A DNA stretch of 64,000 nucleotides, taken from a virus. Position numbers and translations under genes: made by a program. The notes under the pieces are model-generated. The model saw only the letters and a program-made list of their open reading frames with translations. It searched no databases and was not told the DNA's origin. Positions 1 to 64,000 of the stretch are shown here, one piece after another; positions within the stretch are counted from its first letter, which is position 1; every line of letters starts with the position of its first letter. The stretch is from the IMG/VR virus record IMGVR_UViG_3300032322_001011, positions 1 to 64,000 of that record; one strand, given 5' to 3'.

Positions 1-423
1 ACCCTTAGTTGCGGCATGTGCATCATCAGTAGGTGTGCCAAACTTGGCTTGACCGTTAGCGTCACGGATAACAAGTTTGTTGGCGGTTGCTTCTGAAGTG
101 GCATCTGCCAACTTTGAGAAGTCGGAAGCAGACATCAAACCAGCACTTGCTGATGTGGCAAGGTTTGCTGTAATGGTGATAGCACCATTAGATTCGCTAA
201 TTGTAAGGGCATTGCTATATAGGCCAGCAGAACTTACGCCAGTAATCATCTTTCGCCATGCGGAAGCGGTTACATCGTAAACCTTAATAGTACCTTCAGT
301 ACTATTGAAAATCATCCGACCATCAAAGTTGCCCGTATTTGGGTCTGTGGCGACTACTTCAAAGGTAGCGTTGAGCAGTTGATTTTGATTAAGGTCAATA
401 CTAGTTAGAAATTTTTGAGCCAT
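1..423 (-). CDS. tail fibre-like structural protein (N-terminal part, truncated by window edge)
   Basis: Hand-translated from ATG at 423: MAQKFLTSIDLNQNQLLNATFEVVATDP...GTPTDDAHAATKG; open to the window edge; 'P..D.HAATK' fibre-type motif. Confidence 0.6.
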   Translation of the reverse strand, partial: MAQKFLTSIDLNQNQLLNATFEVVATDPNTGNFDGRMIFNSTEGTIKVYDVTASAWRKMITGVSSAGLYSNALTISESNGAITITANLATSASAGLMSASDFSKLADATSEATANKLVIRDANGQAKFGTPTDDAHAATKG

Positions 424-432
424 TAAAAATCC

Positions 433-918
433 TTACGTGAGATAGGCATAGCCTGAGAACGCTGATGTAAAGTTTACTACAACTTGTGTGGTGCTTATAT
501 ATGTAACTTCTCCGATAACCACTGTTTTAGCGCTGTCTACAATAGATACTGAAGGGTAACCACCTAAAGCATGGTTAATAGTCCATGTTGTAGCGACTGT
601 TCCTTGGGTGTGTACATGGCGAGATGCCGCAGGATAAACAAGATTTAGTACTTGGTTTGGGGAAATACCCGTAATGCTGGCACTTGCTGTTTCAGCAACA
701 GAAACTGTGCCAATAGTTAAATTGTTTGGGGGACCAGCAACACCTGGGTCACTAACAACGATTTCATAGGTTGAAGAATCGGCGCTTAAATTACCGTCAG
801 CAGATTCATCTACATAAACAGTACTATCGTCACCATCTAAAACTAAGGAGTATTCATCCCCATCAAGGATTAGTACTTGCTCATCATCCTCAGTTAGGGT
901 TAGGGTGTACTCAGGCAT
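433..918 (-). CDS. virion structural/fibre-associated protein
   Basis: GPPNNLTIGTV linker and C-terminal HTQ..ATTWTINHALG.YPSVSIVDS domain, common next to fibre genes. Confidence 0.55.
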   Translation of the reverse strand: MPEYTLTLTEDDEQVLILDGDEYSLVLDGDDSTVYVDESADGNLSADSSTYEIVVSDPGVAGPPNNLTIGTVSVAETASASITGISPNQVLNLVYPAASRHVHTQGTVATTWTINHALGGYPSVSIVDSAKTVVIGEVTYISTTQVVVNFTSAFSGYAYLT

Positions 919-1624
919 ACGGATTTGTCGCTACAGAAGCATCTACAACAATGGTTCCTGAAGAGATTCTCTCCCAGTCTCCAGCGCTATCTTGGACAAA
1001 AAGATCAAAAGTATGGTTACCTGCTGGAATAGTGTTTTTATCAGAAATGTGCATTTCTAGAGTTGCACCAGCCTTTGGAGCCAAATAACCACGGCGATTA
1101 CCTGCAAGGGCGATAATTGTTGCTTCGTTAGGTGCAGTTGAGTACCAGCGCAGGTCAAGGGTTGTAGTTCCTGCGGAGTTTACAGCCTGCAAATAAGCGT
1201 TGGAGACAGCCTGAAGTGCGCCATTTTTGTCCTTCCACGTAAATGTCTTACGGAAGTCTTCATGTTCGGACATACGCAGTTCCATTGCTTGCGCCTCATT
1301 TCCATCTGTTACGGTATCGTTTGTTTCTACCGCAATAACACCAGAACTTACCTTGTAGTACGTACCGTCATATTGGGCTAAAACATCATACTCTAAGTCA
1401 CCAATTGGTAATTCAGCAGTTTCTGCGCCTGTCAAAGACAGCAGGATTTCTCCAGATCCAGTGACTTCGGCATTAAGTTTTCGCTTAGATGTCGCTGTTG
1501 ATTGTATTTGTGCCTTGACAGCAGTTGGAACCATCAAACGATGGCGTTGCTTGCTTTTGACTACGATTATGCGCTTAAAAGGAATGCCTTGAGTGGCAAC
1601 ATAATTGACTGTACGAGCGCCCAT
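911..1624 (-). CDS. BppU/adaptor-like structural protein with two related beta domains
   Basis: Two internally similar halves (LSLTGAETAELPIGDLEYDVL..VSSGVIAV / MHISDKNTIPAGNHTFDLF..ISSGTIVV). Confidence 0.5.
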   Translation of the reverse strand: MGARTVNYVATQGIPFKRIIVVKSKQRHRLMVPTAVKAQIQSTATSKRKLNAEVTGSGEILLSLTGAETAELPIGDLEYDVLAQYDGTYYKVSSGVIAVETNDTVTDGNEAQAMELRMSEHEDFRKTFTWKDKNGALQAVSNAYLQAVNSAGTTTLDLRWYSTAPNEATIIALAGNRRGYLAPKAGATLEMHISDKNTIPAGNHTFDLFVQDSAGDWERISSGTIVVDASVATNPYA

Positions 1625-1636
1625 TTACATAGTTTA

Positions 1637-1882
1637 CTACAGGTCTTGAGGCAACCTGTACGGCAAAATGTCGTTCATGCGAGACAATGCCGAGTCAAAC
1701 TCTTCCTCTGTGCTGAAGACACGAATGACATGCATGCAAGGATCTCCGCCCTCTTCCATCTCATTCTCTTCTTCCTCAGTGGAAGGTACACCATCGTGCA
1801 TGTAGCAGACTGGGTACATTGCCCATTTGCGGTCAACCCCATAGGCCAACCATGCGTCAAAATCCATCTCTTCTTTTGCCAT
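1637..1882 (-). CDS. conserved phage hypothetical protein
   Basis: WLAYG..W..PVC..HDG.P....E...G.DPC.HVIR pattern; RBS upstream. Confidence 0.6.
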   Translation of the reverse strand: MAKEEMDFDAWLAYGVDRKWAMYPVCYMHDGVPSTEEEENEMEEGGDPCMHVIRVFSTEEEFDSALSRMNDILPYRLPQDL

Positions 1883-1891
1883 GTTTCTTCC

Positions 1892-2050
1892 TTACTTTGA
1901 AACGATTACGGATACTTGGTATTCCCCGTATTCAGGCTGTTTTATATTGGAAACAACTACAGAACTGAATCCTTGGTTGTGAGCGAGTATAACAGCCTGT
2001 TGCTTTGCGTCAAGCATCGTAGGTGTATGAAATGTGTAGGTAATCAGCAT
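1892..2050 (-). CDS. small hypothetical protein (52 aa, not in ORF track)
   Basis: MLITYTFHTPTMLDAKQQAV...; TACGAT -10 hexamer 6 nt upstream of ATG. Confidence 0.55.
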   Translation of the reverse strand: MLITYTFHTPTMLDAKQQAVILAHNQGFSSVVVSNIKQPEYGEYQVSVIVSK

Positions 2051-2064
2051 AAGTCAATCGTACC

Positions 2065-2220
2065 TTAGTAATCGTACTTAGAGAACTTCTTTATCTTCTT
2101 TTTGTCCCTACGGTCATGGGAATCCTTACGATTGTTCTTTCGGAAGTGCAAATCTTCGTAATGTCCTTCTTCCCCGTATTCTTCGTCAAACTGAGAACTA
2201 AGGCTCTTCTTATCCTCCAT
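2065..2220 (-). CDS. small charged protein with N-terminal QF tag (51 aa, not in ORF track)
   Basis: MEDKKSLSSQFDEEY...; overlaps the end of the upstream ORF. Confidence 0.6.
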   Translation of the reverse strand: MEDKKSLSSQFDEEYGEEGHYEDLHFRKNNRKDSHDRRDKKKIKKFSKYDY

Positions 2221-2383
2221 TGGAGTAAAAACCTCTTCCTACCAAGTTAACTGCTGGGGAGAAATAAACAGGGCGTAATTTCTCATTGCAGTCTGGACAA
2301 AAGATTGTTTTCTGCTCATCGTAAATGCTACGGGTTTCCTCGTGCCGATGATCGTTTTCACATTTGTAAGCATATGTTGGCAT
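2210..2383 (-). CDS. FmdB-family zinc-ribbon protein (57 aa, not in ORF track)
   Basis: MPTYAYKCENDH...CPDC...V...GRGFYSNGG matches the FmdB/CxxC_CxxC_SSSS pattern. Confidence 0.8.
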   Translation of the reverse strand: MPTYAYKCENDHRHEETRSIYDEQKTIFCPDCNEKLRPVYFSPAVNLVGRGFYSNGG

Positions 2384-2392
2384 ATTTGAATG

Positions 2393-2827
2393 TTAGCGTA
2401 TCTCGTGCTCTACGGGTAGTTCCCTATTCATGTCAGTGTCATACGCATACGCAAGGCGGTGATGGCCTTCAGTAATCAAAGTTTTTGTTTGGTCTGGGTG
2501 CATCTTTTTCTTTTTAAAATTGCTAATATATTTTTTATAATGAGTCAAAGTTATAGGTTCATTAATCCCATTTTCTGATAAGTCTTCTTCTAGGTTGCGA
2601 TACTTTGGGTTTGCGTAATCTTGATCTGCATAATACTCATTATCGTAAACGTCATCTAGTTTTGAGTTGTATGAATGGGTATCTGCAAATGGCCCATGTT
2701 CTCTTTTAATATCTTCGTCTTCACCAAAGCCAGCGTTAGAGATAGCGTCTTGTGATGAATATTCGGCTAGTTTATGAGCAGGCATAAACATCTGTAGTTG
2801 TTCTCCGTGAAGGTGCTGTTTACCCAC
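2393..2827 (-). CDS. ParB/sulfiredoxin-like domain protein
   Basis: L.EDL.ENGINEPITL ... ITEGHHRL.YA. Confidence 0.7.
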   Translation of the reverse strand: MGKQHLHGEQLQMFMPAHKLAEYSSQDAISNAGFGEDEDIKREHGPFADTHSYNSKLDDVYDNEYYADQDYANPKYRNLEEDLSENGINEPITLTHYKKYISNFKKKKMHPDQTKTLITEGHHRLAYAYDTDMNRELPVEHEIR

Positions 2828-3348
2828 TATTTAAGCCCTTTTAGGTTTCTTCTTGCTCTTATTCTGCCCTTATCACCAAGACCTGGAGCAGGTGCTTTCT
2901 TCCTTCGGCTTCCTTCGTCAAAGAATACTTCACCCTCTCCTTCATGCCCAATTCCAACAATGTGCTCACGAGGTACTAGGTATATATGCAAACGGTTGTT
3001 TTGTCCGTAGTGGTGGATACCAAACTCTTCACTATCTGGGTTACTACCTGTCCATTCAGGAAAAATTGAACCACTGCGTACTTTTGCCCCTTTAGGCACA
3101 TCACCTCTGTGGGTTACCTGAACCTGATCAGGTAGTTTAACCTCATCTCGTAGATGCTGTTGCATATTTTGGTAAGGCTCACCACGCCTATCTCTTACCT
3201 CTTGTAGATACGTTTTAGGCCACTTAGTGGTTCCGTACGACCATTGCTCCATGTCAGCCTCTGCCTCAGTACCTGCCAAATACGGAGCATGCCCCTGCTC
3301 ATAACTGTTGTAAAACTGATCCCAGTTAATACCTTCGTGCGCTGCCAT
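2827..3348 (-). CDS. putative ADP-ribosyltransferase-fold protein with N-terminal QF tag
   Basis: VTHRG, SGS and EGEV in the R-S-E order; MAAHEGINWDQF start. Confidence 0.5.
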   Translation of the reverse strand: MAAHEGINWDQFYNSYEQGHAPYLAGTEAEADMEQWSYGTTKWPKTYLQEVRDRRGEPYQNMQQHLRDEVKLPDQVQVTHRGDVPKGAKVRSGSIFPEWTGSNPDSEEFGIHHYGQNNRLHIYLVPREHIVGIGHEGEGEVFFDEGSRRKKAPAPGLGDKGRIRARRNLKGLK

Positions 3349-3365
3349 AAATCAAGTATAGATTA

Positions 3366-3764
3366 TTAGTCAAAAGTAATAAATGGGTCATCTTCTTTTT
3401 TGACCACACGAACATAAGGAATATCAACATTTGCGTGAATAGCGGCTGCTACACGATGATGACCGTTATACATGAATGGGTTACCTGATTTAAACACCCT
3501 GGCGGATACTTGTACAGGCTCTTGGATGCCTTCTTTACTTACAGATTCTACAAGACTATTAAATGCTTCAGGATCTTTAGATTTGTGGGTTTCAACAACC
3601 TCATCCCAAGTTTGACCACCTTCACGAGGGTGTACCTGTTCTACAAACTGCTGTGGTGAAAGTGCTGGGTGCGCCCTTACTTTAACCCTTGAACCTAAAA
3701 CAGAAGACGTGAACGGCTTATCGGTAGATAAACCTTGTTCATACTTTTTACGTTCTGGGTTCAT
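3366..3764 (-). CDS. ParB/sulfiredoxin-like domain protein
   Basis: LVESVSKEGIQEPVQV ... YNGHHRVAAA. Confidence 0.75.
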   Translation of the reverse strand: MNPERKKYEQGLSTDKPFTSSVLGSRVKVRAHPALSPQQFVEQVHPREGGQTWDEVVETHKSKDPEAFNSLVESVSKEGIQEPVQVSARVFKSGNPFMYNGHHRVAAAIHANVDIPYVRVVKKEDDPFITFD

Positions 3765-3781
3765 AAAACAAGTATAGAGGG

Positions 3782-4393
3782 TTACAAAGAAGTGTCTGGA
3801 GAAATAACCGTGTCAAAGGGGTCAGACACATCTAAGCCCTCTGGATACCAGATTTTAGTGTTTGTAATGTATTTAGGGCGCTCATCTGACAGTTTTACAA
3901 AAGACTCGTCAAACACGAGCATACGGTTTCCAGGCCAAGCACCTACACGACCACAATCTAAACGCACAAAGTTAAAGTGCTTGTGCTGATCAGGTGTTGA
4001 GGAATACATATCACCGTACGGGGCAGCCGTAAACATATACCTACCTGTTTCCCATATCCCTTCTTTCATATATACCTTCACGGATAGTTCAGACAACGCA
4101 CTGTACTCGTGGGTAGTGAAATCTTGCCCATAGCAACTCCATACCTGTAAATGGTCTAAAGGATGTTGGTGTACAGCAGGTGTATGAAAAGTCAAAGCAT
4201 GCAAGGGAACATGTTGCACTAGCGCACCGTTTTCTAAAAGTAGAGATACACCCCACGCCCTATTGGGGATTGCGGATAGACCATAAACTAAACAGGCGGT
4301 GTATTCACCAAACCCTTTTTCAAAGTTGTACAAAAACTCATTCTGGACATTACAGTAAAACGGTTTAGGGATATCTGTAATGTGTGTTGCCAT
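3782..4393 (-). CDS. conserved phage hypothetical protein
   Basis: 203-aa ORF with leaderless promoter; GLSAIPNRA..LLENGA..VPLHAL..LQVWSC pattern. Confidence 0.65.
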   Translation of the reverse strand: MATHITDIPKPFYCNVQNEFLYNFEKGFGEYTACLVYGLSAIPNRAWGVSLLLENGALVQHVPLHALTFHTPAVHQHPLDHLQVWSCYGQDFTTHEYSALSELSVKVYMKEGIWETGRYMFTAAPYGDMYSSTPDQHKHFNFVRLDCGRVGAWPGNRMLVFDESFVKLSDERPKYITNTKIWYPEGLDVSDPFDTVISPDTSL

Positions 4394-4411
4394 AGTGCTG
4401 AGTATAGATGG

Positions 4412-4750
4412 TTAGTCAAGTTCTCTCATTGTTCTGCGCCCAAAGTCAGTAATGGTGCAAACCCGTGCAGGGCGGTTACGGCTAGACATCTTTTCCCCAA
4501 CTTTCTGCACATACCCAGATTTAACCAACGATGTAATAACTCTCCACGGGCTGGATATATCTAGACCTGGAAACATCTGTTTAGCAATTTCATATAAATC
4601 TTCGTCTAATTTTGGTCTTTCCATTTGAAAACGATACGCTTCTAGCAGTTTCCACGGAGCAGTATCTTTTTCAATCGTTAGAAACGGCTCTTGATCGACA
4701 TGCTTTTTTGCATTGAAATGGTGTTGGCAATTTGGACAAGTTGTGTTCAT
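4412..4750 (-). CDS. zinc-ribbon plus winged-HTH DNA-binding protein
   Basis: Start reassigned to ATG 4750 (MNTTCPNCQHHF); C-terminal PWRVITSLVKSGYV..GEK..SRNRPARV..IT..G wHTH. Confidence 0.6.
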   Translation of the reverse strand: MNTTCPNCQHHFNAKKHVDQEPFLTIEKDTAPWKLLEAYRFQMERPKLDEDLYEIAKQMFPGLDISSPWRVITSLVKSGYVQKVGEKMSSRNRPARVCTITDFGRRTMRELD

Positions 4751-4775
4751 AACCTCAGTATATACTTGGAAGATG
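4748..4775. promoter_or_regulatory. symmetric bidirectional leaderless promoter
   Basis: CAT-6nt-AGTATATACT-6nt-ATG: TATACT on both strands, each 6 nt from a start codon. Confidence 0.75.
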
Positions 4776-4946
4776 CCAGCCCAAAACAACCTCAACGGAC
4801 AGCAGTTCCCCATTGAACCAGGAGCGTGGGTTGATGGTGAGCCTGTATCGCTAAAAGAAATCCATCAAGCAGCAGGCTTTACCAAGCGTGACCCTGCATA
4901 CCTTTTAGAGAAGCATAAAGCCAAACAAGCCAAAAGGAAGAAATAA
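4773..4946 (+). CDS. small protein with N-terminal QF tag
   Basis: Start reassigned to ATG 4773: MPAQNNLNGQQF; TAATG overlap with next gene. Confidence 0.7.
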   Translation: MPAQNNLNGQQFPIEPGAWVDGEPVSLKEIHQAAGFTKRDPAYLLEKHKAKQAKRKK

Positions 4947-5413
4947 TGGGTAAAATCGTCTATCACGGCACGTTTAGTGATGAACCACCTCATGTTTATG
5001 GTAACCCTTTTCATACAGGTACGATGTCTGCTGCATATGAACGTATAGACGATGAAATGGATAACAATGGCGCTGGTGGACAATATGAACCAACTTATAA
5101 AATTCATAAATATGAAATCTCTGATAATGCTCCCACTTCCCGTAAGACTTGGGATGACCCAGGTGATTTCTTTGACCACGGTCCAAACCCTGTACCTGAG
5201 TTTAATCAGAAACGAATCTACCCATACAAAAACGAATATGAAGACAAAGGCTCAACTTCCTATGTCATTCCTTCTAACTTTGTAGGAAACCACGTAAAAC
5301 ACCTAGGAATACAATTCCAGCATTTCTCTCAAGGTGGGGACTATGGGCATGAAATTGGTGTAAACGCTATGTCTACTATGGTCGGTGGTAAACCACCATT
5401 TAAGGCTAAGTAA
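4946..5413 (+). CDS. putative ADP-ribosyltransferase-fold protein (H-type)
   Basis: IVYHGT ... FHTGT.SAAYER ... Y.NEYED.GS.SYVI. Confidence 0.5.
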   Translation: MGKIVYHGTFSDEPPHVYGNPFHTGTMSAAYERIDDEMDNNGAGGQYEPTYKIHKYEISDNAPTSRKTWDDPGDFFDHGPNPVPEFNQKRIYPYKNEYEDKGSTSYVIPSNFVGNHVKHLGIQFQHFSQGGDYGHEIGVNAMSTMVGGKPPFKAK

Positions 5414-5940
5414 TGGCTGCACACGAGTCTATAAATCCCTGGGTACTTCGCCAACTAGCAACTCGTTATGAGAAAAAGAATGTTGCTATCAACTGGGATA
5501 ACCCAAACCGCAACGATCCTGAATCAAACCCTGATTTTAGTGATGAATCTGGCGTATGTTACGAATGTTCTGAGGATTTCGTGGAACGCAGCCATCTGGG
5601 TCACACAGGACTTAATCCAAAGCACGTTAAGCAAGTATCGCTAAACAATGATGCTCGTGGGATAGGACATTCGGCTGTAGAGGTAGGAACTACTCACGGC
5701 CCATATGTAGTGGATTTTACGTACAGGCAATACAACAATAAGGCTAAATCAGCCGTTGTTTTGCCCAAAAGAGGATATATACGCAAAATAGAAAAAGACA
5801 ACCCTGAAAACACTACTGAAGCAACAACATACAACAAAATAGGTATTGAAAAGCCTCGTATGGAAACTATACAAAACAACCCAGAAAACTGGAAACCACA
5901 GCAAACACCACCCGAAATGCGACCAAGTAGGAAGAAGTAA
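5413..5940 (+). CDS. papain/transglutaminase-like (Tox-PL-type) protein
   Basis: G.CYECS ... GHSAV ... VVDFTYRQY gives a Cys-His-Asp triad order. Confidence 0.6.
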   Translation: MAAHESINPWVLRQLATRYEKKNVAINWDNPNRNDPESNPDFSDESGVCYECSEDFVERSHLGHTGLNPKHVKQVSLNNDARGIGHSAVEVGTTHGPYVVDFTYRQYNNKAKSAVVLPKRGYIRKIEKDNPENTTEATTYNKIGIEKPRMETIQNNPENWKPQQTPPEMRPSRKK

Positions 5941-5985
5941 TCGCCCTTTACACGGCAAATTTTTTACTTAGCGTATAATTAGACA

Positions 5986-6366
5986 ATGCCAGCCCACGAA
6001 AATCTAGGTGACCAGTTCAAGGTAGTCCATCAGAAACTAGGTGAAGGCGTGTCTGCTGGCAGGGGTTGGCATTCCCTCACGCTTCAAGACCCAAAAAAGG
6101 GTGTAGACCTCGCCCGTGTGTCTTTTGAACACTATAACGATCCAGATATGGAACCATCGTCAAGAATAGACATAGATTACCTAAAAAGCCACGTTGAGGG
6201 TCAAGGTCATGCTCAACGACTTATGGAACATATGTACAACCGCTACCCTAAATCACATATTGACTGGGGTTTGACAATCAACCCAGCATCAACCCATATT
6301 GCCTCAAAGTTTGAAAACAAGTACTACGACAGAACTTCATATCAACCAGAAGAGGATATGGACTAA
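5986..6366 (+). CDS. GNAT-like acetyltransferase with QF tag
   Basis: IDIDYLKS..EGQGHAQRLM motif A. Confidence 0.65.
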   Translation: MPAHENLGDQFKVVHQKLGEGVSAGRGWHSLTLQDPKKGVDLARVSFEHYNDPDMEPSSRIDIDYLKSHVEGQGHAQRLMEHMYNRYPKSHIDWGLTINPASTHIASKFENKYYDRTSYQPEEDMD

Positions 6367-6683
6367 TGCCAGCATACGAGAGTCTTAGTCATCAATTTAC
6401 AGATAAAAAGGGTAAAGAACACACCATCCGTACAACCCCTTTTGGCGATGTTGAAGCCAGGAGTGGTAAAACGGTTACTGGTCGTTTAGGGGTCATGCTT
6501 GACTTTCAGCCTGAACAAGAACGAAAACACATGGTTTTTGGTATTGCTACAAACAAACGGTATCAAAACAGAGGTGTAGCCACAGCCATGTTTAACGCCG
6601 CCGAGTCACACTATGGCCCAATTGACATCGGTCCAACATCTTCTGATGAAGGTGAGAACTGGAAGAAGAAAATGGGTCAATAA
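6366..6683 (+). CDS. GNAT acetyltransferase with QF tag
   Basis: GIATNKRYQNRGVATAM motif A; S.EGENW. Confidence 0.75.
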   Translation: MPAYESLSHQFTDKKGKEHTIRTTPFGDVEARSGKTVTGRLGVMLDFQPEQERKHMVFGIATNKRYQNRGVATAMFNAAESHYGPIDIGPTSSDEGENWKKKMGQ

Positions 6684-7066
6684 TGGCTGCACACAAGAAC
6701 CTAAATGAATACCAATTCCGTTACCGACCCACTGGGGCTGTAAAAGACGAAGATGAAGAGTATTTTACTAGGCAAGGTAAAGAGGTTCCAACGGTGTATG
6801 ACCATAAGGTGACGGTAGTACACAAGCCAACAAAGGCTTTGGTTGGAGAAATGACATGGCCTAACGAGGGACCACTATACGGTATTGCAGTTGACGAGGA
6901 CCACGGGCGAAAAGGTATCGCTACCAACATGGTATTACATGCACAACGGGTATCTAGAGCATCTAAAGGTGCAATACCCCCACCTGAACGTGCTACCAAT
7001 GAAACAGAAGATGGTGAAGCGTGGGCTGACGCAATGGAAAGCAAAAGAATACCTGGTTGGTACTAA
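6683..7066 (+). CDS. GNAT acetyltransferase with QF tag
   Basis: GIAVDEDHGRKGIATNM motif A; TEDGEAW. Confidence 0.75.
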   Translation: MAAHKNLNEYQFRYRPTGAVKDEDEEYFTRQGKEVPTVYDHKVTVVHKPTKALVGEMTWPNEGPLYGIAVDEDHGRKGIATNMVLHAQRVSRASKGAIPPPERATNETEDGEAWADAMESKRIPGWY

Positions 7067-8010
7067 ATTTAGAGCGAAATTTAGGTCTACTTAGGGCGAA
7101 AATGGGTGTGTACCCCCAATTTTTTTGGGGTGGGTCTATCTAGTGGGTGGGTGCTTATTGGCTAGTGGCCCCTCGCCCCCCTCTCAACCCTCACTTGAGA
7201 CTTAAGGGTGGGGGGTATCCCTCTACCTCTACTAGAGGGTTAGACATACAGCCATACTCTATACCTCTACTATAGGGATATACAGTATGCTGCCGAAGTG
7301 GTTTAGGGTTAGGGCAAACCCATATGGGCATTGGGTTTGGGCGTAGTTGAGGGTTTGTATTGCCCTGCACACTGGCTCATGGCATATCGATACCCCAGAG
7401 TGCCGCATTGCTCGAGTGATTACAGGCTCTAGGAGCGTCTAGGAGCGTTTACCCACGTATCGATCCCCATCCAGCGTCTACCACGCTCTACGGGGCTTAC
7501 AGGGGCTTCTCCTGCCCTGCATTTGGGTCTATGGAATGGGCATGAATCGGTATCGGGGACTAGGGGGAGATTTACCCTCACTTCTCCACGTGGACTCATT
7601 GGTATTGGCTCACCAGACACGCTGTAATCGCTTCTCACGCCGCTTCTGGGATCACTCGGTGATCGGTGGCTCTACACACTCCAGAGTGCTCTACGTGCTT
7701 CCCTTCTCTTCCCTCTGGGTGAGTGATGAGTGAATACATCGGGCGATTTGCAGGCCACCAAAAAGACCCCAGTTTCATTGGGCAATTTGTAGTGCTGCTT
7801 TACTCCCAATTTCAGCTCGGAATGGCAATGCCGGCACAGTGCCGTTCTCAATCAATCCCAATTTCATTGATGAATTGCCTGCACCCAACACCCATAACCA
7901 CCTGGCTTCTCCTCTTAGATCGCTTCTCAATGCGTGGTTTTCTCAGTGAATGGTGGGTTTTTGGGTCTTTGGGCGAAAAGCAGCGTTCTGCACGTTTCGC
8001 ACGTGGGCAT
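7067..8010. other. long non-coding gap at convergence of transcription; probable genome end/packaging region
   Basis: No credible ORF; G-tracts, short tandem repeats (CTAGGAGCGT x2), CCCA[AG]TTTCA x3. Confidence 0.45.
7182..7277. repeat. three dyads with 7-nt spacers at exact 38-bp period
   Basis: TCTCAA-ccctcac-TTGAGA, CCCTCTA-cctctac-TAGAGGG, CTCTATA-cctctac-TATAGGG; spacers start at 7188, 7226, 7264. Confidence 0.8.
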
Positions 8011-8043
8011 AAAAAAATCCCCCAGCATTTCTGCTGAGGGATT
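8011..8043 (-). terminator. intrinsic terminator, CAGCA-GAAA-TGCTG core (copy 1)
   Basis: GC stem with GAAA loop followed by T7 on the minus strand. Confidence 0.85.
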
Positions 8044-8070
8044 CTCTTCAGGGGGTCTGATTGATCTGGA

Positions 8071-8262
8071 CTACTTGGTGATCTTCTCCGCATCTGCCGA
8101 ATCTGCTTCCATCCACATATCGAACCCGTGATGATCCAGAAGCAGGGCTTTGGCATTGTCAATCGCTTGATCTTCAGTCTCGGCGGACAGGTGCATACTC
8201 AGCGAGAAGTAGTCCCCGTGAAATTGCACCTTCCACATCGTTTCTTTACGAGCGAGCCTCAC
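8071..8262 (-). CDS. small early hypothetical protein
   Basis: Overlaps the stop of the upstream gene; acidic, V.AE.EDQAI pattern. Confidence 0.55.
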   Translation of the reverse strand: MRLARKETMWKVQFHGDYFSLSMHLSAETEDQAIDNAKALLLDHHGFDMWMEADSADAEKITK

Positions 8263-8618
8263 TTGGATTCCTTTGCGATGTTCTCAGCGATCCAGTCACG
8301 CTTCAGCACTGCTTTGGCGAGATCATTCATCACTCCACGTAGCCCCATGTACTTCCACCACTCGTGCGGATTCTGGGTGAGCAATTCACGCTTGTCATCT
8401 CGGATCATTGTGTCCATCGCATCGTGCCACTGACGTAGTGCATTCCAAGCGGATTGAATCTCCATGTCTTCAATCGCTTCAATAGTGCCGCATTCACTGC
8501 AGATTTCGGTGGTGTTGTCACGGCGTGAGATTGCTCCTGCATACTCACCAGCGTGTTCTCGGTTTGGAATTGGCTCGCCACAGCGAGGGCAATCCTTGAT
8601 TTGATTCTGAACTGACAT
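8259..8618 (-). CDS. zinc-binding early protein
   Basis: CPRCG...AISRRDNTTEICSECG; GGAAGGA RBS. Confidence 0.75.
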   Translation of the reverse strand: MSVQNQIKDCPRCGEPIPNREHAGEYAGAISRRDNTTEICSECGTIEAIEDMEIQSAWNALRQWHDAMDTMIRDDKRELLTQNPHEWWKYMGLRGVMNDLAKAVLKRDWIAENIAKESK

Positions 8619-8669
8619 GGGTATTCCTTCCGTGTTGGGTTGATGCTGATCAAGCGACCAGCACCGCTC

Positions 8670-8698
8670 AATCTACGGCAAGGGTGTGCGAAGTGCAA
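8670..8698 (-). promoter_or_regulatory. early sigma70-type promoter
   Basis: TTGCAC-17-TAGATT. Confidence 0.7.
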
Positions 8699-8716
8699 TG
8701 ACCAATTTTGGGCATG

Positions 8717-8745
8717 AAAAAACCCCAGCATTTCTGCTGGGGCTT
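8717..8745 (-). terminator. intrinsic terminator, CAGCA-GAAA-TGCTG core (copy 2)
   Basis: CCCCAGCA-GAAA-TGCTGGGG followed by T6. Confidence 0.85.
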
Positions 8746-8771
8746 GATCACTTCTCTGGGGTGGCCTGAGA

Positions 8772-9596
8772 TCAACCGAGGTTCTTGGCACACTCGCTTC
8801 CCACTCCACGTGCTCGTGATGCATCATCGGTGAGTGTGCGATTGCAGATGTAACAACGTGACAGATTCTGGGCGAATTGCATTTGAGCCGCTTCCCACTC
8901 ATCCCACGACATTGCAGTGACCGTATCGATCACTCGCTTTGCTTCGGTCATTGACATCACTGGCGAATTGCTCACGAGATCAGCACCAACTGCTCCACCG
9001 ATTACACGCTTCAGTGTGTGAATCGCTCCTGCTTTACGCCTGCTCAACACGATGCCGTAGAAATCAAGATCATTGTTGCCAGTGTGCGAAGGCAATGCGA
9101 AGTATGCATCAGTGTCCATCTCTGAGCACTTCTGTGCAATGAACTCTTCAATTTGCTTCGCAAGAATTGATGCTGGTTTCGCTGGCTCAATGCATTCACC
9201 TTTGCAATGCCACGTAGACCAACCACTACGACTCAACACGGCAAGTCCAGAGTTGTAAGCGACATCGTGACCGCACAATTCGCATGGCTTTGCATACCTG
9301 TTTGCGATGATGCGTGTCATTCCCGTGATGCCTGCACCAACGATGTGTGAGCAGTCATGTGAGAAGGTCACTTCACCTTGCGATGCAGTGGTCACTTCAT
9401 CGGCTGGTTTTTCCTTCAACGTGCTGATCATCTGGCTGGCTCGTGACTTGGTGATGTTGCCGCTTTTCTCGGTGAGGTATGCACGTGCAGATTCAACATT
9501 TCGCTCAATGCCAAATATCGATGCACGTTCAACCATGAGTGACAGCAGGAACTTCATCTGGGCTTCTGTAATTGGTTCTTCAGTGTTGGTATTCAT
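8772..9596 (-). CDS. DUF6011-containing zinc-binding protein
   Basis: C-terminal CYICNRTLTDDASRARGVGSEC; N-terminal TEAQMKFL...TKSRASQMI. Confidence 0.75.
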   Translation of the reverse strand: MNTNTEEPITEAQMKFLLSLMVERASIFGIERNVESARAYLTEKSGNITKSRASQMISTLKEKPADEVTTASQGEVTFSHDCSHIVGAGITGMTRIIANRYAKPCELCGHDVAYNSGLAVLSRSGWSTWHCKGECIEPAKPASILAKQIEEFIAQKCSEMDTDAYFALPSHTGNNDLDFYGIVLSRRKAGAIHTLKRVIGGAVGADLVSNSPVMSMTEAKRVIDTVTAMSWDEWEAAQMQFAQNLSRCYICNRTLTDDASRARGVGSECAKNLG

Positions 9597-9639
9597 GTCG
9601 TGATCTCCTAATCACTTGGGGTTTGGGTTACTGGTCACT

Positions 9640-11124
9640 CTACAGCCCGTACTGGCGAAGTACAGCCATTGCGATTGACTGAGCGTCATCGTTCACGAGT
9701 TCAACGGTCTTCCCGTCTAGCACCGACTCCACGACTCGGTTCTTATGCTCAATCAATGCATAGATTCGCTCATCAATCGTGGTCGCTCCATCAATGCCAG
9801 CGAGCATGATCGTGCTCACTGTTTCTCTGGTCTGACCGTTACGGCTCACACGTGCTTCCAGTTGTGTGAGATCAGTTGATGACCAAGGCAATTCAGCACT
9901 GATGTGAATACGGCCTGACGTGAGTGTCAGACCCACAGATGCGGCAACCACGTTGCCCACGAGTACACGTGCTTCACCACTTTGGAATGCATCAACTGAT
10001 TTCATTTTTTCGACATCGCTCATTCCACCAGCAATGCGAACTGGTGATGAGTCAGCGAATGCAGTCATGTATGCATTCATCACGTCAGTGTGTGACGTGC
10101 TGATGAACACCTGCTCGCCTGCTTCAATGAGTTCACGTGCATACGTGGTGACTGCATCAATTTTTCCACGACCAACTATTGCTCGTAGTTCGTTCAAGCG
10201 AATCAATGCTTCTGCTTTCCACACGTTCTCTGCTTTTTTCTCACCTTTGGTGATCTTGATCCACTCGTAGAGATTGTCCTCTGCTCGCTCGTATTGCTTT
10301 GCACGTGCAGAGTCCATCTCAACAGCGAGAACTGTTCTGCCGTGATTCGGCAACGTGAGCACCTCATCACGCCTCATTCGGAGCATGAATGAATCGCACA
10401 GCACTTGATTGAGTTCCTTCAAGTTCTGTGATCCACGTGTACCGAAATCATCGATACGTGGTGCGTAACGTGCCAAGAATCCACGCTCACCTTGTGGGAA
10501 TGTTGATTGACGATCAAGCATTCTGATGATCGGAATGAGATCAGTCGGGCGAGCAATAAGCGGCGTTCCCGACATTGCAATGCGAATACCAGACATCGGA
10601 ATGCTCGTGGCAAGGCGAAGAATTGCAGTGGAGCGTTGTGCTCGCTTGTCCTTGATTCTCTGGCATTCATCAACAATTATTCCGTTGATGTTTCCGATGA
10701 GAAGCGGCAACCAGCCCTTCACCTGTGTGTCACCACACAGCAATACATCGGCTTGTGGCAACTGCAATTTCATCTTCACTGGCATTGTTCCTTCAAGCGT
10801 TTGCACGTTCAACGATGGAGCGAAACGTGCGAACTCACGTGCGAATTGCAATCGCATTGATGGTGGACACACAACCAGAATTGGACTCATGCCTGCATCA
10901 ACTGCTGACAAGCAAATTGAAATTGCAGTTGCGGTCTTACCAGTTCCCATGTCAAGTGCCAACAATGCAGTGTTGCGATTGTCTTTGCGATTGATCACAA
11001 ACTCAACTGCTTTCACTTGGTGATCCATCAATGGAATTGCAGTTGGGATATATCGATACTGAACAGGCTCAACTTCGTTGAACAGATTCAGAATTGCTGA
11101 GTTGGATTGGGCTTGTGTGATCAT
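9640..11124 (-). CDS. SNF2-family helicase (early)
   Basis: DMGTGKT, DECQ, SGTP, VGLTLT, QLEARVSRNGQ; start reassigned to ATG 11124 after AGGAG. Confidence 0.9.
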   Translation of the reverse strand: MITQAQSNSAILNLFNEVEPVQYRYIPTAIPLMDHQVKAVEFVINRKDNRNTALLALDMGTGKTATAISICLSAVDAGMSPILVVCPPSMRLQFAREFARFAPSLNVQTLEGTMPVKMKLQLPQADVLLCGDTQVKGWLPLLIGNINGIIVDECQRIKDKRAQRSTAILRLATSIPMSGIRIAMSGTPLIARPTDLIPIIRMLDRQSTFPQGERGFLARYAPRIDDFGTRGSQNLKELNQVLCDSFMLRMRRDEVLTLPNHGRTVLAVEMDSARAKQYERAEDNLYEWIKITKGEKKAENVWKAEALIRLNELRAIVGRGKIDAVTTYARELIEAGEQVFISTSHTDVMNAYMTAFADSSPVRIAGGMSDVEKMKSVDAFQSGEARVLVGNVVAASVGLTLTSGRIHISAELPWSSTDLTQLEARVSRNGQTRETVSTIMLAGIDGATTIDERIYALIEHKNRVVESVLDGKTVELVNDDAQSIAMAVLRQYGL

Positions 11125-11193
11125 GATTGTCTCCTTTGTTGGGTTCTGGCATCTTAGCCACGTCAATGCCCAATTCCACTGATGGTTCAATGC

Positions 11194-11258
11194 AAAAAAA
11201 ACGTGGGGCTGGAGTCCTGCAATGTGGGGGACATTACAGACTTTTCCAGCCCCACGTT
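11194..11258 (-). terminator. long hairpin terminator with CCCCC loop
   Basis: AACGTGGGGCTGGA...TCCAGCCCCACGTT outer stem, inner stem, T8 tail on the minus strand. Confidence 0.8.
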
Positions 11259-11280
11259 CAGTGAGGTGAACCAGATGCGG

Positions 11281-12339
11281 CTACGCCGTGATCAGTTCAA
11301 GTTTCTGCATCACCAACTTGTCGTAGTCCGACTGCTGATTGGTGAGCAACTTGGTGTAGTTGCGGTTGTAGCGGTTCTTATCAGAGCCACTGAAGTGCTG
11401 GTGGAATGTGGTGGTGGCCTGAACAACACCAAGTGCTGTGTTCTTCCAAGGCGTTACTCGTGGGTCTGTTCGCCACAAACCATTGAGCAAGTCACGCTTT
11501 GGATTCTGCTTGCCAGCCGAACGTGTGTCCTGTGCATCAATCGTCTGGGTGATTGTCTTGCCACTTGGATCAACAAACGTCACTTCCTGCATTGAGATTG
11601 GGAACAAGTCCTTCACCAGCGCATCAAACTGATCGTCAGTCACCTTCCATGCGGTCAAGCGATCCAGTTCACGCATCATTTCATCGCCCATTGTGTAAAC
11701 GATTTCAAGTGCTTGGCGGATTGATTCCAAGCCCTGCACCTGATCGCCCTTGTGACGAATCCTCACGGTGTTGCTGTTCTCTGCCATTGCAATCGTGAGC
11801 GTGTTATCGCACACAACAGCCTGTGCAACTCGCTTGAAGTTCATTGACGTGTATCCGTCATGTGACGTTGTTCCGATCAATGTTGGGCGAATTGCGAACC
11901 CGTCTTGTGTGGTCAAGTTCTCTGGCACTGAGATTTGCACCCAAGCCTTTGCACCCTTCTGGAGCAGTCCTGCTGAGTCAATTCCCAAGTCTTTGGAATC
12001 AAGAATGTTTGACAGGTTGTCCAACAGTGCGGCATCAAACTGGTGAATCTTGTATCGATCAGACACAACACCGAACACATCGCCAGTGACGCTGTGTGTA
12101 ACTGCTTGTTTGCCTTCAATGATCTTGAATGAACCATCTGCGTTTTGTGCGTACACAGGCTTGCTCACTGCTTCAAAGTTGAAGAGTCTGCGCTTGACAT
12201 CCTCTACAGGAACGAATCCGTCATAGTGGTTTGACTCATCGCCTTGCTCTTCTGCTCGCCAGTGCCAAGCCTTGCCACGCTTGAGGGCATTCCCAATAAG
12301 GGTCATGCGGTTCAACCAACCGCTTGTTTCTGCTGACAT
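11281..12339 (-). CDS. DUF932 (phage/plasmid LGT_TIGR03299-like) protein
   Basis: AWH, SAGLL..G.KAW, TSHDG, VVCDNTL, IRH motifs. Confidence 0.9.
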   Translation of the reverse strand: MSAETSGWLNRMTLIGNALKRGKAWHWRAEEQGDESNHYDGFVPVEDVKRRLFNFEAVSKPVYAQNADGSFKIIEGKQAVTHSVTGDVFGVVSDRYKIHQFDAALLDNLSNILDSKDLGIDSAGLLQKGAKAWVQISVPENLTTQDGFAIRPTLIGTTSHDGYTSMNFKRVAQAVVCDNTLTIAMAENSNTVRIRHKGDQVQGLESIRQALEIVYTMGDEMMRELDRLTAWKVTDDQFDALVKDLFPISMQEVTFVDPSGKTITQTIDAQDTRSAGKQNPKRDLLNGLWRTDPRVTPWKNTALGVVQATTTFHQHFSGSDKNRYNRNYTKLLTNQQSDYDKLVMQKLELITA

Positions 12340-12389
12340 GATATTGCTTCTTTCTCCGCACGTTGGCGGTGTTTGGGTTTAGGACATAG

Positions 12390-12418
12390 ATTCAATCAGA
12401 CGTGGGACTATAAAGCAA
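12390..12418 (-). promoter_or_regulatory. early promoter
   Basis: TTGCTT-17-TTGAAT upstream of DUF932. Confidence 0.55.
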
Positions 12419-12480
12419 CCTGCTCCCACGTTATTTTTTCAGCCTTATTTCGTAAGGGCGTGAGGGTGGCCGCATAAATG

Positions 12481-12510
12481 AAAAAGCACCAGCATTTCTG
12501 CTGGTGCTCT
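12481..12510 (-). terminator. intrinsic terminator, CAGCA-GAAA-TGCTG core (copy 3)
   Basis: AGCACCAGCA-GAAA-TGCTGGTGCT followed by T-run. Confidence 0.85.
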
Positions 12511-12579
12511 CCATTCCCTGATTGGGGCGGATCGTCTGATCATTGCGGAGGCTTTGATCAAACTCCCAATCAGAAACCC

Positions 12580-12903
12580 TTATCGATTTTGGTACGTGGG
12601 CAAAGCATCTTCCAACGTGCGCTCGTACTCACCATTCCCTGCCGAGAATCCTTCTGGGCGAGCAATGACTGTCCACACAACGAATGGTGTGTAGTTGTTG
12701 TCTGGAAGAAAGCACAACGCTTTCCATGATGCGTACGTTTCACCAACAACACGTTCTCCTCGCCTTTCGCATTCAATGACAACTCCACCAGTTGTACCGA
12801 TGATGTCACCACGCTTCAGCACGTTGTACGTGTTGTCACGTGGTGGTGGTGTGTCCATGATTTGATCAACAAGCACTTTGAATGCTTGAAATTGACTGTC
12901 CAT
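12580..12903 (-). CDS. early hypothetical protein
   Basis: Start reassigned to ATG 12903 after GAAGGAG; TPFVVW...G.Y pattern. Confidence 0.7.
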   Translation of the reverse strand: MDSQFQAFKVLVDQIMDTPPPRDNTYNVLKRGDIIGTTGGVVIECERRGERVVGETYASWKALCFLPDNNYTPFVVWTVIARPEGFSAGNGEYERTLEDALPTYQNR

Positions 12904-12933
12904 TTTTGCTCCTTCGTTAGGTTTGGGGTAGTC

Positions 12934-12962
12934 AGGATATCTGCTGGTTGGGGACATTGCAA
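12934..12962 (-). promoter_or_regulatory. early promoter
   Basis: TTGCAA-17-TATCCT. Confidence 0.7.
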
Positions 12963-13030
12963 CTATTCCCACAGAAGATAAATAATCAATGCTGTGTAGA
13001 AGATGCACCAGCCCACTGTGGAGTAATTGA

Positions 13031-13600
13031 TCATCTCCATCCCTTGTCACGGTAGTAAAGCGGCGTGTTTGCATCCCACAGTTCCTTCAGCGTTTTCTGT
13101 GAGTTCTGATATCTGATTGATTGTTGTCGGACTGTGTTGAAGACCATGTGTGCAAACGCTGGTGATTCAAGCAAAGACATTACGATGTTTCTGAAGTTCT
13201 CAGGCTCAAGCATTTCAACTTGTGCTTCAAGCGCATCAATTCTGTTGCAAATGTTGTTCAACCATTCAGGTGCATCTTCAACTTCTTCATCTTGTGATGA
13301 TGAATCCTGATATCGAAATGCGTTGCCAATTTCTAAACGCTGAGAATACGTTTTGTCTGAGTCCAGTGTAAAAAACAAAATGTCATCGTTATCAACGTAC
13401 CCACGAATATTTCCGCATTTCGGAATGCGAATCAATGTGGTGTCATCGTCAGAATCGTCATCCAGCACATATGCACCTTCCAACATTTCTGCTGGTAGCC
13501 ATTGTGTCTCTTCACCAACAATGACTCTTATGCGACTTTTGACGTACAAGCGTTGGTGTGGGCGGTAACTGTCTGCGACATTCCAATCTTTTTCGCTCAT
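13031..13600 (-). CDS. early hypothetical protein
   Basis: Acidic ORF abutting the upstream gene; start uncertain. Confidence 0.6.
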   Translation of the reverse strand: MSEKDWNVADSYRPHQRLYVKSRIRVIVGEETQWLPAEMLEGAYVLDDDSDDDTTLIRIPKCGNIRGYVDNDDILFFTLDSDKTYSQRLEIGNAFRYQDSSSQDEEVEDAPEWLNNICNRIDALEAQVEMLEPENFRNIVMSLLESPAFAHMVFNTVRQQSIRYQNSQKTLKELWDANTPLYYRDKGWR

Positions 13601-13601
13601 G

Positions 13602-14006
13602 TCACTCACCATCCTCATCGCACTCGCACTCTTCCATTGTCTCGCCGCATTCCATGCATTCTTCTTCATCCATGTCTGGGAAATCTGAGAAATAGATTGT
13701 CACTGAAGCAACACGCCCGTCTTCAATCGTTGCGTAAACAGGGTACGTTCCATCTCCCCATCCCGATGAAGTTGCAACTCCTAATCCAACTTGCCCACCT
13801 TGTGCTGGCTTGTTGATTGTGACATCGCACGTTGATGAATAACTGAACTTTGTTCCGTGACGGTTACCTACCCACTCTTGCCAGTTGTAATCATCGCTAT
13901 CGAAATCTTTGATGTAGCAAGGATCAACGAGCATTATCTGGCCTGAATCAACAGGACACTCTCCGATCTTGACTGTTCCGTTTTGGATTCTCTCTTGTGT
14001 TTTCAC
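13602..14006 (-). CDS. DUF4241-like protein
   Basis: VDSGQIMLVDPCY ... SSGWGDGTYPVYA. Confidence 0.8.
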   Translation of the reverse strand: MKTQERIQNGTVKIGECPVDSGQIMLVDPCYIKDFDSDDYNWQEWVGNRHGTKFSYSSTCDVTINKPAQGGQVGLGVATSSGWGDGTYPVYATIEDGRVASVTIYFSDFPDMDEEECMECGETMEECECDEDGE

Positions 14007-14009
14007 TGC

Positions 14010-14570
14010 TTACTCTCCTTGTTTCTTGTTTGGGTATTTGAACTCATCTGATGGACTTGGAACACTATCAACAAACTCTGGCAACCACCACTCGTGGTAT
14101 GAACGATGTTTGTTTGGGTTACGTAATGGGAACATTGCAAAGTTTCCATGTGACTCAACGCTATTGACGATGAAATCAAATGCTTCTCCACCGTCAGCAA
14201 ATGATCCGTAGAACTTTCCTAACACATTGTCTGGAAGACTCAACATCACAATGCATTCCATTGGGCAATCTTCAAGTGCTTTTTTGCGGCTTGTTTCTCG
14301 GTTGCTCATGTTGAACTGTGGCTCACCAAAGAGAATGAAATCTTCACCGTTTGTTTCATCAAACAATGTTGGAAATGCTTCTCGTGATGCGTAGAAAAAG
14401 ATCATGTCATCTGGTATCCCAGTGAATGAACAACGATCATTTTGTTCATCGTATTCACCGAATGAAACGTAGACAGTTTTGTATTCCGATATCCCTAATT
14501 CAAGATCATCGAAATATGCACACTCAGCCCATGCTCCTGATGCACCTTCTGGAACGATTATGTCGCTCAT
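14010..14570 (-). CDS. early hypothetical protein (acidic)
   Basis: ATG 14570 after GGAAGGA. Confidence 0.6.
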   Translation of the reverse strand: MSDIIVPEGASGAWAECAYFDDLELGISEYKTVYVSFGEYDEQNDRCSFTGIPDDMIFFYASREAFPTLFDETNGEDFILFGEPQFNMSNRETSRKKALEDCPMECIVMLSLPDNVLGKFYGSFADGGEAFDFIVNSVESHGNFAMFPLRNPNKHRSYHEWWLPEFVDSVPSPSDEFKYPNKKQGE

Positions 14571-14572
14571 GT

Positions 14573-15052
14573 TTAGTTTCCTTCCCTTTGTGACCAAATG
14601 ATTTCAATTTCTTCTCTCATTGCCCGTGTGAATGTATCCCACATATGATCACTATTCAAGCACCCTGCAAACCATTGCAGTTTTTCTTCACCTGATTTAC
14701 CTTGAACAAGTGCTGTGAAATATTCTGCTTTTGCGGCATCCTCAGATTCTTCACCTTCTGGATCATCAACAGCCATTGGAAAATAGAACTCAATGTTCTC
14801 TTCAAGTTCTTGACGAATTGCATTTGGACTAAATGCAATGCAGTTTGAGTAATTCAAATCACCGTAACCGCACCCATCAAGCATTGGTCGCAATTCTTTT
14901 CCAACTTGATCTGCAATTTCTATTGCATCACCATCGCCACCTTCAAACAGTGTTTTCACTTCTTCTGCTGTTAGTTCGTTGGTATCAACAATGACACAAT
15001 GCTCCACGTACAGGATTGTTCCTGATTGTTGGCAAATGATTATTTTGGACAT
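14573..15052 (-). CDS. early hypothetical protein (acidic)
   Basis: ATG 15052 after AAAGGAG. Confidence 0.65.
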   Translation of the reverse strand: MSKIIICQQSGTILYVEHCVIVDTNELTAEEVKTLFEGGDGDAIEIADQVGKELRPMLDGCGYGDLNYSNCIAFSPNAIRQELEENIEFYFPMAVDDPEGEESEDAAKAEYFTALVQGKSGEEKLQWFAGCLNSDHMWDTFTRAMREEIEIIWSQREGN

Positions 15053-15079
15053 TTTCTCTCCTTTGTTGTTGGGACTCTC

Positions 15080-15108
15080 ATTGAACCAGTTCGGAACACA
15101 CATTGCAA
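15080..15108 (-). promoter_or_regulatory. early promoter
   Basis: TTGCAA-17-TTCAAT. Confidence 0.55.
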
Positions 15109-15124
15109 CCTTTTTCCATAGAAA

Positions 15125-15275
15125 TGCGAAAGTCCCCAGATGCCCCTCACAGGAAAGGCATTATCTGGGGACTCAATCCGCACCGAAACCCAAATCAGTG
15201 CGGCATTACCTCTGCTATTACTCAGAGGCTCGCTGACCACCCACTCAGCGAAAGGAGGAAAGAGAGTAGGTGATC
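15125..15275 (-). ncRNA. candidate four-hairpin small RNA
   Basis: Hairpins at 15131-15173, 15178-15203, 15209-15228, 15231-15250; a G-U pair favours the minus strand. Confidence 0.55.
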
Positions 15276-15281
15276 AATCTT

Positions 15282-15497
15282 TTACCAAAGTGCTTTGACG
15301 TACTTGTGTGTTTCTTCTGCCACAGCATCTTTGTGAAATGGATCGTGCATTGATGAGCGAAGTGTTTCGGCAACATCAGATCGCACATTGGACAAAACAT
15401 TGAAATAGGCTTGACCGTATCTCCACGATGGTTTGAATTGGTGGTAATACTTATCAACACGTTCTAAAAACTCATCGTATGAAATCTTTTCTTTCAT
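15282..15497 (-). CDS. conserved small phage protein
   Basis: WRYGQAYFNVL...DPFH.D. Confidence 0.75.
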   Translation of the reverse strand: MKEKISYDEFLERVDKYYHQFKPSWRYGQAYFNVLSNVRSDVAETLRSSMHDPFHKDAVAEETHKYVKALW

Positions 15498-15928
15498 TGC
15501 ATCACCATTTGCATTGCGTACTGAACTGCTTCAAATATGTCATGGCAAGCGTACAACTTAGTTTTTGATTGAACTTCAATGACATCAAACCAAGGATTAT
15601 CGAGATATTCGTATTTCTTTTTCTCGTTTACCGCTTCGTCTAACTCTTCATCGTTGTTGATTCCCCATCTTTCTAAATCTTCCTCGTTCAGAATCAATGC
15701 TGATGTTGTGTATCCCGATTTCTTGTTTCGTGGGATGTCAATTCTCAAACTTCCCGACACCACAACTACTAACGGATTGATGTAGTCGTTGATCAACACC
15801 AATGTTTTGTTTGGTCTTCCGACATACCATTCCGCACCTGCTCGGTGAACATTTGGACTGATGTTCCACACAACATCGGGGACATTACAAAGATTTGTCC
15901 CATTGACAATGATGTTTCCAGTTTTCAT
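15494..15928 (-). CDS. early hypothetical protein
   Basis: ATGA overlaps; DNPWFDV motif. Confidence 0.65.
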   Translation of the reverse strand: MKTGNIIVNGTNLCNVPDVVWNISPNVHRAGAEWYVGRPNKTLVLINDYINPLVVVVSGSLRIDIPRNKKSGYTTSALILNEEDLERWGINNDEELDEAVNEKKKYEYLDNPWFDVIEVQSKTKLYACHDIFEAVQYAMQMVMQ

Positions 15929-16076
15929 TCTTTACCTGCTTTTTCCAATTCTGCTTCTAATTCTTTGATTCTTTCGTTCAACTCATCAACAACTAATTGC
16001 CATTTTTCGTCTGCAATTCTTGTTGCACGATTTGCCGCACCTATTTGTGCTTGCTTTGCTTGTTTATCGGTTGGCA

Positions 16077-16385
16077 TTACTCTTCTACCTTTTTTATTTC
16101 AAGACAAAGCAACGCAACACTGGCATCAGTGTTCATTTCTTCAAACATTCTTCCTTCGTGTTCAACATTGTGATAGGGGTACGCAGTTGCTCTCATGTAC
16201 GGTTCTCCATACACCGAAATGTTGATGTCCCATTCCCCACCGCCAAGTTCTTCAGGAATTGTCACACCTTGCCACTCATCAAAGTCATCGTGAAATACCT
16301 TCTCTTTACGAATTGCTTTTTCTGCAAAGTAAAGTGCTTCTTCTGTTAGGTACTTCACTAACTCTTCGCTTTTTGTCATGAACAT
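16077..16385 (-). CDS. early hypothetical protein
   Basis: Coupled ORF with GGAGG RBS. Confidence 0.6.
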   Translation of the reverse strand: MFMTKSEELVKYLTEEALYFAEKAIRKEKVFHDDFDEWQGVTIPEELGGGEWDINISVYGEPYMRATAYPYHNVEHEGRMFEEMNTDASVALLCLEIKKVEE

Positions 16386-16609
16386 ACTTCCTCCAAGTAT
16401 TCCAAATCAATGTTGAATAAATAAACCACATGACCTTCAGGTGCGTAAAACTTTGCATACTCACCTGAGAAATCATCTTCAAATGCGCTGTCCACGTTAC
16501 CAATGTATTTGAGTTTTGCAACGTCTTCAACGTCATAAAACTGGTTGGTGTTTACGGCTGGGATCATCAGTGCGGCCTCAACCAAATCTCTGCGAATTGT
16601 TGGTGTCAT
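16376..16609 (-). CDS. early hypothetical protein
   Basis: TAATG overlap at 16609. Confidence 0.55.
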   Translation of the reverse strand: MTPTIRRDLVEAALMIPAVNTNQFYDVEDVAKLKYIGNVDSAFEDDFSGEYAKFYAPEGHVVYLFNIDLEYLEEVCS

Positions 16610-17109
16610 TAGAAGTGGAAGTCCCAAATGACTGCGTACTGATTCTCAGGCGCATTTGCAACACGGTCACGGAAGTACTTCAAATTAGACGTGTAAGTTT
16701 CAGTATCAAACACTTGTGAATGTGAGTCATATCCTGAGTTCTCAGACATTCTAAGAACTTTCATTGCTCTGTAAGAAGCCAAGTAATCGTCACCTTCAAG
16801 TTGCTTTTCTTTTCCAATGTTTGAGATGCTAACAAGTTCAGAAATTGTTAGATCACCGACTTGTTCAAGAAGACGATCAATTTCGTTCTGCATTGACGCT
16901 TGCCACATTGCAATCTTTTTATCGAAAAGTTCAGGATTGGTTTTGTAGCAGAGAATGTTTGAACCATCAAACTCTCCATCCCATCTTCCACCAATCTCAC
17001 TCCAGTCAGACCATCGGTCTTGGGCGCAGGAATCAACAAACTTGTACGCTTTTGATTCTGCTTCTTTTCCGCTAGTTGCTTCAACTAGCAAGATGTGTCC
17101 GATATGCAT
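16609..17109 (-). CDS. conserved early phage protein
   Basis: WSDWSEIGGRWDG and C-terminal DFHF; ATG 17109 after AAGGAG. Confidence 0.75.
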   Translation of the reverse strand: MHIGHILLVEATSGKEAESKAYKFVDSCAQDRWSDWSEIGGRWDGEFDGSNILCYKTNPELFDKKIAMWQASMQNEIDRLLEQVGDLTISELVSISNIGKEKQLEGDDYLASYRAMKVLRMSENSGYDSHSQVFDTETYTSNLKYFRDRVANAPENQYAVIWDFHF

Positions 17110-17137
17110 TTCTTTCTCCTTATTGGGTTTGTGTTTT

Positions 17138-17458
17138 TTACAGGGTTTCTTCTTCGTCAAAATCTTCGTAGATGTCTACTTGGATTTCAACAAAATCTTC
17201 TTCAAGTGGGTTCTCGGTAATAAAGTAGCCGATGCGATTGACCCAATGCAAGCCACTCATGAGCCACGTTCCTTCGTCACCATCCACCCATGTCCAAACA
17301 TTTGCTTCTGGTGCGGCTTGAACAAAAGTGAATTGCTCATCGTACGTTTCAAACATTGTCCCATTCCAACCATTATCCCCGAATGGGTTTTGAATTGGCT
17401 TGTATTTCTCTTCCCAAGCGGTGAGTGCCGCTTCCATCTGCTCTGTTACTTCAGCCAT
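17138..17458 (-). CDS. conserved early phage protein
   Basis: KYKPIQN..FETY..VWTWVDG..G.HWVNRIGYFITE. Confidence 0.75.
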   Translation of the reverse strand: MAEVTEQMEAALTAWEEKYKPIQNPFGDNGWNGTMFETYDEQFTFVQAAPEANVWTWVDGDEGTWLMSGLHWVNRIGYFITENPLEEDFVEIQVDIYEDFDEEETL

Positions 17459-17889
17459 TACGCTTCTCCTTTGCTTTGAAATAAAAAGTTGTTTGAATTA
17501 CTCCGTATGCAATACCAATCCACATCCAAATTGTTTCTGTTGGAAGTGTAATTGTTACGTCTGCAAATATCGACATTATTCACTCTCCTCTTCTGATGAG
17601 TTCCAAGCATCTAAAAATGCTTTTGTCAAATCATCTAAAGTACCGTCATCTACAATCTGGTTACCTTTGATGTCACAAACTGTTTTGTCTTTTGTGTTGA
17701 TGTATACCGTTGCCATTACAAAGTTTTCCCTTCTTCAATCGCTTCTACTCTTAGCAACTCGCTAGTTTCCAGAATGAACTCACCTTTATCTGATGCGTGT
17801 TCTTCTGCTGTTGTTGGACTGTCTGCTTCAATTTCATACACAGTGGTTTGAATTGATGTGTAATACACACGATACCTCTGGAGTTTCAT
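17458..17889 (-). CDS. three short coupled ORFs (about 40-57 aa, not in track)
   Basis: MKLQRYRVYYTS..., MATVYINTKDK..., MSIFADVTITL... with overlapping start/stop codons. Confidence 0.45.
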
Positions 17890-17891
17890 TG

Positions 17892-18092
17892 TCATCCTTC
17901 CATTGCGACAAGTATTTGCATAACTTCCCAGCCAAGTTCTATTGAACGGTCTGCCAAAGAACCACCAATTCTGTCAAGCAAGTCAAGACACTCATCTTTA
18001 GATAGTTCGGGGCGGAGTGACTGAACGTCTTCCCATGTCCACCTAATTATCACCATGTCATCTTCTTCGTTCTTCTTTAGTTTCTTAGCCAT
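17892..18092 (-). CDS. conserved small early protein
   Basis: I.WTWEDVQSLRPELS..C...L...GWEV; ATG 18092 after AAAGGAG. Confidence 0.7.
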   Translation of the reverse strand: MAKKLKKNEEDDMVIIRWTWEDVQSLRPELSKDECLDLLDRIGGSLADRSIELGWEVMQILVAMEG

Positions 18093-18123
18093 TGATGTTC
18101 TCCTTTGTTCGTTGGTGTATGGA

Positions 18124-18152
18124 ACACTACAGACATCGAAATGGAATAGCAA
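18124..18152 (-). promoter_or_regulatory. early promoter
   Basis: TTGCTA-17-TAGTGT; spacer starts TTCCATT as in the 19263 promoter. Confidence 0.75.
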
Positions 18153-18169
18153 CCTTCATTCCAAACTTT

Positions 18170-18604
18170 TTACCCAGCCTTACCCCGTGTGGCTTTTCCT
18201 AGATACCCCTCTTTGCGAGACAGCATTACACGTTTAGCCGCAGTTGATTTAGAGATATTGAATGCTTTTGCAACGGCCTCAATCGGAGAAACTTTGTAAT
18301 TGACTGCATCCTTGTAAATAGTTGCAACCTCTTCCAACAGATCATCGGGCAAAGTAGAACCACGTTGTGCTCCTGTGAGTGTTGCGTTGAACTTTGGTTT
18401 CGGAAATGCTCGCACTGTTGCTTCTTTTGCCAATTTGATTAGAGGTATGCGCCGAGTCAATTCAACAGTAATTTGTGAATCATCAGTAGACGAAACGCCG
18501 TATCCAACAAAACGATTTTCACCTTCAACTGTGTTGAACTCTATTGACACAAAATACTTTTTGTCGGTAACTGGATCTTTCCATGAGAGAACTACTGCTG
18601 ACAT
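18170..18604 (-). CDS. HTH DNA-binding protein (DUF6214-like)
   Basis: LEEVATIY..A...PIEAVAKAFNISKSTAAKRV..SRKEGYL. Confidence 0.7.
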   Translation of the reverse strand: MSAVVLSWKDPVTDKKYFVSIEFNTVEGENRFVGYGVSSTDDSQITVELTRRIPLIKLAKEATVRAFPKPKFNATLTGAQRGSTLPDDLLEEVATIYKDAVNYKVSPIEAVAKAFNISKSTAAKRVMLSRKEGYLGKATRGKAG

Positions 18605-18912
18605 TGTGCTTTTCTCTCTTTCACCATTTTTGATCTAATTGCGGCACGACCCCGTGTTGTAGTGCCACCCCAAATACCTATTTCAAAATTATCAATGGCA
18701 AAATTGAGACAACTTTGCTTGACGGGACAGGCATTACAATATTTTTCAATCACTGTTTTGTAATCGGTTTTTCCTGCTAATTTTTCAGGGAAGAATTGTT
18801 CTGCTGGTGCGTTTTTGCAAGTACCACGTTTCATCCATGTCATTGGCTCACGTAAAATAACTGGCTTGCGAATCTCTTCTTGTTGATTGATGTAAGCAGT
18901 TACTTCTATCAT
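18592..18912 (-). CDS. whiB: WhiB-family transcription factor
   Basis: W...G.C......FFP...C..CPV...C...A......GIWGG. Confidence 0.9.
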   Translation of the reverse strand: MIEVTAYINQQEEIRKPVILREPMTWMKRGTCKNAPAEQFFPEKLAGKTDYKTVIEKYCNACPVKQSCLNFAIDNFEIGIWGGTTTRGRAAIRSKMVKERKAQCQQ

Positions 18913-19238
18913 GCTTCCTCCATTTCCCAGAAGCCAAAGCAAGCACCATCGGAATCTAATGTTCCAAAGGTGCATCCTTCTGGTGCGATTGCATCCATCA
19001 CATTGAAGAGATGGTCTACGAGAAACATTTCTTGTTCCTCGTCACGAACTGCTTTGGGGTCAATCATTGCGAACAGGACATCAGTCCAATCGTCAAGGAT
19101 TGCTTCTTTGATTTTTGGGTCGTGTTCCCCGATGACTGTAAGGAAGGCTTTTGCCAAATCCTCGGTACGGAGTGTTCCTTCAGAAACGATGGAGTTTACC
19201 CACACATCTCCCAAAGGCTTGATATTTTCGTATGCCAT
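18909..19238 (-). CDS. conserved early phage protein
   Basis: GTLRTEDL...APEGCTFG...DGACFGFW. Confidence 0.75.
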   Translation of the reverse strand: MAYENIKPLGDVWVNSIVSEGTLRTEDLAKAFLTVIGEHDPKIKEAILDDWTDVLFAMIDPKAVRDEEQEMFLVDHLFNVMDAIAPEGCTFGTLDSDGACFGFWEMEEA

Positions 19239-19262
19239 TGTTGCTCCTTTGTTAGGAGCATC

Positions 19263-19291
19263 ACATTACAGGTTCAGAATGGAAGTGGCAA
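19263..19291 (-). promoter_or_regulatory. early promoter
   Basis: TTGCCA-17-TAATGT. Confidence 0.75.
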
Positions 19292-19293
19292 CT

Positions 19294-19449
19294 CTATTCT
19301 GAGTCTTTTTTTCCGTGTTTGACCATTGGTATGTATTTTTCAGGCAAAGTACTCCCACCACATTGATGCATGGGTGGGTAGTTGGTTCGCACATACAAAA
19401 CAACTTTGTGGTTACACCAAGGGCATAAATATGTCGTACCTTTTGACAT
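19294..19449 (-). CDS. small zinc-finger-like protein (51 aa, not in track)
   Basis: MSKGTTYLCPWCNH...HQC; TAATG overlap with the transglycosylase gene. Confidence 0.5.
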   Translation of the reverse strand: MSKGTTYLCPWCNHKVVLYVRTNYPPMHQCGGSTLPEKYIPMVKHGKKDSE

Positions 19450-19982
19450 TACAAACTCCAGTGCCTCAATCCGCCATTATCAAGTAAATACTTGCTTACT
19501 TTTAGGTTGCAGTCAAGTGTTCTGAGAAGTTTTATTTCTCCACCACAAATGTTCCTTGTTACGGTCTGCCATGAAGAATTGACTTGTAGAAGGCCGCTAT
19601 CAAATGAACCGTTTTTATTTAGTGTCCAAACGATCTTTCCATTGGCGTTCCATCGGGCATTTACCGCATCTGGGTTGCAACGGCTTTCACGATATGCGAT
19701 ATACGAGAACACCTGTACGGGGACTAAACCGTAGTCACGAAATGCCTGCTCAAACTGAGGGCATCTCTTTGACTTATCTGCTGGGATTCTTGGGTCAATA
19801 GGTTCTGGAATCGTTGTGGTTGTAGTTGGCACAATCAAATATGGCTCAACTTGTATTGGGGTTTTTGGGTAAACAGATTCTGGTGTACTTGCTGTGTTTG
19901 GGGACATTACAGAAAAGATGGAAGCGAGAACAAGATTTCCTGTCAGCGCAACCGTTTTGAGTATTTCCGACAATCTAAGCAT
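19449..19982 (-). CDS. secreted/anchored lytic transglycosylase (SLT-like)
   Basis: Hydrophobic N-terminus, PTTTTT linker, IAYRESRCNPDAVN and DSGLLQVN. Confidence 0.85.
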   Translation of the reverse strand: MLRLSEILKTVALTGNLVLASIFSVMSPNTASTPESVYPKTPIQVEPYLIVPTTTTTIPEPIDPRIPADKSKRCPQFEQAFRDYGLVPVQVFSYIAYRESRCNPDAVNARWNANGKIVWTLNKNGSFDSGLLQVNSSWQTVTRNICGGEIKLLRTLDCNLKVSKYLLDNGGLRHWSL

Positions 19983-20005
19983 TCACTATCCTTTGTTCGG
20001 GTAAT

Positions 20006-20068
20006 AAAAAAGCCCCATCCATTGAAGTATGGGGCGCAAGGCTCGATATGGGGAGCACTACTAGTTTA
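20006..20068 (-). promoter_or_regulatory. promoter plus terminator-containing leader upstream of SLT gene
   Basis: TAAACT at 20063-20068; GCCCCAT...ATGGGGC-T6 hairpin at 20006-20035. Confidence 0.55.
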
Positions 20069-20075
20069 CACGATG

Positions 20076-20513
20076 TCAGCCCTCTAACAACCTCTTGAGC
20101 AACTTTTTTAGATCGGGCAATTTATCTCCAATATTGGGGATTTCTTCAATAAGCACATATTCTGTGTCTTCCATATCATCATGTGCTTCACAACAAATGG
20201 GGCAAATGCAGCCTTGACGATAACGTGTAACAGTCCCGTGTTCAGCAAGAAATTGTTGCTTTGAGTCTTTTTGCATTGGCAATCGTTCTTGTGGTGTTAG
20301 TCCACCCCACACTCCGTATATTTCTTTCTTACCGAACGACAAACAGTCTGCCCAAACTGGACAGACATTGCAGACTTTTTTTGCTATTGCGTAATTGATT
20401 TCTGGAGTTGTCGTTTCAAACGGTGGAAACCAAATGTCTCCGTGTTTTTTTCTACATAAAGAATCTGACATCCAGTCAGGTGTTGTTATCATTCTGCTCC
20501 GTCTTCTACCCAA
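20076..20513 (-). CDS. whiB: WhiB-family transcription factor with extra C-terminal Cys motif
   Basis: WM..SLC...WFP...AKKVC..CPV..DC.......GVWGGLTPQER; HGT..RY..GC.C..C. Confidence 0.9.
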   Translation of the reverse strand: MGRRRSRMITTPDWMSDSLCRKKHGDIWFPPFETTTPEINYAIAKKVCNVCPVWADCLSFGKKEIYGVWGGLTPQERLPMQKDSKQQFLAEHGTVTRYRQGCICPICCEAHDDMEDTEYVLIEEIPNIGDKLPDLKKLLKRLLEG

Positions 20514-20920
20514 TTTTGCAAGTCTCCTGATGACCAGAAGATTGGAAGACCTAAGCGTTGTGCTTCAGCAAGTTCATCAATATGCCAGTCAGCACCTTCA
20601 GCAATCTCATCAACAAAAACAGCATCGCATCGTTTCATTATCTGAAAGCAATACTCGTTGTAAAATTCGTAACCTCTTGGGTGACGCTTCTCCCAGTAGT
20701 AAGTGAGCGCAGGAATAACTGGCAAACAAATACCACTCGTGTATAAATCATCAGCAATGTCAATTGCTGTGTTCACGTTTTCTTCTGAATCGCTATGTAC
20801 GCAAGTACCAACGATGTATACGTGCGGCAAAAGGATGTGAGCAAGCGTTCTCATAAACTCTTTGTTTACTCCCTCTGCCATGATGTCCTCTGAGTAATTC
20901 CTCAGATGGAAGTCAGCCAC
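20489..20920 (-). CDS. nucleoside 2-deoxyribosyltransferase-like (DUF1937/DUF4406 type) protein
   Basis: VYIVG...MKRCDAVF...GA...E...A..LGLPIF. Confidence 0.65.
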   Translation of the reverse strand: MADFHLRNYSEDIMAEGVNKEFMRTLAHILLPHVYIVGTCVHSDSEENVNTAIDIADDLYTSGICLPVIPALTYYWEKRHPRGYEFYNEYCFQIMKRCDAVFVDEIAEGADWHIDELAEAQRLGLPIFWSSGDLQNWVEDGAE

Positions 20921-20996
20921 TACGAATTCCTATTCATATTAGAACGAATAGCCATGTAGTAGCAAGCAAGTGCAAAAACAATGAATACTTTTGTCA

Positions 20997-21218
20997 TCAC
21001 TTTTCCTGTAACCATTTCAGACCATTACGAAGATATACGGTGGCGTAGCAGAAGGCCATGAATATAAATCCGTATTGCTTGGTTTGAACAGCAAAGATAA
21101 TCCAAAGCAATTCATTGACTGAAAGAAAAAAGAATGCGTGAGCGTGTTTCTTTCCCACGTACCACATTCCCGTAACGCCAAAGATGGCAAGCACCCATGA
21201 CCATATTTGTCCACTCAT
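20997..21218 (-). CDS. small membrane protein (PnuC-like)
   Basis: Three hydrophobic segments, WSWVLA.FGV.G...LW..FA..TKQYGF. Confidence 0.65.
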   Translation of the reverse strand: MSGQIWSWVLAIFGVTGMWYVGKKHAHAFFFLSVNELLWIIFAVQTKQYGFIFMAFCYATVYLRNGLKWLQEK

Positions 21219-21261
21219 TGTGTACTCCTAATATCCGTATTAGGAATACCTTAGTACAGAT

Positions 21262-21501
21262 TTACTTCTCTGTACTCCAATGGTGAACTGATTGGATTAG
21301 GACACCCAAGACATCATCAGCATTTTCGTCTTCATTGACCAACGACTGGCAATACGAGGAAGCGGTCTTGGCAACAGATTCTGCCATTTCCAACTTCTTA
21401 GCCATTGCTTCAATCATCTGGCGAAGAGCCTGCTTGTCATCGTACGCACGAGCAAGCGATACTTGAAGGTCTTGAATTACTGCAAACTCAAATGACTCCA
21501 T
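21262..21501 (-). CDS. hypothetical coiled-coil protein
   Basis: 79-aa helical ORF. Confidence 0.5.
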   Translation of the reverse strand: MESFEFAVIQDLQVSLARAYDDKQALRQMIEAMAKKLEMAESVAKTASSYCQSLVNEDENADDVLGVLIQSVHHWSTEK

Positions 21502-21553
21502 AAAACCCCATTTCCTAGGTTATGTACAAGCGTACAACCTATGAATGGTCTTG

Positions 21554-22990
21554 TCAAGCCTCATCCGAAAGATCAAGGATGTCTGCGTACATACTGTCAG
21601 CCTGGTTAGCATTCAAACCACCACCTGTAAGTTGCCTGGTGGCTTCGCCTACTTGAGCGCCAAAGATACGACTAAGTACCCCTGCACCGCCACGTGCTTC
21701 AACCTCAAGACGCATGACATCACGAGTATCTGAAATGTCTTTGAACTTCTCAACTAAAGCGAACAACCGCTCAACCTCATCGGACAATGCTGGGTCAAGA
21801 CCTTGACCTTCCAGTTCTTCGGCAAAGCGAGCGAACAACACTCGGCTCATTTGCATCTCCAATAATGCCCTCATCGCAGCCTGTAACTGATCTTTAGTTT
21901 TGATCTCTACGGGCAACTTGAATCCACAATCAGAATTCTCCTTGAATGCAGGACAACGGCTGGACAAATAACAATGATTGCACTGCCTCAAAAGGTTACT
22001 TTGATACTGCAAAACAGGTGTTGAAAAAGCCTCAGAATTGCCCTCATCCTCAAGTTCTGTAAGGTTTTCAGCAATTTGTGGTGTGATGTTCTGGATACCG
22101 ATAACTGGTAACAATACTTTTTCGTCTTCGTGCCGCTTGTCAGCACCCCTAATCATAATACTTGTACCCCCAGAAGCCACATTTTGGACATTACCAATAT
22201 TTTGCAAATCATTAGGATTTGTACTATTTTCCGATAGACCTATTTCTTGTTCGTCATCGTCATTTGCAGGGTCATAGACCCCAAAAGCACCCTGCTCCCA
22301 CGCTTGCCAAGACTTGATTGCCAACTTTGCAACCTCAGCATTATCGTCTTGGACTATCTGTTCATAGTCAATTCCTAACCGAATAATGTCGGCTCGGTGC
22401 TTCTTTCGGGCAGAATCTTTCTGCTGTGCTGGGTATCGGCGTAGACCGTGACCATCCCATACCTGAGTTTCCCCGTAACGCACAGCCGATGTCCACGACC
22501 CCACGACTACTGAATCCCAAGGTAGTGATTCAATGACATCTGGTTTAGATGACAACCCCACTAACTTGGCATCCCACCTCTGAATGAGGTTACGAATACG
22601 GGAAATGTTTTTACCGTTTACAGCCTTATCGCTGACTGCGGCCCTGCCATGACGTTGGCATAAATACGCCAAACGCTCTAAATCGTCACCATCATTCCAT
22701 AAAGGAATATACCGTTCGTTTAGCCATGCCCCATCATAATCAGGGCGACCAATGACCATTGCAATGTTTTCGTAGTGCTGACGTAGGAAATCATCGTAAC
22801 GAGTGACATCTTCGTCACTTTCTGAAGTATACAAAACGACCTCACCGCCATTGCACATTACAGATAAATCTAGTTCTTTTTTCTTAGGCACAGCCAAATG
22901 GGTGAGGTTTATGGCGTATCTGGTTACCCCAGAAGCGGACAGCAAAGATCGGTGAGAGGACTTTTCGGCATTAGCAAAATAGATTTTCAC
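21554..22990 (-). CDS. TGT/DpdA-like TIM-barrel protein with Cys cluster, apparently lacking catalytic aspartates
   Basis: MKIYFA, YIPLW, KLVGL, PWDSVVVGSW...RYG follow the TGT-like order; CNHC..SRC...C C-terminal cluster. Confidence 0.5.
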   Translation of the reverse strand: MKIYFANAEKSSHRSLLSASGVTRYAINLTHLAVPKKKELDLSVMCNGGEVVLYTSESDEDVTRYDDFLRQHYENIAMVIGRPDYDGAWLNERYIPLWNDGDDLERLAYLCQRHGRAAVSDKAVNGKNISRIRNLIQRWDAKLVGLSSKPDVIESLPWDSVVVGSWTSAVRYGETQVWDGHGLRRYPAQQKDSARKKHRADIIRLGIDYEQIVQDDNAEVAKLAIKSWQAWEQGAFGVYDPANDDDEQEIGLSENSTNPNDLQNIGNVQNVASGGTSIMIRGADKRHEDEKVLLPVIGIQNITPQIAENLTELEDEGNSEAFSTPVLQYQSNLLRQCNHCYLSSRCPAFKENSDCGFKLPVEIKTKDQLQAAMRALLEMQMSRVLFARFAEELEGQGLDPALSDEVERLFALVEKFKDISDTRDVMRLEVEARGGAGVLSRIFGAQVGEATRQLTGGGLNANQADSMYADILDLSDEA

Positions 22991-23469
22991 TCGTCACCTC
23001 CATTAGTGCGGTACAACGACTGTACTTCAAGTTCACGAGTCAGGTCTGTCCAGACCTTTCTTTCCCTAGGCTTATCATTTCGCCATTCTGGGCGTACAAA
23101 GTTGGGCAAGCACATCAAAAGACAAGGAATAGCATCCTGCATCACCAAAGTCACAGTTTCAGGATTGGTGTCTACAAACCAGTCAATTTTTCCGTATACG
23201 GCGTTCAAATCTCGTACACGGTCACGCACATCTGAAGGTTTTCCAGACTTGGCTACCTCAACAGTGGCAAATTTATAACCTTCACGTTTTGCCCACTCTG
23301 TCAAAATCTCAGCGCCAACATCAGTACCCAAAATAATAAGCCTGCCGTTGTACCGTGCAAATAGCGCTTCGTACAGTTTTTGACCATCGGGAATAGGTTG
23401 TCTTGCACCAGGGGAGAACGCTTTGTCAGTATTTGCATACGCTAATACATCAAAAGTAACAACAAGCAT
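22987..23469 (-). CDS. HAD-fold-like protein (degenerate)
   Basis: LVVTFDVLA, PIPDG.KLY, WFVD..P. Confidence 0.5.
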   Translation of the reverse strand: MLVVTFDVLAYANTDKAFSPGARQPIPDGQKLYEALFARYNGRLIILGTDVGAEILTEWAKREGYKFATVEVAKSGKPSDVRDRVRDLNAVYGKIDWFVDTNPETVTLVMQDAIPCLLMCLPNFVRPEWRNDKPRERKVWTDLTRELEVQSLYRTNGGDE

Positions 23470-23927
23470 CAGTCGTACATGCCCATCGCTTTACGTTCTT
23501 TGGTTGCTACGTAACCTGAACCTACTGGGCAGAAATGGCATAGATATTGCCATTGTTCTTTTGGAACACCAGTCTTGCGACCAATCGTCTTAGATTCATC
23601 TTCCCAGTCAATACAACTACCTTTAGGAGCACCGTGGCGTTGGAAGCATTTGAGGGCTTCTACTTTGAGGTCATCACGAACTTCACGAACCTCAATCTCA
23701 TTCTTCATCAATTCTTTTTTGATCCCTGTCTCACCGTCAAGGGCATCATATGTTGCTTGGTCACAACGGAAGATTTGAGACAAGTGTGCTTCAGGGGAAG
23801 GGTTTTGAGCACGAGCAAGATGCATCTTGATAATTTCTTGCAACTCCATGTCATTATCTGCGTTACCGTCATAATCACGCATTTTGTGCATTGTTCCACA
23901 AGAATTGCAAACTAGAAGTCTTGGCAT
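23469..23927 (-). CDS. Cys-rich hypothetical protein
   Basis: C..C, C..H..P...C.D, YLCHFCPV. Confidence 0.7.
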   Translation of the reverse strand: MPRLLVCNSCGTMHKMRDYDGNADNDMELQEIIKMHLARAQNPSPEAHLSQIFRCDQATYDALDGETGIKKELMKNEIEVREVRDDLKVEALKCFQRHGAPKGSCIDWEDESKTIGRKTGVPKEQWQYLCHFCPVGSGYVATKERKAMGMYD

Positions 23928-23951
23928 GTTGTACTACTTTCTATGAACTTG

Positions 23952-24386
23952 TTATTTAGTTGATGCTTTTAGTTGCCAACTCCACTTTGCATGCATATCG
24001 ATCCGATCAGCAAGGAAGTTGGCAATTCCTTGTTGATCTTCTTTTACTGCCAAATCAAATGCTACCTTGACTGACTTGGCAACTTCATCGTTGATACGCA
24101 GTAACTCTTTAGCCATTGCTTTAGGGTCTGGCTTTACTTCCTTGGATTCTACCGTACGGCTGTCCAAGAAGGTTTTGAGGCTAAACGGGGCGTAAACATC
24201 CAACTTGCGAAGGTTTTCAGCAAGAGGATCAATGCTCCCATAAACATCGCTGTAAATCTCTTCAAACAAAGCGTGATACTGGCTAAAGTCTGAACCTTCT
24301 ACGTTCCAGTGGTATCCGTGCGCTACGAAGTACTCCGTAACTACATCGGACATCAATGTTTTGAGAGAATCAGCAAGTTTAGCCAT
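23952..24386 (-). CDS. dps: Dps/ferritin-like DNA protection protein
   Basis: HGYHWNVEG.DF..YH.LFEE.Y, D.LAE..R, H.KW.WQL; start at 24386 (TAATG overlap). Confidence 0.92.
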   Translation of the reverse strand: MAKLADSLKTLMSDVVTEYFVAHGYHWNVEGSDFSQYHALFEEIYSDVYGSIDPLAENLRKLDVYAPFSLKTFLDSRTVESKEVKPDPKAMAKELLRINDEVAKSVKVAFDLAVKEDQQGIANFLADRIDMHAKWSWQLKASTK

Positions 24387-24667
24387 TAGCAATCCCACGC
24401 TCTAAGTGATTTATTGATACGACTATCAGGGTCATTAGCGGTTTTGGATGAAGTGTTTTTCTTCTTCATACCTTCCATACGGGCGCAAAAAGAATCACGG
24501 CGAGCAGCAGACTTCTTAGATTTAGCGGCCTGCTCTTTTTTAACAGGAGGCTTGAGGTCAGAACCAGGGTTTGCTCTTTCGTAGGACTTACGACCTTTTT
24601 CGTTGAGTCCACCCTTTTCGTTCTTGCCCTCTTTGCGTTGCCACGCTTCTGATTTTTTAGTTGCCAT
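24386..24667 (-). CDS. DUF6321-like basic protein
   Basis: AWQRKEGKN.KGGLN.KGR.SY...RR.SFCARM...DP.SRINKSLRAWDC. Confidence 0.8.
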   Translation of the reverse strand: MATKKSEAWQRKEGKNEKGGLNEKGRKSYERANPGSDLKPPVKKEQAAKSKKSAARRDSFCARMEGMKKKNTSSKTANDPDSRINKSLRAWDC

Positions 24668-24831
24668 TACTTTTTACCTTTTTTACTGACAGCCATATTG
24701 TCAACTAAGTTTGGGTAGGGGCGACCAGCAGCCTTAGCACGAGCCTTTGCCTCTGATTTTTGTTCAGGGGACAATTTAGTTGATTTCTTTTTAGGATTTG
24801 GTTTATCCCAAACGTCTTTTTTAGAAGCCAT
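24667..24831 (-). CDS. small basic protein (54 aa, not in track)
   Basis: MASKKDVWDKPNPKKKS...AKARAKAAGRPYPNLVDNM; TAATG overlaps both ends. Confidence 0.75.
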   Translation of the reverse strand: MASKKDVWDKPNPKKKSTKLSPEQKSEAKARAKAAGRPYPNLVDNMAVSKKGKK

Positions 24832-24884
24832 TATTTCTTCTTCTTTTTGTCCTTACAAGAACAACCACATGATTTGCAAGCCAT
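24831..24884 (-). CDS. 17-aa Cys/Lys micropeptide
   Basis: MACKSCGCSCKDKKKKK; stop overlaps next ATG. Confidence 0.55.
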   Translation of the reverse strand: MACKSCGCSCKDKKKKK

Positions 24885-24886
24885 AG

Positions 24887-24991
24887 TTATTTCTTCTTCT
24901 TCTTAACGGCTTTTTTAGCGGCTTTCTTTTTGCCCTTGCCATAACCTGGTGCTTTTTTATCTGTCATCATGCAACCACATTCTGCACACAT
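24887..24991 (-). CDS. 34-aa Cys/Lys peptide
   Basis: MCAECGCMMTDKKAPGYGKGKKKAAKKAVKKKKK. Confidence 0.65.
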   Translation of the reverse strand: MCAECGCMMTDKKAPGYGKGKKKAAKKAVKKKKK

Positions 24992-24992
24992 A

Positions 24993-25172
24993 TTACTTAC
25001 CTGCCTTTTTCTTGGTTTGCTTTTTGGATTGACCTGCTTCAGACAATGCTATCGCAATTGCCTGCTTCTTGGAAGTAACCGTAGGGCCTTCTTTAGAACC
25101 TGAATGAAGATCGCCTTTGGCATATTCTTTCATTACTTTGGCAACCTTCTTTGCACTTTTTTTATCACTCAT
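24993..25172 (-). CDS. DUF6496-like basic protein (59 aa, not in track)
   Basis: KVAKVMKEY.KG.LHSGS..GP.VTSKKQAIAIALSEAG. Confidence 0.8.
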   Translation of the reverse strand: MSDKKSAKKVAKVMKEYAKGDLHSGSKEGPTVTSKKQAIAIALSEAGQSKKQTKKKAGK

Positions 25173-25485
25173 TATCAGTGTCCTTAAATGCTTGACCTAA
25201 TGTGTAATGAAAATCTGGATTCATTGCTAAATCCCACCGAACAGTATCATAGTCTACAGTCTTTGTTTGCTTTGGAATATGACCAAAACCAGAACCCAAT
25301 TCGTGAATTGTGGAATCTGGAAATCCCTTCAAAAGATCAAAAGTCTTTTGATGAAACAGTCTTTCATCAATTTGTCTTTTAGCATCACCAAACAACCCTT
25401 GACCAGCAGGGTGAAACTGGCGTTGATTTAGTTGCCGTTCAGCCTTCTTCTTGCGGAAATCCGCCATGTCAACGATGTCACCCAC
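25165..25485 (-). CDS. hypothetical protein with internal QF tag
   Basis: IVDMADFRKKK followed by RQLNQRQF. Confidence 0.6.
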   Translation of the reverse strand: MGDIVDMADFRKKKAERQLNQRQFHPAGQGLFGDAKRQIDERLFHQKTFDLLKGFPDSTIHELGSGFGHIPKQTKTVDYDTVRWDLAMNPDFHYTLGQAFKDTDNE

Positions 25486-25495
25486 ATTACAACCT

Positions 25496-25696
25496 TTATA
25501 GGCTAATTACTGGCTCAGTTGCCTCAGCAAGTGGGCTACGAGGGGTAACCCCGTATTGAGGTTGGAGAACCATATTGCGCTTGGTTACATACTCCATCTC
25601 AACAGCACCACCACGGCCTGGGGTAAGCGATTTATATGTTCCATCCATGATTCCTTTACGGAGATCATCGTTGGCAGAGCGTTCCATGTTTTGCAT
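25496..25696 (-). CDS. hypothetical protein
   Basis: 66-aa ORF with AAAGGA RBS. Confidence 0.6.
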   Translation of the reverse strand: MQNMERSANDDLRKGIMDGTYKSLTPGRGGAVEMEYVTKRNMVLQPQYGVTPRSPLAEATEPVISL

Positions 25697-25710
25697 AAAG
25701 ATCCTTTTAC

Positions 25711-26592
25711 TCAGTAGATATTAATTCTATCAAAATCAGCACCTTGTGCTGAAGCACCACCAGATTGTGCGTTTCCACCACGCATTCCACCAATTGAAAT
25801 AAATGGGTTGCCTGGAGAACCAGAAGTACCTGTTGAAGCACCACCATTTTTGGGGGCGTAAATTTGTGGAGCGTTGTTTACGTTTGCGCTGGTGTTTGTA
25901 TTGGTGGCAGCAGGTGGTTGCATCGCAGGCGTAGATTGTGCAGCAGTTTTAGGTTGACGTGGTTGACGAACCCTACCACCAGCAACACCTTGCGTTTGAA
26001 TACGCTGTTGTTGATCTGGGGTTCCATTCTTTGAAATGTCCGTAGCAAGAGCACGGCGAGCACGAGCAGTAGCGTTTCTACGATCCCTTTGCTCTTGGGT
26101 TAACTGTGGGCGTTGCCTGGGAGTTTGTCCTGCTGGATTTTGCCCTACTGGTTGCTGACCTGTTGGTTGTTGAAATTGAACTCCAGCAGATCCTCCACCA
26201 AAATCACCACGCCCAAGGTTTTCTTGGCTACCAAAAGTTGCTCGTTGGTCAAGGTTGAACGTATATGTAGTTGTTGGGCTTTGTGGACCTTGCTGTTGCT
26301 GTTGCTGTTGCTGTTGTTTTCTTCCACGACCCCAGAAACCACGACCACCACTACGACCAGCACGATAGTTGTAAAAGTTATTTCGGTTTGCAGGATTCAT
26401 CATCCATGCGTTCATACCTTGTGCAAGCATGCTGTCTTGTTGTGGTGGGCCAGAAGTTGCACCCCAATTACGTTGCATAGAACCAGCACCAGCGTTGTAT
26501 GGTTGTGGGGCTGCAAAGTTTCCACCTTGAATCTGCCCAGTTGGGGCAGACATATTCTGTTGAGGGACACCACCGAAAGGGTTATTAGCCAT
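25711..26592 (-). CDS. Gln/Gly/Asn-rich disordered protein
   Basis: Poly-Q, RGG tract; shares motifs with the 764-aa protein and tape measure. Confidence 0.75.
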   Translation of the reverse strand: MANNPFGGVPQQNMSAPTGQIQGGNFAAPQPYNAGAGSMQRNWGATSGPPQQDSMLAQGMNAWMMNPANRNNFYNYRAGRSGGRGFWGRGRKQQQQQQQQQGPQSPTTTYTFNLDQRATFGSQENLGRGDFGGGSAGVQFQQPTGQQPVGQNPAGQTPRQRPQLTQEQRDRRNATARARRALATDISKNGTPDQQQRIQTQGVAGGRVRQPRQPKTAAQSTPAMQPPAATNTNTSANVNNAPQIYAPKNGGASTGTSGSPGNPFISIGGMRGGNAQSGGASAQGADFDRINIY

Positions 26593-26598
26593 GTCTAA

Positions 26599-26922
26599 TT
26601 ATACCCAAAGACTTTGCATTGAGTATCGCCCAGAACCACTGAACTTATCATCGTTCATTTGTGCTCTCTGGAACATCACAGGAGCACCTGAAACCCATGA
26701 ACGGTATTGGGGTGTCCAACGATCCACTGACAAAATGTCCACAATCCCAAGTTCCTGCTTTAAAAACCCACGTGATTGTGGAAATGCTTGCTGTGGGACA
26801 ACAGGGCGAGTAGCACGAATAGTTTCTGGGTCAGAAATAGCAGACTGCAAAGCAATATCGGTAAGCAACTCTTCACGAGACTGCCACGGGCGTGTGCTTC
26901 TGTGGTTATCTACAGTAGGCAT
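26599..26922 (-). CDS. hypothetical protein
   Basis: TRPWQSREE; TAATG overlap. Confidence 0.65.
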   Translation of the reverse strand: MPTVDNHRSTRPWQSREELLTDIALQSAISDPETIRATRPVVPQQAFPQSRGFLKQELGIVDILSVDRWTPQYRSWVSGAPVMFQRAQMNDDKFSGSGRYSMQSLWV

Positions 26923-27188
26923 TAGTGCTCTGGTGGGTAAAAGTTAGGGTCATAACTTGACCAATTTTCAGGTGCTTCAGGATGGTATTGTTCATCATTT
27001 GATTTAGCAACACCATCGTTGCCGTAAGCATCCAAATACGCTTCAAACTCTTCATCATTTTGCGTATGTTTTCTAGCCTGACGTTCACGAGATTCCATTT
27101 GCATTTCTTTTATTTCGTTATGCATGTCCATAGCATCACGCCCAACTTGGCGACCCATGTGATGACGAGTGTCTTGTCCTCTAGGCAT
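26922..27188 (-). CDS. MPRG-tag protein 1
   Basis: MPRGQDTRHHMGRQV. Confidence 0.75.
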   Translation of the reverse strand: MPRGQDTRHHMGRQVGRDAMDMHNEIKEMQMESRERQARKHTQNDEEFEAYLDAYGNDGVAKSNDEQYHPEAPENWSSYDPNFYPPEH

Positions 27189-27496
27189 TATTTGATTGGC
27201 TTTCCTCTAAATGATGGGTTATTGTTTTCATCCCATGAGAATAGCGGTTTCTTTTCAACTCTTCCAGTACCACCCTTGGCTTTATCAATCAAGTTGCGAG
27301 GAGCAATGTCAGACAGACGGGCTTCTTGACCTGTGTACTCAGGTGTGTTTGGATCATCCAAGTCAGGGTTTCCTGGAGGCCCAATCAATGCATCTTTAAT
27401 GCGTGACATCATTGAAGGCTTTGCCTTTTTAGCACGATGTGCATCAAGACTTACGATGCGAGCACCGTGGTGTCGGGTGTCTTCACCTCTAGGCAT
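27188..27496 (-). CDS. MPRG-tag protein 2
   Basis: MPRGEDTRHHGARIV. Confidence 0.75.
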   Translation of the reverse strand: MPRGEDTRHHGARIVSLDAHRAKKAKPSMMSRIKDALIGPPGNPDLDDPNTPEYTGQEARLSDIAPRNLIDKAKGGTGRVEKKPLFSWDENNNPSFRGKPIK

Positions 27497-27702
27497 TATT
27501 GATACCTACTTTCTGGTCCAAGCACTTTACCGACAAAAGAACGCTGAACAGAAGGTTCATCTAGTTCAGAAACATGTTCAGCAATATCTGCTGGGTTGAT
27601 ACTTCCCCACACTGCTGTTTGCTGTTGGATAATACGATCAAGAATGGCTTCTTTGTCAACCCTACGTTTCTCGTGATTACGAGTATCTTCACCTCTAGGC
27701 AT
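27496..27702 (-). CDS. MPRG-tag protein 3
   Basis: MPRGEDTRNHEKRRV. Confidence 0.75.
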   Translation of the reverse strand: MPRGEDTRNHEKRRVDKEAILDRIIQQQTAVWGSINPADIAEHVSELDEPSVQRSFVGKVLGPESRYQ

Positions 27703-27713
27703 AAACTATTCCT

Positions 27714-27992
27714 TTATTGTGGTGTGTTTGACCACGTGTTTGTAATTGGGTCAATTAGGATGTTCCCAGTACCTTTTCGGCGTGGTGCTCCCTTAACATC
27801 ACCAGGATGCCCAATTTCACCTTCTGGTATTTGGTATGACGGGTGGTCACCGCTACCAGGACTTGTAAATTTGTCAGAACCTGATGTCTGGCGATCAATA
27901 AAAGTAGGAAGTCTTTCTGAAGACCTCGCAGCAAACCCTGAACGGTCAACCCTGCGGTTAGGGTGGTTATTTGTGTTTTCTCCTCTAGGCAT
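27714..27992 (-). CDS. MPRG-tag protein 4
   Basis: MPRGENTNNHPNRRV. Confidence 0.75.
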   Translation of the reverse strand: MPRGENTNNHPNRRVDRSGFAARSSERLPTFIDRQTSGSDKFTSPGSGDHPSYQIPEGEIGHPGDVKGAPRRKGTGNILIDPITNTWSNTPQ

Positions 27993-30286
27993 TATGGCTT
28001 CTTTCTACGTGGGTTTTTTGGTTCAGAAGCAGGTGCTGGTGCTGGTGCAGAAGCAGGTGCTGTATTGTTTGTTGTTGGGCGACCTGCACTCTGTGCATTT
28101 TTTGCACGTGGGTGTGAAGGCTGACCAGAACTTGCAGGGCCACCCGTTGAAAGAACGGTTGCTCCCCTGTTTGTTGATGTTGCACGACCAGCAGTGCTCG
28201 CCACTGTTGGGGTAGTGTTAACAGTTCCACCAGTGATGTTTCCAAATGTGGATTCACCAATTACTTGTGGGGCAAAGTTTATGTTTGCGCTGTTATTAAC
28301 ATTGATTCCACCGCCGTTGCCACCACCAAAATCACCACGACCAAGGTTTGTTTGATCACCAAAAGTAACTGGTCCTGAAATGTTATAGAACGAACCAGAA
28401 CGACTTGATGGAGCAGACGGAGCAGGCGCTGAAGAACTTGGACCTGCTGGTGCTGGCATTGCACTTGGTTTTCCACCACCTGATACCGATGGGGGTGTCA
28501 TTGGTGTATTAGTTGCAGGAGTTGGTGTACCTCCAGCACGACCACCTTTTCCACCACCAAAGAACGTACGCATACGACCACCTAAACCTGGTTTTGAGGG
28601 TGAAGCAGGTGATGCAGGAGTTGGTTCTGTTTCCGAACCCCAATCATAGAAGTTCCCATCAGCAGGGCGTGGAGCACTCTCCGAAGTCCGCATTGTTCCG
28701 CCTTCACGAGCAGTACGAATTTGGCGAATACGCTCTGCGTTTGCCTTAGCCTCTGACGCAGTTCCGTAAACAGGTTCACTCGTTCCGCTCTTGTCAGTGT
28801 TAAGAATGAACTTACTGCCACCGCCAGTTGATGCTTTTGGAGTAGCACGTTCTGCTTCATCAGCATCAGAGCCAAAGCGAATTACACCGACCTCATCTCC
28901 GTAGGCATCAGCATCCAGTGCTGCTTCTTCTTTATCCCTAACAGCAGCCATTCCTGCTTCGCTCATTGCTTTTTCTTCTGGTGTCATTGAGTCAAGAAGT
29001 GCGCCGTACTTTTCTCGGTAATAACCTGGCTTGTTTTTGTCAGGTGCAGCAGTCTCAGCAGCAGTTTCTGCCGCAGTTGGCTTACTAACATTTGGAAAGT
29101 TGCGCTTCTTTTTAGTTTCGGCAGGTGCTTCCATTGCAGCATCTATCTCAGCCTGCTTCTGTGCAGTTTTTTCTGGGTCGTTAATATCTGCCATGTACTG
29201 TTCTATTGCGGTCTTCTTTGGTTCTTCTGGTGGTCGTGGCTTCTCACGTTGGGCAGAACGCCCTGTAGCAAGTTCTTCTTCAACTGCCTCTGGTGAACCC
29301 ACGGCAGGAGCGGAAGGCTTCTTTTTACCCTTACCTTTTGCTTTTGGAGCAGGAGCATCTGCTTCACCATCAGCCACTTCTCTAGTCCCACGGAAGTCAG
29401 GATGTGCTTCAATTTCTGCTTGAAGTTTTTCTCTAGCCTTACCAGTTGCTCTGCGAGTGTTTGATTTACGTGCTTTATCAAGCGCTGCTGCGGCTTCTGC
29501 TTCAGTTCCAGTAATGCCAGGCATTCGGCCTGCGGCAAAATCCTTTTCACTTTGTGAAGGAATGTATTCTGATTCGTTTTTCTTTTTCTTAGCCACAGGC
29601 TTCTCCGATGCTGAAGGTAATGCAGGTTCTTCTACTTTACCAGTTTTATTAGAAGTATTGAGAAGTGAATCTCTAGAATTCTCGTATGTTTCTTTTACCT
29701 TTAGTCTGTTTGCTTCTCTTTTTTTAGTTTCTTCTGCACCAGCCTTTGTAGGTTTGTGTTCATACAATGGTGTAGTTGGTGGGGGAGTAGGAAATCCAGT
29801 GCGATAAGAATTAACAGCATTTCCTATCCAGTCTGGGATTTCTCCACCTCTATGATCGTTTTGACCATATAGTTCATGGCCTGGTCCTTCACGAGTATCG
29901 TGTATGTCTAGTCCGTAACTGTAATAGTCATCAGGCCATTGATCAGGATTAACAGGGGTTGTTCGGTGTCCGTGTTCATTGACATTGTATTTTATGAAGT
30001 TACCTTCTTCATCAATTGGACCTGGACCAACACTACCAAGTGTTCCCCATTGGTACGGTGTTACCATTCCTTTTTCTAAAAGATCGGCTCGTCTGTCCCA
30101 TTTTGTTTTAAGCATGTCTTCTTCACCATGCCCTTTTGATTTCCAATATTCATCATGTGATGCACCAGACCTACGATGACGCATACCTAAGAGTTTGTTA
30201 ACTTCTGGTACGGGCATAAGGTCTGAAGGATCAACATCAAACCGTGTAAGGTTCGCTAATGGGTTATCTTGTTTTTTCTTAACCAT
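27992..30286 (-). CDS. large low-complexity, largely disordered protein (764 aa)
   Basis: Ala/Glu/Lys/Pro-rich middle, Ser/Gly/Thr-rich C-terminus. Confidence 0.8.
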   Translation of the reverse strand: MVKKKQDNPLANLTRFDVDPSDLMPVPEVNKLLGMRHRRSGASHDEYWKSKGHGEEDMLKTKWDRRADLLEKGMVTPYQWGTLGSVGPGPIDEEGNFIKYNVNEHGHRTTPVNPDQWPDDYYSYGLDIHDTREGPGHELYGQNDHRGGEIPDWIGNAVNSYRTGFPTPPPTTPLYEHKPTKAGAEETKKREANRLKVKETYENSRDSLLNTSNKTGKVEEPALPSASEKPVAKKKKNESEYIPSQSEKDFAAGRMPGITGTEAEAAAALDKARKSNTRRATGKAREKLQAEIEAHPDFRGTREVADGEADAPAPKAKGKGKKKPSAPAVGSPEAVEEELATGRSAQREKPRPPEEPKKTAIEQYMADINDPEKTAQKQAEIDAAMEAPAETKKKRNFPNVSKPTAAETAAETAAPDKNKPGYYREKYGALLDSMTPEEKAMSEAGMAAVRDKEEAALDADAYGDEVGVIRFGSDADEAERATPKASTGGGSKFILNTDKSGTSEPVYGTASEAKANAERIRQIRTAREGGTMRTSESAPRPADGNFYDWGSETEPTPASPASPSKPGLGGRMRTFFGGGKGGRAGGTPTPATNTPMTPPSVSGGGKPSAMPAPAGPSSSAPAPSAPSSRSGSFYNISGPVTFGDQTNLGRGDFGGGNGGGINVNNSANINFAPQVIGESTFGNITGGTVNTTPTVASTAGRATSTNRGATVLSTGGPASSGQPSHPRAKNAQSAGRPTTNNTAPASAPAPAPASEPKNPRRKKP

Positions 30287-30294
30287 ATACAGCC

Positions 30295-30909
30295 TTAGTC
30301 AAATAAAGATGGTTGTTGAAATACAGGAAATTGTTGAGCAGAAATATGAGTTTTAGCGTTTGCTACAGAGTTATCACTTATGGATTTTGTTACTGGTCCA
30401 TATTTTTTAGATCCTTCAAGTTCTTCTTTTGGCTTTAACAAATCACCTGCTGGTTCATACGTTCCAGGAGATGTTTCTTTAAAGTTCCATTCACCATTCC
30501 CACGCATTCCCCACCAACTACGCATACCGTGTGGTTTAAGTTGCTTTATGATTTCAGCACCTTTGCGCTCTGCCATACTTTCAAAATCTGAAAAAGGAAC
30601 ACCATTTTCTTTGTGCATCCTTGTTGCCATATCTTCTAAATGAAGTTGGTTTTCACGGTGAGTGCTGTATTTTTCCCAAAAGTCATCGTCTGAACCATCA
30701 CCAATAAATGCGCTATTTGATTTACTGACTGCTTCCATTGCATTTTTATACTCAGGATTAACTTTGCTAAATGCTTGATCCCGTAATTCAGTTGCCAACC
30801 ATAGTTTGTGGCTTTTACCCCAAGAATCTTCTTGTTCTTGTGTTTTTGAAGGAGTCCAATATGCGGCTTCGCCAGTACCCTTTTTAGACCGTTTTTTCTT
30901 TTCAGCCAT
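30295..30909 (-). CDS. hypothetical protein with C-terminal QF tag
   Basis: Ends ...AKTHISAQQFPVFQQPSLFD. Confidence 0.7.
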   Translation of the reverse strand: MAEKKKRSKKGTGEAAYWTPSKTQEQEDSWGKSHKLWLATELRDQAFSKVNPEYKNAMEAVSKSNSAFIGDGSDDDFWEKYSTHRENQLHLEDMATRMHKENGVPFSDFESMAERKGAEIIKQLKPHGMRSWWGMRGNGEWNFKETSPGTYEPAGDLLKPKEELEGSKKYGPVTKSISDNSVANAKTHISAQQFPVFQQPSLFD

Positions 30910-30912
30910 TAT

Positions 30913-31413
30913 TTATCTCCAAGAAGGGCGAAGCGATTGGAGTTTGGCACGGCGTTCAGCGTCAATATAGTCTTGATTAGGTTGGTCAATAACCCGTGGG
31001 ATTCCTTTAGGACCAACTTTTCCGTCATTAGTCAATTGTACAGGCACTGCGCCTGGGGGTGCGAATTTCTGACCTCGTGACTCATGGGCGATCCCAGTCC
31101 AAAGATTGAACTCGTTAGGCCATAGGTAATCGCCTTGGTTAATACGCTCACCTTTGTGGACACCACGAGAATATTGACGGGCGTTATTGCGACTAAGCGT
31201 TCCAAGAATCTTGTCTTGTCGGCGGTTAGACGACATTGTTCCAAGGTATCCGTCTGGATACGTAGTATCTGAGATAGTCCGATAACCAGCAAGTTGATAA
31301 TCCTTGTTGTTACGGAAAACAGGAGCAGGACCAAATTGGTTTTGGGTTGCACCACCAGAAGCCTCAGATGGGCCTTGCCAATGGTTAAACGAGGTCTGCG
31401 AAGACCCAGCCAT
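30913..31413 (-). CDS. conserved phage hypothetical protein
   Basis: YPDGYLGT...RRQDK...Y.RGVHKGERI...DY.WP. Confidence 0.75.
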   Translation of the reverse strand: MAGSSQTSFNHWQGPSEASGGATQNQFGPAPVFRNNKDYQLAGYRTISDTTYPDGYLGTMSSNRRQDKILGTLSRNNARQYSRGVHKGERINQGDYLWPNEFNLWTGIAHESRGQKFAPPGAVPVQLTNDGKVGPKGIPRVIDQPNQDYIDAERRAKLQSLRPSWR

Positions 31414-31625
31414 TAGTTGTACCAGCCGTTCCTGTACCTATTTTCACGAGACTCTTCATATGATTCTTGATACTCAAAAGGCTTTCTAGGTGGCTGCTCG
31501 TTATCGCCATACCCACCAGTCTTAGTTCCTGGTTTCTTAGGTGGAGTCGTACCACTACCACCAGTAGAAGTTTGTGGACCTACTTGGCGCTTAGGGTGAT
31601 TGCGAGTATCTTGTCCTTTAGGCAT
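31413..31625 (-). CDS. MPRG-tag protein 5
   Basis: MPKGQDTRNHPKRQV. Confidence 0.75.
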   Translation of the reverse strand: MPKGQDTRNHPKRQVGPQTSTGGSGTTPPKKPGTKTGGYGDNEQPPRKPFEYQESYEESRENRYRNGWYN

Positions 31626-31747
31626 TAAATTGTTCCGATGCTAGTAATGAACCCACCAGCCGCACCTGCCGCAGAGGTGATGGGGCGTGGGGCATCCTTT
31701 TTAGGAGCAACTTTCTTTTTAGCAGCCTTTTTCTTCTTAGCAGCCAT
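31625..31747 (-). CDS. 40-aa Lys-rich peptide (not in track)
   Basis: MAAKKKKAAKKKVAPKK...; TAATG overlaps both ends. Confidence 0.6.
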   Translation of the reverse strand: MAAKKKKAAKKKVAPKKDAPRPITSAAGAAGGFITSIGTI

Positions 31748-31926
31748 TAGTAACCTTGACTATCGGACCATCTATTATCTCGGAAACGTAAAGCAGCATC
31801 ACGTGCATCTCTTGCCGTATCAGTCGTGTTTATTGGGGCAGATGTATTATGCGCTTGGTCAACTTGGCGGCGAGCCTTACGACCACCGTACTTAAGTGTT
31901 TCAGCAGTTCTTGGGCGATTACGCAT
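31747..31926 (-). CDS. 59-aa Arg-rich protein (not in track)
   Basis: MRNRPRTAETLKYGGRKARRQVD...; TAATG overlaps both ends. Confidence 0.6.
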   Translation of the reverse strand: MRNRPRTAETLKYGGRKARRQVDQAHNTSAPINTTDTARDARDAALRFRDNRWSDSQGY

Positions 31927-32486
31927 TACTTTCCCATTCGCCCACGGTTTTGACCTTGACGGTACTTTTGTTCACCCTTAGCACCACCTGCAAGGTACGC
32001 AGATTCGCTACCAGATGGTTTTTCCGCAAAGGAATCACCGTCTTTAAGACCAAGCATTTTGTTATTTTTCATGCGCCTTGTTTCGTCTGCTTTAGCAACA
32101 TCAAATGATTGTCCTGCGGCTTTTGACTCAGCCATTACTTTAGGACTGTTTACGTTCTTCAAAGCCTTTGCAGTCTTTTTCTTGTCTTTAAGAATTGCCT
32201 TACCTTCTGGGGAACCTGGTTCATGGTAAGTGGTGTATTCAGCACCAATCTTTACCCTCTCCCTTGGATTCATTGCATCTGAACCATCTGGTTTGATGTA
32301 GCCAGAGTGTGCTGGTTTTGGTGCAGCATCACGGTCTGCACGGCGCTGGGTCATTGCCTGTGTAGTGTTTTGGCTGTCGTCACGCACCGTGTGGGTATCT
32401 ACTTTTGCACCCACTCGTGGGCGGTGTGCGCCACTGTTTGCGTACGGGGTGATCCCGTTTACCTTGTCACGATTAAACCAGCCCAT
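31926..32486 (-). CDS. basic disordered hypothetical protein
   Basis: 186 aa, GAGG RBS. Confidence 0.7.
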   Translation of the reverse strand: MGWFNRDKVNGITPYANSGAHRPRVGAKVDTHTVRDDSQNTTQAMTQRRADRDAAPKPAHSGYIKPDGSDAMNPRERVKIGAEYTTYHEPGSPEGKAILKDKKKTAKALKNVNSPKVMAESKAAGQSFDVAKADETRRMKNNKMLGLKDGDSFAEKPSGSESAYLAGGAKGEQKYRQGQNRGRMGK

Positions 32487-32489
32487 GTT

Positions 32490-32780
32490 CTACCTCACTA
32501 CGGGTTTGAAGGATATAGCGGAGATATTCTCTCCATTCTCTCCAATAATATCATCAAAGCCAACAACAAAAGATAGGTCAATGCCACGTGGGGCAACAAA
32601 GCCTCGTGCGATAGCACAGGCTTTAGCGGCTTGATTTACAGCGCTTGCGCCAATAGCCCGAATCTTGGGCAAATGACCAGCCACAATAGAACGAGCAAGG
32701 ATAGAACCCACACTCTGGGGGTTACTTGATCCTGATACTTTCAGGACATCTTCAACTTTTGTATTCAATTCTTGGGACAT
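32490..32780 (-). CDS. spoVS: Stage V sporulation protein S (Alba-like)
   Basis: LKVS..SNP.SV...AIGA.AVNQA.KA.AIARGFVAP.G.DL closely follows SpoVS. Confidence 0.92.
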   Translation of the reverse strand: MSQELNTKVEDVLKVSGSSNPQSVGSILARSIVAGHLPKIRAIGASAVNQAAKACAIARGFVAPRGIDLSFVVGFDDIIGENGENISAISFKPVVR

Positions 32781-32822
32781 ATTGACTCCTAGTTAGGTAA
32801 ACAGTTGTCCCAATAATATCAT

Positions 32823-33194
32823 TTATGCGTAACCAGCATCCTTGAGCAATTTAAGCATGTCTTCTAACGGCATAATTGCATAGGATTCACCAACAGCAGC
32901 AGCACCTTTTCCTGGTCGTTTAACCACCAATAGAGGTACTCCACAAGTCAATCTAGATGCCTGCTCCACAGTGGCATTGAGCCATTCACTTAGTTTGAAT
33001 GACTTCTGATTCTTGCACTGAATGGCAAGTTCTTTGGCAGGTATCTCACGAGCCTGAACCACACCGTGGATGTCACCAGCATCATTCTCCCCAGCAAGGG
33101 CTGTGCGGCGAGCATTACAGAAATCTTGCTCTTTGAGGTAGTTAACAATAAGGGTTTCAAACGATGTCCCTTTTGCTTTGTGTTTATTTCCCAT
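32823..33194 (-). CDS. Holliday junction resolvase (PD-(D/E)xK)
   Basis: KAKGTSFE ... D.GDI ... IQCKN. Confidence 0.8.
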   Translation of the reverse strand: MGNKHKAKGTSFETLIVNYLKEQDFCNARRTALAGENDAGDIHGVVQAREIPAKELAIQCKNQKSFKLSEWLNATVEQASRLTCGVPLLVVKRPGKGAAAVGESYAIMPLEDMLKLLKDAGYA

Positions 33195-33235
33195 CTGGGT
33201 CTATCTCCGAATTTTGGTGTGTGGGTACAAACTTT

Positions 33236-33706
33236 TTATGGCGTAAATCTGTGTTGGCGAAGTTCCTTGCCTGACATACCAATGCGGCGTGACAGTTCAC
33301 GGGAAACTACTTGAGCACCACGTTCGCAGCGATCAAACACAGTGTCTACCAACTTACGGTACGCACGTTTCTGTGTGTGTACTTCAATCTGATCTTGGAT
33401 CTTTGGGTCAACATCTCGCTTGGCTTTAGCCACGGTAACCAGATCACCCTTAGCCTTGTCACCCCACTGCTCAATCAATACAGATGACTGTAGGTACTCA
33501 AGGATGTTGCGCTCACGTTCTTCTGAAATCTCAGCCTGAACTAGTTGAGCCTTGGCATAGACCAACCATGCCATAAAGTCGGTGTACAACTCCATAAGAT
33601 CGGAGTCTCCGATGTCTCCAATGTTACGAGGAAGTTCGGGGAGTAGTCCCTTTGGCTTTTCTGGTAACGGGAAGTTTTGTTTGAACAGTTCCATCTCTGG
33701 ATTCAT
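33236..33706 (-). CDS. helical recombination-associated protein
   Basis: Coiled-coil ending SRELSRR; between nuclease genes. Confidence 0.55.
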   Translation of the reverse strand: MNPEMELFKQNFPLPEKPKGLLPELPRNIGDIGDSDLMELYTDFMAWLVYAKAQLVQAEISEERERNILEYLQSSVLIEQWGDKAKGDLVTVAKAKRDVDPKIQDQIEVHTQKRAYRKLVDTVFDRCERGAQVVSRELSRRIGMSGKELRQHRFTP

Positions 33707-34577
33707 CGTCTAGTCTCCAACATGTGTTTTTATAAGGACAGTATTTGCAACCATTGCATGTGGGTTCTTCTGCCCACATTGGTCGCATTGGTGGAATATC
33801 TCCGTTCAATGCTGACATAAGTCGCTTGCAGTTGTCAAGCATTGGTTGCACTAATTCTGGAGTAAACCCAACTACAAACTCTTTGACTTCTTGTGTTGGT
33901 TTCCATTCGTATAGAAATGTCATTTGGTGGATACCAGTGCAATACATATACAACAAACCTTGACGTATATGGCTTGCAAAAGGTTGACGAATCTTTTTCC
34001 ACAAACCATCAAGTGTTATTTCACCCTTTTGATATGCGTAATACAAATCGGGGGCTTCAAAACGAACTGAACCAAGGCCAACTGATTTAATCTCAATCAA
34101 GGTACGACCTTGCTTATCGTTAACAATACCGTCAGCATGACCAAGAATGTGGTGTTCTTCGTTACTAATTGGAACTTCACGGTAAATAGGTTTTGGAGTT
34201 CCGCATGATGGACACTTCTCTGGACTCACCGCTTCCCATTTGTGGTTACAAATATCGTTCTTACATTGCCACAAACCTTCAAGAACACCAGCGTTGTTCA
34301 ACCAGTCCTGCCATTTAGCGTGAATGTAGTGACCCTCAGCAAACACATTCAAGCGCTGAAACGAAAAGTTGTCTGGGTCTTTAGGATGCTTCTTAATGGT
34401 GTACCAATTAGAACGTGGACACCAATCACGCTTTGCTAAATCGCTTGGGTGAATGTGATCTGTATCCCGTGTGGACTCCTTGACATTACGATCTTTTAGG
34501 ATCTGCATAGCCACAGTAGGAAGCACACGACCATTCATGGTCAGCAACTTCTTGTAGTCATGCATCTCACTCATCAA
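33624..34577 (-). CDS. Cas4/RecB-like exonuclease
   Basis: HPSD..WCPR, GHADG, IEIKS, Q..LYM, CKYCPYK..C. Confidence 0.85.
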   Translation of the reverse strand: MMSEMHDYKKLLTMNGRVLPTVAMQILKDRNVKESTRDTDHIHPSDLAKRDWCPRSNWYTIKKHPKDPDNFSFQRLNVFAEGHYIHAKWQDWLNNAGVLEGLWQCKNDICNHKWEAVSPEKCPSCGTPKPIYREVPISNEEHHILGHADGIVNDKQGRTLIEIKSVGLGSVRFEAPDLYYAYQKGEITLDGLWKKIRQPFASHIRQGLLYMYCTGIHQMTFLYEWKPTQEVKEFVVGFTPELVQPMLDNCKRLMSALNGDIPPMRPMWAEEPTCNGCKYCPYKNTCWRLDDESRDGTVQTKLPVTRKAKGTTPRTSS

Positions 34578-34905
34578 TCATCTCCAAGAAATCGTCTTCG
34601 GGTATAACTACATAGCGTCTGCCGCCAATATCAAACTGCAACACAGGAACTCTTTCTTCAATGATCGCTCGCTCACGTAACTCAACAAGGTCAAGAGCCT
34701 TAATAGTTATTTGAGTTAATCCTGTCGTGAGTTTGTTTTCAATGAGGAAGTTTTCCGAACGAACATCATTCTTGCGAAGCCAACCAGCACCAGAGCGAGC
34801 ATTACGAGATCCCTTATACGCAGTAGCGGTTCGCTTCTCTTGTTTAACAGACGCTTTATTAATGTTTCTTCGGTCATCTGCTGGGTCCTTTCCTATAATC
34901 TTCAC
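34567..34905 (-). CDS. resolvase-like PD-(D/E)xK nuclease
   Basis: QEKR.A...SGAGW..K.DV....LIENK. Confidence 0.7.
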   Translation of the reverse strand: MKIIGKDPADDRRNINKASVKQEKRTATAYKGSRNARSGAGWLRKNDVRSENFLIENKLTTGLTQITIKALDLVELRERAIIEERVPVLQFDIGGRRYVVIPEDDFLEMIDE

Positions 34906-35924
34906 CGTGCAACACCGTAGTGGGCTTCAACCTTGGCAATCAAATCTTTCTGCATGTCAAGGTCTTCACGGAATGCATCAAGCATCTTGTCTTTACCTTG
35001 CCAGCGACCCTCACCAAATGAATAGTACGCACCAGCACGAGTAATGATGTCAATAGCAATACCGATATTCAACATGTCTTTGAGAGTGTCGTAGTCACCT
35101 TTCTCAAACCCTTGTGTGTCTGCAAAATAAAAGTCAATGATCGCACTTTGGTTAGGGCGATAAGTCTTGTTCTTGAGTGTACGAGCCTTGATGGTTTGAC
35201 CAACAACTTCATCTTTGTCTTTTAGCCATTCGTCACGCTTTACTTCAACACGGCAGAAGTAAGCAAAGTTCTTTGCCAGCCCACCTGGTGTTGTGCGTGG
35301 GTCACCCCACATAACACCAATCTTTTGTCTCCATTGGTTGATCATCAATCCAGTGCAGTTGCGCTCATCGGTAATAAGTGAACGCTTCTGTGCCTCTGAT
35401 GACTTGCGGAAGAACTTAGATGTAAGACGAGCACCAAGACCTACAGTGAACTCTTCCATCATCTTTTCAGATTCATCGTCTGGAACAAGTGCAGGTAGTG
35501 AGTCAATAACAATCATGTCAACAGCACGATTAGCCATGACATTGATAACCAAGTTGTACGCCTGCTCCATGATGTTGGTTTCAACAATCCACAGACGTTC
35601 TAGGTCAACACCTATAGACTCTGCATAATCAGGAACAAACTCTTCGGCAGCAATCCACAAAGCAATAAAGTCTGGGTTGAGTGCTTGGTTAGTTGCAATA
35701 GTTTTAAACGCAAGAGCGGTTTTACCAGATGACTCTTCACCAATGATTTCGCTCCATTGGTTTACGGGCCAACCACCACCAAGCATGAGGTCGTAGGACA
35801 AGATACCTGTAGAGATACGCTCTAACTTGCCACGGGTTTCACTACCCTTAACAATTGTTCCTGCACCATATTGTTTGTTAACCGAATTAATGATTGAAGA
35901 CAGACTGTCCCAATTGTTTTCCAC
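34902..35924 (-). CDS. recA: RecA recombinase
   Basis: GEESSGKT, VIDSL.AL, INQWR.KIGV.WGDP.TTPGG. Confidence 0.95.
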   Translation of the reverse strand: MENNWDSLSSIINSVNKQYGAGTIVKGSETRGKLERISTGILSYDLMLGGGWPVNQWSEIIGEESSGKTALAFKTIATNQALNPDFIALWIAAEEFVPDYAESIGVDLERLWIVETNIMEQAYNLVINVMANRAVDMIVIDSLPALVPDDESEKMMEEFTVGLGARLTSKFFRKSSEAQKRSLITDERNCTGLMINQWRQKIGVMWGDPRTTPGGLAKNFAYFCRVEVKRDEWLKDKDEVVGQTIKARTLKNKTYRPNQSAIIDFYFADTQGFEKGDYDTLKDMLNIGIAIDIITRAGAYYSFGEGRWQGKDKMLDAFREDLDMQKDLIAKVEAHYGVAR

Positions 35925-35932
35925 GTATACTC

Positions 35933-36310
35933 CTATACCCAGTTTGATTGTTCACCTTGATCATACAGGGAGTTCCACCCACATTGAAAGCATCTTGGAG
36001 CAGGAACTTTTCCACCTGCTGATGCATTTGATCTACTAAATACGTTACTACTTCCGCATCGTGGACAAGTTTGGTTACCATCAACACGATGTGCTTCTCC
36101 ACCTTTCCAAGAACGAATGGCAGTACCCATGTCAGTTTGACCGTTAGGATCAGCCTGTTGAGCAACCTGTGTTTGATGCTGTAACGGCGACTGCATTACA
36201 CGTTGTTGCGCTTGCTGTTGTAGTGCAGGCAAAACTACTCGCTCAGACGGTAACGCCCTACGTTCTTCTTGGGGTGCGTTGTTTAACTTCCTATCCCACC
36301 AACTGCTCAT
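35933..36310 (-). CDS. zinc-ribbon hypothetical protein
   Basis: CPRCGS...RCFQCGW. Confidence 0.7.
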   Translation of the reverse strand: MSSWWDRKLNNAPQEERRALPSERVVLPALQQQAQQRVMQSPLQHQTQVAQQADPNGQTDMGTAIRSWKGGEAHRVDGNQTCPRCGSSNVFSRSNASAGGKVPAPRCFQCGWNSLYDQGEQSNWV

Positions 36311-36320
36311 TATTGTTTCC

Positions 36321-36671
36321 TTATTCTAACGGAGAGATTATCGCAATCATTTGATTTTCTAATAGTTTTTGAACAAGTGCCATTCCATAAGAAATTAACA
36401 CATTCTTTGAACTTTCAACCGCAGCCAAAGGTGGTAATTCCTCGTCATCTAGGCTAGTGGTTAGAACCTCTGTAAACCAATCAACTGACTCAGCAATCTC
36501 ATCAAAGATTCCAAAGTCATGTAGGAGTTCCCACTGCTCATCAATCTGTTGTTGCTCTAATTCCTGAACATCTTCAGAAGATGGGGTAAAGCCTAACTTT
36601 ACAGCAACGTCTTGCCCTGATGGAATGGAAAGCATAAGACAGAAGTTTCTTTTCTCAGTAATAAGATTCAT
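36321..36671 (-). CDS. hypothetical protein
   Basis: ATGA overlap with polymerase. Confidence 0.65.
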   Translation of the reverse strand: MNLITEKRNFCLMLSIPSGQDVAVKLGFTPSSEDVQELEQQQIDEQWELLHDFGIFDEIAESVDWFTEVLTTSLDDEELPPLAAVESSKNVLISYGMALVQKLLENQMIAIISPLE

Positions 36672-38719
36672 TTTCCTTTTGCCTCCGACCAGTTAGTTGC
36701 TGCATGACACGACACTTTAAGTGTGACCCCCATAATACTCCTATCGTGACCCATCGCAGTAACTAGGGTGGACATTGCAGAGATTTCGTCTTCTTCTGGG
36801 GCAATTGCTACAAGTTCGTCATGCACTTGTACAAGCATCCTTGCCTGTGTCCCTGTAAAAGCCTTGTCCACATCAATCATGGCTTGCTTACAGATATCTG
36901 CGGCGCTTCCCTGAATAATGGCGTTAATGGCTTGGCGTTGTGCTCGTGACTGTGTAAACGAATCTTTTGATAACAACTCTGGAAGCCTACGCCTGCGACC
37001 ACTAATCGTGGACACATACCCAGAACGAACAGCCTTGGTAATAGCAATCTGCTTCCACCTAGTCAACCCAGCAAAACTCTTGTAGTAGTTATCAAGTATC
37101 GACATAGCGTGTTCTTCTTCAATACCTGTTTGTAGGGCAAGTTTCTTATGACCACCACCGTATGCGGTGAGGAAGTTAACACCTTTACCAATCTGTCGTT
37201 CTTCAGACGTTACCTCTTCTAAAGGCTTCTTAAACACGGCAGCCGCAGTAGCGGCGTGAATGTCTTCGTTGTGTTTAAAAATATGAAGCAACCGTTCATC
37301 TTGACTAAACATTGCCATGACTCGGAGTTCAATCTGGTCGTAGTCAGCCACCAACATGGTGTACTTATCTGGTGGTACAAACAAACTACGGATGGTGGAG
37401 TCTCGTGGGATGTTCTGCAAGTTTGGATTAGATGAAGACAACCGACCAGTGGCGGCTCGGTGCATGTTAAACGATGGGTGCAACTTACCGTTGTTTAACT
37501 TAGGTATAAGACCATCAACATATGTTGATTTCATCTTCCCAAGTTCTGACCATTGCAATAAAAGTGGGATCAAGGGATGCTTGCCTTTAAGTTTCTCAAG
37601 AGCATCCGCATCAACTGATGGAACTCCCTTAGCGGTCTTCTTAGTTGGCTTAAGACCTAGGCCACCTGCTCGCTTACCTGTAAACAAGTACGTTTGTTTG
37701 TCCTTATTAGAGTCTGGGTTAAACCCTGCGTAGGAGTTGTCTACAATGTCCAGTAGGCACTCACGCATCTTGGCATCCAGTTCTTTCCTCAATAACTTAA
37801 GTGAGGCTGAGTTAACTGTAATCCCTTCTTCTTCCATACACATGAGCACCCGAAGAACTTCAGACTCTTGCTGAACGGCTGGCTGTAAATCTTCAATAAG
37901 GTTTAACTTAGAACGCAACTTAGAGTAAAGCAACCATGTCCAACGAGCATCTAAGTGAACGTACTTAGCCGCAGAACTAAAAGGAACAGTGTTAATAACA
38001 GCACCAAGTTTTCCTTCCTTGGCGTAAGCATCATGCCCACCAAAGTTCTGGGCAATTAAGTTAGTCAACGAAAACGATTGTGAGTTCTCATTCTCTAGAT
38101 GTTGAAGAATCATCGTGTCCATGTATGGACCTGGTGGTAACTCTCCGTAGTACTTCTTAATAGAGCGAGCGTCAAACTTTACGTTGTGACCAACCTTTAC
38201 AAGGTCGCTAAAGAATATTGGGCGCAACGCTTCAAAAACTTCATAGCGAGATAACTGCGCTGGTGGGTCTGAATAGACACCTGGAATCACATACTTGGCT
38301 TTAGCCATTGACTCCTTACCGCTTGCTGTTACCTTGCGATATCCAGATGGTGGGATGGTTGTACCGTCACCACGTTCTTCTGGAATAACTATCTCACCAA
38401 GCAAATGACCCATAGGTATAGCCCATGAGTGACCGTAGGTAGCAATGCCAATCCAAAACACCTCGTTACGTAGAGGGTCTAGCGCTAAATCTTTTAGGTA
38501 TCGTTGGCGAATTGCTTCCGTTGATGAGGCAACAATTGAATCCGTAGGGTTCTTGAGCGTTGCAATGTGATCTTTACACTCTTTCAAAAAAAGTGTATTG
38601 ATATCATCATGGCGCTCAATAACCCCACGGGACTCAATGTCAAAGGCAAATTCCCCTGCCTTTGTAACTATCTCAACAAGTTTGTGCAACTCTTCAACGG
38701 TGTGAACCGTCTGTTGCAT
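36668..38719 (-). CDS. polA: family A DNA polymerase (3'-5' exonuclease + polymerase)
   Basis: FDIES, GHNVKFD, TGRLSSSNPNLQN, DYDQIELR, K..NF..AYG, VHDE. Confidence 0.95.
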   Translation of the reverse strand: MQQTVHTVEELHKLVEIVTKAGEFAFDIESRGVIERHDDINTLFLKECKDHIATLKNPTDSIVASSTEAIRQRYLKDLALDPLRNEVFWIGIATYGHSWAIPMGHLLGEIVIPEERGDGTTIPPSGYRKVTASGKESMAKAKYVIPGVYSDPPAQLSRYEVFEALRPIFFSDLVKVGHNVKFDARSIKKYYGELPPGPYMDTMILQHLENENSQSFSLTNLIAQNFGGHDAYAKEGKLGAVINTVPFSSAAKYVHLDARWTWLLYSKLRSKLNLIEDLQPAVQQESEVLRVLMCMEEEGITVNSASLKLLRKELDAKMRECLLDIVDNSYAGFNPDSNKDKQTYLFTGKRAGGLGLKPTKKTAKGVPSVDADALEKLKGKHPLIPLLLQWSELGKMKSTYVDGLIPKLNNGKLHPSFNMHRAATGRLSSSNPNLQNIPRDSTIRSLFVPPDKYTMLVADYDQIELRVMAMFSQDERLLHIFKHNEDIHAATAAAVFKKPLEEVTSEERQIGKGVNFLTAYGGGHKKLALQTGIEEEHAMSILDNYYKSFAGLTRWKQIAITKAVRSGYVSTISGRRRRLPELLSKDSFTQSRAQRQAINAIIQGSAADICKQAMIDVDKAFTGTQARMLVQVHDELVAIAPEEDEISAMSTLVTAMGHDRSIMGVTLKVSCHAATNWSEAKGK

Positions 38720-38724
38720 AAAGA

Positions 38725-39405
38725 TTATTGAGCGTCAAGAATGTCTGTTGCTACTTCCAACAGTTCTGTGCGAGTAGGGATCTTGATGATGCTTGGATCG
38801 TAAGCATTGTTGTTCAACACCTTCATGGTGTCTTCATCAAATGCTTTGAGATTCCATTCTTCAAGGTCACGCTCACGTACCATCTGCAAAATGGTTTGTG
38901 TCTGTGCTCCCTTACCAGTCTTGGATACTGCCCAATAATTCTTGGACAGAGGTCCTTGACGTGGGTCAAGGTGGAAGTTCTTTAGTTGGTCAATCAGACG
39001 AACGCCAACTTCAAACGACTTAACAATTGCTTCTTCTTCATTGCTAAGGACTGCAATGTTGAATGCAAACTTCGTGCTTGGGCGATTGCCTGCATCACAA
39101 AGTGGGCAACCATTTGGATCGTCATGCAAGCAGACAAAAGACTTCTGGCCTTGACGACCATCAATCCAGTGTGTGCGGAACGATGCGTATGGTTCGTCTT
39201 CCAAGAACTTGATGACTTGTGTGTCTTCAGTTACCTTGAAGCGCTGTGCGTACGGTGAGGATGCTTCCTGAACACGGTCTGCTGCACCCCAACCACGCTT
39301 GATTGATCGTGCTGCTGGTGCTTCAGTTGCGTCTGTTTGCTTTGCTTTTACTGGCGATGCAATTTCTTGCTCGTCATCTTCATATTCGTCATAACGGTTT
39401 GACAT
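38725..39405 (-). CDS. single-stranded DNA-binding protein
   Basis: IKFL...HW...C....CPLC, K.GKG..T; position next to polymerase. Confidence 0.7.
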   Translation of the reverse strand: MSNRYDEYEDDEQEIASPVKAKQTDATEAPAARSIKRGWGAADRVQEASSPYAQRFKVTEDTQVIKFLEDEPYASFRTHWIDGRQGQKSFVCLHDDPNGCPLCDAGNRPSTKFAFNIAVLSNEEEAIVKSFEVGVRLIDQLKNFHLDPRQGPLSKNYWAVSKTGKGAQTQTILQMVRERDLEEWNLKAFDEDTMKVLNNNAYDPSIIKIPTRTELLEVATDILDAQ

Positions 39406-39427
39406 GATGTACCTTGCTTTCGTGTGT

Positions 39428-39868
39428 TTAATTTGACCAGTGTGTATGTATGTGTTTTTTGAATGCTACCCAATCTACATTTTGTCCTCGTGCTTTATTG
39501 AGTCCAAAATGATCAACTGCGTATAGCAGTAACTCTACCTGACTTCGGCTGTAAAGCCTACGCCCCTTGGAACTTTTTCCAGGAATTTGATTCCCCTCTG
39601 GAGGAGAAGTCCGAAACTTTGGAACAGGAATAATTCCATCATGTTCCCAGTGTCGTAATGTATCTGGTTTTCTTCCAAGTGCTTTGGCAACCTCCCCAAT
39701 TGTGTAGAAGGCCACCTTTTCCCCACGCACCTGGTAGTACGTTGCGTGAAGAAATTCAAAAGGATCTTCTTCCTTACTCTTTTTAGTTTCCGCCCTGTTT
39801 TTAGGCGGCTTCTTTCCAGGGTAGTTAGGAAGATCCTCAAGAAAACTATCTAAGCCTTGAGCGCCCAT
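39428..39868 (-). CDS. MerR-like HTH protein
   Basis: YTIGEVAKALG...TLRHWE..G.IP...GRRLYS. Confidence 0.8.
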   Translation of the reverse strand: MGAQGLDSFLEDLPNYPGKKPPKNRAETKKSKEEDPFEFLHATYYQVRGEKVAFYTIGEVAKALGRKPDTLRHWEHDGIIPVPKFRTSPPEGNQIPGKSSKGRRLYSRSQVELLLYAVDHFGLNKARGQNVDWVAFKKHIHTHWSN

Positions 39869-40269
39869 GTTTCTTTCTCAACATAAAACGTCTTAACTTT
39901 CTCTTGAATGTTTTCGTCATTCCAAGCAAGACCAAGCAACTTGTCCTCACTAAGAACTTCAATAACTTCTTTTACAGTGTCCCAATGACCGTTCTCCTTA
40001 GCCCATGCTTCAGCAGCACTGGTGTTAAACGATTTGGATACACGGCGCTCACGCTTAAGTTCTACATCTCCCAAGTCAATCCAGATGTTTCCCTTTTCAT
40101 CTGGGTTACCGTGAGCAACAAGCATCTCAGTTAGTTCTGCTTTAAGAGCGTCTGCTCTTTTCTGAACTTGGTCAAGCATTGACTTGTGGTTCTTGTAATC
40201 CTCAACCACTCGCCGTGCATGCGCTTCATTAAATTCTGATGCTGGTGTTTCTCTTACAATCTTTGCCAT
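39850..40269 (-). CDS. Gam/Gp157-like coiled-coil protein
   Basis: Coiled N-terminus followed by short beta strands; replication context. Confidence 0.45.
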   Translation of the reverse strand: MAKIVRETPASEFNEAHARRVVEDYKNHKSMLDQVQKRADALKAELTEMLVAHGNPDEKGNIWIDLGDVELKRERRVSKSFNTSAAEAWAKENGHWDTVKEVIEVLSEDKLLGLAWNDENIQEKVKTFYVEKETWALKA

Positions 40270-40270
40270 G

Positions 40271-41815
40271 TTATACCTCGCTGTTTGTTAAGAACGAAGA
40301 CAATGCGCCTAAGTTCAGTTGAAAGTTTCCTTTGTGGTCGTGACCACCATCAACAAATGCTTTGTTGATGTTCCTTTTCTCTTGCAACATTTCGTATTGC
40401 CTCTCTTCAATACTCCCCTTCATTACGAATGAGATTATGTTAACGTGCGGAAACTCAGATGACAACCTGATAATTCTGGCTTCTCGTTGGTCTAGTTTTC
40501 CAGCGCTCCAAGGAAGGTCATAGGAAATCAAATAGTTAGCCACAGGTAAGTCCACACCGTAGCCACCAGCATCCGATGATAAGAACAAACGGGTGTTTGG
40601 ATCGTTAGCAAACTGTTGTTTTGCTCTGTCTCTAGACATCATATCCATGCCACCCATAAACAAAACGCTGTTGGTTAGCCCTTTTGTAGCGTTTTGAATT
40701 AGTCGTAAATTGTTTTTAAAGAACGAAAACAATACAACTTTATTCTTTGGATCTTCATTTAAAACGTCTTCAATGTACTGAAGCACCGCATCTAACTTGG
40801 GGGTGTTAAACCTCTCTGGAATAAGACCCTGTGCTACAACTTGAGAAGCATGCTTACTACCTTGATCGTTGTTGTCGTCTAGGTATTGCTCTGCGGATAT
40901 CTTTACCAGTTCTGGATTATCACAGAACATACGTAGGGTAGTCAATCGGGACATGACATCCCCTTGTGCTTCCATGTTCTTATTGTTTCCGTAATAGTGC
41001 GCCCACAAATCAAACCCTCTGCCATGTTGGGTTATTGCTTTTTGAATAGAATCAAGCAAGTCATTAGACAACTTCCTATACACAGCAGCACCTGCGGAAT
41101 CAAATGGTACTGGAATGAAGTGGTTGATTACTTGGGGCAACTGATCCTGAATATCTTCACGAGTTTTGCGGACCATTACGTCTTGCATACTTTCATTTAG
41201 AGCCTTAAGATTTCGATATCTGCTTGGCTTACCAAAATGATCACGCACAATAAAGGTGCGGTCAAACACTTCAAACTTCCCAAGTACTGCTGGGTCAACA
41301 AACTCCATAATAGAAAACAATTCTTCTGGGCGATTCTCAATAGGCTGACCAGTGAGCGCAAACCTGTAATGGTATTTCTTACCTATGCGTTTGATAAGCC
41401 TAGAACGCTTGGCTCTTGGGGTCTTAATCATGGTTGCTTCGTCAACCACAATTGCATCAAACTTATGTTTTTCAAAATGAGCCAAGTCGTTAACTAATGA
41501 TTCAGGGTTAACAACAACGTACTTTGCGCTGAGTGCGTTACGCCATTCTTTCTTTCTAGCGGCAGCAGAACCATCAATAACAACGACATCAGAATCAGTA
41601 AACTTTTTAATTTCTCTAGCCCATTGATACTTCAATGCAGATGGGACTACCACAATTACTTTCTTTATCTCACCAGACTCAAACAACTTTTCTAGTGCAG
41701 CAATAGTAGTAACAGTTTTACCAGCACCCATCACTAGGGCTAACAACATTTGACCACGGTCAACCATGAGTTCGGTTGCCTCTTCTTGAAACGGATAAAG
41801 TTTCCCTTTAAACAT
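40271..41815 (-). CDS. SNF2-family helicase (replication block)
   Basis: MGAGKT, DEAT, LTGQP.EN, GG.GVDL, QREARIIR. Confidence 0.9.
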   Translation of the reverse strand: MFKGKLYPFQEEATELMVDRGQMLLALVMGAGKTVTTIAALEKLFESGEIKKVIVVVPSALKYQWAREIKKFTDSDVVVIDGSAAARKKEWRNALSAKYVVVNPESLVNDLAHFEKHKFDAIVVDEATMIKTPRAKRSRLIKRIGKKYHYRFALTGQPIENRPEELFSIMEFVDPAVLGKFEVFDRTFIVRDHFGKPSRYRNLKALNESMQDVMVRKTREDIQDQLPQVINHFIPVPFDSAGAAVYRKLSNDLLDSIQKAITQHGRGFDLWAHYYGNNKNMEAQGDVMSRLTTLRMFCDNPELVKISAEQYLDDNNDQGSKHASQVVAQGLIPERFNTPKLDAVLQYIEDVLNEDPKNKVVLFSFFKNNLRLIQNATKGLTNSVLFMGGMDMMSRDRAKQQFANDPNTRLFLSSDAGGYGVDLPVANYLISYDLPWSAGKLDQREARIIRLSSEFPHVNIISFVMKGSIEERQYEMLQEKRNINKAFVDGGHDHKGNFQLNLGALSSFLTNSEV

Positions 41816-42719
41816 TTATCCACCAAGGTATTACTGATGCTTGCTTTATTGCCGTTAGCGTTTCGTCTTGAGTCATTTCACCGATGTCTTTTGCGTTCGT
41901 GTGTGCGTAGTGTATATATTTTACACCATACCTAAACGCTGGTAACTGCTTTGTAATACGTTTTGCAGACTCAATCCCTGCCTCATCATTATCCATAGCA
42001 ATAATTAACCCGTCAGCATGTTCGGATAGAAGACGTATCTGGGCCTTACTTACGTGTGCTCCAAAAGTTGCCACGGCACTTACCCCATCCATAACAGTGT
42101 CAACCCTGACTACATCTAACGGGGACTCAACAACCATTACAATCTTTTGAGAAACTTTGTCTAGGCCAAATAACGTATCTGACTTCTTAATCCCGATTGG
42201 ATAGTTGCGAACCTGTGACGGTTCTTTCTCTTGCCACCCAAGCAATTCACCAAAAGAAGAAACTATGGGAAGAATCCATGCTTGTTTCTTCTCATCAAAC
42301 CTAACTCCGTACTTCCTTGCAGATGCTCTATCAAGACCACGAGTCCACAACCAGTTGTCAGAGGGCGCTGGAAAAGAACTAAACACTTTCCAATCTACTT
42401 CTGGCTTTAACTCAGCAACAGGTTCTGCTGTCAATCTTTCAAGACCAGAATTAATCAAGAAAGTATGTACAGCAATAATACTGTCTGGCTCACCAGTAAG
42501 TTCTGAAACAAGGGTTGACAATGTTCCTTTAGCACCACAGGAATAACAAATCCACAAGCCAGTGTTTGCATTCATTGACCACGATGGTGACCTATCTTCT
42601 TTACCAGTTCGTGATGCGTGTACAGGGCAACACCCAGATATTTCCTTCTCACCTACACGCTTTACGGTTACTCCTAACTGAGTTAGGACACCAGCAATAT
42701 CAGTAGTACCAGTTGTCAT
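41808..42719 (-). CDS. dnaG: DNA primase (CHC2 zinc finger + TOPRIM)
   Basis: CPVH...CYSC, VESPLD, MDNDEAG. Confidence 0.88.
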   Translation of the reverse strand: MTTGTTDIAGVLTQLGVTVKRVGEKEISGCCPVHASRTGKEDRSPSWSMNANTGLWICYSCGAKGTLSTLVSELTGEPDSIIAVHTFLINSGLERLTAEPVAELKPEVDWKVFSSFPAPSDNWLWTRGLDRASARKYGVRFDEKKQAWILPIVSSFGELLGWQEKEPSQVRNYPIGIKKSDTLFGLDKVSQKIVMVVESPLDVVRVDTVMDGVSAVATFGAHVSKAQIRLLSEHADGLIIAMDNDEAGIESAKRITKQLPAFRYGVKYIHYAHTNAKDIGEMTQDETLTAIKQASVIPWWINV

Positions 42720-43965
42720 TGTCCGAGTCATTATCATCCCCATCTTCTCCTACCTCTGTAAAGTCCATGTTGTTCCAGTCCCAGTTAATTCTGATCTCTC
42801 CTTGTGGGGCTGAACGTGCAATGACTACACGAATGATTCCTTGGTTCTCAATATCTGGATCAGACTCAACTGCAATAACAAGGTCTGAGTCTTGAGCAAA
42901 TGACGAGGTGTAACCAATTGAGTCAACCGTTACCTTGCGTGACTTCTTGTTACCCAACTTCCATGAAAGAACCTGGGTAGTACCAACAATTGGAATGTCA
43001 GCAGTCTGTGCAAGACGCTTTAAAGACCGAGTGATGTTTGTGAGCGCCTGTGGCGAACCCTTTGGTTCTCCTTGCTCGTCATCCATTAGATACACACCGT
43101 CAACAAAAAGAATGTCTGGCTTGTACTCTTGCACCTTTGCCGCAAGTGAACTAACGGTGGTGAGTGATGATGTGTCCTCAGTGATAACAAACGGATGCAT
43201 GTTCTTACGCATACGCAAAGTATTACGAACACGCTCAAACTCTTCGTCAGAAAGACTTGCTCGCAAGATGTTGCTGTATGGAACTTTGGCAACAATCGCA
43301 TCGTAACGTGCCGCTTGTTCTTCTGCTGACATTTCAAACGAAACAAAGAGTGGGCGTTTACCGTGGATGTGGGCTGCGTTAGCCATCATCAACGTCATCA
43401 ACGACTTACCTTTCTTTGCTTCACCAACAAATGTAATCAACTGTTGTGGGCGAAGACCCGAAGTGATTCTGTCAAGACCTTGAATACCTGTAGGAATACC
43501 ACGAATAGCATTAGGCATCTTACGTAGTTCGTCATATTTTGAAACACGTTCTTCCCACTGCTCAATAAGGTTTACATCTCGTAGGCGAGCAACATCTGCT
43601 CCAGCCTTCTGTACACCTGCGGCAAGCAACTTAAACGCTTCACTTGTGTCCCCAGCATTGAGTGCAGGCATCGCTGCTGACATGGCCTCAACAAGATTGC
43701 GCTGGCGGTAACTTGCATAAAGTTCATCTACCAATGCGGTAAACGGTTCTGGTTTAGCATCAATTACTTTGATGTCTCCAAACTCCATACCAAGCGCACG
43801 TTCAGTTGGAACTGACCCATGATTACGCCAGTATGAAGTAATCCATGTCCAGACATTCCCCCACTCTTTAGTGAAGTGCTCAGTCTTTACGCCATGCTTT
43901 AACGGAAAGGAAATGTCTTGGTCTTGAATGACCTTACTGATTAGTAATTGTTCTGCACTAGCCAT
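42700..43965 (-). CDS. dnaB: DnaB-like replicative helicase
   Basis: IPTG...LD..T.G, GEAKKGKS, SFEMS, VDGVYL, QDSD. Confidence 0.92.
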   Translation of the reverse strand: MASAEQLLISKVIQDQDISFPLKHGVKTEHFTKEWGNVWTWITSYWRNHGSVPTERALGMEFGDIKVIDAKPEPFTALVDELYASYRQRNLVEAMSAAMPALNAGDTSEAFKLLAAGVQKAGADVARLRDVNLIEQWEERVSKYDELRKMPNAIRGIPTGIQGLDRITSGLRPQQLITFVGEAKKGKSLMTLMMANAAHIHGKRPLFVSFEMSAEEQAARYDAIVAKVPYSNILRASLSDEEFERVRNTLRMRKNMHPFVITEDTSSLTTVSSLAAKVQEYKPDILFVDGVYLMDDEQGEPKGSPQALTNITRSLKRLAQTADIPIVGTTQVLSWKLGNKKSRKVTVDSIGYTSSFAQDSDLVIAVESDPDIENQGIIRVVIARSAPQGEIRINWDWNNMDFTEVGEDGDDNDSDNDNWYY

Positions 43966-44405
43966 TAGGAAGACCACGCAGTCTTTGGTGAGACTACGGT
44001 TGCCCTAAGCCCAATAAGTTTGTAGTGCTCCTGATCTGCAACATATATCTGCGTGATACCACGATTGATGCTGAGGTCATAAGCAAGTTCTTTGATGTCT
44101 TGAAATGAAACCACGTTAGTTGAAATCCCCTTCTTAATTAACCACCTGTCAATCGCATCAGCGACTGGCGGAGGAAGCAGTGTATAAACCTCTGTACCGA
44201 TACCCAACCTGTTTATTGAATCACTAAGAGATTTGATTGGGAGAGTATTTGGTTCCCACATTCTTAGGTACTGATCCCATTTTTCATTTCTCAAAAAGTA
44301 TGCGGCTTTTATCTTTGCGATACCTTCAGGCTCTGAAGCAAGCACACCTTCAAACATTGTTGCTTGCGACTTTTGTGAAAACGATGACAGGTCATTTCGT
44401 TCCAT
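43965..44405 (-). CDS. HAD-fold-like protein (degenerate)
   Basis: MERNDLS...MFEGVLA; between loader and helicase. Confidence 0.5.
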   Translation of the reverse strand: MERNDLSSFSQKSQATMFEGVLASEPEGIAKIKAAYFLRNEKWDQYLRMWEPNTLPIKSLSDSINRLGIGTEVYTLLPPPVADAIDRWLIKKGISTNVVSFQDIKELAYDLSINRGITQIYVADQEHYKLIGLRATVVSPKTAWSS

Positions 44406-45048
44406 ACTGAGTAATTCGGTAATCCTTTCCTTCAAATGGAATCTGCAATGTTGAGTCCTGGAGTATTGAAGATAGCCGTGGACCATAAATTTTAGACAAC
44501 GAAGCAATGCTGTACTCCGATGTAACGATTGTGATCAGTTTCTGCTCGTACCTACTGTTAAACAATGATACAAGAGCACCCTTTGTAAATTCAGTCTTCT
44601 TCTCGCTACCAAGCCCGTCAATAACTACAACGTCATAGACAGCGTTTAAGTACTTTAGCAAGTACTCATCACCGTATTCCATCGGGAGTTCACCATCATT
44701 GCGAATCTCATCGTAAGATGCCTCAACAAACTTCTCAGCAGTAATAAAGAAACCACCAAGTTTGTGCTTCTCCAATAACTCAGATAGCAAACCTGCGGCA
44801 AGATGAGTCTTACCAGTACCAGTGGAACCGCACAGATACAAACCTTCACCGTTCAAACGGTTCTCTTCAAAGTTTCCCATCCATCCACGAATGGCTTTAA
44901 CAACTCCCCAACTACCTACTTCTTCATCGTAGTTGTCTAAAGTTTTTTCAATGTATCGGCGTGGTATGTGTGCGTTATCCACACGTTCTTTTGGTTGTCG
45001 GTTGCGCCAGTACCGAGAACCGTGCCACTCAGTATTCATCGTCATCAA
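44392..45048 (-). CDS. DnaC/IstB-like AAA+ helicase loader
   Basis: IPRRY, GLYLCGSTGTGKTHLA, IDGLGSE, TIVTS. Confidence 0.88.
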   Translation of the reverse strand: MMTMNTEWHGSRYWRNRQPKERVDNAHIPRRYIEKTLDNYDEEVGSWGVVKAIRGWMGNFEENRLNGEGLYLCGSTGTGKTHLAAGLLSELLEKHKLGGFFITAEKFVEASYDEIRNDGELPMEYGDEYLLKYLNAVYDVVVIDGLGSEKKTEFTKGALVSLFNSRYEQKLITIVTSEYSIASLSKIYGPRLSSILQDSTLQIPFEGKDYRITQYGTK

Positions 45049-45271
45049 TCAAAGTCCTTTCAACGCTCTTCTTATTTTCTTTGTAATACTTTTTTACGTA
45101 GTCTTTCATTGCTTGCAAATCAACTTGTGTTTGAACAAGCCAAGTCTCTGCTGATTCCCAATCACGCCACTGAAGAGCGATGTCGTACTCATGTCGTGAT
45201 TCAAGATAATCAACCATGATGTTGATTGCTTTCTTTTCACCCCTCAAGGTACTTCTCCAATCGTGGATCAA
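45029..45271 (-). CDS. hypothetical protein
   Basis: Fills the gap between replication genes; start uncertain. Confidence 0.5.
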   Translation of the reverse strand: MIHDWRSTLRGEKKAINIMVDYLESRHEYDIALQWRDWESAETWLVQTQVDLQAMKDYVKKYYKENKKSVERTLIDDDEY

Positions 45272-45644
45272 ACTTCATCTCTTCAGAAGTGGACTGCACT
45301 GTACTACCTTGAACACGCTTAAACAACTCACCTCGTCTGGCAGCAAACGCTCTCCAAGGTGTCTCTTGTTCTTTTAACGGTGTGCGCTTAATGTCATCAG
45401 CAAACAAATCAATCATCTGATATATCTGATCATGTGTAACTGAATCTGCAATCATGGTGCTAAAGATTTTCATCATGGCTGGTCCGTTAACTGGAGCGTT
45501 TAAAGACATGGACATACCAGTCGTGCGGTCTTGAAGGTACATAACTAACTTTTTGAGGCTTGGACCTTTTTGTGGTTCAACCTTCGGCTTGTCTTCGTCA
45601 GCGCCGATTACCTTGACATCCCAGTCATCGTGTTTCTTTTTCAT
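45237..45644 (-). CDS. replication initiator partner / C-terminal-domain-like protein
   Basis: ATG 45644 overlaps initiator stop (ATGA); PWRAF motif. Confidence 0.55.
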   Translation of the reverse strand: MKKKHDDWDVKVIGADEDKPKVEPQKGPSLKKLVMYLQDRTTGMSMSLNAPVNGPAMMKIFSTMIADSVTHDQIYQMIDLFADDIKRTPLKEQETPWRAFAARRGELFKRVQGSTVQSTSEEMKFDPRLEKYLEG

Positions 45645-46156
45645 TCCGACTCCAAGTTTTTTATCTGGCGCATCCACCTAGGGTCTTGAAGCATAAACGT
45701 AGGAATTTTTCCATCCTTTTTTCTGGCCCCCTCTAGAGAATGATTAGTCTCTATAGATTGGGTGTCACGGGAGTCACCCTCCGAGGGTGTCCCTGGAGTC
45801 ACTAGGGGGGTGACACTGGAGACACTATGGGGGGTGTCCCTGGAGACACCCTCCCTTGATTTAGGGTTGTTGAAATCCACGGTGTACAAGTTGGTTTTAT
45901 TGTTGCCGCCTTTAGCCCTGCGAATGGTCTTTCGTAGTACCCCAGAAGACTCAATGCGCTTCATGGCACGGAGTATTGTTCTCCTGTTTAATCCAGTCTT
46001 TTCAGCCAGATGGTCGTAAGACGTTGTGAACTGTTGAGTCTCATTGTCCATGTATTTCATTGCGTTTATCAATACGCATAAAGCAATTGGATCATTTCCA
46101 ATGTATTCCATGACCCAACTTGGGATCGGGATAAATGTTCCACTAAACTTTGCCAT
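45641..46156 (-). CDS. HTH replication initiator
   Basis: SYDHLAEKTGLNRRTILRAMKRIE..GVL...N.Y wHTH, followed by an iteron-encoded linker. Confidence 0.8.
   Translation of the reverse strand: MAKFSGTFIPIPSWVMEYIGNDPIALCVLINAMKYMDNETQQFTTSYDHLAEKTGLNRRTILRAMKRIESSGVLRKTIRRAKGGNNKTNLYTVDFNNPKSREGVSRDTPHSVSSVTPLVTPGTPSEGDSRDTQSIETNHSLEGARKKDGKIPTFMLQDPRWMRQIKNLESE
45761..45850. repeat. four 18-bp palindromic iterons (probable replication origin)
   Basis: GGTG[TA]C-[AC]C[TG]GGA-G[TA]CAC[CT] at 45761, 45786, 45809, 45833. Confidence 0.85.
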
Positions 46157-46158
46157 AC

Positions 46159-46187
46159 TTGTCTCCTCTTGTTTGTTGTGTTACGCT
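46159..46187 (+). promoter_or_regulatory. plus-strand promoter for antisense small RNA
   Basis: TTGTCT-17-TACGCT with extended TGn. Confidence 0.55.
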
Positions 46188-46193
46188 TTGTTT

Positions 46194-46302
46194 ACGGAAG
46201 GAAACCTTCATCCTTCCTGCCATTCCGCTCCCCTTTCTGGCGGAATTGGCTTTATGGGATTGAGGGCGGTGGGTTTTTCTCTTCTTTGCCCACCGCTCTC
46301 TC
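46194..46302 (+). ncRNA. candidate three-hairpin antisense RNA
   Basis: Stems GGAAGGA/TCCTTCC, GCCATTCCGCT/GGCGGAATTGGC, GAGGGCGGTGGG/CCCACCGCTCTC; G-U pairs only on plus strand. Confidence 0.6.
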
Positions 46303-46875
46303 CTATAACTGTTTGGTTTTGATAGACCCGTCAGAATAGACGGTAATCTGCATTACAGGCTCTACAACGCTCAATACTTTCTCCATGCGTGGGGTAGACA
46401 CCACCTCTGGTTTTGGTGCATCCTGGGGCTTCCTAGGGGCCTCTGGGGTGCTATCTACGGTCAGTGGGGCAAGACCATTGGTCAACTCCAAGCAACTCAG
46501 GTTGCGGTCATGCGCTCCAAAAACTAAACTCTGAGTAAGGTCTGTTGCTTCCTTAGTCTCATCTTCGTCATACAGGACAAGGACTGCTAGTGAATTCTCT
46601 GAACGAGTTTGGGCTTGAAAAAAAGCGTCTTCTACAAGGCTGTCTACCTTGACAATTGAATCGGAAGCCTGACCAACTGCTGGGGGGACTTTTCCAGATT
46701 CTGTATAGACCGTGAACTTTGCACTGTGGTCAATCATCCAGTCAAGGACTCGTGCCTGACCTGCGGTTGGTTTACCTGTCCACAAGATGTGAAACCAACT
46801 TCCTTTAAGGTCACTAAGACCAGATTCAATTACGTTTGCTGATGCGTTACCAGTACCACCGATTAAGTAATCCAT
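46303..46875 (-). CDS. hypothetical protein
   Basis: 190 aa, alpha/beta N-terminus; AAGGA RBS. Confidence 0.65.
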   Translation of the reverse strand: MDYLIGGTGNASANVIESGLSDLKGSWFHILWTGKPTAGQARVLDWMIDHSAKFTVYTESGKVPPAVGQASDSIVKVDSLVEDAFFQAQTRSENSLAVLVLYDEDETKEATDLTQSLVFGAHDRNLSCLELTNGLAPLTVDSTPEAPRKPQDAPKPEVVSTPRMEKVLSVVEPVMQITVYSDGSIKTKQL

Positions 46876-46884
46876 GTTCTTTCC

Positions 46885-47139
46885 TTATTTGATTGAGCGT
46901 TTAAACGACATGTCCCCCATTAGAGTCAGCAAGCGTAGCAGGGTGTGTACCGTTCCTGCAAGTGTCGCTACTGCTAAACCTGCTAACCATCGGTCATCAA
47001 AAGGAACGATAAAGATTGAAGCGTAAGACAAAACTGTTCCTACCAATACCTTGACCCACGGCATTGCTTCCCGTGGAGAAATTGCTTCAAGTATTTGAAC
47101 TGCTTTGTAAACGGCTAATGCACAGATTATGTAGTTCAT
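46885..47139 (-). CDS. small membrane protein (holin-like)
   Basis: Three hydrophobic segments at the end of the tail operon. Confidence 0.55.
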   Translation of the reverse strand: MNYIICALAVYKAVQILEAISPREAMPWVKVLVGTVLSYASIFIVPFDDRWLAGLAVATLAGTVHTLLRLLTLMGDMSFKRSIK

Positions 47140-48764
47140 TCTTTTCCTGGAATCCAATCGTATATAACTTCGTATCCTGTAAGACCTTTAATCAATACTG
47201 TAACTGGAATGAGGGTTGGCAACAACTTGTTAATTGCGTTTTTTGTTTTCTGTTTGTTTGTAGTGTACAAAGAATAAGAAGCGTATTGACTACCACTCCA
47301 AGCGTAGTCAGCAAAGTTGTTTTGATAAATAAACCCACCAAAGTCTGAGTCACCGTTGAAGAATGTTCCATAAGTTTTTGGTTCAACCATCCACTCTGAA
47401 ACTGTCATGGTTTGCCCAGCGTTTAACTTAAACAGCATTACTGGATATGCCATAGCACTAGCGCTATCTGGCATAAGAGTTACACGGCGGCCTGTGGGTG
47501 AAAGGTTCACTGGGATCAAAGAATCAGTTTGTTCGGCTGTGTTCCATGTTGCCCACCCAGCAGATGCTGACCAGTATGAACCGTACACAGATCCATTACC
47601 AGATACTTTCATAGAAGACCAGTAATCTGTTTCTGCATCTACAGGTACGGCTACCATTGAGGTAAGGGCAAATTGTGCTGAAGCACCGCTTGTGTTTGTA
47701 ACTGTGAGAACTTCATTTGATTTGGTGTACGAGCATGATGCAGTAGAAGAACTAAATTCCCATTTTTTAACCCCTGTTTCAATTACAAACAATGAGTCAG
47801 CAACAAGGTTTACCTTTTCGGAGTACACACGGAAGGTGTATCGGGGGTCTGTAGTGTTTTCAACTACATCAACTTGGCAACCACTTAGCGCCGTAATGTA
47901 TTGTGCTGCTGCTTCAATAGTTCCTTTACGTAAACGGTAGTAACCAATGTCTTGGATGATCTGGCGGATACGTGAAGTACCGATTTCTTCTGGTGTTATT
48001 TCCAAACCAAGCATGTTTGTTAGATGAGAAATTGATGTTGATTCATTTAACGAAGGGTCATACCCAGTCATAACTGCATCAATAAGGGTTTGTGTTCTAT
48101 CCATTTCAAAACCAAAAATTGAAATGAACCTACGGAATTGTCCTTGACCTTGGTTGTACGGGTCAATATCTGCCCCAGATGTATCCGAAGAACGAAGATA
48201 CTCAGGAATTCTTTTCCATAACTTGTCAGTTGATCCGTGGTTATAAGGAACTAATTCTTGTAATGTCGCTACACGTTCGTACCAACTAACACCAGTAGGT
48301 CCAGTTCCATTTTGGTTCCAATGCAAGAACAATGAATAGTAAGCCCATCTGCCTTGAGGAAGATCATGGTGTTCCACAGCCCAAACAATGTCGTCATACT
48401 GTTGTGCTTTAATTACGACACCATCAGCGACAGTTTCTGGAGCACCATTTTTTCCGTAGACAACTACAATTTCATATATTCCAGACTCACCAGATCCATT
48501 TTCAGAAGGGTTGTTCATTCCAAATTGTGACCATTCCAAATTAATTGTTGCGTAGTCAACCGCAGTAGCAGTAAAAGTTGCGTTGACAACTAGTTCTCCA
48601 GTTGCTGCAATGAACCCATCAGCACGTAGTGCGTTATCTGATGTATCTCTAGTTAGTCCAGTTGGTGCTGTTGTATCCGTACCACGAAGGTACGAACCAA
48701 ATGGGTTAGAGTCAGGCGCACCAACGGTGTCTTGCCTACGAACACGGAACGAGGTGTATGCCAT
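47136..48764 (-). CDS. baseplate wedge/tail protein (P2 gpI-like domain)
   Basis: LWKRIPEY, F..IFGFE.D, Y..KGT; follows baseplate J. Confidence 0.75.
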   Translation of the reverse strand: MAYTSFRVRRQDTVGAPDSNPFGSYLRGTDTTAPTGLTRDTSDNALRADGFIAATGELVVNATFTATAVDYATINLEWSQFGMNNPSENGSGESGIYEIVVVYGKNGAPETVADGVVIKAQQYDDIVWAVEHHDLPQGRWAYYSLFLHWNQNGTGPTGVSWYERVATLQELVPYNHGSTDKLWKRIPEYLRSSDTSGADIDPYNQGQGQFRRFISIFGFEMDRTQTLIDAVMTGYDPSLNESTSISHLTNMLGLEITPEEIGTSRIRQIIQDIGYYRLRKGTIEAAAQYITALSGCQVDVVENTTDPRYTFRVYSEKVNLVADSLFVIETGVKKWEFSSSTASCSYTKSNEVLTVTNTSGASAQFALTSMVAVPVDAETDYWSSMKVSGNGSVYGSYWSASAGWATWNTAEQTDSLIPVNLSPTGRRVTLMPDSASAMAYPVMLFKLNAGQTMTVSEWMVEPKTYGTFFNGDSDFGGFIYQNNFADYAWSGSQYASYSLYTTNKQKTKNAINKLLPTLIPVTVLIKGLTGYEVIYDWIPGKE

Positions 48765-48765
48765 A

Positions 48766-50577
48766 TTATGCCGTTACAATTCCGCCACTAGATGTAATTA
48801 CCAACGAAGATAACAATAAAAGTGTTCCAGTTGTAGTTGTAACACCTTTAACGCTTGGGCTAATCCCAACAGTGTCAATTGTGTTTGGACTACTTGTTGT
48901 GGTGAATTGATTAATGGTTACGTAATCAACTCCAGATACATCAAGTATTGTCCTATACAAAGTTCCTAAAGTTACCACCTGGTCAAATGAAACATTTGAA
49001 AAAGAGAACAAATCTTTAATTGCGTTTGTTACATCATCTTCAACGCTTTGTTTAACATATGTTGGCATTACGTTTAATGTAATGTCAATATTTACAGGTG
49101 TTAAAGTCACTGTTGGCATAACTACAGAGTTAACACCAATCATTTGACGTGGATTGATGTAGTCATATACTTGCGTACGAGTAAACGCATCTACATAAAG
49201 TGGTGATGTTGTTGGTGATACATCTAGTGTTCCGTCATAAATTGCTTGGTCAGTGAGTGCGTATATTCTAATGTTGTCGTTACGCCATAAAGCAGTAGCA
49301 GAGTTAACTGCAATAGATGCGGTGTTTGAGTACCCATCATCTATTGCATAAGCCAATGTTGTTGCTGATGCCGTAGTTAGTTGGAAAGAACCATCGTATG
49401 GTTCTCCTAACCCAGAAACTCCAATAATATTAGAAACTGTAAGTCCATGTGCTGATGCTGTCTTAAGAATTACATAGTCATTAGTAATTTGTTTAGACGT
49501 AATAAGACCCTGGTAGGAAACACTTGCACTCACAGCAGCAGTTGCTTTTACAACGCTAGGAACACGAAGAGTTAAATCGCTGTAGTCGTTTAAGGACACA
49601 GCACGGTCTTGTGAACGGAACGATGCTGGGATGTTATTTTGAAGTGATGCAATGCTTTCACTATCAGAACCACCAAATGCTTTAGTTGTGTTTGGAGTAA
49701 TTTCAATACCATCATAGGTAGGTCCATAAATGTTGTTAAGTGATTCAAAACCTTGTACAGCGTTTACGTCTACGTTTCCAGCAGCACCACGACTACGCCT
49801 GTACACAATACGAACAAGTGCGTTTGTGGTTGGGATTTTTCCGTGTACTGAGTTACCAAATACAATTGTGGATGAATCATCAGCAGCAAGAGATACAGCA
49901 AATACTAAGTCTGAGTTTGTTGTCTCAATTAAACGATCAACTTTGCTATAAGTTACTTCAGCGCCGTTAGTTCCTTCAGCAATATATACTTCAACCGAAG
50001 AGTCAATTACACCCGTGTATGACAATGTGTATTGTTGTGATACCCGACCATCACTGGTAAATGATTCCTCAAATAACTCACCTTCAGTAAGGTTTAGATT
50101 TACTGGTTCTGTTTTTTGGTATGTTGCATACCCAGATATAGCAGCACCAGTTGAGTTAAATGCAATAGCAGTATCAGATGTAAACACAACATCGTCAGCA
50201 GTATCCAACAGTGGTTTAGCCAAAAACCGTGTGTACTTTGGTATAAGAATGGGGGTAGCGTCTGTGGCCGAAGAATTTGTTGCGTCTAAAACAATGTTTG
50301 TTGCTGCTGCGGTCCTACCTGCTGGTGTGTAGTCCAACAAGTTAGCAATTGCCAAAATACTTTCACGTTGTGTTGCTGTTTCTAAGAACGATTCTTGAGC
50401 AGCACGATCAATATAGTAATGAAGAATGTCTCCCATATAAGCCCAAAGGTCTACAAGTAACATACCGAAGTCAGATGAATCACGGGATGTCCATTCTGGT
50501 AGAACTTGTTCAGCACGTGCCAAAAGGTCAGTTTTAATTGAGAAGTAATCTCGGCTTGTGTAATCAAATGTGGTCAT
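48766..50577 (-). CDS. baseplate J/gp6-like wedge protein
   Basis: DYTSRDY, FGNSVHGKIP, GGSDSES, RAVSLNDY. Confidence 0.9.
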   Translation of the reverse strand: MTTFDYTSRDYFSIKTDLLARAEQVLPEWTSRDSSDFGMLLVDLWAYMGDILHYYIDRAAQESFLETATQRESILAIANLLDYTPAGRTAAATNIVLDATNSSATDATPILIPKYTRFLAKPLLDTADDVVFTSDTAIAFNSTGAAISGYATYQKTEPVNLNLTEGELFEESFTSDGRVSQQYTLSYTGVIDSSVEVYIAEGTNGAEVTYSKVDRLIETTNSDLVFAVSLAADDSSTIVFGNSVHGKIPTTNALVRIVYRRSRGAAGNVDVNAVQGFESLNNIYGPTYDGIEITPNTTKAFGGSDSESIASLQNNIPASFRSQDRAVSLNDYSDLTLRVPSVVKATAAVSASVSYQGLITSKQITNDYVILKTASAHGLTVSNIIGVSGLGEPYDGSFQLTTASATTLAYAIDDGYSNTASIAVNSATALWRNDNIRIYALTDQAIYDGTLDVSPTTSPLYVDAFTRTQVYDYINPRQMIGVNSVVMPTVTLTPVNIDITLNVMPTYVKQSVEDDVTNAIKDLFSFSNVSFDQVVTLGTLYRTILDVSGVDYVTINQFTTTSSPNTIDTVGISPSVKGVTTTTGTLLLLSSLVITSSGGIVTA

Positions 50578-50984
50578 AATGGGCTTTCCTCAGTCAATGA
50601 AAGGGGGGATACAAGGTCTATTTGGATACTTCGCACCCCACCAATTGGCAATTTATACTGTACATCAATAAGCATTGTGTTCTCGTTTGAGCCATTACGC
50701 TCAGAGTACCCACCAGGGATCATACGCATATCAAGTATTGCTGCCCCAGAAATATGCTTTTGTAATTCTCGTAATGTCTCCATTTTAAATTCAGAAAATA
50801 TCATTGAATCAAAGTTTTCATATACAAGCATTTGGCTGTTAGCACCATAAGCAGATGACATAGGCCGTTCATACGTGTTTGTCAATATATAGTTTGCTAC
50901 CTTTTGTGAGGTAACAGACGATGCCTCAGTAACTACTGCAACTTTTCCAGAGGGTGCTATTGAAAATGGTTCTTTAATAATCAT
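50574..50984 (-). CDS. gp25-like baseplate wedge protein
   Basis: LTNTYERPM...YG. Confidence 0.8.
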   Translation of the reverse strand: MIIKEPFSIAPSGKVAVVTEASSVTSQKVANYILTNTYERPMSSAYGANSQMLVYENFDSMIFSEFKMETLRELQKHISGAAILDMRMIPGGYSERNGSNENTMLIDVQYKLPIGGVRSIQIDLVSPLSLTEESPL

Positions 50985-50986
50985 AA

Positions 50987-51214
50987 CTATCCTGTCGGTT
51001 TTATATTAATAATAAATACGTTTGTAAAGTGTTCGTCATCTGCGCCAACTACAACTTGGTTACCAACTGCTGGGACATCCCAAGGTGCTGACCTACCGTA
51101 ATACGAGATTGGAACAGTTACATCTGGTCCAAACTTTGAAGGTATACGGACTTTTATTTCTCCAGTACTTGCATTTGAATACGCAACTACAGCACGGTAC
51201 AAATTAGTAGACAT
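50987..51214 (-). CDS. short baseplate spike (gpV OB-fold)
   Basis: YRAVV...G.IKVRIP...VP.VG.QVVV. Confidence 0.75.
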   Translation of the reverse strand: MSTNLYRAVVAYSNASTGEIKVRIPSKFGPDVTVPISYYGRSAPWDVPAVGNQVVVGADDEHFTNVFIINIKPTG

Positions 51215-52367
51215 AAGAAAATTCCTTTTGGGTTATCCATGTGTTATTAACCAATCGTGACCCTGGATGTTTTTTATACGTTCTTCCAGAACCAAGGGTC
51301 ATAGAAGCAGCGTTAGTTGAATCTGTTTTTATATGTAAATGTGTTAAGTAATGATCAGTATTTATTACATGCCTTACTTCTTCTACAAACCAGTAACCAT
51401 CAAATTCCGATTGGTATTTATTAACAATAACAAGTGACCCAGGGAATACTGTAGAAATACCCAGTGCAGTAACATCAGCATGTAGAGGCACGGATTGTTT
51501 TATGTATCCGTCTGCGTATTGTCGCAACGCTTCTTTAGATACAGCGTTCATGGTTACCTCTTGAGTAAACCTACGGTTTACTTTTTTACCTAAACCACTT
51601 CCAACATTGTTTTTAGTTGAATACTCAACATTCTTTCCTTTTGCATCTAATGTTTTTATAACATAGTTATGGCTAGAACCGTGTGGTGTAACATCACCAA
51701 ATGTTCCTTTAAACTCCAAAATGTTTCCTGGGTTCCGTTCTGAACCTTTGTCTGCTTCTAATGAATTTAAAATAGTGACTGGCAAGGAACGATAATACGA
51801 AGAAAAGGGGTCGTATACAGATATATGTGTATCAGTAACTGTGACGTAATAACCAAGTTGCTTTGCTGTACTTACAAGAACTTCCCAATCTGATTTAGAA
51901 GATTGATCTATTGATGGAATTACAAAGTTATTGTTTGGTACTGAGTAAGAAAAGTTATATCGGTTGGCAATAGTTTTAACTAACTTAGGCAAAGTAATAT
52001 CTTTATAAACAATAGACCTAGTTGGCTTCATGTTATAACTAACACCAAAGCAAACCACTTTTGCTTCTTGAATGCGTGAGTCGTTTACAAGGCCCATACG
52101 TGTATATGAGTTAGCCTCAACGTAGGCAACATACCCATGAAACTCTTTAATGTTTGCTTCGTTATTTCCAAACTTAATGTATACAGGTAATCCTGAGTAC
52201 GCAGTTACAGCCTGTGGAGGAAACCCTGAATAAGTTAAGGTAGCCATATCGTGTTTGTTTTCAGAGAAAACAATTTCTGTAGAAACAACGTCAGCAACTG
52301 GTACTGTTCCGCCAACCACTTCAATCTCAATGATTGGGGCATCTTTATACGCATCCCTTCTAATCAT
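51204..52367 (-). CDS. baseplate hub (gpD/VgrG-like)
   Basis: F.GYV, Q...SDWE.L...AK.LGY, DGYW.VEEVRH. Confidence 0.8.
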   Translation of the reverse strand: MIRRDAYKDAPIIEIEVVGGTVPVADVVSTEIVFSENKHDMATLTYSGFPPQAVTAYSGLPVYIKFGNNEANIKEFHGYVAYVEANSYTRMGLVNDSRIQEAKVVCFGVSYNMKPTRSIVYKDITLPKLVKTIANRYNFSYSVPNNNFVIPSIDQSSKSDWEVLVSTAKQLGYYVTVTDTHISVYDPFSSYYRSLPVTILNSLEADKGSERNPGNILEFKGTFGDVTPHGSSHNYVIKTLDAKGKNVEYSTKNNVGSGLGKKVNRRFTQEVTMNAVSKEALRQYADGYIKQSVPLHADVTALGISTVFPGSLVIVNKYQSEFDGYWFVEEVRHVINTDHYLTHLHIKTDSTNAASMTLGSGRTYKKHPGSRLVNNTWITQKEFSYVY

Positions 52368-52612
52368 TGCGGAATACGGATAACCATCCCTGGTTCTAAA
52401 TCTAAAGGAAATTGTACTTGTGGATTAAGGTCTGCGATTCTCCACCACAATGATGAATCACCATAGATTTCTGCTGCAATAGATTCAATTGTGTCTCTCA
52501 TTCTTACTGTGTACTTCTGAACATAGACATCACGGACTTCTTTACGTTCAGCAGTACGCAATCCATTTAAGTTGACATCTGCGTAGGTATAACGAGAAAG
52601 AACTGTAATCAT
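52364..52612 (-). CDS. LysM/tail X baseplate protein
   Basis: YTV...DTIESIA..IYGD..LWWRIADLNP. Confidence 0.85.
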   Translation of the reverse strand: MITVLSRYTYADVNLNGLRTAERKEVRDVYVQKYTVRMRDTIESIAAEIYGDSSLWWRIADLNPQVQFPLDLEPGMVIRIPQ

Positions 52613-54438
52613 CAGTTAATCCTTTTCTTTTCAAGGTACGCAGGGGACAATGAAACTGATTTCCATAGTTGTTCGTCATCTGCTTGAAGACCCCTGTATG
52701 ACTTAACTATTTTCTGTGGAGCGTACAAGGTTTGACCACCACGTGTTACTTTAATGTTTATTTCAAGATCAACATTAAACTTGTCTTGGTTAAATGGTAT
52801 TGGCAAGTTAGCAATTGGGCGTTCCCATTTATAGTGCGCTTCGTAATCATCATCACTTGCCAAACCAAAATAACAAGTGTCTGAGAAAGTATTACTTACA
52901 TCATATTTTGTATGAAAGTCTTGACAACTTAATGTAAATGGAGAACTAGACGTACCCCAAGACGATAGTGATATGCCACCAGTTGCTGCTGACGGTGGAG
53001 CACCAGTTTTGTATGTCCAACTACCACCAGCACTTGTTGGAATTGTTGACCTAGAGTTTGAAGCACCATCTACGTAAGAATGCCACCAAATCTTTATTCT
53101 TCCAGAAAAAGTAATTGATAATCCACCACCAGTTTTACCTTTTGCAGTTGCTGCTTGGTAGAAGTCATGTCCTTTTTGTGAAACTTCAGAAGTGAAGTTA
53201 AAGATTTGGTCATTCTTTGCATTGTTAAAGATTGAGTCAATCAGACTTCTAGGTCCATTTTTTCCTTCTTGCCAATAAACTGTTCTAAAGAAGTTTTCCA
53301 TTCCTTGTTGGGTTTGGGCAACAATTGCTTTGTCTGCTGCTGTCTGTGTCCCAGTAACAACTGGAGCACCAGTCCCTGGGTCTGATGAAACATCCAGTGT
53401 TGACAAGAACGTATTCTTTTGGGCAAAGCCAAAGTACAGTGCTTGTATTTGCAAACCTACAAGAGCCTGAGTAGGAACCATGTTTGGTGTGAACTTGTTA
53501 AATACGACCTGGCTACTCATTACAAAGCCTTCAATCATAAACAATTCAGATATCAATAAACGAATAGGTGTTGGAACCAAGAACGCCTTGTTACCCATGT
53601 TTGAAGCAAACGGTCCTAATTTTGCAGAATTAAATCCTGACGCAGCATCAGTGCTTGATGTATCTGTTTCATCTTTTCCTGTAGTGCTATTACCAGTTGA
53701 GGTAGTTTTAAATGCTGATGCATTTTCAATTAAGTCTTGTGCTATACCTTGACCAATAATGTCATCAAGAATTTTAAGGTCTGCAAGAACACCTATTTCT
53801 GTAACCCATTTTGGATCATACTGTTCTGTAATGTAGGCTGCTGGATTAGTTGCAATGTTACTTGTTTCGTAAGAATTACCTTTAAGTAACTTCCCATCTT
53901 CCCCACGGTACATATTTGTAGCAACTTCTGCTTCACGGTTAAATAGCAATTCAATTGAGAATGTTGATTGACCAGGAATAGGTTGAGCAAGTTGGTCTGG
54001 GCTTTGGTTAAAAAAGAACTGCATGTCGTAGTTTGCTTGAACACTGCGACTAATTGTTTGTGGGTTGAATTGAAAGTTGCAACGCAAGGTGTCTAAGGTT
54101 GGAGAACCTTTGACATGGTTGTAGTACTCAGTAAGTCTACGAATATACCCACGTTTAATTCCAAGTTTTGTTGAGTCTGTATTACTGTCATTTAAGGTAG
54201 CAATACGCTCTGCTGGTGTTGGGTATATGAATGGGGGATTTTTCTTTGAATATTGTGTATCTTCAGTAGCCTGTTCTCCCCATTTGATATCACTTTTAAC
54301 ACCAGCAGAGGGTGGTGGCGATGGTGATGTGACCTTACCAGCAGCCTTAATTGCGGCAGGGCCTTTACCTTGTGCTTTTGCAGCGATGGATGCCCAACGT
54401 GCTGCTTGTGCATCAATTGCTTTTTGATTGTCAGACAT
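52612..54438 (-). CDS. tail tube initiator/baseplate-associated protein
   Basis: FQFNPQTI, LLFNR, F...MVP after tape measure. Confidence 0.65.
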   Translation of the reverse strand: MSDNQKAIDAQAARWASIAAKAQGKGPAAIKAAGKVTSPSPPPSAGVKSDIKWGEQATEDTQYSKKNPPFIYPTPAERIATLNDSNTDSTKLGIKRGYIRRLTEYYNHVKGSPTLDTLRCNFQFNPQTISRSVQANYDMQFFFNQSPDQLAQPIPGQSTFSIELLFNREAEVATNMYRGEDGKLLKGNSYETSNIATNPAAYITEQYDPKWVTEIGVLADLKILDDIIGQGIAQDLIENASAFKTTSTGNSTTGKDETDTSSTDAASGFNSAKLGPFASNMGNKAFLVPTPIRLLISELFMIEGFVMSSQVVFNKFTPNMVPTQALVGLQIQALYFGFAQKNTFLSTLDVSSDPGTGAPVVTGTQTAADKAIVAQTQQGMENFFRTVYWQEGKNGPRSLIDSIFNNAKNDQIFNFTSEVSQKGHDFYQAATAKGKTGGGLSITFSGRIKIWWHSYVDGASNSRSTIPTSAGGSWTYKTGAPPSAATGGISLSSWGTSSSPFTLSCQDFHTKYDVSNTFSDTCYFGLASDDDYEAHYKWERPIANLPIPFNQDKFNVDLEINIKVTRGGQTLYAPQKIVKSYRGLQADDEQLWKSVSLSPAYLEKKRIN

Positions 54439-57173
54439 TAGTTAGTCCTCATTGCTTGTTTTTTAAGTTCCGTTTCAACCATCTTGATGATGTATTCAGA
54501 CAACTTACGTGCATCCCTTTCCGAACCACCACCACCAGTTAAGTTAATTACTGGGGCAATACTTATGTGGGTATCTCCACCTACTGCAACACTGGTTGAA
54601 CCAGAACGAGTTGGTGCTCCCATTGGCATAGGGTCGCCTTTATCCACACCAGCAGATTTTGCGGCAGCCTGTGCTCGTGGCATCCAATCACCAGTTTTTG
54701 CTAAAGCATCACCCTTAATACCCCAAGGCGCTAGGTTCTTACTAACACCACCACTAAGAATCCATGCTGCTTTTACGTTTGTTTCTGGGTCAAACAAATC
54801 TTCGTATTTGCTAATATTAAATTTCTTTAGACGATCAGGTCCAAGTTTTCCAAGCATGTTGATTTGGAAAAGACCATATGAGTTATCTGGTGGTTTTCCG
54901 TTGTGTGCTCTTGGCTTCCAATTGGATTCACGACCAGCAATAGCAAGCATGTTTACTAGATGATCGCCACGGAACCCTCTCTTATACAAGAGTTTTGCAA
55001 GGTCTTCTCCCTTCATTGATCCAGCAGAAAGGGTATAACTTGTTTGGTTAGTTTGTAATGTTGAATCAACATTAGTATTCCCAGAATACTTTGAGTACTT
55101 AGTACTAACACTAGTTACTTGGTTTCTGCTTTGGAGAACACTCATTTGCTCAACAGTACCAAGCCCTTGATATGCATCATACGTTGTTGGCTTGTTTGAA
55201 ACGCTTTGTGATTGGTATTTATCTCCAACAACATCAGAACCAATTGGTTGTCCTGTAGCGTTATCTATTGCTACAGCACCACGAGAAGAACCAGCAGGCA
55301 TACCCCATTGAGCGCCACCTTTTTCATAATCAAATCGTGAGTTAGGAAGTTCTGCTGGTTGTACGTGCCAAGGTTCACCGTTTACACCAGCAAATGTTTT
55401 AAGACCGTATCTTCCAGCATTTTCTTGTACCCAATCAAGATCACCTACAAGGTCAGCAGCAAGACCAATTTCGTGCATAGAGTGTCCTGGGGGAGTTGCA
55501 GGAGCACCAGATACACGCTTCCAGTTTTCACCTTCCCAATTAACTTCACCGTTAGGGTCTTTCTTGTATCGTGACAAGAACAATTGACGCTGTTCTGATT
55601 CAGAACGAGAACCTTGACCAATACCTACGTTTGGGTTGTCTGCGATCATTTGGAACAAACGATCCCTAAACTTAGAATTCAAACCACGTACAGTACTGCT
55701 ATTTTGCATTTGGCTAAACGAGATTCGGCTCTTTCCATATGTTGGAACCATCGTGTCACCAGCAGGCATGCTTCCGTCACCCATAGCCAGTTGTCCACCA
55801 AGCATCATTAGTGGGACACCAAATGCTGCGCCAGCACCAGTCATTGAAGCAATACCACCACCAAGCATCATGGCAGCGCCAAGTCCTTTTCGTGCTAGTC
55901 CACCTTTAGTACTAATTCCAACACCAATTATTCCACGGAGTTTGTGTTCAAAATCTGCCAATGCTTTTGTTGTTGCTTGAATACCCTTTTCCATTTTGGC
56001 GTAGTTATCAGCCTGATCTTTATAAAACTGCTCATCACGCTTATCTTTAACCATTGTGGTCTTCTCTGCTTGAGTAGCAAAGTTATCCTCAATGCCCATC
56101 AACTTACGTTGGGCGGCGCTTGATGGGTCGTAATCACCTTTTCCACCCTTACTGCGGTAGGTGTTATTTCCTTCAGCATAATCAAATACCAAGTTTTGAA
56201 TGTCTTCACTAACACCCATTGCAGACAAACGAGTACGGGTTACCGAACCACTTTGCCTTGCGCCTTTAACTAACGTAGGGTTAGAAAGCAGACCAGAGTT
56301 TCTTGCAATGTCTTTTACAACTTGGTCTATTGAACGCTGTTTGCCACCAGGCCCATAAAGACCAGTACCAAGCATCATGGTCATTCGGTTGTTGGTTTGT
56401 GCAGAGCCAAGGTTTTGAGCCATACCTGCAATGTCACCTGTGCTTAGTGAGAACCCAGACAACGCACGAAGACCTTCAACTCCAGCCACGTTTTGTTGGG
56501 CGTTAATACCAGTTTGTGCTTGCAACGCAAGTAGTGTGTTAATTCCACCTTCACCAAGCATTCTTCCAGTCATTGGTTGGCGAACTTGGGATTGGTATTG
56601 CTGTTGACTAATACCCATCACTTGCTGATAATAAACACCTAACTTGTCAGCACTCTGTGCTTTTGCATAACCAGAGTTGGCACGAGTATCCATTGCTTGT
56701 AGTGCTGTTGATAGTATTTGGGTTAGCCCAGCAAATGCTCCAGAACCACGCACTGGTCCATCATCTACTCCACCGTATCCACCACCACTAGGGGCTGTTG
56801 GAGATGGAAGTACAAACGTATTTCGTGGAGCATAAATTTGTGGAGCAGAGATTGCGTTTGCGCTGGTGTTGTTTAGAAATGGGTTTACAGCAGCACTGTA
56901 TTGAGTCTTACCCCCACCAGCAGCAGCACCACCTGAAAGGTTTGAAAGGTTTAGTCCTGCAATCTTGGCAAGTGTTCTGTAAGTAGTATCTAACTTAGTG
57001 TTAATTGAAGAAAGGTTTTGATTCAAATACATAAAAGACGATTTGATATCTTTTACGTTTGTAGACATTTCCTTTAAAGATTGGTTGTCTATTTTAAAGC
57101 GAGCACGAATATCGGCAGCAGCGCTGCCTCGTGGGATTGACCCTCGCCCTCCAGTTAAATCATTTTCAGCCAT
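54438..57173 (-). CDS. tape measure protein with M15 peptidase and lytic transglycosylase domains
   Basis: R....Q..L, A.PG.SMHE.GLA.D, EPWH; IAGRES, SYGLFQIN. Confidence 0.88.
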   Translation of the reverse strand: MAENDLTGGRGSIPRGSAAADIRARFKIDNQSLKEMSTNVKDIKSSFMYLNQNLSSINTKLDTTYRTLAKIAGLNLSNLSGGAAAGGGKTQYSAAVNPFLNNTSANAISAPQIYAPRNTFVLPSPTAPSGGGYGGVDDGPVRGSGAFAGLTQILSTALQAMDTRANSGYAKAQSADKLGVYYQQVMGISQQQYQSQVRQPMTGRMLGEGGINTLLALQAQTGINAQQNVAGVEGLRALSGFSLSTGDIAGMAQNLGSAQTNNRMTMMLGTGLYGPGGKQRSIDQVVKDIARNSGLLSNPTLVKGARQSGSVTRTRLSAMGVSEDIQNLVFDYAEGNNTYRSKGGKGDYDPSSAAQRKLMGIEDNFATQAEKTTMVKDKRDEQFYKDQADNYAKMEKGIQATTKALADFEHKLRGIIGVGISTKGGLARKGLGAAMMLGGGIASMTGAGAAFGVPLMMLGGQLAMGDGSMPAGDTMVPTYGKSRISFSQMQNSSTVRGLNSKFRDRLFQMIADNPNVGIGQGSRSESEQRQLFLSRYKKDPNGEVNWEGENWKRVSGAPATPPGHSMHEIGLAADLVGDLDWVQENAGRYGLKTFAGVNGEPWHVQPAELPNSRFDYEKGGAQWGMPAGSSRGAVAIDNATGQPIGSDVVGDKYQSQSVSNKPTTYDAYQGLGTVEQMSVLQSRNQVTSVSTKYSKYSGNTNVDSTLQTNQTSYTLSAGSMKGEDLAKLLYKRGFRGDHLVNMLAIAGRESNWKPRAHNGKPPDNSYGLFQINMLGKLGPDRLKKFNISKYEDLFDPETNVKAAWILSGGVSKNLAPWGIKGDALAKTGDWMPRAQAAAKSAGVDKGDPMPMGAPTRSGSTSVAVGGDTHISIAPVINLTGGGGSERDARKLSEYIIKMVETELKKQAMRTN

Positions 57174-57316
57174 TACGACTCCTGTTTACGCCATCTACTC
57201 ATTGCTGACCAGTAAGTTCTTTGTCTTACAGTCATCGTTTTTATATCGTTGAGCGAGAAGCCCTTGTAGACAGATGCAATTGAATCGTATTCCCAATATG
57301 TTACTACTAAATTAGC
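57173..57316 (-). CDS. tail assembly chaperone extension (frameshift-dependent)
   Basis: Open frame ...YWEYDSIASVYKGFSLNDIKTMTVRQRTYW... ending in TAATG with tape measure; no upstream ATG. Confidence 0.6.
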   Translation of the reverse strand, partial: ANLVVTYWEYDSIASVYKGFSLNDIKTMTVRQRTYWSAMSRWRKQES

Positions 57317-58106
57317 CGAATAGAAGTGAGGCCCAGTTGAGCATTACAGGGAATTGCTTTTCGCAATGGGCGCAGTGGGCTTCCACCTCCTTGATTTCTG
57401 GGCCAGGTTGTGCTTCTAATAGGGCTTCAATAATCTTTGCTCGGTCCTTCATACCTAACTTTTTTGCCCAAGCCAATGGGTTTGCTGGCTTGTTACCGTC
57501 TTCCCAAACGGCACAACGGGAAATAAGAATGGTATTTTGCTCAGGTACTGTCTTAGCCTTAACGCTTACATATTGTGTATCTGCACCAGAAACCAATCGG
57601 AAACTTTGTGATGTCCCATCACGCATAACAATTGTTACACCGTCATGCGTTGAATTTGATCCTTGTTTAATTGGGAATTCAGAGACATTGATATGGACAT
57701 CGTTTGACTTTTCACAGTGTGGGCAAAACATTTGATACTCACGGTTTTCACCGTACGTTGCTTTCACCGTAGCCAAGAACAGCATGTCTCGGTCACCAAT
57801 AATTAGGTTGTCAATAACCGATGGGTTATCTTCAATTTTGATGTTTCCGATACTGGCAACACTGCGCTTAAGCAATGCTGACATGTACTTAGCGTACAAG
57901 TAGTCATCATCGGACTCCATTGAAGCAAGGGCTTCCTCGTCTTCACCAGTAAGTTCTTTTACTGTAGCGAGTGTTTCCCACTCCTTAGTTTCAGGGTTTT
58001 GAACACCCCTGAACAACTCAATGGTCGTTTCAGGGGCGTTCTCAATCCGTGGAACTGGGTCCGTCATTGCGGCGTTTACTGCTGCTGCTTCCGATTGTGT
58101 AGACAT
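57312..58106 (-). CDS. tail assembly chaperone (T4 gp26/baseplate-hub-assembly-like)
   Basis: ELTGEDEE, GDRD.L, CPHC/CAHC; between tube and tape measure. Confidence 0.8.
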   Translation of the reverse strand: MSTQSEAAAVNAAMTDPVPRIENAPETTIELFRGVQNPETKEWETLATVKELTGEDEEALASMESDDDYLYAKYMSALLKRSVASIGNIKIEDNPSVIDNLIIGDRDMLFLATVKATYGENREYQMFCPHCEKSNDVHINVSEFPIKQGSNSTHDGVTIVMRDGTSQSFRLVSGADTQYVSVKAKTVPEQNTILISRCAVWEDGNKPANPLAWAKKLGMKDRAKIIEALLEAQPGPEIKEVEAHCAHCEKQFPVMLNWASLLFG

Positions 58107-58134
58107 TTATTCTCCTAGTTATTAAATATGTTAT

Positions 58135-58779
58135 TTAGTTATATGCGTCAATATTTGCAATCTCATCTTGCTTCCATGCAACATGGAAACCTTCGTGGTG
58201 CATAACCATTGACTGTACCATGATTCCGTTGTCACCAGCGTTGAGATCGCTAAGTGCATACGTTCCAGGCCATGCGTTGAACAATTTGTAAGCCAACTTT
58301 ACGTTTCCTGGCTTAATGTTTACTGAGCCACCATCGCCACTGTCGTACGAGTAGTTGGTGTCTCCACCTTGTACTTGACCAGTAAATGGGTGATCGTAAA
58401 TCTTTACAATGATGTTGCAACGGTAATTAGCGTCATCACCAATTGATCCGCCATCAAATCCACCTACACCACCGCTAACCCATGCATGCATGAACTTTTG
58501 CCATTTCCAAAGAGCATCTTGGTTAGCAAACGCACCTCGTGCAAATGATACTGGTGGGAAGTCAGTAAGACCGATCATCTTGTGGGTGTGTGTATTCATA
58601 CCACCCTCACGGTAAGGGATTACTTCGTTGTTAACGGCAAGACCGCCCATTGAAGCGAATCCTAGGTCACCAATGCCAGTTACCAACTGCTTGAGTCGGT
58701 CATCCAACGGAACAAAGTTAACAGTGAACTTAAAGTTACGTAGTGGATCAGTGCGTGTTGTTTTTGCTTGTAATGCCAT
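58135..58779 (-). CDS. tail tube protein (gp19-like)
   Basis: DPLRNFKF, YREGG, RG, NAWP, HEG. Confidence 0.9.
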   Translation of the reverse strand: MALQAKTTRTDPLRNFKFTVNFVPLDDRLKQLVTGIGDLGFASMGGLAVNNEVIPYREGGMNTHTHKMIGLTDFPPVSFARGAFANQDALWKWQKFMHAWVSGGVGGFDGGSIGDDANYRCNIIVKIYDHPFTGQVQGGDTNYSYDSGDGGSVNIKPGNVKLAYKLFNAWPGTYALSDLNAGDNGIMVQSMVMHHEGFHVAWKQDEIANIDAYN

Positions 58780-58787
58780 GATTTCTC

Positions 58788-60335
58788 CTAGGCGTTAGTA
58801 GTTACGGATGAACCACCAGTCCACTGACTGATAGTAATTACAATGAATTCAGCAGGAGACTGCAAAGCGACTCCGATAGTTACGTTTACTTTTCCGTCTT
58901 CAATATCTGCTTGCGTGTTGTTTGTTGAGTTACAGATTACGTAGAATGCTTCGCTAGTCGTCTTACCTTTAAGACCCCCAGTTCCCCAGAAGGTGGTAAG
59001 AAGAGCCGAAACACGAACAGTGATGTCTGACCACAAACGCTGATCGTTTGGCTCAAACAAAGCAAACTGTGTCTTAGCCTTAACAGCATCCTTAAGGTAG
59101 TTCAACGAACGGCGAACCGTGATGTACTTTTCAGAAGTGTTACGGGCAAGTGTACGTGAACCATTGATGATTACACCAACACCAGGTACTACGTTAAACA
59201 AGTTAATTTGACTTTCCTTGTAAACAGTTCCTTGCTGAGTCTCGGTGAGGTTTCCAACAAGACCGTATACGTTACGGATGTCCAATGAGTAACCAGCAGG
59301 TGCTTTTGAAACACCACGGGCGATCTCTGAGCGAACCATTGCACCAACTACTGCACCACCAGCATAGGTGTTGCGGATTGCAGCAGCACCAGTCTTCTTA
59401 GGATCAAACATCTTAAGTGCTGGTCCGTAAACTGCTGCGTAACTTGACTTGGTGTATCCCGATACAGCACTCTGCAATTGGTCTGCTGTTGTAGCGGTAA
59501 GTGGGGTGTCAACAATAAGCATTGAGTTTCCACGTGTTTGCATTACCGTAATGGCATTGTTAATAATTGTTGATGAGGTTTGACCCACCAAGTTAAACAA
59601 TAGTCCAGATGTAATTGTTTCATGAGACTCAACAGCGTTTTCCCAGTCAGTTGCGTCAATTGCGCCTCCACCCTCAGAACCGTTTGTAAAGGATGTTGTT
59701 GCAACATAGTCGTTAGCAGCAATCCCAGTTACGGTAAGGGCGGCTCCAGCAGCAACAGTTGCTACTGTTGATGCACTTACGTATGATGAGTAAAGATCAA
59801 GAACTGTATCAATGTACCGAACATTTTCTGGATCAACGGACAGGTTGTTCCAGCGTTCTACTTCAACACTGTTCAACTTTACAGTAAGGGTAAACAACGA
59901 ATCCTTGGTGACCTTTGGGGTTGTTTCTGGGGTAGTTAATGTTTCTGGATCAAAGGTGTAATCAACAGTTAGGTCGTTACCCCATGAACCTGCTGATTTA
60001 GTTACCAACAGAACAAGGTTTCCAAGACTTCCACCAGTTGGCGTGGCAGTCAATGCACTCTGTGCAATTGTTGCGGTTGCGTCAATAACACGAGTAACGT
60101 ATGCAGTTTGACCACCGTTAGCGAAGTAGTGGTAAACGGCGTAACCTAGATCATAGGCATTGCTCAAATCACCGAACAAACTTGTGTACTGGTTCCATGA
60201 CGTAATCAGTGTTGGGGTGGTCGGACCACGGTCTGCAAGACCAACAAATGCAGCAGCAGTTGGTCCGTTGGTTGTTTGAATGTTAGTTGCAAACGTACCT
60301 TCCTGTACGTATACTCCTGGGCGTTCGTATGCCAT
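58788..60335 (-). CDS. contractile tail sheath protein
   Basis: RPGVYVQE, YFANGG, KAPAG, VRR, FEPND, PAEFI. Confidence 0.95.
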   Translation of the reverse strand: MAYERPGVYVQEGTFATNIQTTNGPTAAAFVGLADRGPTTPTLITSWNQYTSLFGDLSNAYDLGYAVYHYFANGGQTAYVTRVIDATATIAQSALTATPTGGSLGNLVLLVTKSAGSWGNDLTVDYTFDPETLTTPETTPKVTKDSLFTLTVKLNSVEVERWNNLSVDPENVRYIDTVLDLYSSYVSASTVATVAAGAALTVTGIAANDYVATTSFTNGSEGGGAIDATDWENAVESHETITSGLLFNLVGQTSSTIINNAITVMQTRGNSMLIVDTPLTATTADQLQSAVSGYTKSSYAAVYGPALKMFDPKKTGAAAIRNTYAGGAVVGAMVRSEIARGVSKAPAGYSLDIRNVYGLVGNLTETQQGTVYKESQINLFNVVPGVGVIINGSRTLARNTSEKYITVRRSLNYLKDAVKAKTQFALFEPNDQRLWSDITVRVSALLTTFWGTGGLKGKTTSEAFYVICNSTNNTQADIEDGKVNVTIGVALQSPAEFIVITISQWTGGSSVTTNA

Positions 60336-60370
60336 TATTGCTCCTAAAAGTTAGAGGGAATTAAAAAAAC

Positions 60371-61057
60371 TTACGGGTTAAAAACATAGGTCTGAGGGAT
60401 AATTGTACTACTAATTTCTTGCACGGATTGAGTTCCTTGCAGTTGATCAAGCGTTAGATGCGTGATCTCTGCTGACATCTTGAGAGTTAATACCTTACGG
60501 AATATGCGCTTTCGGTAACCCGACTCCATATCCAGTAAGTCTGCGTTGGTCCAGTCAAGTAGGTCAAAACGGCGAACCGTATTGTCTGCTTGTATTTGGA
60601 TAGAGTTCCAACGAAATGGGGCAACCCTAGACATGATCCCAGCAGATAACTGACGGTCATGTAGGGCAGAACGTGAATAAATAGACACCTGGTAGAGTAA
60701 GTCTACGGGGATAAAATCATCTGCTATAACAAACTGCCCAGCCGATGCAGAGGTAGCACTTGCTGAAATGTGATCAGCCTCGCTAGGCCAGTAGTCAAAG
60801 AATGCTGGGTGGTCTACGAACATGTCGCTTTCTGTGGTGTCTGCGTAGATAAGGACATCAGAATGCTGACGCTCGGTAGCGTGAAGAACGTCAATAAGTT
60901 CAATAGTGACAAATGGATATTCTCGCTCTGTTTCCCCTTCTGGGTATCGGAAGAAAACCTTTACTGGGCGGCGAGCATTACGATCATCGGTTACGTATAA
61001 GCCACTAAAACGAAGTTTAATAGCCTCGTCTTCGGCAAGGAGAAAACCAGTTCTCAT
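60371..61057 (-). CDS. tail terminator/completion protein
   Basis: V.F..PE.E...YPF.TI; immediately upstream of sheath. Confidence 0.65.
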   Translation of the reverse strand: MRTGFLLAEDEAIKLRFSGLYVTDDRNARRPVKVFFRYPEGETEREYPFVTIELIDVLHATERQHSDVLIYADTTESDMFVDHPAFFDYWPSEADHISASATSASAGQFVIADDFIPVDLLYQVSIYSRSALHDRQLSAGIMSRVAPFRWNSIQIQADNTVRRFDLLDWTNADLLDMESGYRKRIFRKVLTLKMSAEITHLTLDQLQGTQSVQEISSTIIPQTYVFNP

Positions 61058-61476
61058 ATTCCGCCGTTTGTTCCTGTGAGTTTATCTAGGTCTTTGTTGA
61101 TGCGCTTGGTCAAACGGGCAGCACCTTGAATGCATTGTTTACGCAGTATTGACCTAGCAGGGGGGCCAAACTCTAAAGCCGTGGCTTTTTGTCTAGATTC
61201 TCCAGTTACCTTATAGGAAAAGGTTTTATCTGATTTGTTGTAAGTGATATTAAAGTCATTTACTAATTCAGCATACTGGGCTTCATCGGTAATCAAGGCT
61301 TCTTTGGCTACCTTGACTTCAGCCTCAACTGCTCGGTTTACAATCTCGCCTAAGTATTCTTCTAGATTTAGCATTAAATCACCGTAAAAAGCAATGGGTG
61401 AAGCGGTTCCCTGAACGTACTTATGCGTAGCAGAACTAAGGTTAATCTTGGTTTTAGGTTTGCCAGCCATAGGCAC
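61054..61476 (-). CDS. neck/tail completion protein
   Basis: LEFG motif; position. Confidence 0.5.
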   Translation of the reverse strand: MPMAGKPKTKINLSSATHKYVQGTASPIAFYGDLMLNLEEYLGEIVNRAVEAEVKVAKEALITDEAQYAELVNDFNITYNKSDKTFSYKVTGESRQKATALEFGPPARSILRKQCIQGAARLTKRINKDLDKLTGTNGGI

Positions 61477-61520
61477 TCCTTAGTTCTAGGCGATGTTTGC
61501 ATGCCGCACGGCATGCTTTA

Positions 61521-62054
61521 TTAGTTTACCAGGAATGTAGGGAGTGTTGAAGGCCAAGGAAGATCATTGACTGACATCTCCTCTGGACCTGGATCAAAAG
61601 GCATTTCTTGATCAATATAAACTTCAATGCCTTCAACAACGATTAGTACATCGTCAGTTGCACGACCACGAACTCGGTACATTGACACTGCGTAATAACG
61701 ACCATCATAAAAGAACATGTCATTTAAATGGTTTTGGTATTCAAATGGATTAGTTAGACCAGCATCACGAGCATCTTGAATAGACAATACGGCGTTTACA
61801 ATTTGAACAGGCTGGCGACCTTCAGGGATTGCTCTCTTGGTGTCTTCAGTTTCTGTAACCATAAGTACAGGAAGGGTTATCCCTTTTGCGTAAGTCTTTC
61901 CACCTGCCCCAGCATTTCCTTCGTCATAGATATCGTCAATAGTGCTTCCAGATTCAAAGTCAATAAACTCAAACCAGGTGATGTGCTCACCTACATGGCG
62001 GTGGTATTGCCGATAATGCTTTCGTATTTGCCCAAGTTCTCTACGGGAGTCCAT
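61521..62054 (-). CDS. head-closure (stopper)-like protein
   Basis: DDIYDEG, D.F.YDGR.Y.V; position. Confidence 0.55.
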   Translation of the reverse strand: MDSRRELGQIRKHYRQYHRHVGEHITWFEFIDFESGSTIDDIYDEGNAGAGGKTYAKGITLPVLMVTETEDTKRAIPEGRQPVQIVNAVLSIQDARDAGLTNPFEYQNHLNDMFFYDGRYYAVSMYRVRGRATDDVLIVVEGIEVYIDQEMPFDPGPEEMSVNDLPWPSTLPTFLVN

Positions 62055-62057
62055 GAG

Positions 62058-62894
62058 TTACCAGCCAACGACTGCTGCGGTTGAATTCCCCTGTGGAGGT
62101 TCTAGTTCAAGGTATACGTTTTCACGCATAGGTTCTTGAGTATCTTCAATAACAATATCTCCATGATTAATTTCAGGCCATTGACGCTCAAGTGGGTTCA
62201 TGTCGCCAAGTTCACGAGCACGGTAGATAGGTACAAGGTATCCAGTTGTGCGAGATACACGGCGAAGATTCATGATCTCAATACGCTCAAGACCGATGTT
62301 TAGAGCACGAGCCTGCTGCTGATAGTTACGGGTCCAATAATCCAACATGGATTGAACCATTCGGAAACGCTGGCTGGCAGGGATATGCACGGACTCTGAA
62401 GTCGTTACGTCAATGTCACGGCTGTATTCAGTAAGCAAACCCCATAAGGTTTCAACCACAGTAGCCATTCCAATGGTGTCATAAATAATTGGCGTAAAGT
62501 TCTCTAAGTGAACATCAATGTTGTAGGTGTGCTGCTCAATAGCATGTGCAGCAAAATACTCAAGGTCTTTAGGGAGTACCCATTCAAAGTAATACCCTTC
62601 AACCATTACCTTTGTATTTGCTGGAAGTGAGCGGTTAAAACGAAGAATACCGTTACGCTCATCTAACGAATAATAGGTTGATGCACTAGTATTTGAGGTA
62701 ACTTCTACAGGGTCATTTCCTGATGTATATGTAGCCACCCATAGGCTTTCAGCCTGGATGTTTGGGCTACCTAGTTCGTAAGTACGCCCAATGGCATCAA
62801 AAGATACTTGGAAGAATTTAGGGTAATCACGAAGGAACGTACGAGCAATTCTCGTAATCTTATCCATTGTCTCTTGGGTGTAGTTAGCGTACAT
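62058..62894 (-). CDS. head-tail adaptor-like protein
   Basis: DIDV...E.V.IPASQRF, LRRVSRTT.YLVP; position. Confidence 0.6.
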   Translation of the reverse strand: MYANYTQETMDKITRIARTFLRDYPKFFQVSFDAIGRTYELGSPNIQAESLWVATYTSGNDPVEVTSNTSASTYYSLDERNGILRFNRSLPANTKVMVEGYYFEWVLPKDLEYFAAHAIEQHTYNIDVHLENFTPIIYDTIGMATVVETLWGLLTEYSRDIDVTTSESVHIPASQRFRMVQSMLDYWTRNYQQQARALNIGLERIEIMNLRRVSRTTGYLVPIYRARELGDMNPLERQWPEINHGDIVIEDTQEPMRENVYLELEPPQGNSTAAVVGW

Positions 62895-62906
62895 AGATAA
62901 AGTTTA

Positions 62907-63074
62907 CTATTGATCCGCAGAGCCTGTGCCAGGAACTGTCTTCTGCAAGTCTTGACCAATCGCAGGTTGTTGTTCACGAAAACGTGGAATGTGAACTCTA
63001 CGAATTTTTGTAATGTCTAATACAGAACCAGCAGGTTTAGGTAACTCTGATACGTAAGGCTCTCTTTCAGCCAT
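62907..63074 (-). CDS. small hypothetical protein (55 aa, not in track)
   Basis: MAEREPYVSELPKP...; TAATG overlap. Confidence 0.55.
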   Translation of the reverse strand: MAEREPYVSELPKPAGSVLDITKIRRVHIPRFREQQPAIGQDLQKTVPGTGSADQ

Positions 63075-63718
63075 TAGATACCTGCAAACAAAAATGGGTG
63101 AAGTGGATCTTCACGTACTCCTTCATACTTAGCAAGGTTTTGCCAAGCGCTATCTACGTATACGTATAACGATGATTGTTCAGTTGCAGGTGCTGTACCT
63201 GTACGAATGTACAAGTCACCTTGATCTGCTGCTTCAGATGGGATACCAGTACCAGTTCTATGTGCCATGTTTAAGAACATGCGCTTATCAACAACACTCA
63301 ATGTATTAAGTGTTAAACCAGACTTCCTGTAGATTGCATACAAAGGAAGTTGGCTAGATGAAAGTGTTGGGAAGATTGGGTTAGTTGAACTAGCCGTTCC
63401 TTTAACTACACCATATTGGAAAGTGTTTGCATCAATACGGGTTACAACAAGTATGTCAAATCTTGCATCTGCTTCAGGGGCATCAAAAACTACGGTGCTT
63501 GCTGACACATACCCGTAATGATTATTTACATAAACATATGAAGCAGTTAACGCAGCAGAACCGTTGTCTGCTGAATAGACAGTAATGTCTGCACCAGAAA
63601 GTACACCGTAGTTGTGATTACCAAGGATTTTAAAATCAAGAGAATCTGGTTCTGCTTGATCAAGGCTCTGGATTGTTACTCCGTACTCGCTTGCATTAGG
63701 TACTGTAAATCCAGCCAT
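63074..63718 (-). CDS. virion structural protein
   Basis: GVLSG, RFDILV, G.G.P...GDLYI, HPFLFAG. Confidence 0.6.
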   Translation of the reverse strand: MAGFTVPNASEYGVTIQSLDQAEPDSLDFKILGNHNYGVLSGADITVYSADNGSAALTASYVYVNNHYGYVSASTVVFDAPEADARFDILVVTRIDANTFQYGVVKGTASSTNPIFPTLSSSQLPLYAIYRKSGLTLNTLSVVDKRMFLNMAHRTGTGIPSEAADQGDLYIRTGTAPATEQSSLYVYVDSAWQNLAKYEGVREDPLHPFLFAGI

Positions 63719-63725
63719 TTAAACC

Positions 63726-63995
63726 TCAGAGGGTGTCGTAGATGTTGCCGTTCTTCTTTAGGTATTCAAACAATCCACGAGGAAGTTTATAACGATGACC
63801 GTCATTAAAGATCCAAGTGTCTTGACCCCAAAACATTGTCCAAGAACCTTTAACACGAGCGCTAACTTCACTGCTCTTTAATGAGGTTTCTTTTACTTCT
63901 GTATCAGGGATTTCCGAAACAAAAAGAACATCTTCTTCTTGCTCTACAAATTCTTGAACTACTGATTTCTTACGTGCTGCCATTTTATTCTCCAA
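63726..63995 (-). CDS. small conserved protein of head region
   Basis: F..G.RYKLP..L..YL...G.IY; start may be 63983. Confidence 0.6.
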   Translation of the reverse strand: MENKMAARKKSVVQEFVEQEEDVLFVSEIPDTEVKETSLKSSEVSARVKGSWTMFWGQDTWIFNDGHRYKLPRGLFEYLKKNGNIYDTL

Positions 63996-64000
63996 TTGAA

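Follow-up and report, generated by a model that had tools for sequence, protein, structure and literature searches.

The internal proteins IPI-III of phage T4 and the variable internal proteins of the T-even phages carry a capsid-targeting sequence (CTS); it attaches to the scaffolding core, and after loading the prohead protease gp21 removes it (PMC3012670, PMC9026906). Iyer et al. (2017, PMC5512222) treat the polyvalent proteins of phages, whose packaging is argued or established, along with solo head proteins of the DdrB-like ParB, ART and GNAT types, and in the MuF-toxin fusions of temperate phages the toxin is joined to a folded MuF head domain (PMC5576092). Encapsulin cargo-loading peptides are short, terminal and uncleaved, and they bring diverse enzymes into an HK97-fold shell (PMC8346489, PMC11664910).

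Here we describe a 12-residue N-terminal peptide, the tag, which is common to dozens of unrelated small enzymes of an uncultured actinophage and its relatives. The analysed window is a stretch of 64,000 nt (positions 1 to 64,000 of the IMG/VR record IMGVR_UViG_3300032322_001011), and the genome is 89% complete. Like the T4 CTS, the tag is short (10-19 aa), occurs strictly at the N-terminus and is shared by unrelated, fast-turning-over anti-host proteins, a constant address with a variable cargo. It differs from the CTS in the lack of a detected prohead protease in the present genome and in its putative cargo, which consists mostly of enzymes (ART, GNAT, ParB-like, Cys-His-Asp), whereas the T4 cargo is made up of small basic inhibitors. 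With the polyvalent proteins the tagged proteins share the effector domains (ART, GNAT, peptidase-fold and ParB-like, the last of which may be of the DdrB-like subfamily), the position beside portal and head genes in the high-GC relatives, and the idea of several activities delivered with the DNA. Polyvalent and MuF proteins are covalent multidomain or MuF fusions, whereas here separate proteins of 50-210 aa bear only a 12-residue peptide. Encapsulin peptides are likewise short terminal peptides on diverse enzymes, but they are usually C-terminal, unrelated in sequence and active in cellular compartments rather than virions. The initial annotation of the window knew of no description of the motif, and this holds for the literature searched.

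Occurrence of the tag

Within the window the tag has the form M-[AP]-A-[HQY]-[EKN]-x-[LI]-[NSG]-x(1-2)-Q-F, and across the set it has the form M-[AP]-A-[HKST]-[ED]-x-[LI]-[NSH]-x-x-[QL]-[FL]. Six genes between positions 2827 and 7066 start with it right at the start codon (the copy at 5413 lacks QF), and two further genes have degenerate copies. The strong copies were found where the initial annotation had placed them, at 3348(-), 4773(+), 5413(+), 5986(+), 6366(+) and 6683(+), every one at an ATG. The expected enrichment at the termini of diverse proteins in relatives was also observed: in the genome and 65 related loci, 144 of the 146 strong matches lie exactly on start codons, the ORFs bearing them being of 50-210 aa. 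The tag is commoner than in shuffled N-termini, as a PSSM score of 15 is reached by 5 of the 446 genome ORFs of at least 50 aa, against 0.001 expected from 1000 N-terminus shuffles. A chance origin of the tag matches is excluded.

The tagged proteins, about 170 distinct ones, belong to about 35-40 unrelated families, with 30 cargo clusters in the IMG/VR loci and about 41 when metagenomes are added. They are single-domain proteins of 51-212 aa (median 126) and include Arr-like and R-S-E ADP-ribosyltransferases, GNATs, ParB/Srx-like proteins, a transglutaminase/papain-like Cys-His-Asp enzyme and small charged peptides. AF2 monomer models gave no consistent structure for the tag.

The less regular copies listed in the initial annotation fared differently. 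MGKQHLHGEQL at 2827(-) scores only 3.5 bits with the tag HMM, and it stands as a degenerate copy of a family that is canonically tagged in relatives, where the proteins begin MAAHEHLNKNQLRMFM or MAKEHLQGEQLEMFM; MEDKKSLSSQF at 2220(-) is borderline. Four others lack significance. The internal RAHPALSPQQF (3366-3764) gives 1.6 bits (E 46) with the tag HMM, and the sole recovered homologue (L021) is untagged; the C-terminal KTHISAQQF (30295-30909) gives 1.1 bits (E 70); RQLNQRQF (25165-25485) has no PSSM match of 4 or more; and KHLGIQF (4946-5413) is not conserved in the homologue.

Organization of the tagged island

The genes of the island are listed in Table 1. The untagged gene 3782..4393 served as the anchor for fetching relatives, and its homologues also occur in phages without any tag.

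Table 1. Features of the tagged island in the window
Feature	Position	Strand	Remarks
51-aa highly charged peptide	2065..2220	-	weak variant MEDKKSLSSQF; PSSM 14.3; under tag HMM reporting level; borderline member
ParB/Srx-like protein, 144 aa, GTG start	2393..2827	-	GHHR motif; degenerate tag MGKQHLHGEQLQMF, one residue short
R-S-ExE-type ADP-ribosyltransferase-like protein, 173 aa	2827..3348	-	canonical tag MAAHEGINWDQF
ParB-like protein, 132 aa	3366..3764	-	phrog_4715 E 2e-6; GHHR motif; internal RAHPALSPQQF not significant
Conserved passenger gene without a tag, phrog_3704 (annotated 'ferredoxin')	3782..4393	-	
Compact divergent start region	4750..4773	.	palindromic -10-like AGTATATACT; ATG 4773(+) and ATG 4750(-) each 7 nt downstream, leaderless-type
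57-aa tagged peptide, basic C-terminus	4773..4946	+	tag MPAQNNLNGQQF
ART-like protein, 155 aa (MGKIVYHGT...)	4946..5413	+	truncated tag; start = tag position 7 of tagged homologue
Cys-His-Asp transglutaminase/papain-like enzyme, 175 aa	5413..5940	+	tag MAAHESINPW, QF lost
GNAT-like (YunG-like) protein, 126 aa	5986..6366	+	short-register tag MPAHENLGDQF; tag HMM 17.8 bits
GNAT acetyltransferase, 105 aa	6366..6683	+	tag MPAYESLSHQF; PF00583 E 4.4e-4, 20.9 bits vs cut-off 20.7
GNAT acetyltransferase, 127 aa	6683..7066	+	tag MAAHKNLNEYQF; PF00583 E 9.5e-4, just below cut-off

The GNAT, ParB-like, papain-like and ART-like labels of the initial annotation largely hold; the second 'ART' (4946-5413) is untagged. 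In the product of 2827..3348 the HRG, SGS and GEGE motifs are invariant in 15 homologues. Its AF2 model has a pLDDT of 76, and the best Foldseek matches, ART2.2, Vis and ExoT/S, are weak (E 0.1-1). The product of 4946..5413 aligns with the tagged protein L021:3737-4237 (BLASTP E 8e-13) from residue 7 of that homologue. Among the ART cargo, the largest family resembles Arr: its profile matches PDB 2HW2/9IAF with E 9e-4 over 74 aligned residues, with HG[ST], Y-x-[ST] and an acidic third motif aligned. The HGT, Y-x-T and VEP motifs are aligned with those of the rifampin ADP-ribosyltransferase Arr (PDB 2HW2), and Pfam PF12120 is precomputed on several of the Arr-like homologues.

The Cys-His-Asp protein 5413..5940 has the invariant residues C49, H86 and D101, and the tag of its relatives ends ...NPEQV or PAQL. 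The core of its AF2 model is confident, and the order of its secondary structure is compatible with a fold in which the Cys begins a helix and a subsequent beta-sheet bears His and Asp. VIA-align gave Z 7.8 for SseI, 7.5 for protein glutaminase, 7.0 for LapG and 6.7 for PMT. The best fold matches all belong to the transglutaminase/papain-like superfamily, but with Z of at most 7.8 and Foldseek E of at least 0.18. The product of 5986..6366 has a GNAT-like motif and a weak YunG-like match to Pfam PF24591 (E 1.4e-3, below the cut-off). The gene 6366..6683 overlaps both neighbours by stop/start, and the family of 6683..7066 has 20 members that keep the tag in relatives from 43% to 65% GC. The tagged peptide 4773..4946 is conserved as an ORF of 54-58 aa in L002 and L047.

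Selection on the tag peptide

The synonymous codons within the tag are scattered: Ala3 is encoded by GCA, GCT, GCC and GCG, Leu7 by both the CTN and TTA codon families, and Gln11 by CAG in 30 cases and CAA in 26. The conservation thus lies in the peptide and not in the DNA. No within-genome codon homogenisation of the tags was found (43.6% vs 41.9%), and thus DNA-level exchange is not what maintains the tag. Between unrelated cargo families, tag residues 2-12 are 40% identical, as against 6.5% for residues 14-24. With bodies at 30-34% identity the tags still reach 47-53%, and the 12 residues are retained on GNAT, ParB-like and Cys-His-Asp bodies that have diverged to 25-34% identity across lineages. 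These sequence comparisons demonstrate selection on the tag at the peptide level.

Host range and genomic context

The tag is limited to uncultured actinobacterial myoviruses, and the present genome has two WhiB genes. The tag-bearing phages with a checkable capsid gene belong to one capsid lineage with 43-67% GC, the high-GC tag-bearing contigs sharing the MCP at 59-65%. The tag is absent from five cultured relatives of the same lineage (MCP 46-62% identical), so the capsid is not dependent on it.

In the high-GC relatives the tagged genes lie within the TerL-portal-scaffold-MCP-neck block, several of them overlapping the portal gene. In G001, L049, L059 and L044 they adjoin the portal gene or overlap it; in L052 and L060 their place is between p133 and portal, in L044 they also follow the MCP, and in G001 and L209 they lie between or beside neck-gene homologues. 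In the present window the tagged genes form a separate accessory island, which adjoins tail fibre genes and has its own promoter-like starts.

The head module has an MCP without delta domain and a separate scaffold. No S77, S78 or ClpP family match indicative of a prohead protease was found in the 89%-complete genome, the S77 search being one without a positive control. The sole peptidase of this sort is HslV-like and is absent from the head blocks of the relatives. As a prohead protease is absent, the tag is not a cleaved CTS of the T4 type, and cleavage is unlikely. Scaffold, portal and MCP contain no significant tag-like segments.

Possible function of the tag

We propose, with a probability of about one half, that the tag loads small enzymes into the phage head for delivery with the DNA. 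This reading is favoured because of the position of the tagged genes in the head/neck operon of the high-GC relatives and because of the polyvalent-type cargo set. The tag has been shown to be a portable short linear motif, strictly N-terminal, present on unrelated folds and swapped as cassettes. It would single out a changeable set of small host-modifying enzymes and charged peptides for one shared partner, presumably a component of the assembling procapsid such as the scaffold, the portal or the inner capsid face. The tagged proteins would be enclosed in the head and then delivered together with the DNA, the cargo acting as a non-covalent, single-domain counterpart of injected polyvalent proteins and MuF-toxin fusions. 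With no prohead protease present, the cargo probably keeps its tag. Of the portable head-loading zip-code suggested initially, portability stands, and selection on the peptide has been added to it; the head-gene context is circumstantial support, and T4-like cleavage is unlikely. Against head loading speak the uncultured state of all tag-bearing phages, the possibly early expression of the window island, the lack of the tag in the five cultured relatives of the same capsid lineage, the lack of significant tag-like segments in scaffold, portal and MCP, the loss of the first half of the tag in 4946..5413 and the inconsistent structure of the tag in the AF2 monomer models.

In a rather unlikely alternative, the tag is read in the infected cell and docks the enzymes on one host hub (RNA polymerase, ribosome, chaperone or Clp-type protease adaptor) for targeting or for timed removal of early takeover proteins. 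Six ATGs of the island are preceded, at a distance of 5-7 nt, by host-type -10 elements (TATACT/TATAAT), among them TATACT 7 nt before the ATG of 2827..3348 and TATAAT 6 nt before that at 5986, and we infer that AGTATATACT acts as a promoter. The pattern suggests leaderless transcripts made by host RNA polymerase and may mean early expression, and the island is divergently transcribed and adjoins the replication/early block. A hub conserved across Actinobacteria would account for the conservation of the tag in hosts of 43% to 67% GC, and the untagged cultured relatives with the same capsid also fit. However, in the high-GC relatives the tagged genes sit among head and neck genes, with which they are coupled in translation, and wherever a capsid gene is in reach the tag is confined to one capsid lineage instead of being spread across unrelated actinophages. 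A search of 596 Gb of cellular genomes (185,579 species) also gave no protein that starts with the tag, and therefore the tag does not mimic a host N-terminus.

It is unlikely that the tag is an evolutionary by-product, namely the native N-terminus of an Arr-like ADP-ribosyltransferase copied by cassette recombination at similar 5′ ends and retained for general reasons (efficient leaderless initiation, Met removal or stability) without any specific reader. In more than 100 Arr-like homologues, a set biased to tagged proteins as the query profile and search words contained the tag, L-[NS]-x-x-[QL]-F runs directly into the catalytic HG[ST], so that the second half of the tag immediately precedes this motif. 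Shortened forms without MAAHE, such as MANLNPKQFFHGT and MPALSRQFHGT, still keep L-[NS]-x-x-[QL]-F. The match to Arr starts at Arr residue 16 and leaves the tag itself unaligned, and the tag is also found on non-ART folds. Cargo families are exchanged as gene cassettes between close relatives, the homology between relatives ends within about 25 nt of the tag start codons, and in L047 an insertion of two genes is bordered by an 18-nt piece of the tag; these breakpoints, however, may simply be gene boundaries with BLAST running on into a similar tag. The scattered, unhomogenised synonymous sites and the retention of 12 residues on unrelated diverged bodies, beyond generic initiation needs, also argue against a by-product. 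Origin is separate from present function, and this account may hold for the origin yet leave a reader. Very improbable is a role of the tag as the substrate motif of an island enzyme that modifies or cross-links the whole set, either the Cys-His-Asp protein acting on Gln11 or a RimI-like GNAT acetylating Ala/Pro after Met removal. Gln11 is at least 90% conserved, the nearest folds of 5413-5940 are glutamine-directed (SseI, protein glutaminase, PMT, OspI and transglutaminases, Z 5-7.8) and GNATs are the largest cargo family; yet the tag-bearing G001 and G002 lack homologues of the Cys-His-Asp family, the enzyme is itself tagged and its fold matches stay below Z 8.

Returning to head loading, its full form is put forward tentatively: an uncleaved, protease-independent cargo-loading peptide of 12 residues, read by scaffold, portal or inner capsid, by which an actinophage lineage would package and inject interchangeable single-domain enzymes and gain new effectors via cassette exchange at the tag. 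Should the tag prove to be a head-loading signal, it would be the first of its kind outside the T4-like phages, working without proteolysis, and a parallel in phages to the cargo loading of encapsulins. The way in which phages of the most abundant Actinobacteria of fresh water and soil bring in host-takeover or anti-defence enzymes at injection would then be explained. Effectors could then be found from sequence, as any small ORF starting with the tag, and the 12-residue handle could load chosen proteins into particles for Streptomyces or mycobacteria-like hosts. Even with a host factor as the reader, about 40 uncharacterised protein families are defined by the tag as one co-regulated set.

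Copies of the tag and selection on the peptide

The viral contig is 84.7 kb long, and the window covers its first 64 kb. The window contains myovirus tail genes and the genes for a DNA polymerase A and a DnaB-like helicase, while the head module, with the capsid (MCP), scaffold, portal and TerL genes, lies further along the contig, outside the window. Two WhiB genes are present on the contig, and the virus is therefore regarded as a phage of Actinobacteria, following the criterion used in PMC6802176. Immediately upstream of the portal gene are the genes for a HslV/proteasome-like peptidase (68028–68660 of the genome, L160:4028–4660; phrog_1040, weak match to Pfam Proteasome) and a metallophosphoesterase. 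The region 21554–22990 encodes a queuine tRNA-ribosyltransferase-like protein (478 aa; phrog_887, E 6e-32), which is kept in the tag-bearing high-GC relatives G001 and G002 and in the cultured phage BRock, and suggests 7-deazaguanine DNA modification.

All the tagged N-termini listed by the initial annotation in the region 2065–7066 were found, each on a start codon. The four copies that it had called weaker or internal fail the tests of chance and conservation that the strong copies passed.

Tagged starts in the window, starts with the second tag (tag-B), and tagged genes near the head genes of related genomes (G001) and loci (L-numbers)
Feature	Source	Position	Strand	Start or context
Tagged start	Window	3348	-	MAAHEGINWDQF
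Tagged start	Window	4773	+	MPAQNNLNGQQF
Tagged start	Window	5413	+	MAAHESINPW
Tagged start	Window	5986	+	MPAHENLGDQF
Tagged start	Window	6366	+	MPAYESLSHQF
Tagged start	Window	6683	+	MAAHKNLNEYQF
Degenerate tag	Window	2827	-	GTG start
Degenerate tag	Window	2220	-	Degenerate form
Tag-B ORF starts	Window	27188, 27496, 27702, 27992, 31625	-	MPRG[EQ][DN]T[RN][HN]H...
Two tagged genes	G001			Overlap portal gene start
Two more tagged genes	G001			Between neck-gene homologues
Tagged gene	L044			Between portal and scaffold
Tagged gene	L044			Directly behind MCP
Tagged gene	L049			Overlaps portal start
Tagged ART	L049			Behind portal
Tagged gene	L059			Abuts portal
Tagged genes	L052, L060, L209, L194			Similar positions

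A position matrix was derived from copies of the 12-residue tag, and each residue of the genome and of 65 related loci was scored in all six frames. A score of at least 15 was reached by 146 matches, 144 of which are located exactly on ATG, GTG or TTG. The proposal that unrelated proteins share this N-terminus holds against chance, since 5 of the 446 ORF starts in the genome reach the score of 15, compared with 0.001 in shuffles. The conserved residues are encoded by scattered synonymous codons: four for Ala3, both leucine codon families for Leu7, and CAG (30) and CAA (26) for Gln11. Codon identity at shared tag residues is 43.6% within and 41.9% between genomes. The scatter and the lack of a within-genome excess indicate that selection acts on the peptide; an RNA or DNA element in its place and homogenisation of the tags by gene conversion were rejected on the respective counts. 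Between unrelated cargo families, by which we mean the protein bodies behind the tag, residues 2–12 of the tag are 40% identical and the following eleven residues 6.5%. Between divergent members of one cargo family the tags are 47–53% and the bodies 30–34% identical. Readings of the tag as a beta-clamp motif, an ATCUN metal site or HExxH were dropped because the key residues vary: His4 is replaced by K, S, T or R, and there is no conservation after QF. The tag has no consistent structure in the two AF2 monomer models, which give no support to an amphipathic helix.

Distribution of the tag

Relatives were reached by three routes, namely through the conserved gene 3782–4393, through a degenerate DNA pattern in IMG/VR and through the same pattern in metagenomes. 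The protein encoded by 3782–4393 (phrog_3704, annotated as "ferredoxin") has no Pfam match and occurs on 36 viral contigs with 51–99% identity; as these include tag-less phages, it was rejected as a partner of the tag. All three routes together gave at least about 170 distinct tagged proteins of 51–212 aa (median 126), which form at least about 35–41 BLAST-unrelated clusters, a few singletons among which may be due to chance. Up to about 11 tagged genes are consecutive on some contigs. The GC content of the tag-bearing contigs ranges from 37% to 67%, and the high-GC ones share 59–65% (MCP), 50–56% (portal) and 33–38% (scaffold) identity with this phage. All tag-bearing contigs with a capsid gene in reach belong to one capsid lineage.

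In 596 Gb of cellular genomes the same DNA pattern gave 94 matches, which is on the scale of a rough chance estimate, and nearly all strong-scoring ones fall on Met residues inside long ORFs or antisense frames. The idea that the tag imitates a host N-terminus was rejected on this basis. The cultured members of the capsid lineage are the Streptomyces phages BRock, Alone3, GiJojo and pSt2308 and the Bacillus phage BCD7. The tag HMM found no tag in the complete genome of BRock (Borockvirus), and the other four have no match to the degenerate start pattern. Searches for cultured carriers by tblastn with two cargo proteins returned none, and six tag variants, searched for literally in 8.4 million papers, are mentioned in none of them.

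Cargo families and cassette exchange

The GNAT labels given to some of the cargo have Pfam support, at the cut-offs or slightly below, and two window proteins are ParB/Srx-like, as annotated. A large family carrying FHG[ST] directly behind the tag resembles Arr, the rifampin ADP-ribosyltransferase (profile match, E 9e-4). The R, S-x-S and E-x-E motifs are conserved in the 173-aa protein 2827–3348, and its structure model has R-S-E ADP-ribosyltransferases (ARTs) as best, although weak, matches. A Cys-His-Asp triad is invariant in the 175-aa protein 5413–5940, whose nearest folds, again weak matches (Z 6.7–7.8), are those of SseI, protein glutaminase, LapG and PMT. PDB sequence searches with the 173-aa and 175-aa families gave nothing useful. 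Charged peptides of 50–60 aa are also among the cargo. The domains that could be assigned make up the set found in phage "polyvalent proteins", which are known or argued to be packaged and injected (PMC5512222).

Different tagged genes are present on contigs whose flanking DNA is 80–97% identical to the window, and the blocks of homology end no more than about 25 nt from the start codons of the tagged genes. In the related locus L047, the same 18-nt piece of the tag stands on either side of an insertion of two genes. A tagged ART is homologous to the window gene 4946–5413, whose product begins only at position 7 of the tag. Among the Arr-like proteins, the latter half of the tag leads into the catalytic HGT, and this also applies where the former half is absent. 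The tag may thus have begun as the N-terminus of this family, which has partial support from a homologue set biased by a query profile that contained the tag.

Genomic position of the tagged genes

In the window, as in its low-GC relatives, the replication block and the tail-fibre genes enclose an island of tagged genes. Its transcription diverges from a palindromic -10-like element. The palindrome AGTATATACT (4750–4773) appears to serve two divergent genes, 23 nt apart. TATACT or TATAAT is located 5–7 nt upstream of six start codons of the island, including the ATGs at 3348, 3764, 4393 and 5986. This spacing is the actinobacterial leaderless pattern and implies leaderless mRNAs from these putative promoters. 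A scan with the promoter consensus found 13 sites, with 12.1 expected. The plus-strand tagged operon and a minus-strand block converge on about 1 kb (7066–8071) that has no convincing ORF and a GC content above that of its surroundings; Rfam gave no family reaching the threshold in 6900–8300.

The gene positions in the high-GC branch, next to head genes, are more telling than the low-GC island. The region 26922–31625 of the window carries tag-B on five small low-complexity proteins. Similar starts (MARGINTA..., MMARGLNTAYHPNRQV...) adjoin tagged genes and are near the portal gene in G001 (~40.4–40.9 kb) and G002 (22959–23690). The 204-aa protein 30295–30909 ends in ...AKTHISAQQFPVFQQPSLFD, and we take the Q-x-S-L-F at its extreme C-terminus to be similar to the bacterial beta-clamp-binding motif.

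Possible reader of the tag

We propose that the peptide would be a short linear address that a single partner recognises. A component of the procapsid is judged the most likely candidate (probability about 0.5), because of the position of tagged genes in the head operon, the repertoire of cargo, the single capsid lineage wherever this could be checked and the precedent of head-targeting peptides in T4 (PMC3012670, PMC9026906). A reader in the host cell, to which the early-looking promoters and the cultured relatives without the tag would point, is unlikely by comparison. Still somewhat less probable is that the tag is largely a historical by-product of cassette recombination, against which the peptide-level constraint argues. 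It is tempting to link the near-invariant Gln11 to the glutaminase-like enzyme, but the link lacks support, since this enzyme is missing from other tag-bearing genomes.

Two tag-like stretches, AAKDDIAPQF and AATESIAQQF, are located inside the scaffold gp148 of BRock (L181 23516–24325). The former lies within the most conserved scaffold segment, where D-x-I-x-P-E-L-x-D-F is common to all scaffolds. The reading in which the tag copies part of the scaffold was nevertheless rejected as not significant, as the tag HMM gives the scaffold stretches about 0 bits. The genes 23469–23927, 26599–26922 and 63074–63718 (p214) are among those present in three tag-bearing genomes and not detected in BRock, a comparison with a single tag-less genome at low sensitivity. 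The products of 23469–23927 (Cys-rich, 152 aa) and 26599–26922 (107 aa) are weak candidates for the reader, to be taken as a lead only; in G002 the homologue of 23469–23927 directly adjoins a tagged gene.

In mechanism the tag falls outside the capsid targeting sequence (CTS) family of T4. The head of this phage combines an MCP that lacks a delta domain with a separate scaffold; S77, S78 and ClpP-type prohead proteases were not found, nor was a canonical prohead protease anywhere in the genome. With neither the protease nor the delta domain, the tag would remain on its cargo, as the cargo peptides of encapsulins also do.

Follow-up and report, generated by a model that had tools for sequence, protein, structure and literature searches.

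Comparative analysis indicates that the minus strand of the genome of an uncultured phage encodes a real, conserved and structured RNA at 15126-15276 of the window, that is, of the whole 64,000-nt stretch of DNA analysed here, to which all coordinates refer unless another sequence is named. We propose that this RNA, derived from the 3′ end of an operon transcript, pairs with phage gene leaders that carry a short common tag and represses their translation, as the c4 and CcsR RNAs do; in our judgement the proposal stands at even chances of being right. To our knowledge, hardly any regulatory RNAs are known from phages of Actinobacteria, and the RNA described here falls into no Rfam family.

The phage and the RNA locus

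The window covers positions 1-64,000 of a linear IMG/VR virus record (IMGVR_UViG_3300032322_001011) that is 84.7 kb long and 89% complete. Its genes, nearly all of them on the minus strand, encode tail sheath, tube and baseplate proteins as well as DNA polymerase, helicases and a replication initiator. A WhiB-family transcription factor is encoded at 20076-20513 (Pfam E 2.8e-13), and since WhiB-type proteins are, as far as we know, confined to Actinobacteria and the phages thereof, the host is likely a member of this phylum.

The RNA occupies a 230-nt gap between a 71-aa ORF and a 159-aa ORF, the latter starting at 15052, and every neighbouring gene also lies on the minus strand. The protein encoded by the upstream 71-aa ORF matched no Pfam family (DUF1127 included), no solved relative and no named Atlas cluster. 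The order of 71-aa gene and RNA is found in all close relatives and also in L233 and L234, two contigs of the sister lineage described below, and the gene for a 144-aa protein (15494-15928) lies two genes upstream of the RNA. The elements of the locus, in the direction of transcription, are as follows.

15282-15497, minus strand: upstream 71-aa ORF, phrog_8466 (function unassigned), with the TAA stop at 15282-15284, 5 nt before hairpin 1
15234-15276, minus strand: hairpin 1, a 13-bp stem (15264-15276/15234-15246) with a 17-nt pyrimidine loop (15247-15263) holding UUCCUCCUUUCG
15250-15258, minus strand: CCUCCUUUC in the hairpin-1 loop, the same as 9 nt of the 16S rRNA 3′ tail (anti-SD)
15230-15233, minus strand: junction helix P1, 5′ strand GCGA, which pairs with 15126-15129 and closes hairpins 2-4
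15208-15229, minus strand: hairpin 2, a 7-bp stem with the loop AGUAAUAG (15215-15222)
15178-15203, minus strand: hairpin 3, a 9-bp stem with the loop UUUGGGUU (15187-15194), the complement of the leader tag AACCCAA(A)
15130-15174, minus strand: hairpin 4, with an invariant outer stem CCCCAG/CUGGGG, a covarying inner stem and the apical loop YCCYWGUGAG
15126-15129, minus strand: junction helix P1, 3′ strand UCGC, backed by covariation
15113-15124, minus strand: small dyad UUUC-UAUG-GAAA, either hairpin 5 of the RNA or a palindromic DNA site ahead of the promoter, the RNA and DNA roles being indistinguishable
15080-15108, minus strand: promoter-like site for the downstream genes, with -35 TTGCAA (15103-15108), a 17-nt spacer, TGn (15086-15088) and -10 TTCAAT (15080-15085)
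15050-15079, minus strand: leader and start of the 159-aa gene, with CCCAAC, then AAAGGAG, then ATG (15050-15052)

The search of genome contigs for a host gave a single match, a 22-kb contig (L235, JBDNFI010000049.1) from a MAG labelled Cyclobacteriaceae, in which the genes after a homolog of the 71-aa gene encode a small membrane protein and a WhiB-like protein, and from which the RNA is absent. Because of the WhiB-like gene and the absence of the RNA, this is probably a phage contig mis-binned into that MAG. WhiB-like genes follow the 71-aa gene in a whole set of distant relatives without the RNA (L030-L036, L043 and L235).

Folding, conservation and strand of the RNA

The minus strand of the locus folds with an MFE of -82.4 kcal/mol (z -6.25), and 0 of 200 shuffled sequences folded as well. 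The element is carried by nine viral contigs and several metagenome contigs, always after the same gene, and is single-copy in the genome of the window and in two sister genomes (one of 98 kb, complete with direct terminal repeats, and one of 92 kb). Two of the homologs, L027 and L032, are strongly diverged, and their independent folds gave an architecture matching that of the window's RNA, which is known in this way from three diverged forms. In an alignment of ten sequences 98.4% of the cells were paired, compared with 39-47% when the partners were slid. Two-sided (compensatory) changes were found in 28 of the 54 pairs among these ten homologs, and the observed values were reached by none of 500 shuffles. 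The multi-hairpin RNA proposed for this region in a preliminary description is accordingly upheld in its structure by folding energy and covariation, with the exception of its first hairpin, which was drawn wrongly (see below).

The plus strand folds well too (z -5.98). The alignment contains 46 G-U cells in 15 pair columns and 3 A-C cells, which would be G-U on the other strand, in 2 columns. As the G-U cells far exceed the A-C cells, the folded strand is the minus one, in agreement with the preliminary description, whose argument for this strand, a U-G pair in the stem 15178-15203, is indeed there. The same description offered as an alternative a plus-strand sponge RNA, whose displayed GGA or SD-like motifs would capture a CsrA-type protein or 30S subunits. 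Such an RNA could draw on the good fold of that strand and would expose AAAGGAGGAAAG in a loop, but reading the plus strand turns the 15 G-U pair columns into A-C mismatches and lowers pairing from 98.4% to 90.1%, no GGA stands in a plus-strand loop save one AGGAGG, and the neighbouring genes are all on the minus strand; we find this explanation scarcely credible.

A protein-coding ORF was ruled out, as indels break the frame and the variation tracks base pairs and not codons. The indels among homologs comprise paired 1-nt indels in hairpin 4, a 3-nt one in the loop of hairpin 1 and, in L027, the loss of the entire 26-nt hairpin 3; on the same grounds of broken frames the small ORFs at 15103-15273 (plus strand) and 15040-15240 (minus strand) were discarded. 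The junction nucleotides vary among the homologs, which argues against a ligand-binding core.

Searches for known relatives of the RNA were negative. Rfam models, run on the window at the gathering threshold and on 14950-15400 at E up to 10, gave only a chance match to mir-277, and ARAGORN found 0 tRNA or tmRNA genes in the window. BLAST against GenBank phages in near and distant modes gave no match, and among the sequencing runs listed as containing the sequence none was an RNA run. Pattern scans for further members yielded none that were new and none in the genome collection; another pattern scan returned mostly an unrelated terminator family, and among the matches listed by a further one those examined were mostly chance 14-mer matches. 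P1 with hairpins 2-4 (15126-15233) has a cloverleaf-like outline, in which the anti-tag loop sits on the arm at the anticodon position; the corresponding part is a three-way junction in L027 and L032.

Elements of the RNA

The invariant parts of the RNA are the core of the hairpin-1 loop, the hairpin-3 loop UUUGGGUU, the outer stem and apical loop of hairpin 4 and the sequence after hairpin 4. In hairpin 1 two-sided changes affect 9 of the 12 pairs, and L027 and L032 have a wholly different stem with the loop core kept. The preliminary description had folded this part as a hairpin CGCUGA/UCAGCG with the loop GUGGGUGG, a pairing that exists in the window only and is unconserved; covariation backs the stem 15264-15276/15234-15246 and places in its loop the CU-rich stretch that had been taken for a free 5′ tail (the 5′ string quoted there also contained one U too many). 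The remaining loops, AGUAAUAG of hairpin 2, UUUGGGUU of hairpin 3 and the apical pyrimidine/GUGAG loop of hairpin 4, are present as had been described.

The core CCUCCUUUC of the hairpin-1 loop is invariant in nine of the ten homologs, with CUCCUUUC in the tenth (L015), and has no second exact copy within the window. It is complementary to the SD GAAAGGAGG/AAAGGAG, and Actinobacteria have the same 16S 3′ tail as the one that it copies. This tail, GAUCACCUCCUUUCU, has been reported for many bacteria (PMC6288834). We considered whether the hairpin-1 loop might pair within the molecule with GGAAAAAGG, on the 3′ side of hairpin 4, but dropped the idea, as the complementarity proved inconsistent when inspected by eye.

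All four pairs of P1 are compensated, the helix reading AUGUGAA/UUCACAU in L027 and CACAGAAG/CUUCUGUG in L032. The loop of hairpin 2 is poorly conserved (GGUUUAGG in L016, AGUGGUUG in L027). In hairpin 3 five of the nine pairs are compensated and the loop is invariant in eight homologs; this hairpin is absent from L027, and in L032 one different hairpin replaces hairpins 2 and 3. Hairpin 4 has an 11-bp GC-rich stem followed by the U-rich CUUUCGCAUUUCUAU and is terminator-like; the U-rich stretch has 8 U in 15 with no run of 5, and the site was not picked up by a consensus scan. A search for targets of the hairpin-4 loop gave a 10-nt match at 61080 with nothing orthologous in the two sister genomes, and we treated it as chance. 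In L016 the small dyad at 15113-15124 has undergone a single compensatory change, and in L032 its loop is UCGG.

Strong folding is also seen in another intergenic region of the window, 46157-46310, upstream of the replication-initiator gene (start 46156), with z -5.9 on the minus strand and -7.3 on the plus strand. Its mRNA strand has three purine-rich loops, of which GAAAGGGG would allow 8 nt of pairing with the CCUCCUUUC loop, and its plus strand has pyrimidine-rich ones.

The probable operon end and the promoter-like site downstream

The promoter-like site at 15080-15108 was not picked up by a consensus scan. The arrangement GTTGC(A/T)-N17-TGnTTGAAT is also found upstream of DUF932 in all relatives, and L063 has TTGTAA-18-TACAAT at the equivalent position. 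Since a promoter-like site follows the RNA and the stop codon lies 5 nt before hairpin 1, the RNA is most simply, and probably, the 3′ end of an operon transcript starting near 17109; no separate promoter for the RNA is evident at the locus. A comparable boundary occurs at about 12385-12510 (minus strand), where a canonical terminator, GCACCAGCA-GAAA-UGCUGGUGC with UUUUUCAUUU, is followed by the promoter GTTGCT-17-TGaTTGAAT for DUF932; this terminator and promoter are kept in all relatives, the promoter being of the type seen after the RNA.

The RNA might be the structure of an operon 3′ end and nothing else, i.e. a terminator with hairpins that guard against 3′ exonucleases and insulate the operon from the next promoter, with no base-pairing targets. 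Its location between a stop codon and a promoter-like site, the GC-rich hairpin 4 with a U-rich stretch after it, the plain CCCCAG...CUGGGG hairpin with a U-run that precedes the same promoter motif at the equivalent position in L055 and L063, and the canonical terminator with the same promoter type before DUF932 would all fit such a role. However, a terminator needs neither invariant loops of 8-17 nt above freely covarying stems nor a junction helix, and we hold this explanation to be unlikely as the whole account. It is compatible with the repressor RNA that we favour, in that termination could simply make the 3′ end of that RNA.

Control in cis was considered as well: on read-through transcripts the hairpin-1 loop could pair with the SD of the next gene, or the structure could modulate read-through, in either case with one gene being controlled. 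Such control would agree with the conservation, alongside the RNA, of the leader that contains CCCAAC and AAAGGAG, even where the gene behind this leader differs. Yet a promoter stands between the RNA and that leader, so most downstream transcripts would be without the RNA, and perfect complements of the anti-tag loop are present in other leaders 3-7 kb off. Moreover, in L027, L233 and L234 the ATG follows 6 nt after the -10 of the downstream promoter (L027:1880-1900; L233 and L234, about 3310-3325), and the downstream genes there are apparently leaderless; leaderless mRNAs are a common trait in Actinobacteria. We judge a purely cis-acting RNA to be quite improbable.

The word TTGYAATGT is present in 16 copies in the window, on both strands, against 2.4 expected (0 of 100 shuffles), e.g. 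at 15100-15108, 12954-12962, 25484-25492 and 38560-38568. Its minus-strand copies cluster at 10-25 kb and no longer motif is visible around them; some copies are TAATG stop/start overlaps and others stand at -35 or -10-like positions.

A tag and an extended SD in the leaders

Six leaders in the genome of the window contain AACCCAA, the word complementary to the hairpin-3 loop, where 1.3 would be expected; they belong to the genes starting at 17109, 12339, 11124, 9596, 8618 and 51214, five of which lie within 8 kb of the RNA. The word ranks first in leaders among 35 words of the same composition and is the commonest leader 7-mer outside SD and A-rich words. The sister genomes have 3 and 5 leaders with this word where 0.9 and 1.1 would be expected, and each of these leaders lies near the RNA. 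Over the whole genome AACCCAAA occurs 10 times against 4.4 expected, and in the two sister genomes the reversed word is equally frequent; because the word is not enriched over its reverse genome-wide, only the leader excess was counted, and we take the genome-wide excess to be probably compositional and that within leaders to be real. The tag often stands a few nucleotides after -10-like hexamers, near predicted 5′ ends, and is kept in orthologous leaders despite diverged flanks.

17123-17129, minus strand: AACCCAA within the leader of a gene (start 17109) that is probably the first in the RNA's operon; two tandem copies in relatives
12372-12379, minus strand: tag AACCCAAA in the DUF932 leader, a few nucleotides after the predicted -10; kept in 4 of 6 relatives
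11139-11145, minus strand: tag AACCCAA in the SNF2 helicase leader, directly before the SD AAAGGAG; kept in relatives with different flanks
9622-9629, minus strand: AACCCAAA, the tag of the DUF6011 leader, with the -10-like hexamer TAGAGT 7 nt ahead of it
8635-8641, minus strand: AACCCAA within the leader of a gene (start 8618); present only in the window and L022

The extended SD AAAGGAG is likewise local, all leaders that carry it (4/4, 5/5 and 4/4 in the three genomes) lying within 10 kb of the RNA; the leader of the 159-aa gene is one of the four in the genome of the window. The preliminary description had claimed that unpaired parts of the RNA are complementary to early leaders. This is borne out for two invariant loops, which match the tag AACCCAA and the SD AAAGGAG, and AACCCAAA was indeed found in the DUF932 and DUF6011 leaders; it fails for AAAGGAGG as an exact target, a sequence whose sole occurrence in the window is the element's own complement, the leaders having only the shorter AAAGGAG.

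Two ribosome-binding contexts can be discerned in the genome, (AACCCAAC)...AAAGGAGA for genes near the RNA and YUA(A)GGAG without tag for structural genes (e.g. 58780-58800, 58107-58125 and 60336-60355).

When duplex energies were computed for all leaders, the hairpin-3 loop gave no general shift, and the hairpin-1 loop performed better than with the coding background, but not better than shuffled pyrimidine loops. This tells against a general silencing of SD-led mRNAs, as had been suggested, and means that any specificity must come from the tag together with the extended SD. Nor are the late mRNAs leaderless, as the same suggestion supposed: the tail sheath, tube and baseplate(-hub) genes have SDs, e.g. 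UAGGAG and UAAGGAG. These late-gene SDs are without the tag and the AAA extension, so that selectivity could still be possible.

A differently built RNA in a sister lineage

A sister lineage, here called B, was found via the 144-aa protein and consists of L063, L136, L230-L232, L233 and L234, of which L063, L232, L233 and L234 were used for the comparison of RNAs and leaders. At the equivalent locus, before the same promoter motif, lineage B has a differently built RNA. Its hairpin a covaries and has U-G wobbles on the gene strand. Hairpin b reads CCUAC-UUUGGUUG-GUAGG or CCUAC-UGUGGUUG-GUAGG. A terminator hairpin, with UAUCCUUUCAGG in its loop and the pyrimidine loop UCCUUUC, is followed by the tail UUUUGUGUU. 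AACCCAA is absent from all lineage-B DNA examined. The single commonest leader 7-mer of L063 is CAACCAA, found in 8 of its 28 leaders where 0.9 would be expected, in most cases with AAAGGAG or GAAAGGA immediately after it, and the lineage-B loop UUUGGUUG matches this tag of its own. The pairs are UUGGGUU with AACCCAA in the lineage of the window and UUGGUUG with CAACCAA in lineage B, and the RNA of each lineage also has a pyrimidine loop matching its SDs. Loop and tag thus differ together between lineages, in a comparison of two lineages whose RNAs are unalignable; for one lineage, a 170-nt RNA would contain the complement of a particular 7-mer by chance in about 1% of cases.

The lineage-B data bear on two alternatives to a leader-pairing RNA. 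That its pyrimidine loop lies on the terminator hairpin itself would suit an operon 3′ end structure, which on the other hand has no need of loops complementary to whichever word is commonest in the leaders of a lineage. The second alternative is a protein decoy, in which the hairpin-1 loop mimics the 16S tail and titrates a ribonuclease toxin, a ribosomal protein or an initiation factor, not mRNAs. Such a decoy would make sense of the 9 nt that the loop has in common with the conserved 16S tail, and of the hairpin-4 stem and loop, conserved as they are and with no RNA target; it leaves unexplained the complementarity of hairpin-3 loop and tag and the change in lineage B, and annotation of the neighbouring proteins revealed no candidate partner encoded beside the RNA. 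We regard the decoy as very unlikely.

Proposed mode of action

According to the model that we favour, the upstream small-gene operon would give rise to an RNA of about 150-165 nt, the 3′ end of its transcript, ending at hairpin 4/P1 with a U-rich tail and possibly trimmed out of the operon transcript. This RNA would consist of hairpin 1 and the junction-closed set of three hairpins, with two loops held constant while the stems mutate freely. The hairpin-1 loop CCUCCUUUC, being a copy of the 16S tail, would pair with the extended SD AAAGGAG, and the hairpin-3 loop UUUGGGUU with AACCCAA(A) just 5′ of the SD, in five or six genes within 8 kb. The targets would include the gene that opens the RNA's own operon, together with DUF932, DUF6011 and the SNF2 helicase. 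With both loops seated on tag and SD the ribosome-binding site would be covered, and the accumulating RNA would lower the translation of the local gene set and perhaps invite cleavage by an RNase. That the RNA is made and stable, that it pairs in the cell and that it represses rather than activates are what we infer from sequence comparison.

Some observations weigh against the model. L027 has ACCCAAAC in two leaders though hairpin 3 is absent, from which it follows that the tag has, or also has, a role independent of the hairpin-3 loop. Hairpin 3 is kept in the G001 lineage, as judged from locus L019 (a contig whose RNA sequence is identical), and yet the tag is gone from its DUF932 leader. 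Taken alone, the hairpin-1 loop would give no selectivity, since its pairing with SDs is no different from that of 16S. The anti-tag hairpin of lineage B (hairpin b) has no covariation support, its loop is partly paired in the MFE fold, and the joint change of loop and tag is seen in two lineages only, with RNAs that do not align.

If the loops pair with the tagged leaders, the timing of translation for an early-gene block (DUF932, SNF2 helicase, DUF6011 and others) would be set by a single small RNA. A more far-reaching idea, which we advance tentatively and think possible without leaning towards it, is a private translation code, with a lineage-specific leader tag placed by a strong SD and one RNA showing both an anti-tag and a copy of the 16S tail. 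Were this true, one transcript would switch a whole regulon, and the concerted change of tag and loop would insulate one lineage from another. The loop/tag pairs of the two lineages would make an orthogonal pair, already at hand for testing, and could become parts of translation switches in Gram-positive hosts.

Comparison with known systems

The c4 antisense RNA of phages P1 and P7 is a hairpin-rich RNA that is cut from an operon transcript by RNase P to give a small stable RNA. The RNA described here is like c4 (Rfam RF01695) in being phage-encoded and probably part of an operon transcript, with two loops facing two short sites around a ribosome-binding site of the same phage. As in c4, the loops are complementary to ribosome-binding regions of the own phage (six leaders for hairpin 3, AAAGGAG for hairpin 1). 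It differs from c4 in giving no match to the covariance model, either at the gathering threshold in the window or at E up to 10 in 14950-15400, in being about twice as long, and in having a junction-closed multi-hairpin domain at an operon 3′ end before a promoter; its candidate sites are in five or six separate leaders, whereas c4 has them in one.

The GC-rich hairpin and U-rich stretch at an operon end just before a promoter recall an intrinsic terminator, from which the phage RNA is set apart by four more covarying helices, invariant loops and an interrupted U stretch.

In the likely host phylum, 6C RNA (RF01066) resembles the phage RNA in facing purine-rich ribosome-binding sites with C-rich loops, but 6C has two hairpins with loops of six or more C, whereas the phage RNA has loops of mixed U and C, another architecture and no Rfam match. 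The 6C RNA of Actinobacteria binds ribosome-binding sites via its C-rich loops with no chaperone (PMC6486639).

The Cuckoo, CcsR and NfeR RNAs of Alphaproteobacteria share with the phage RNA the anti-SD hairpin loops and, in the case of CcsR, a 71-aa gene on the 5′ side; the source of the CcsR RNAs is the 3′ UTR of this gene for a small protein (PMC8034643). The Cuckoo/CcsR RNAs, encoded in cellular genomes, have CCUCCUCCC in every loop, whereas the phage RNA has CCUCCUUUC in one loop only, its second loop being antisense to a private tag, and has no Rfam match. They adjoin a DUF1127 gene, whereas the 71-aa neighbour here is without a DUF1127 match and is assigned to phrog_8466 only.

Since Rfam matches are absent and the defining loop motifs are lacking, the phage RNA is, on the sequence data, a member of none of the c4, CcsR/cuckoo and 6C families. 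The anti-SD-loop design of cellular sRNAs would here be in the service of a phage, with an added specificity element.
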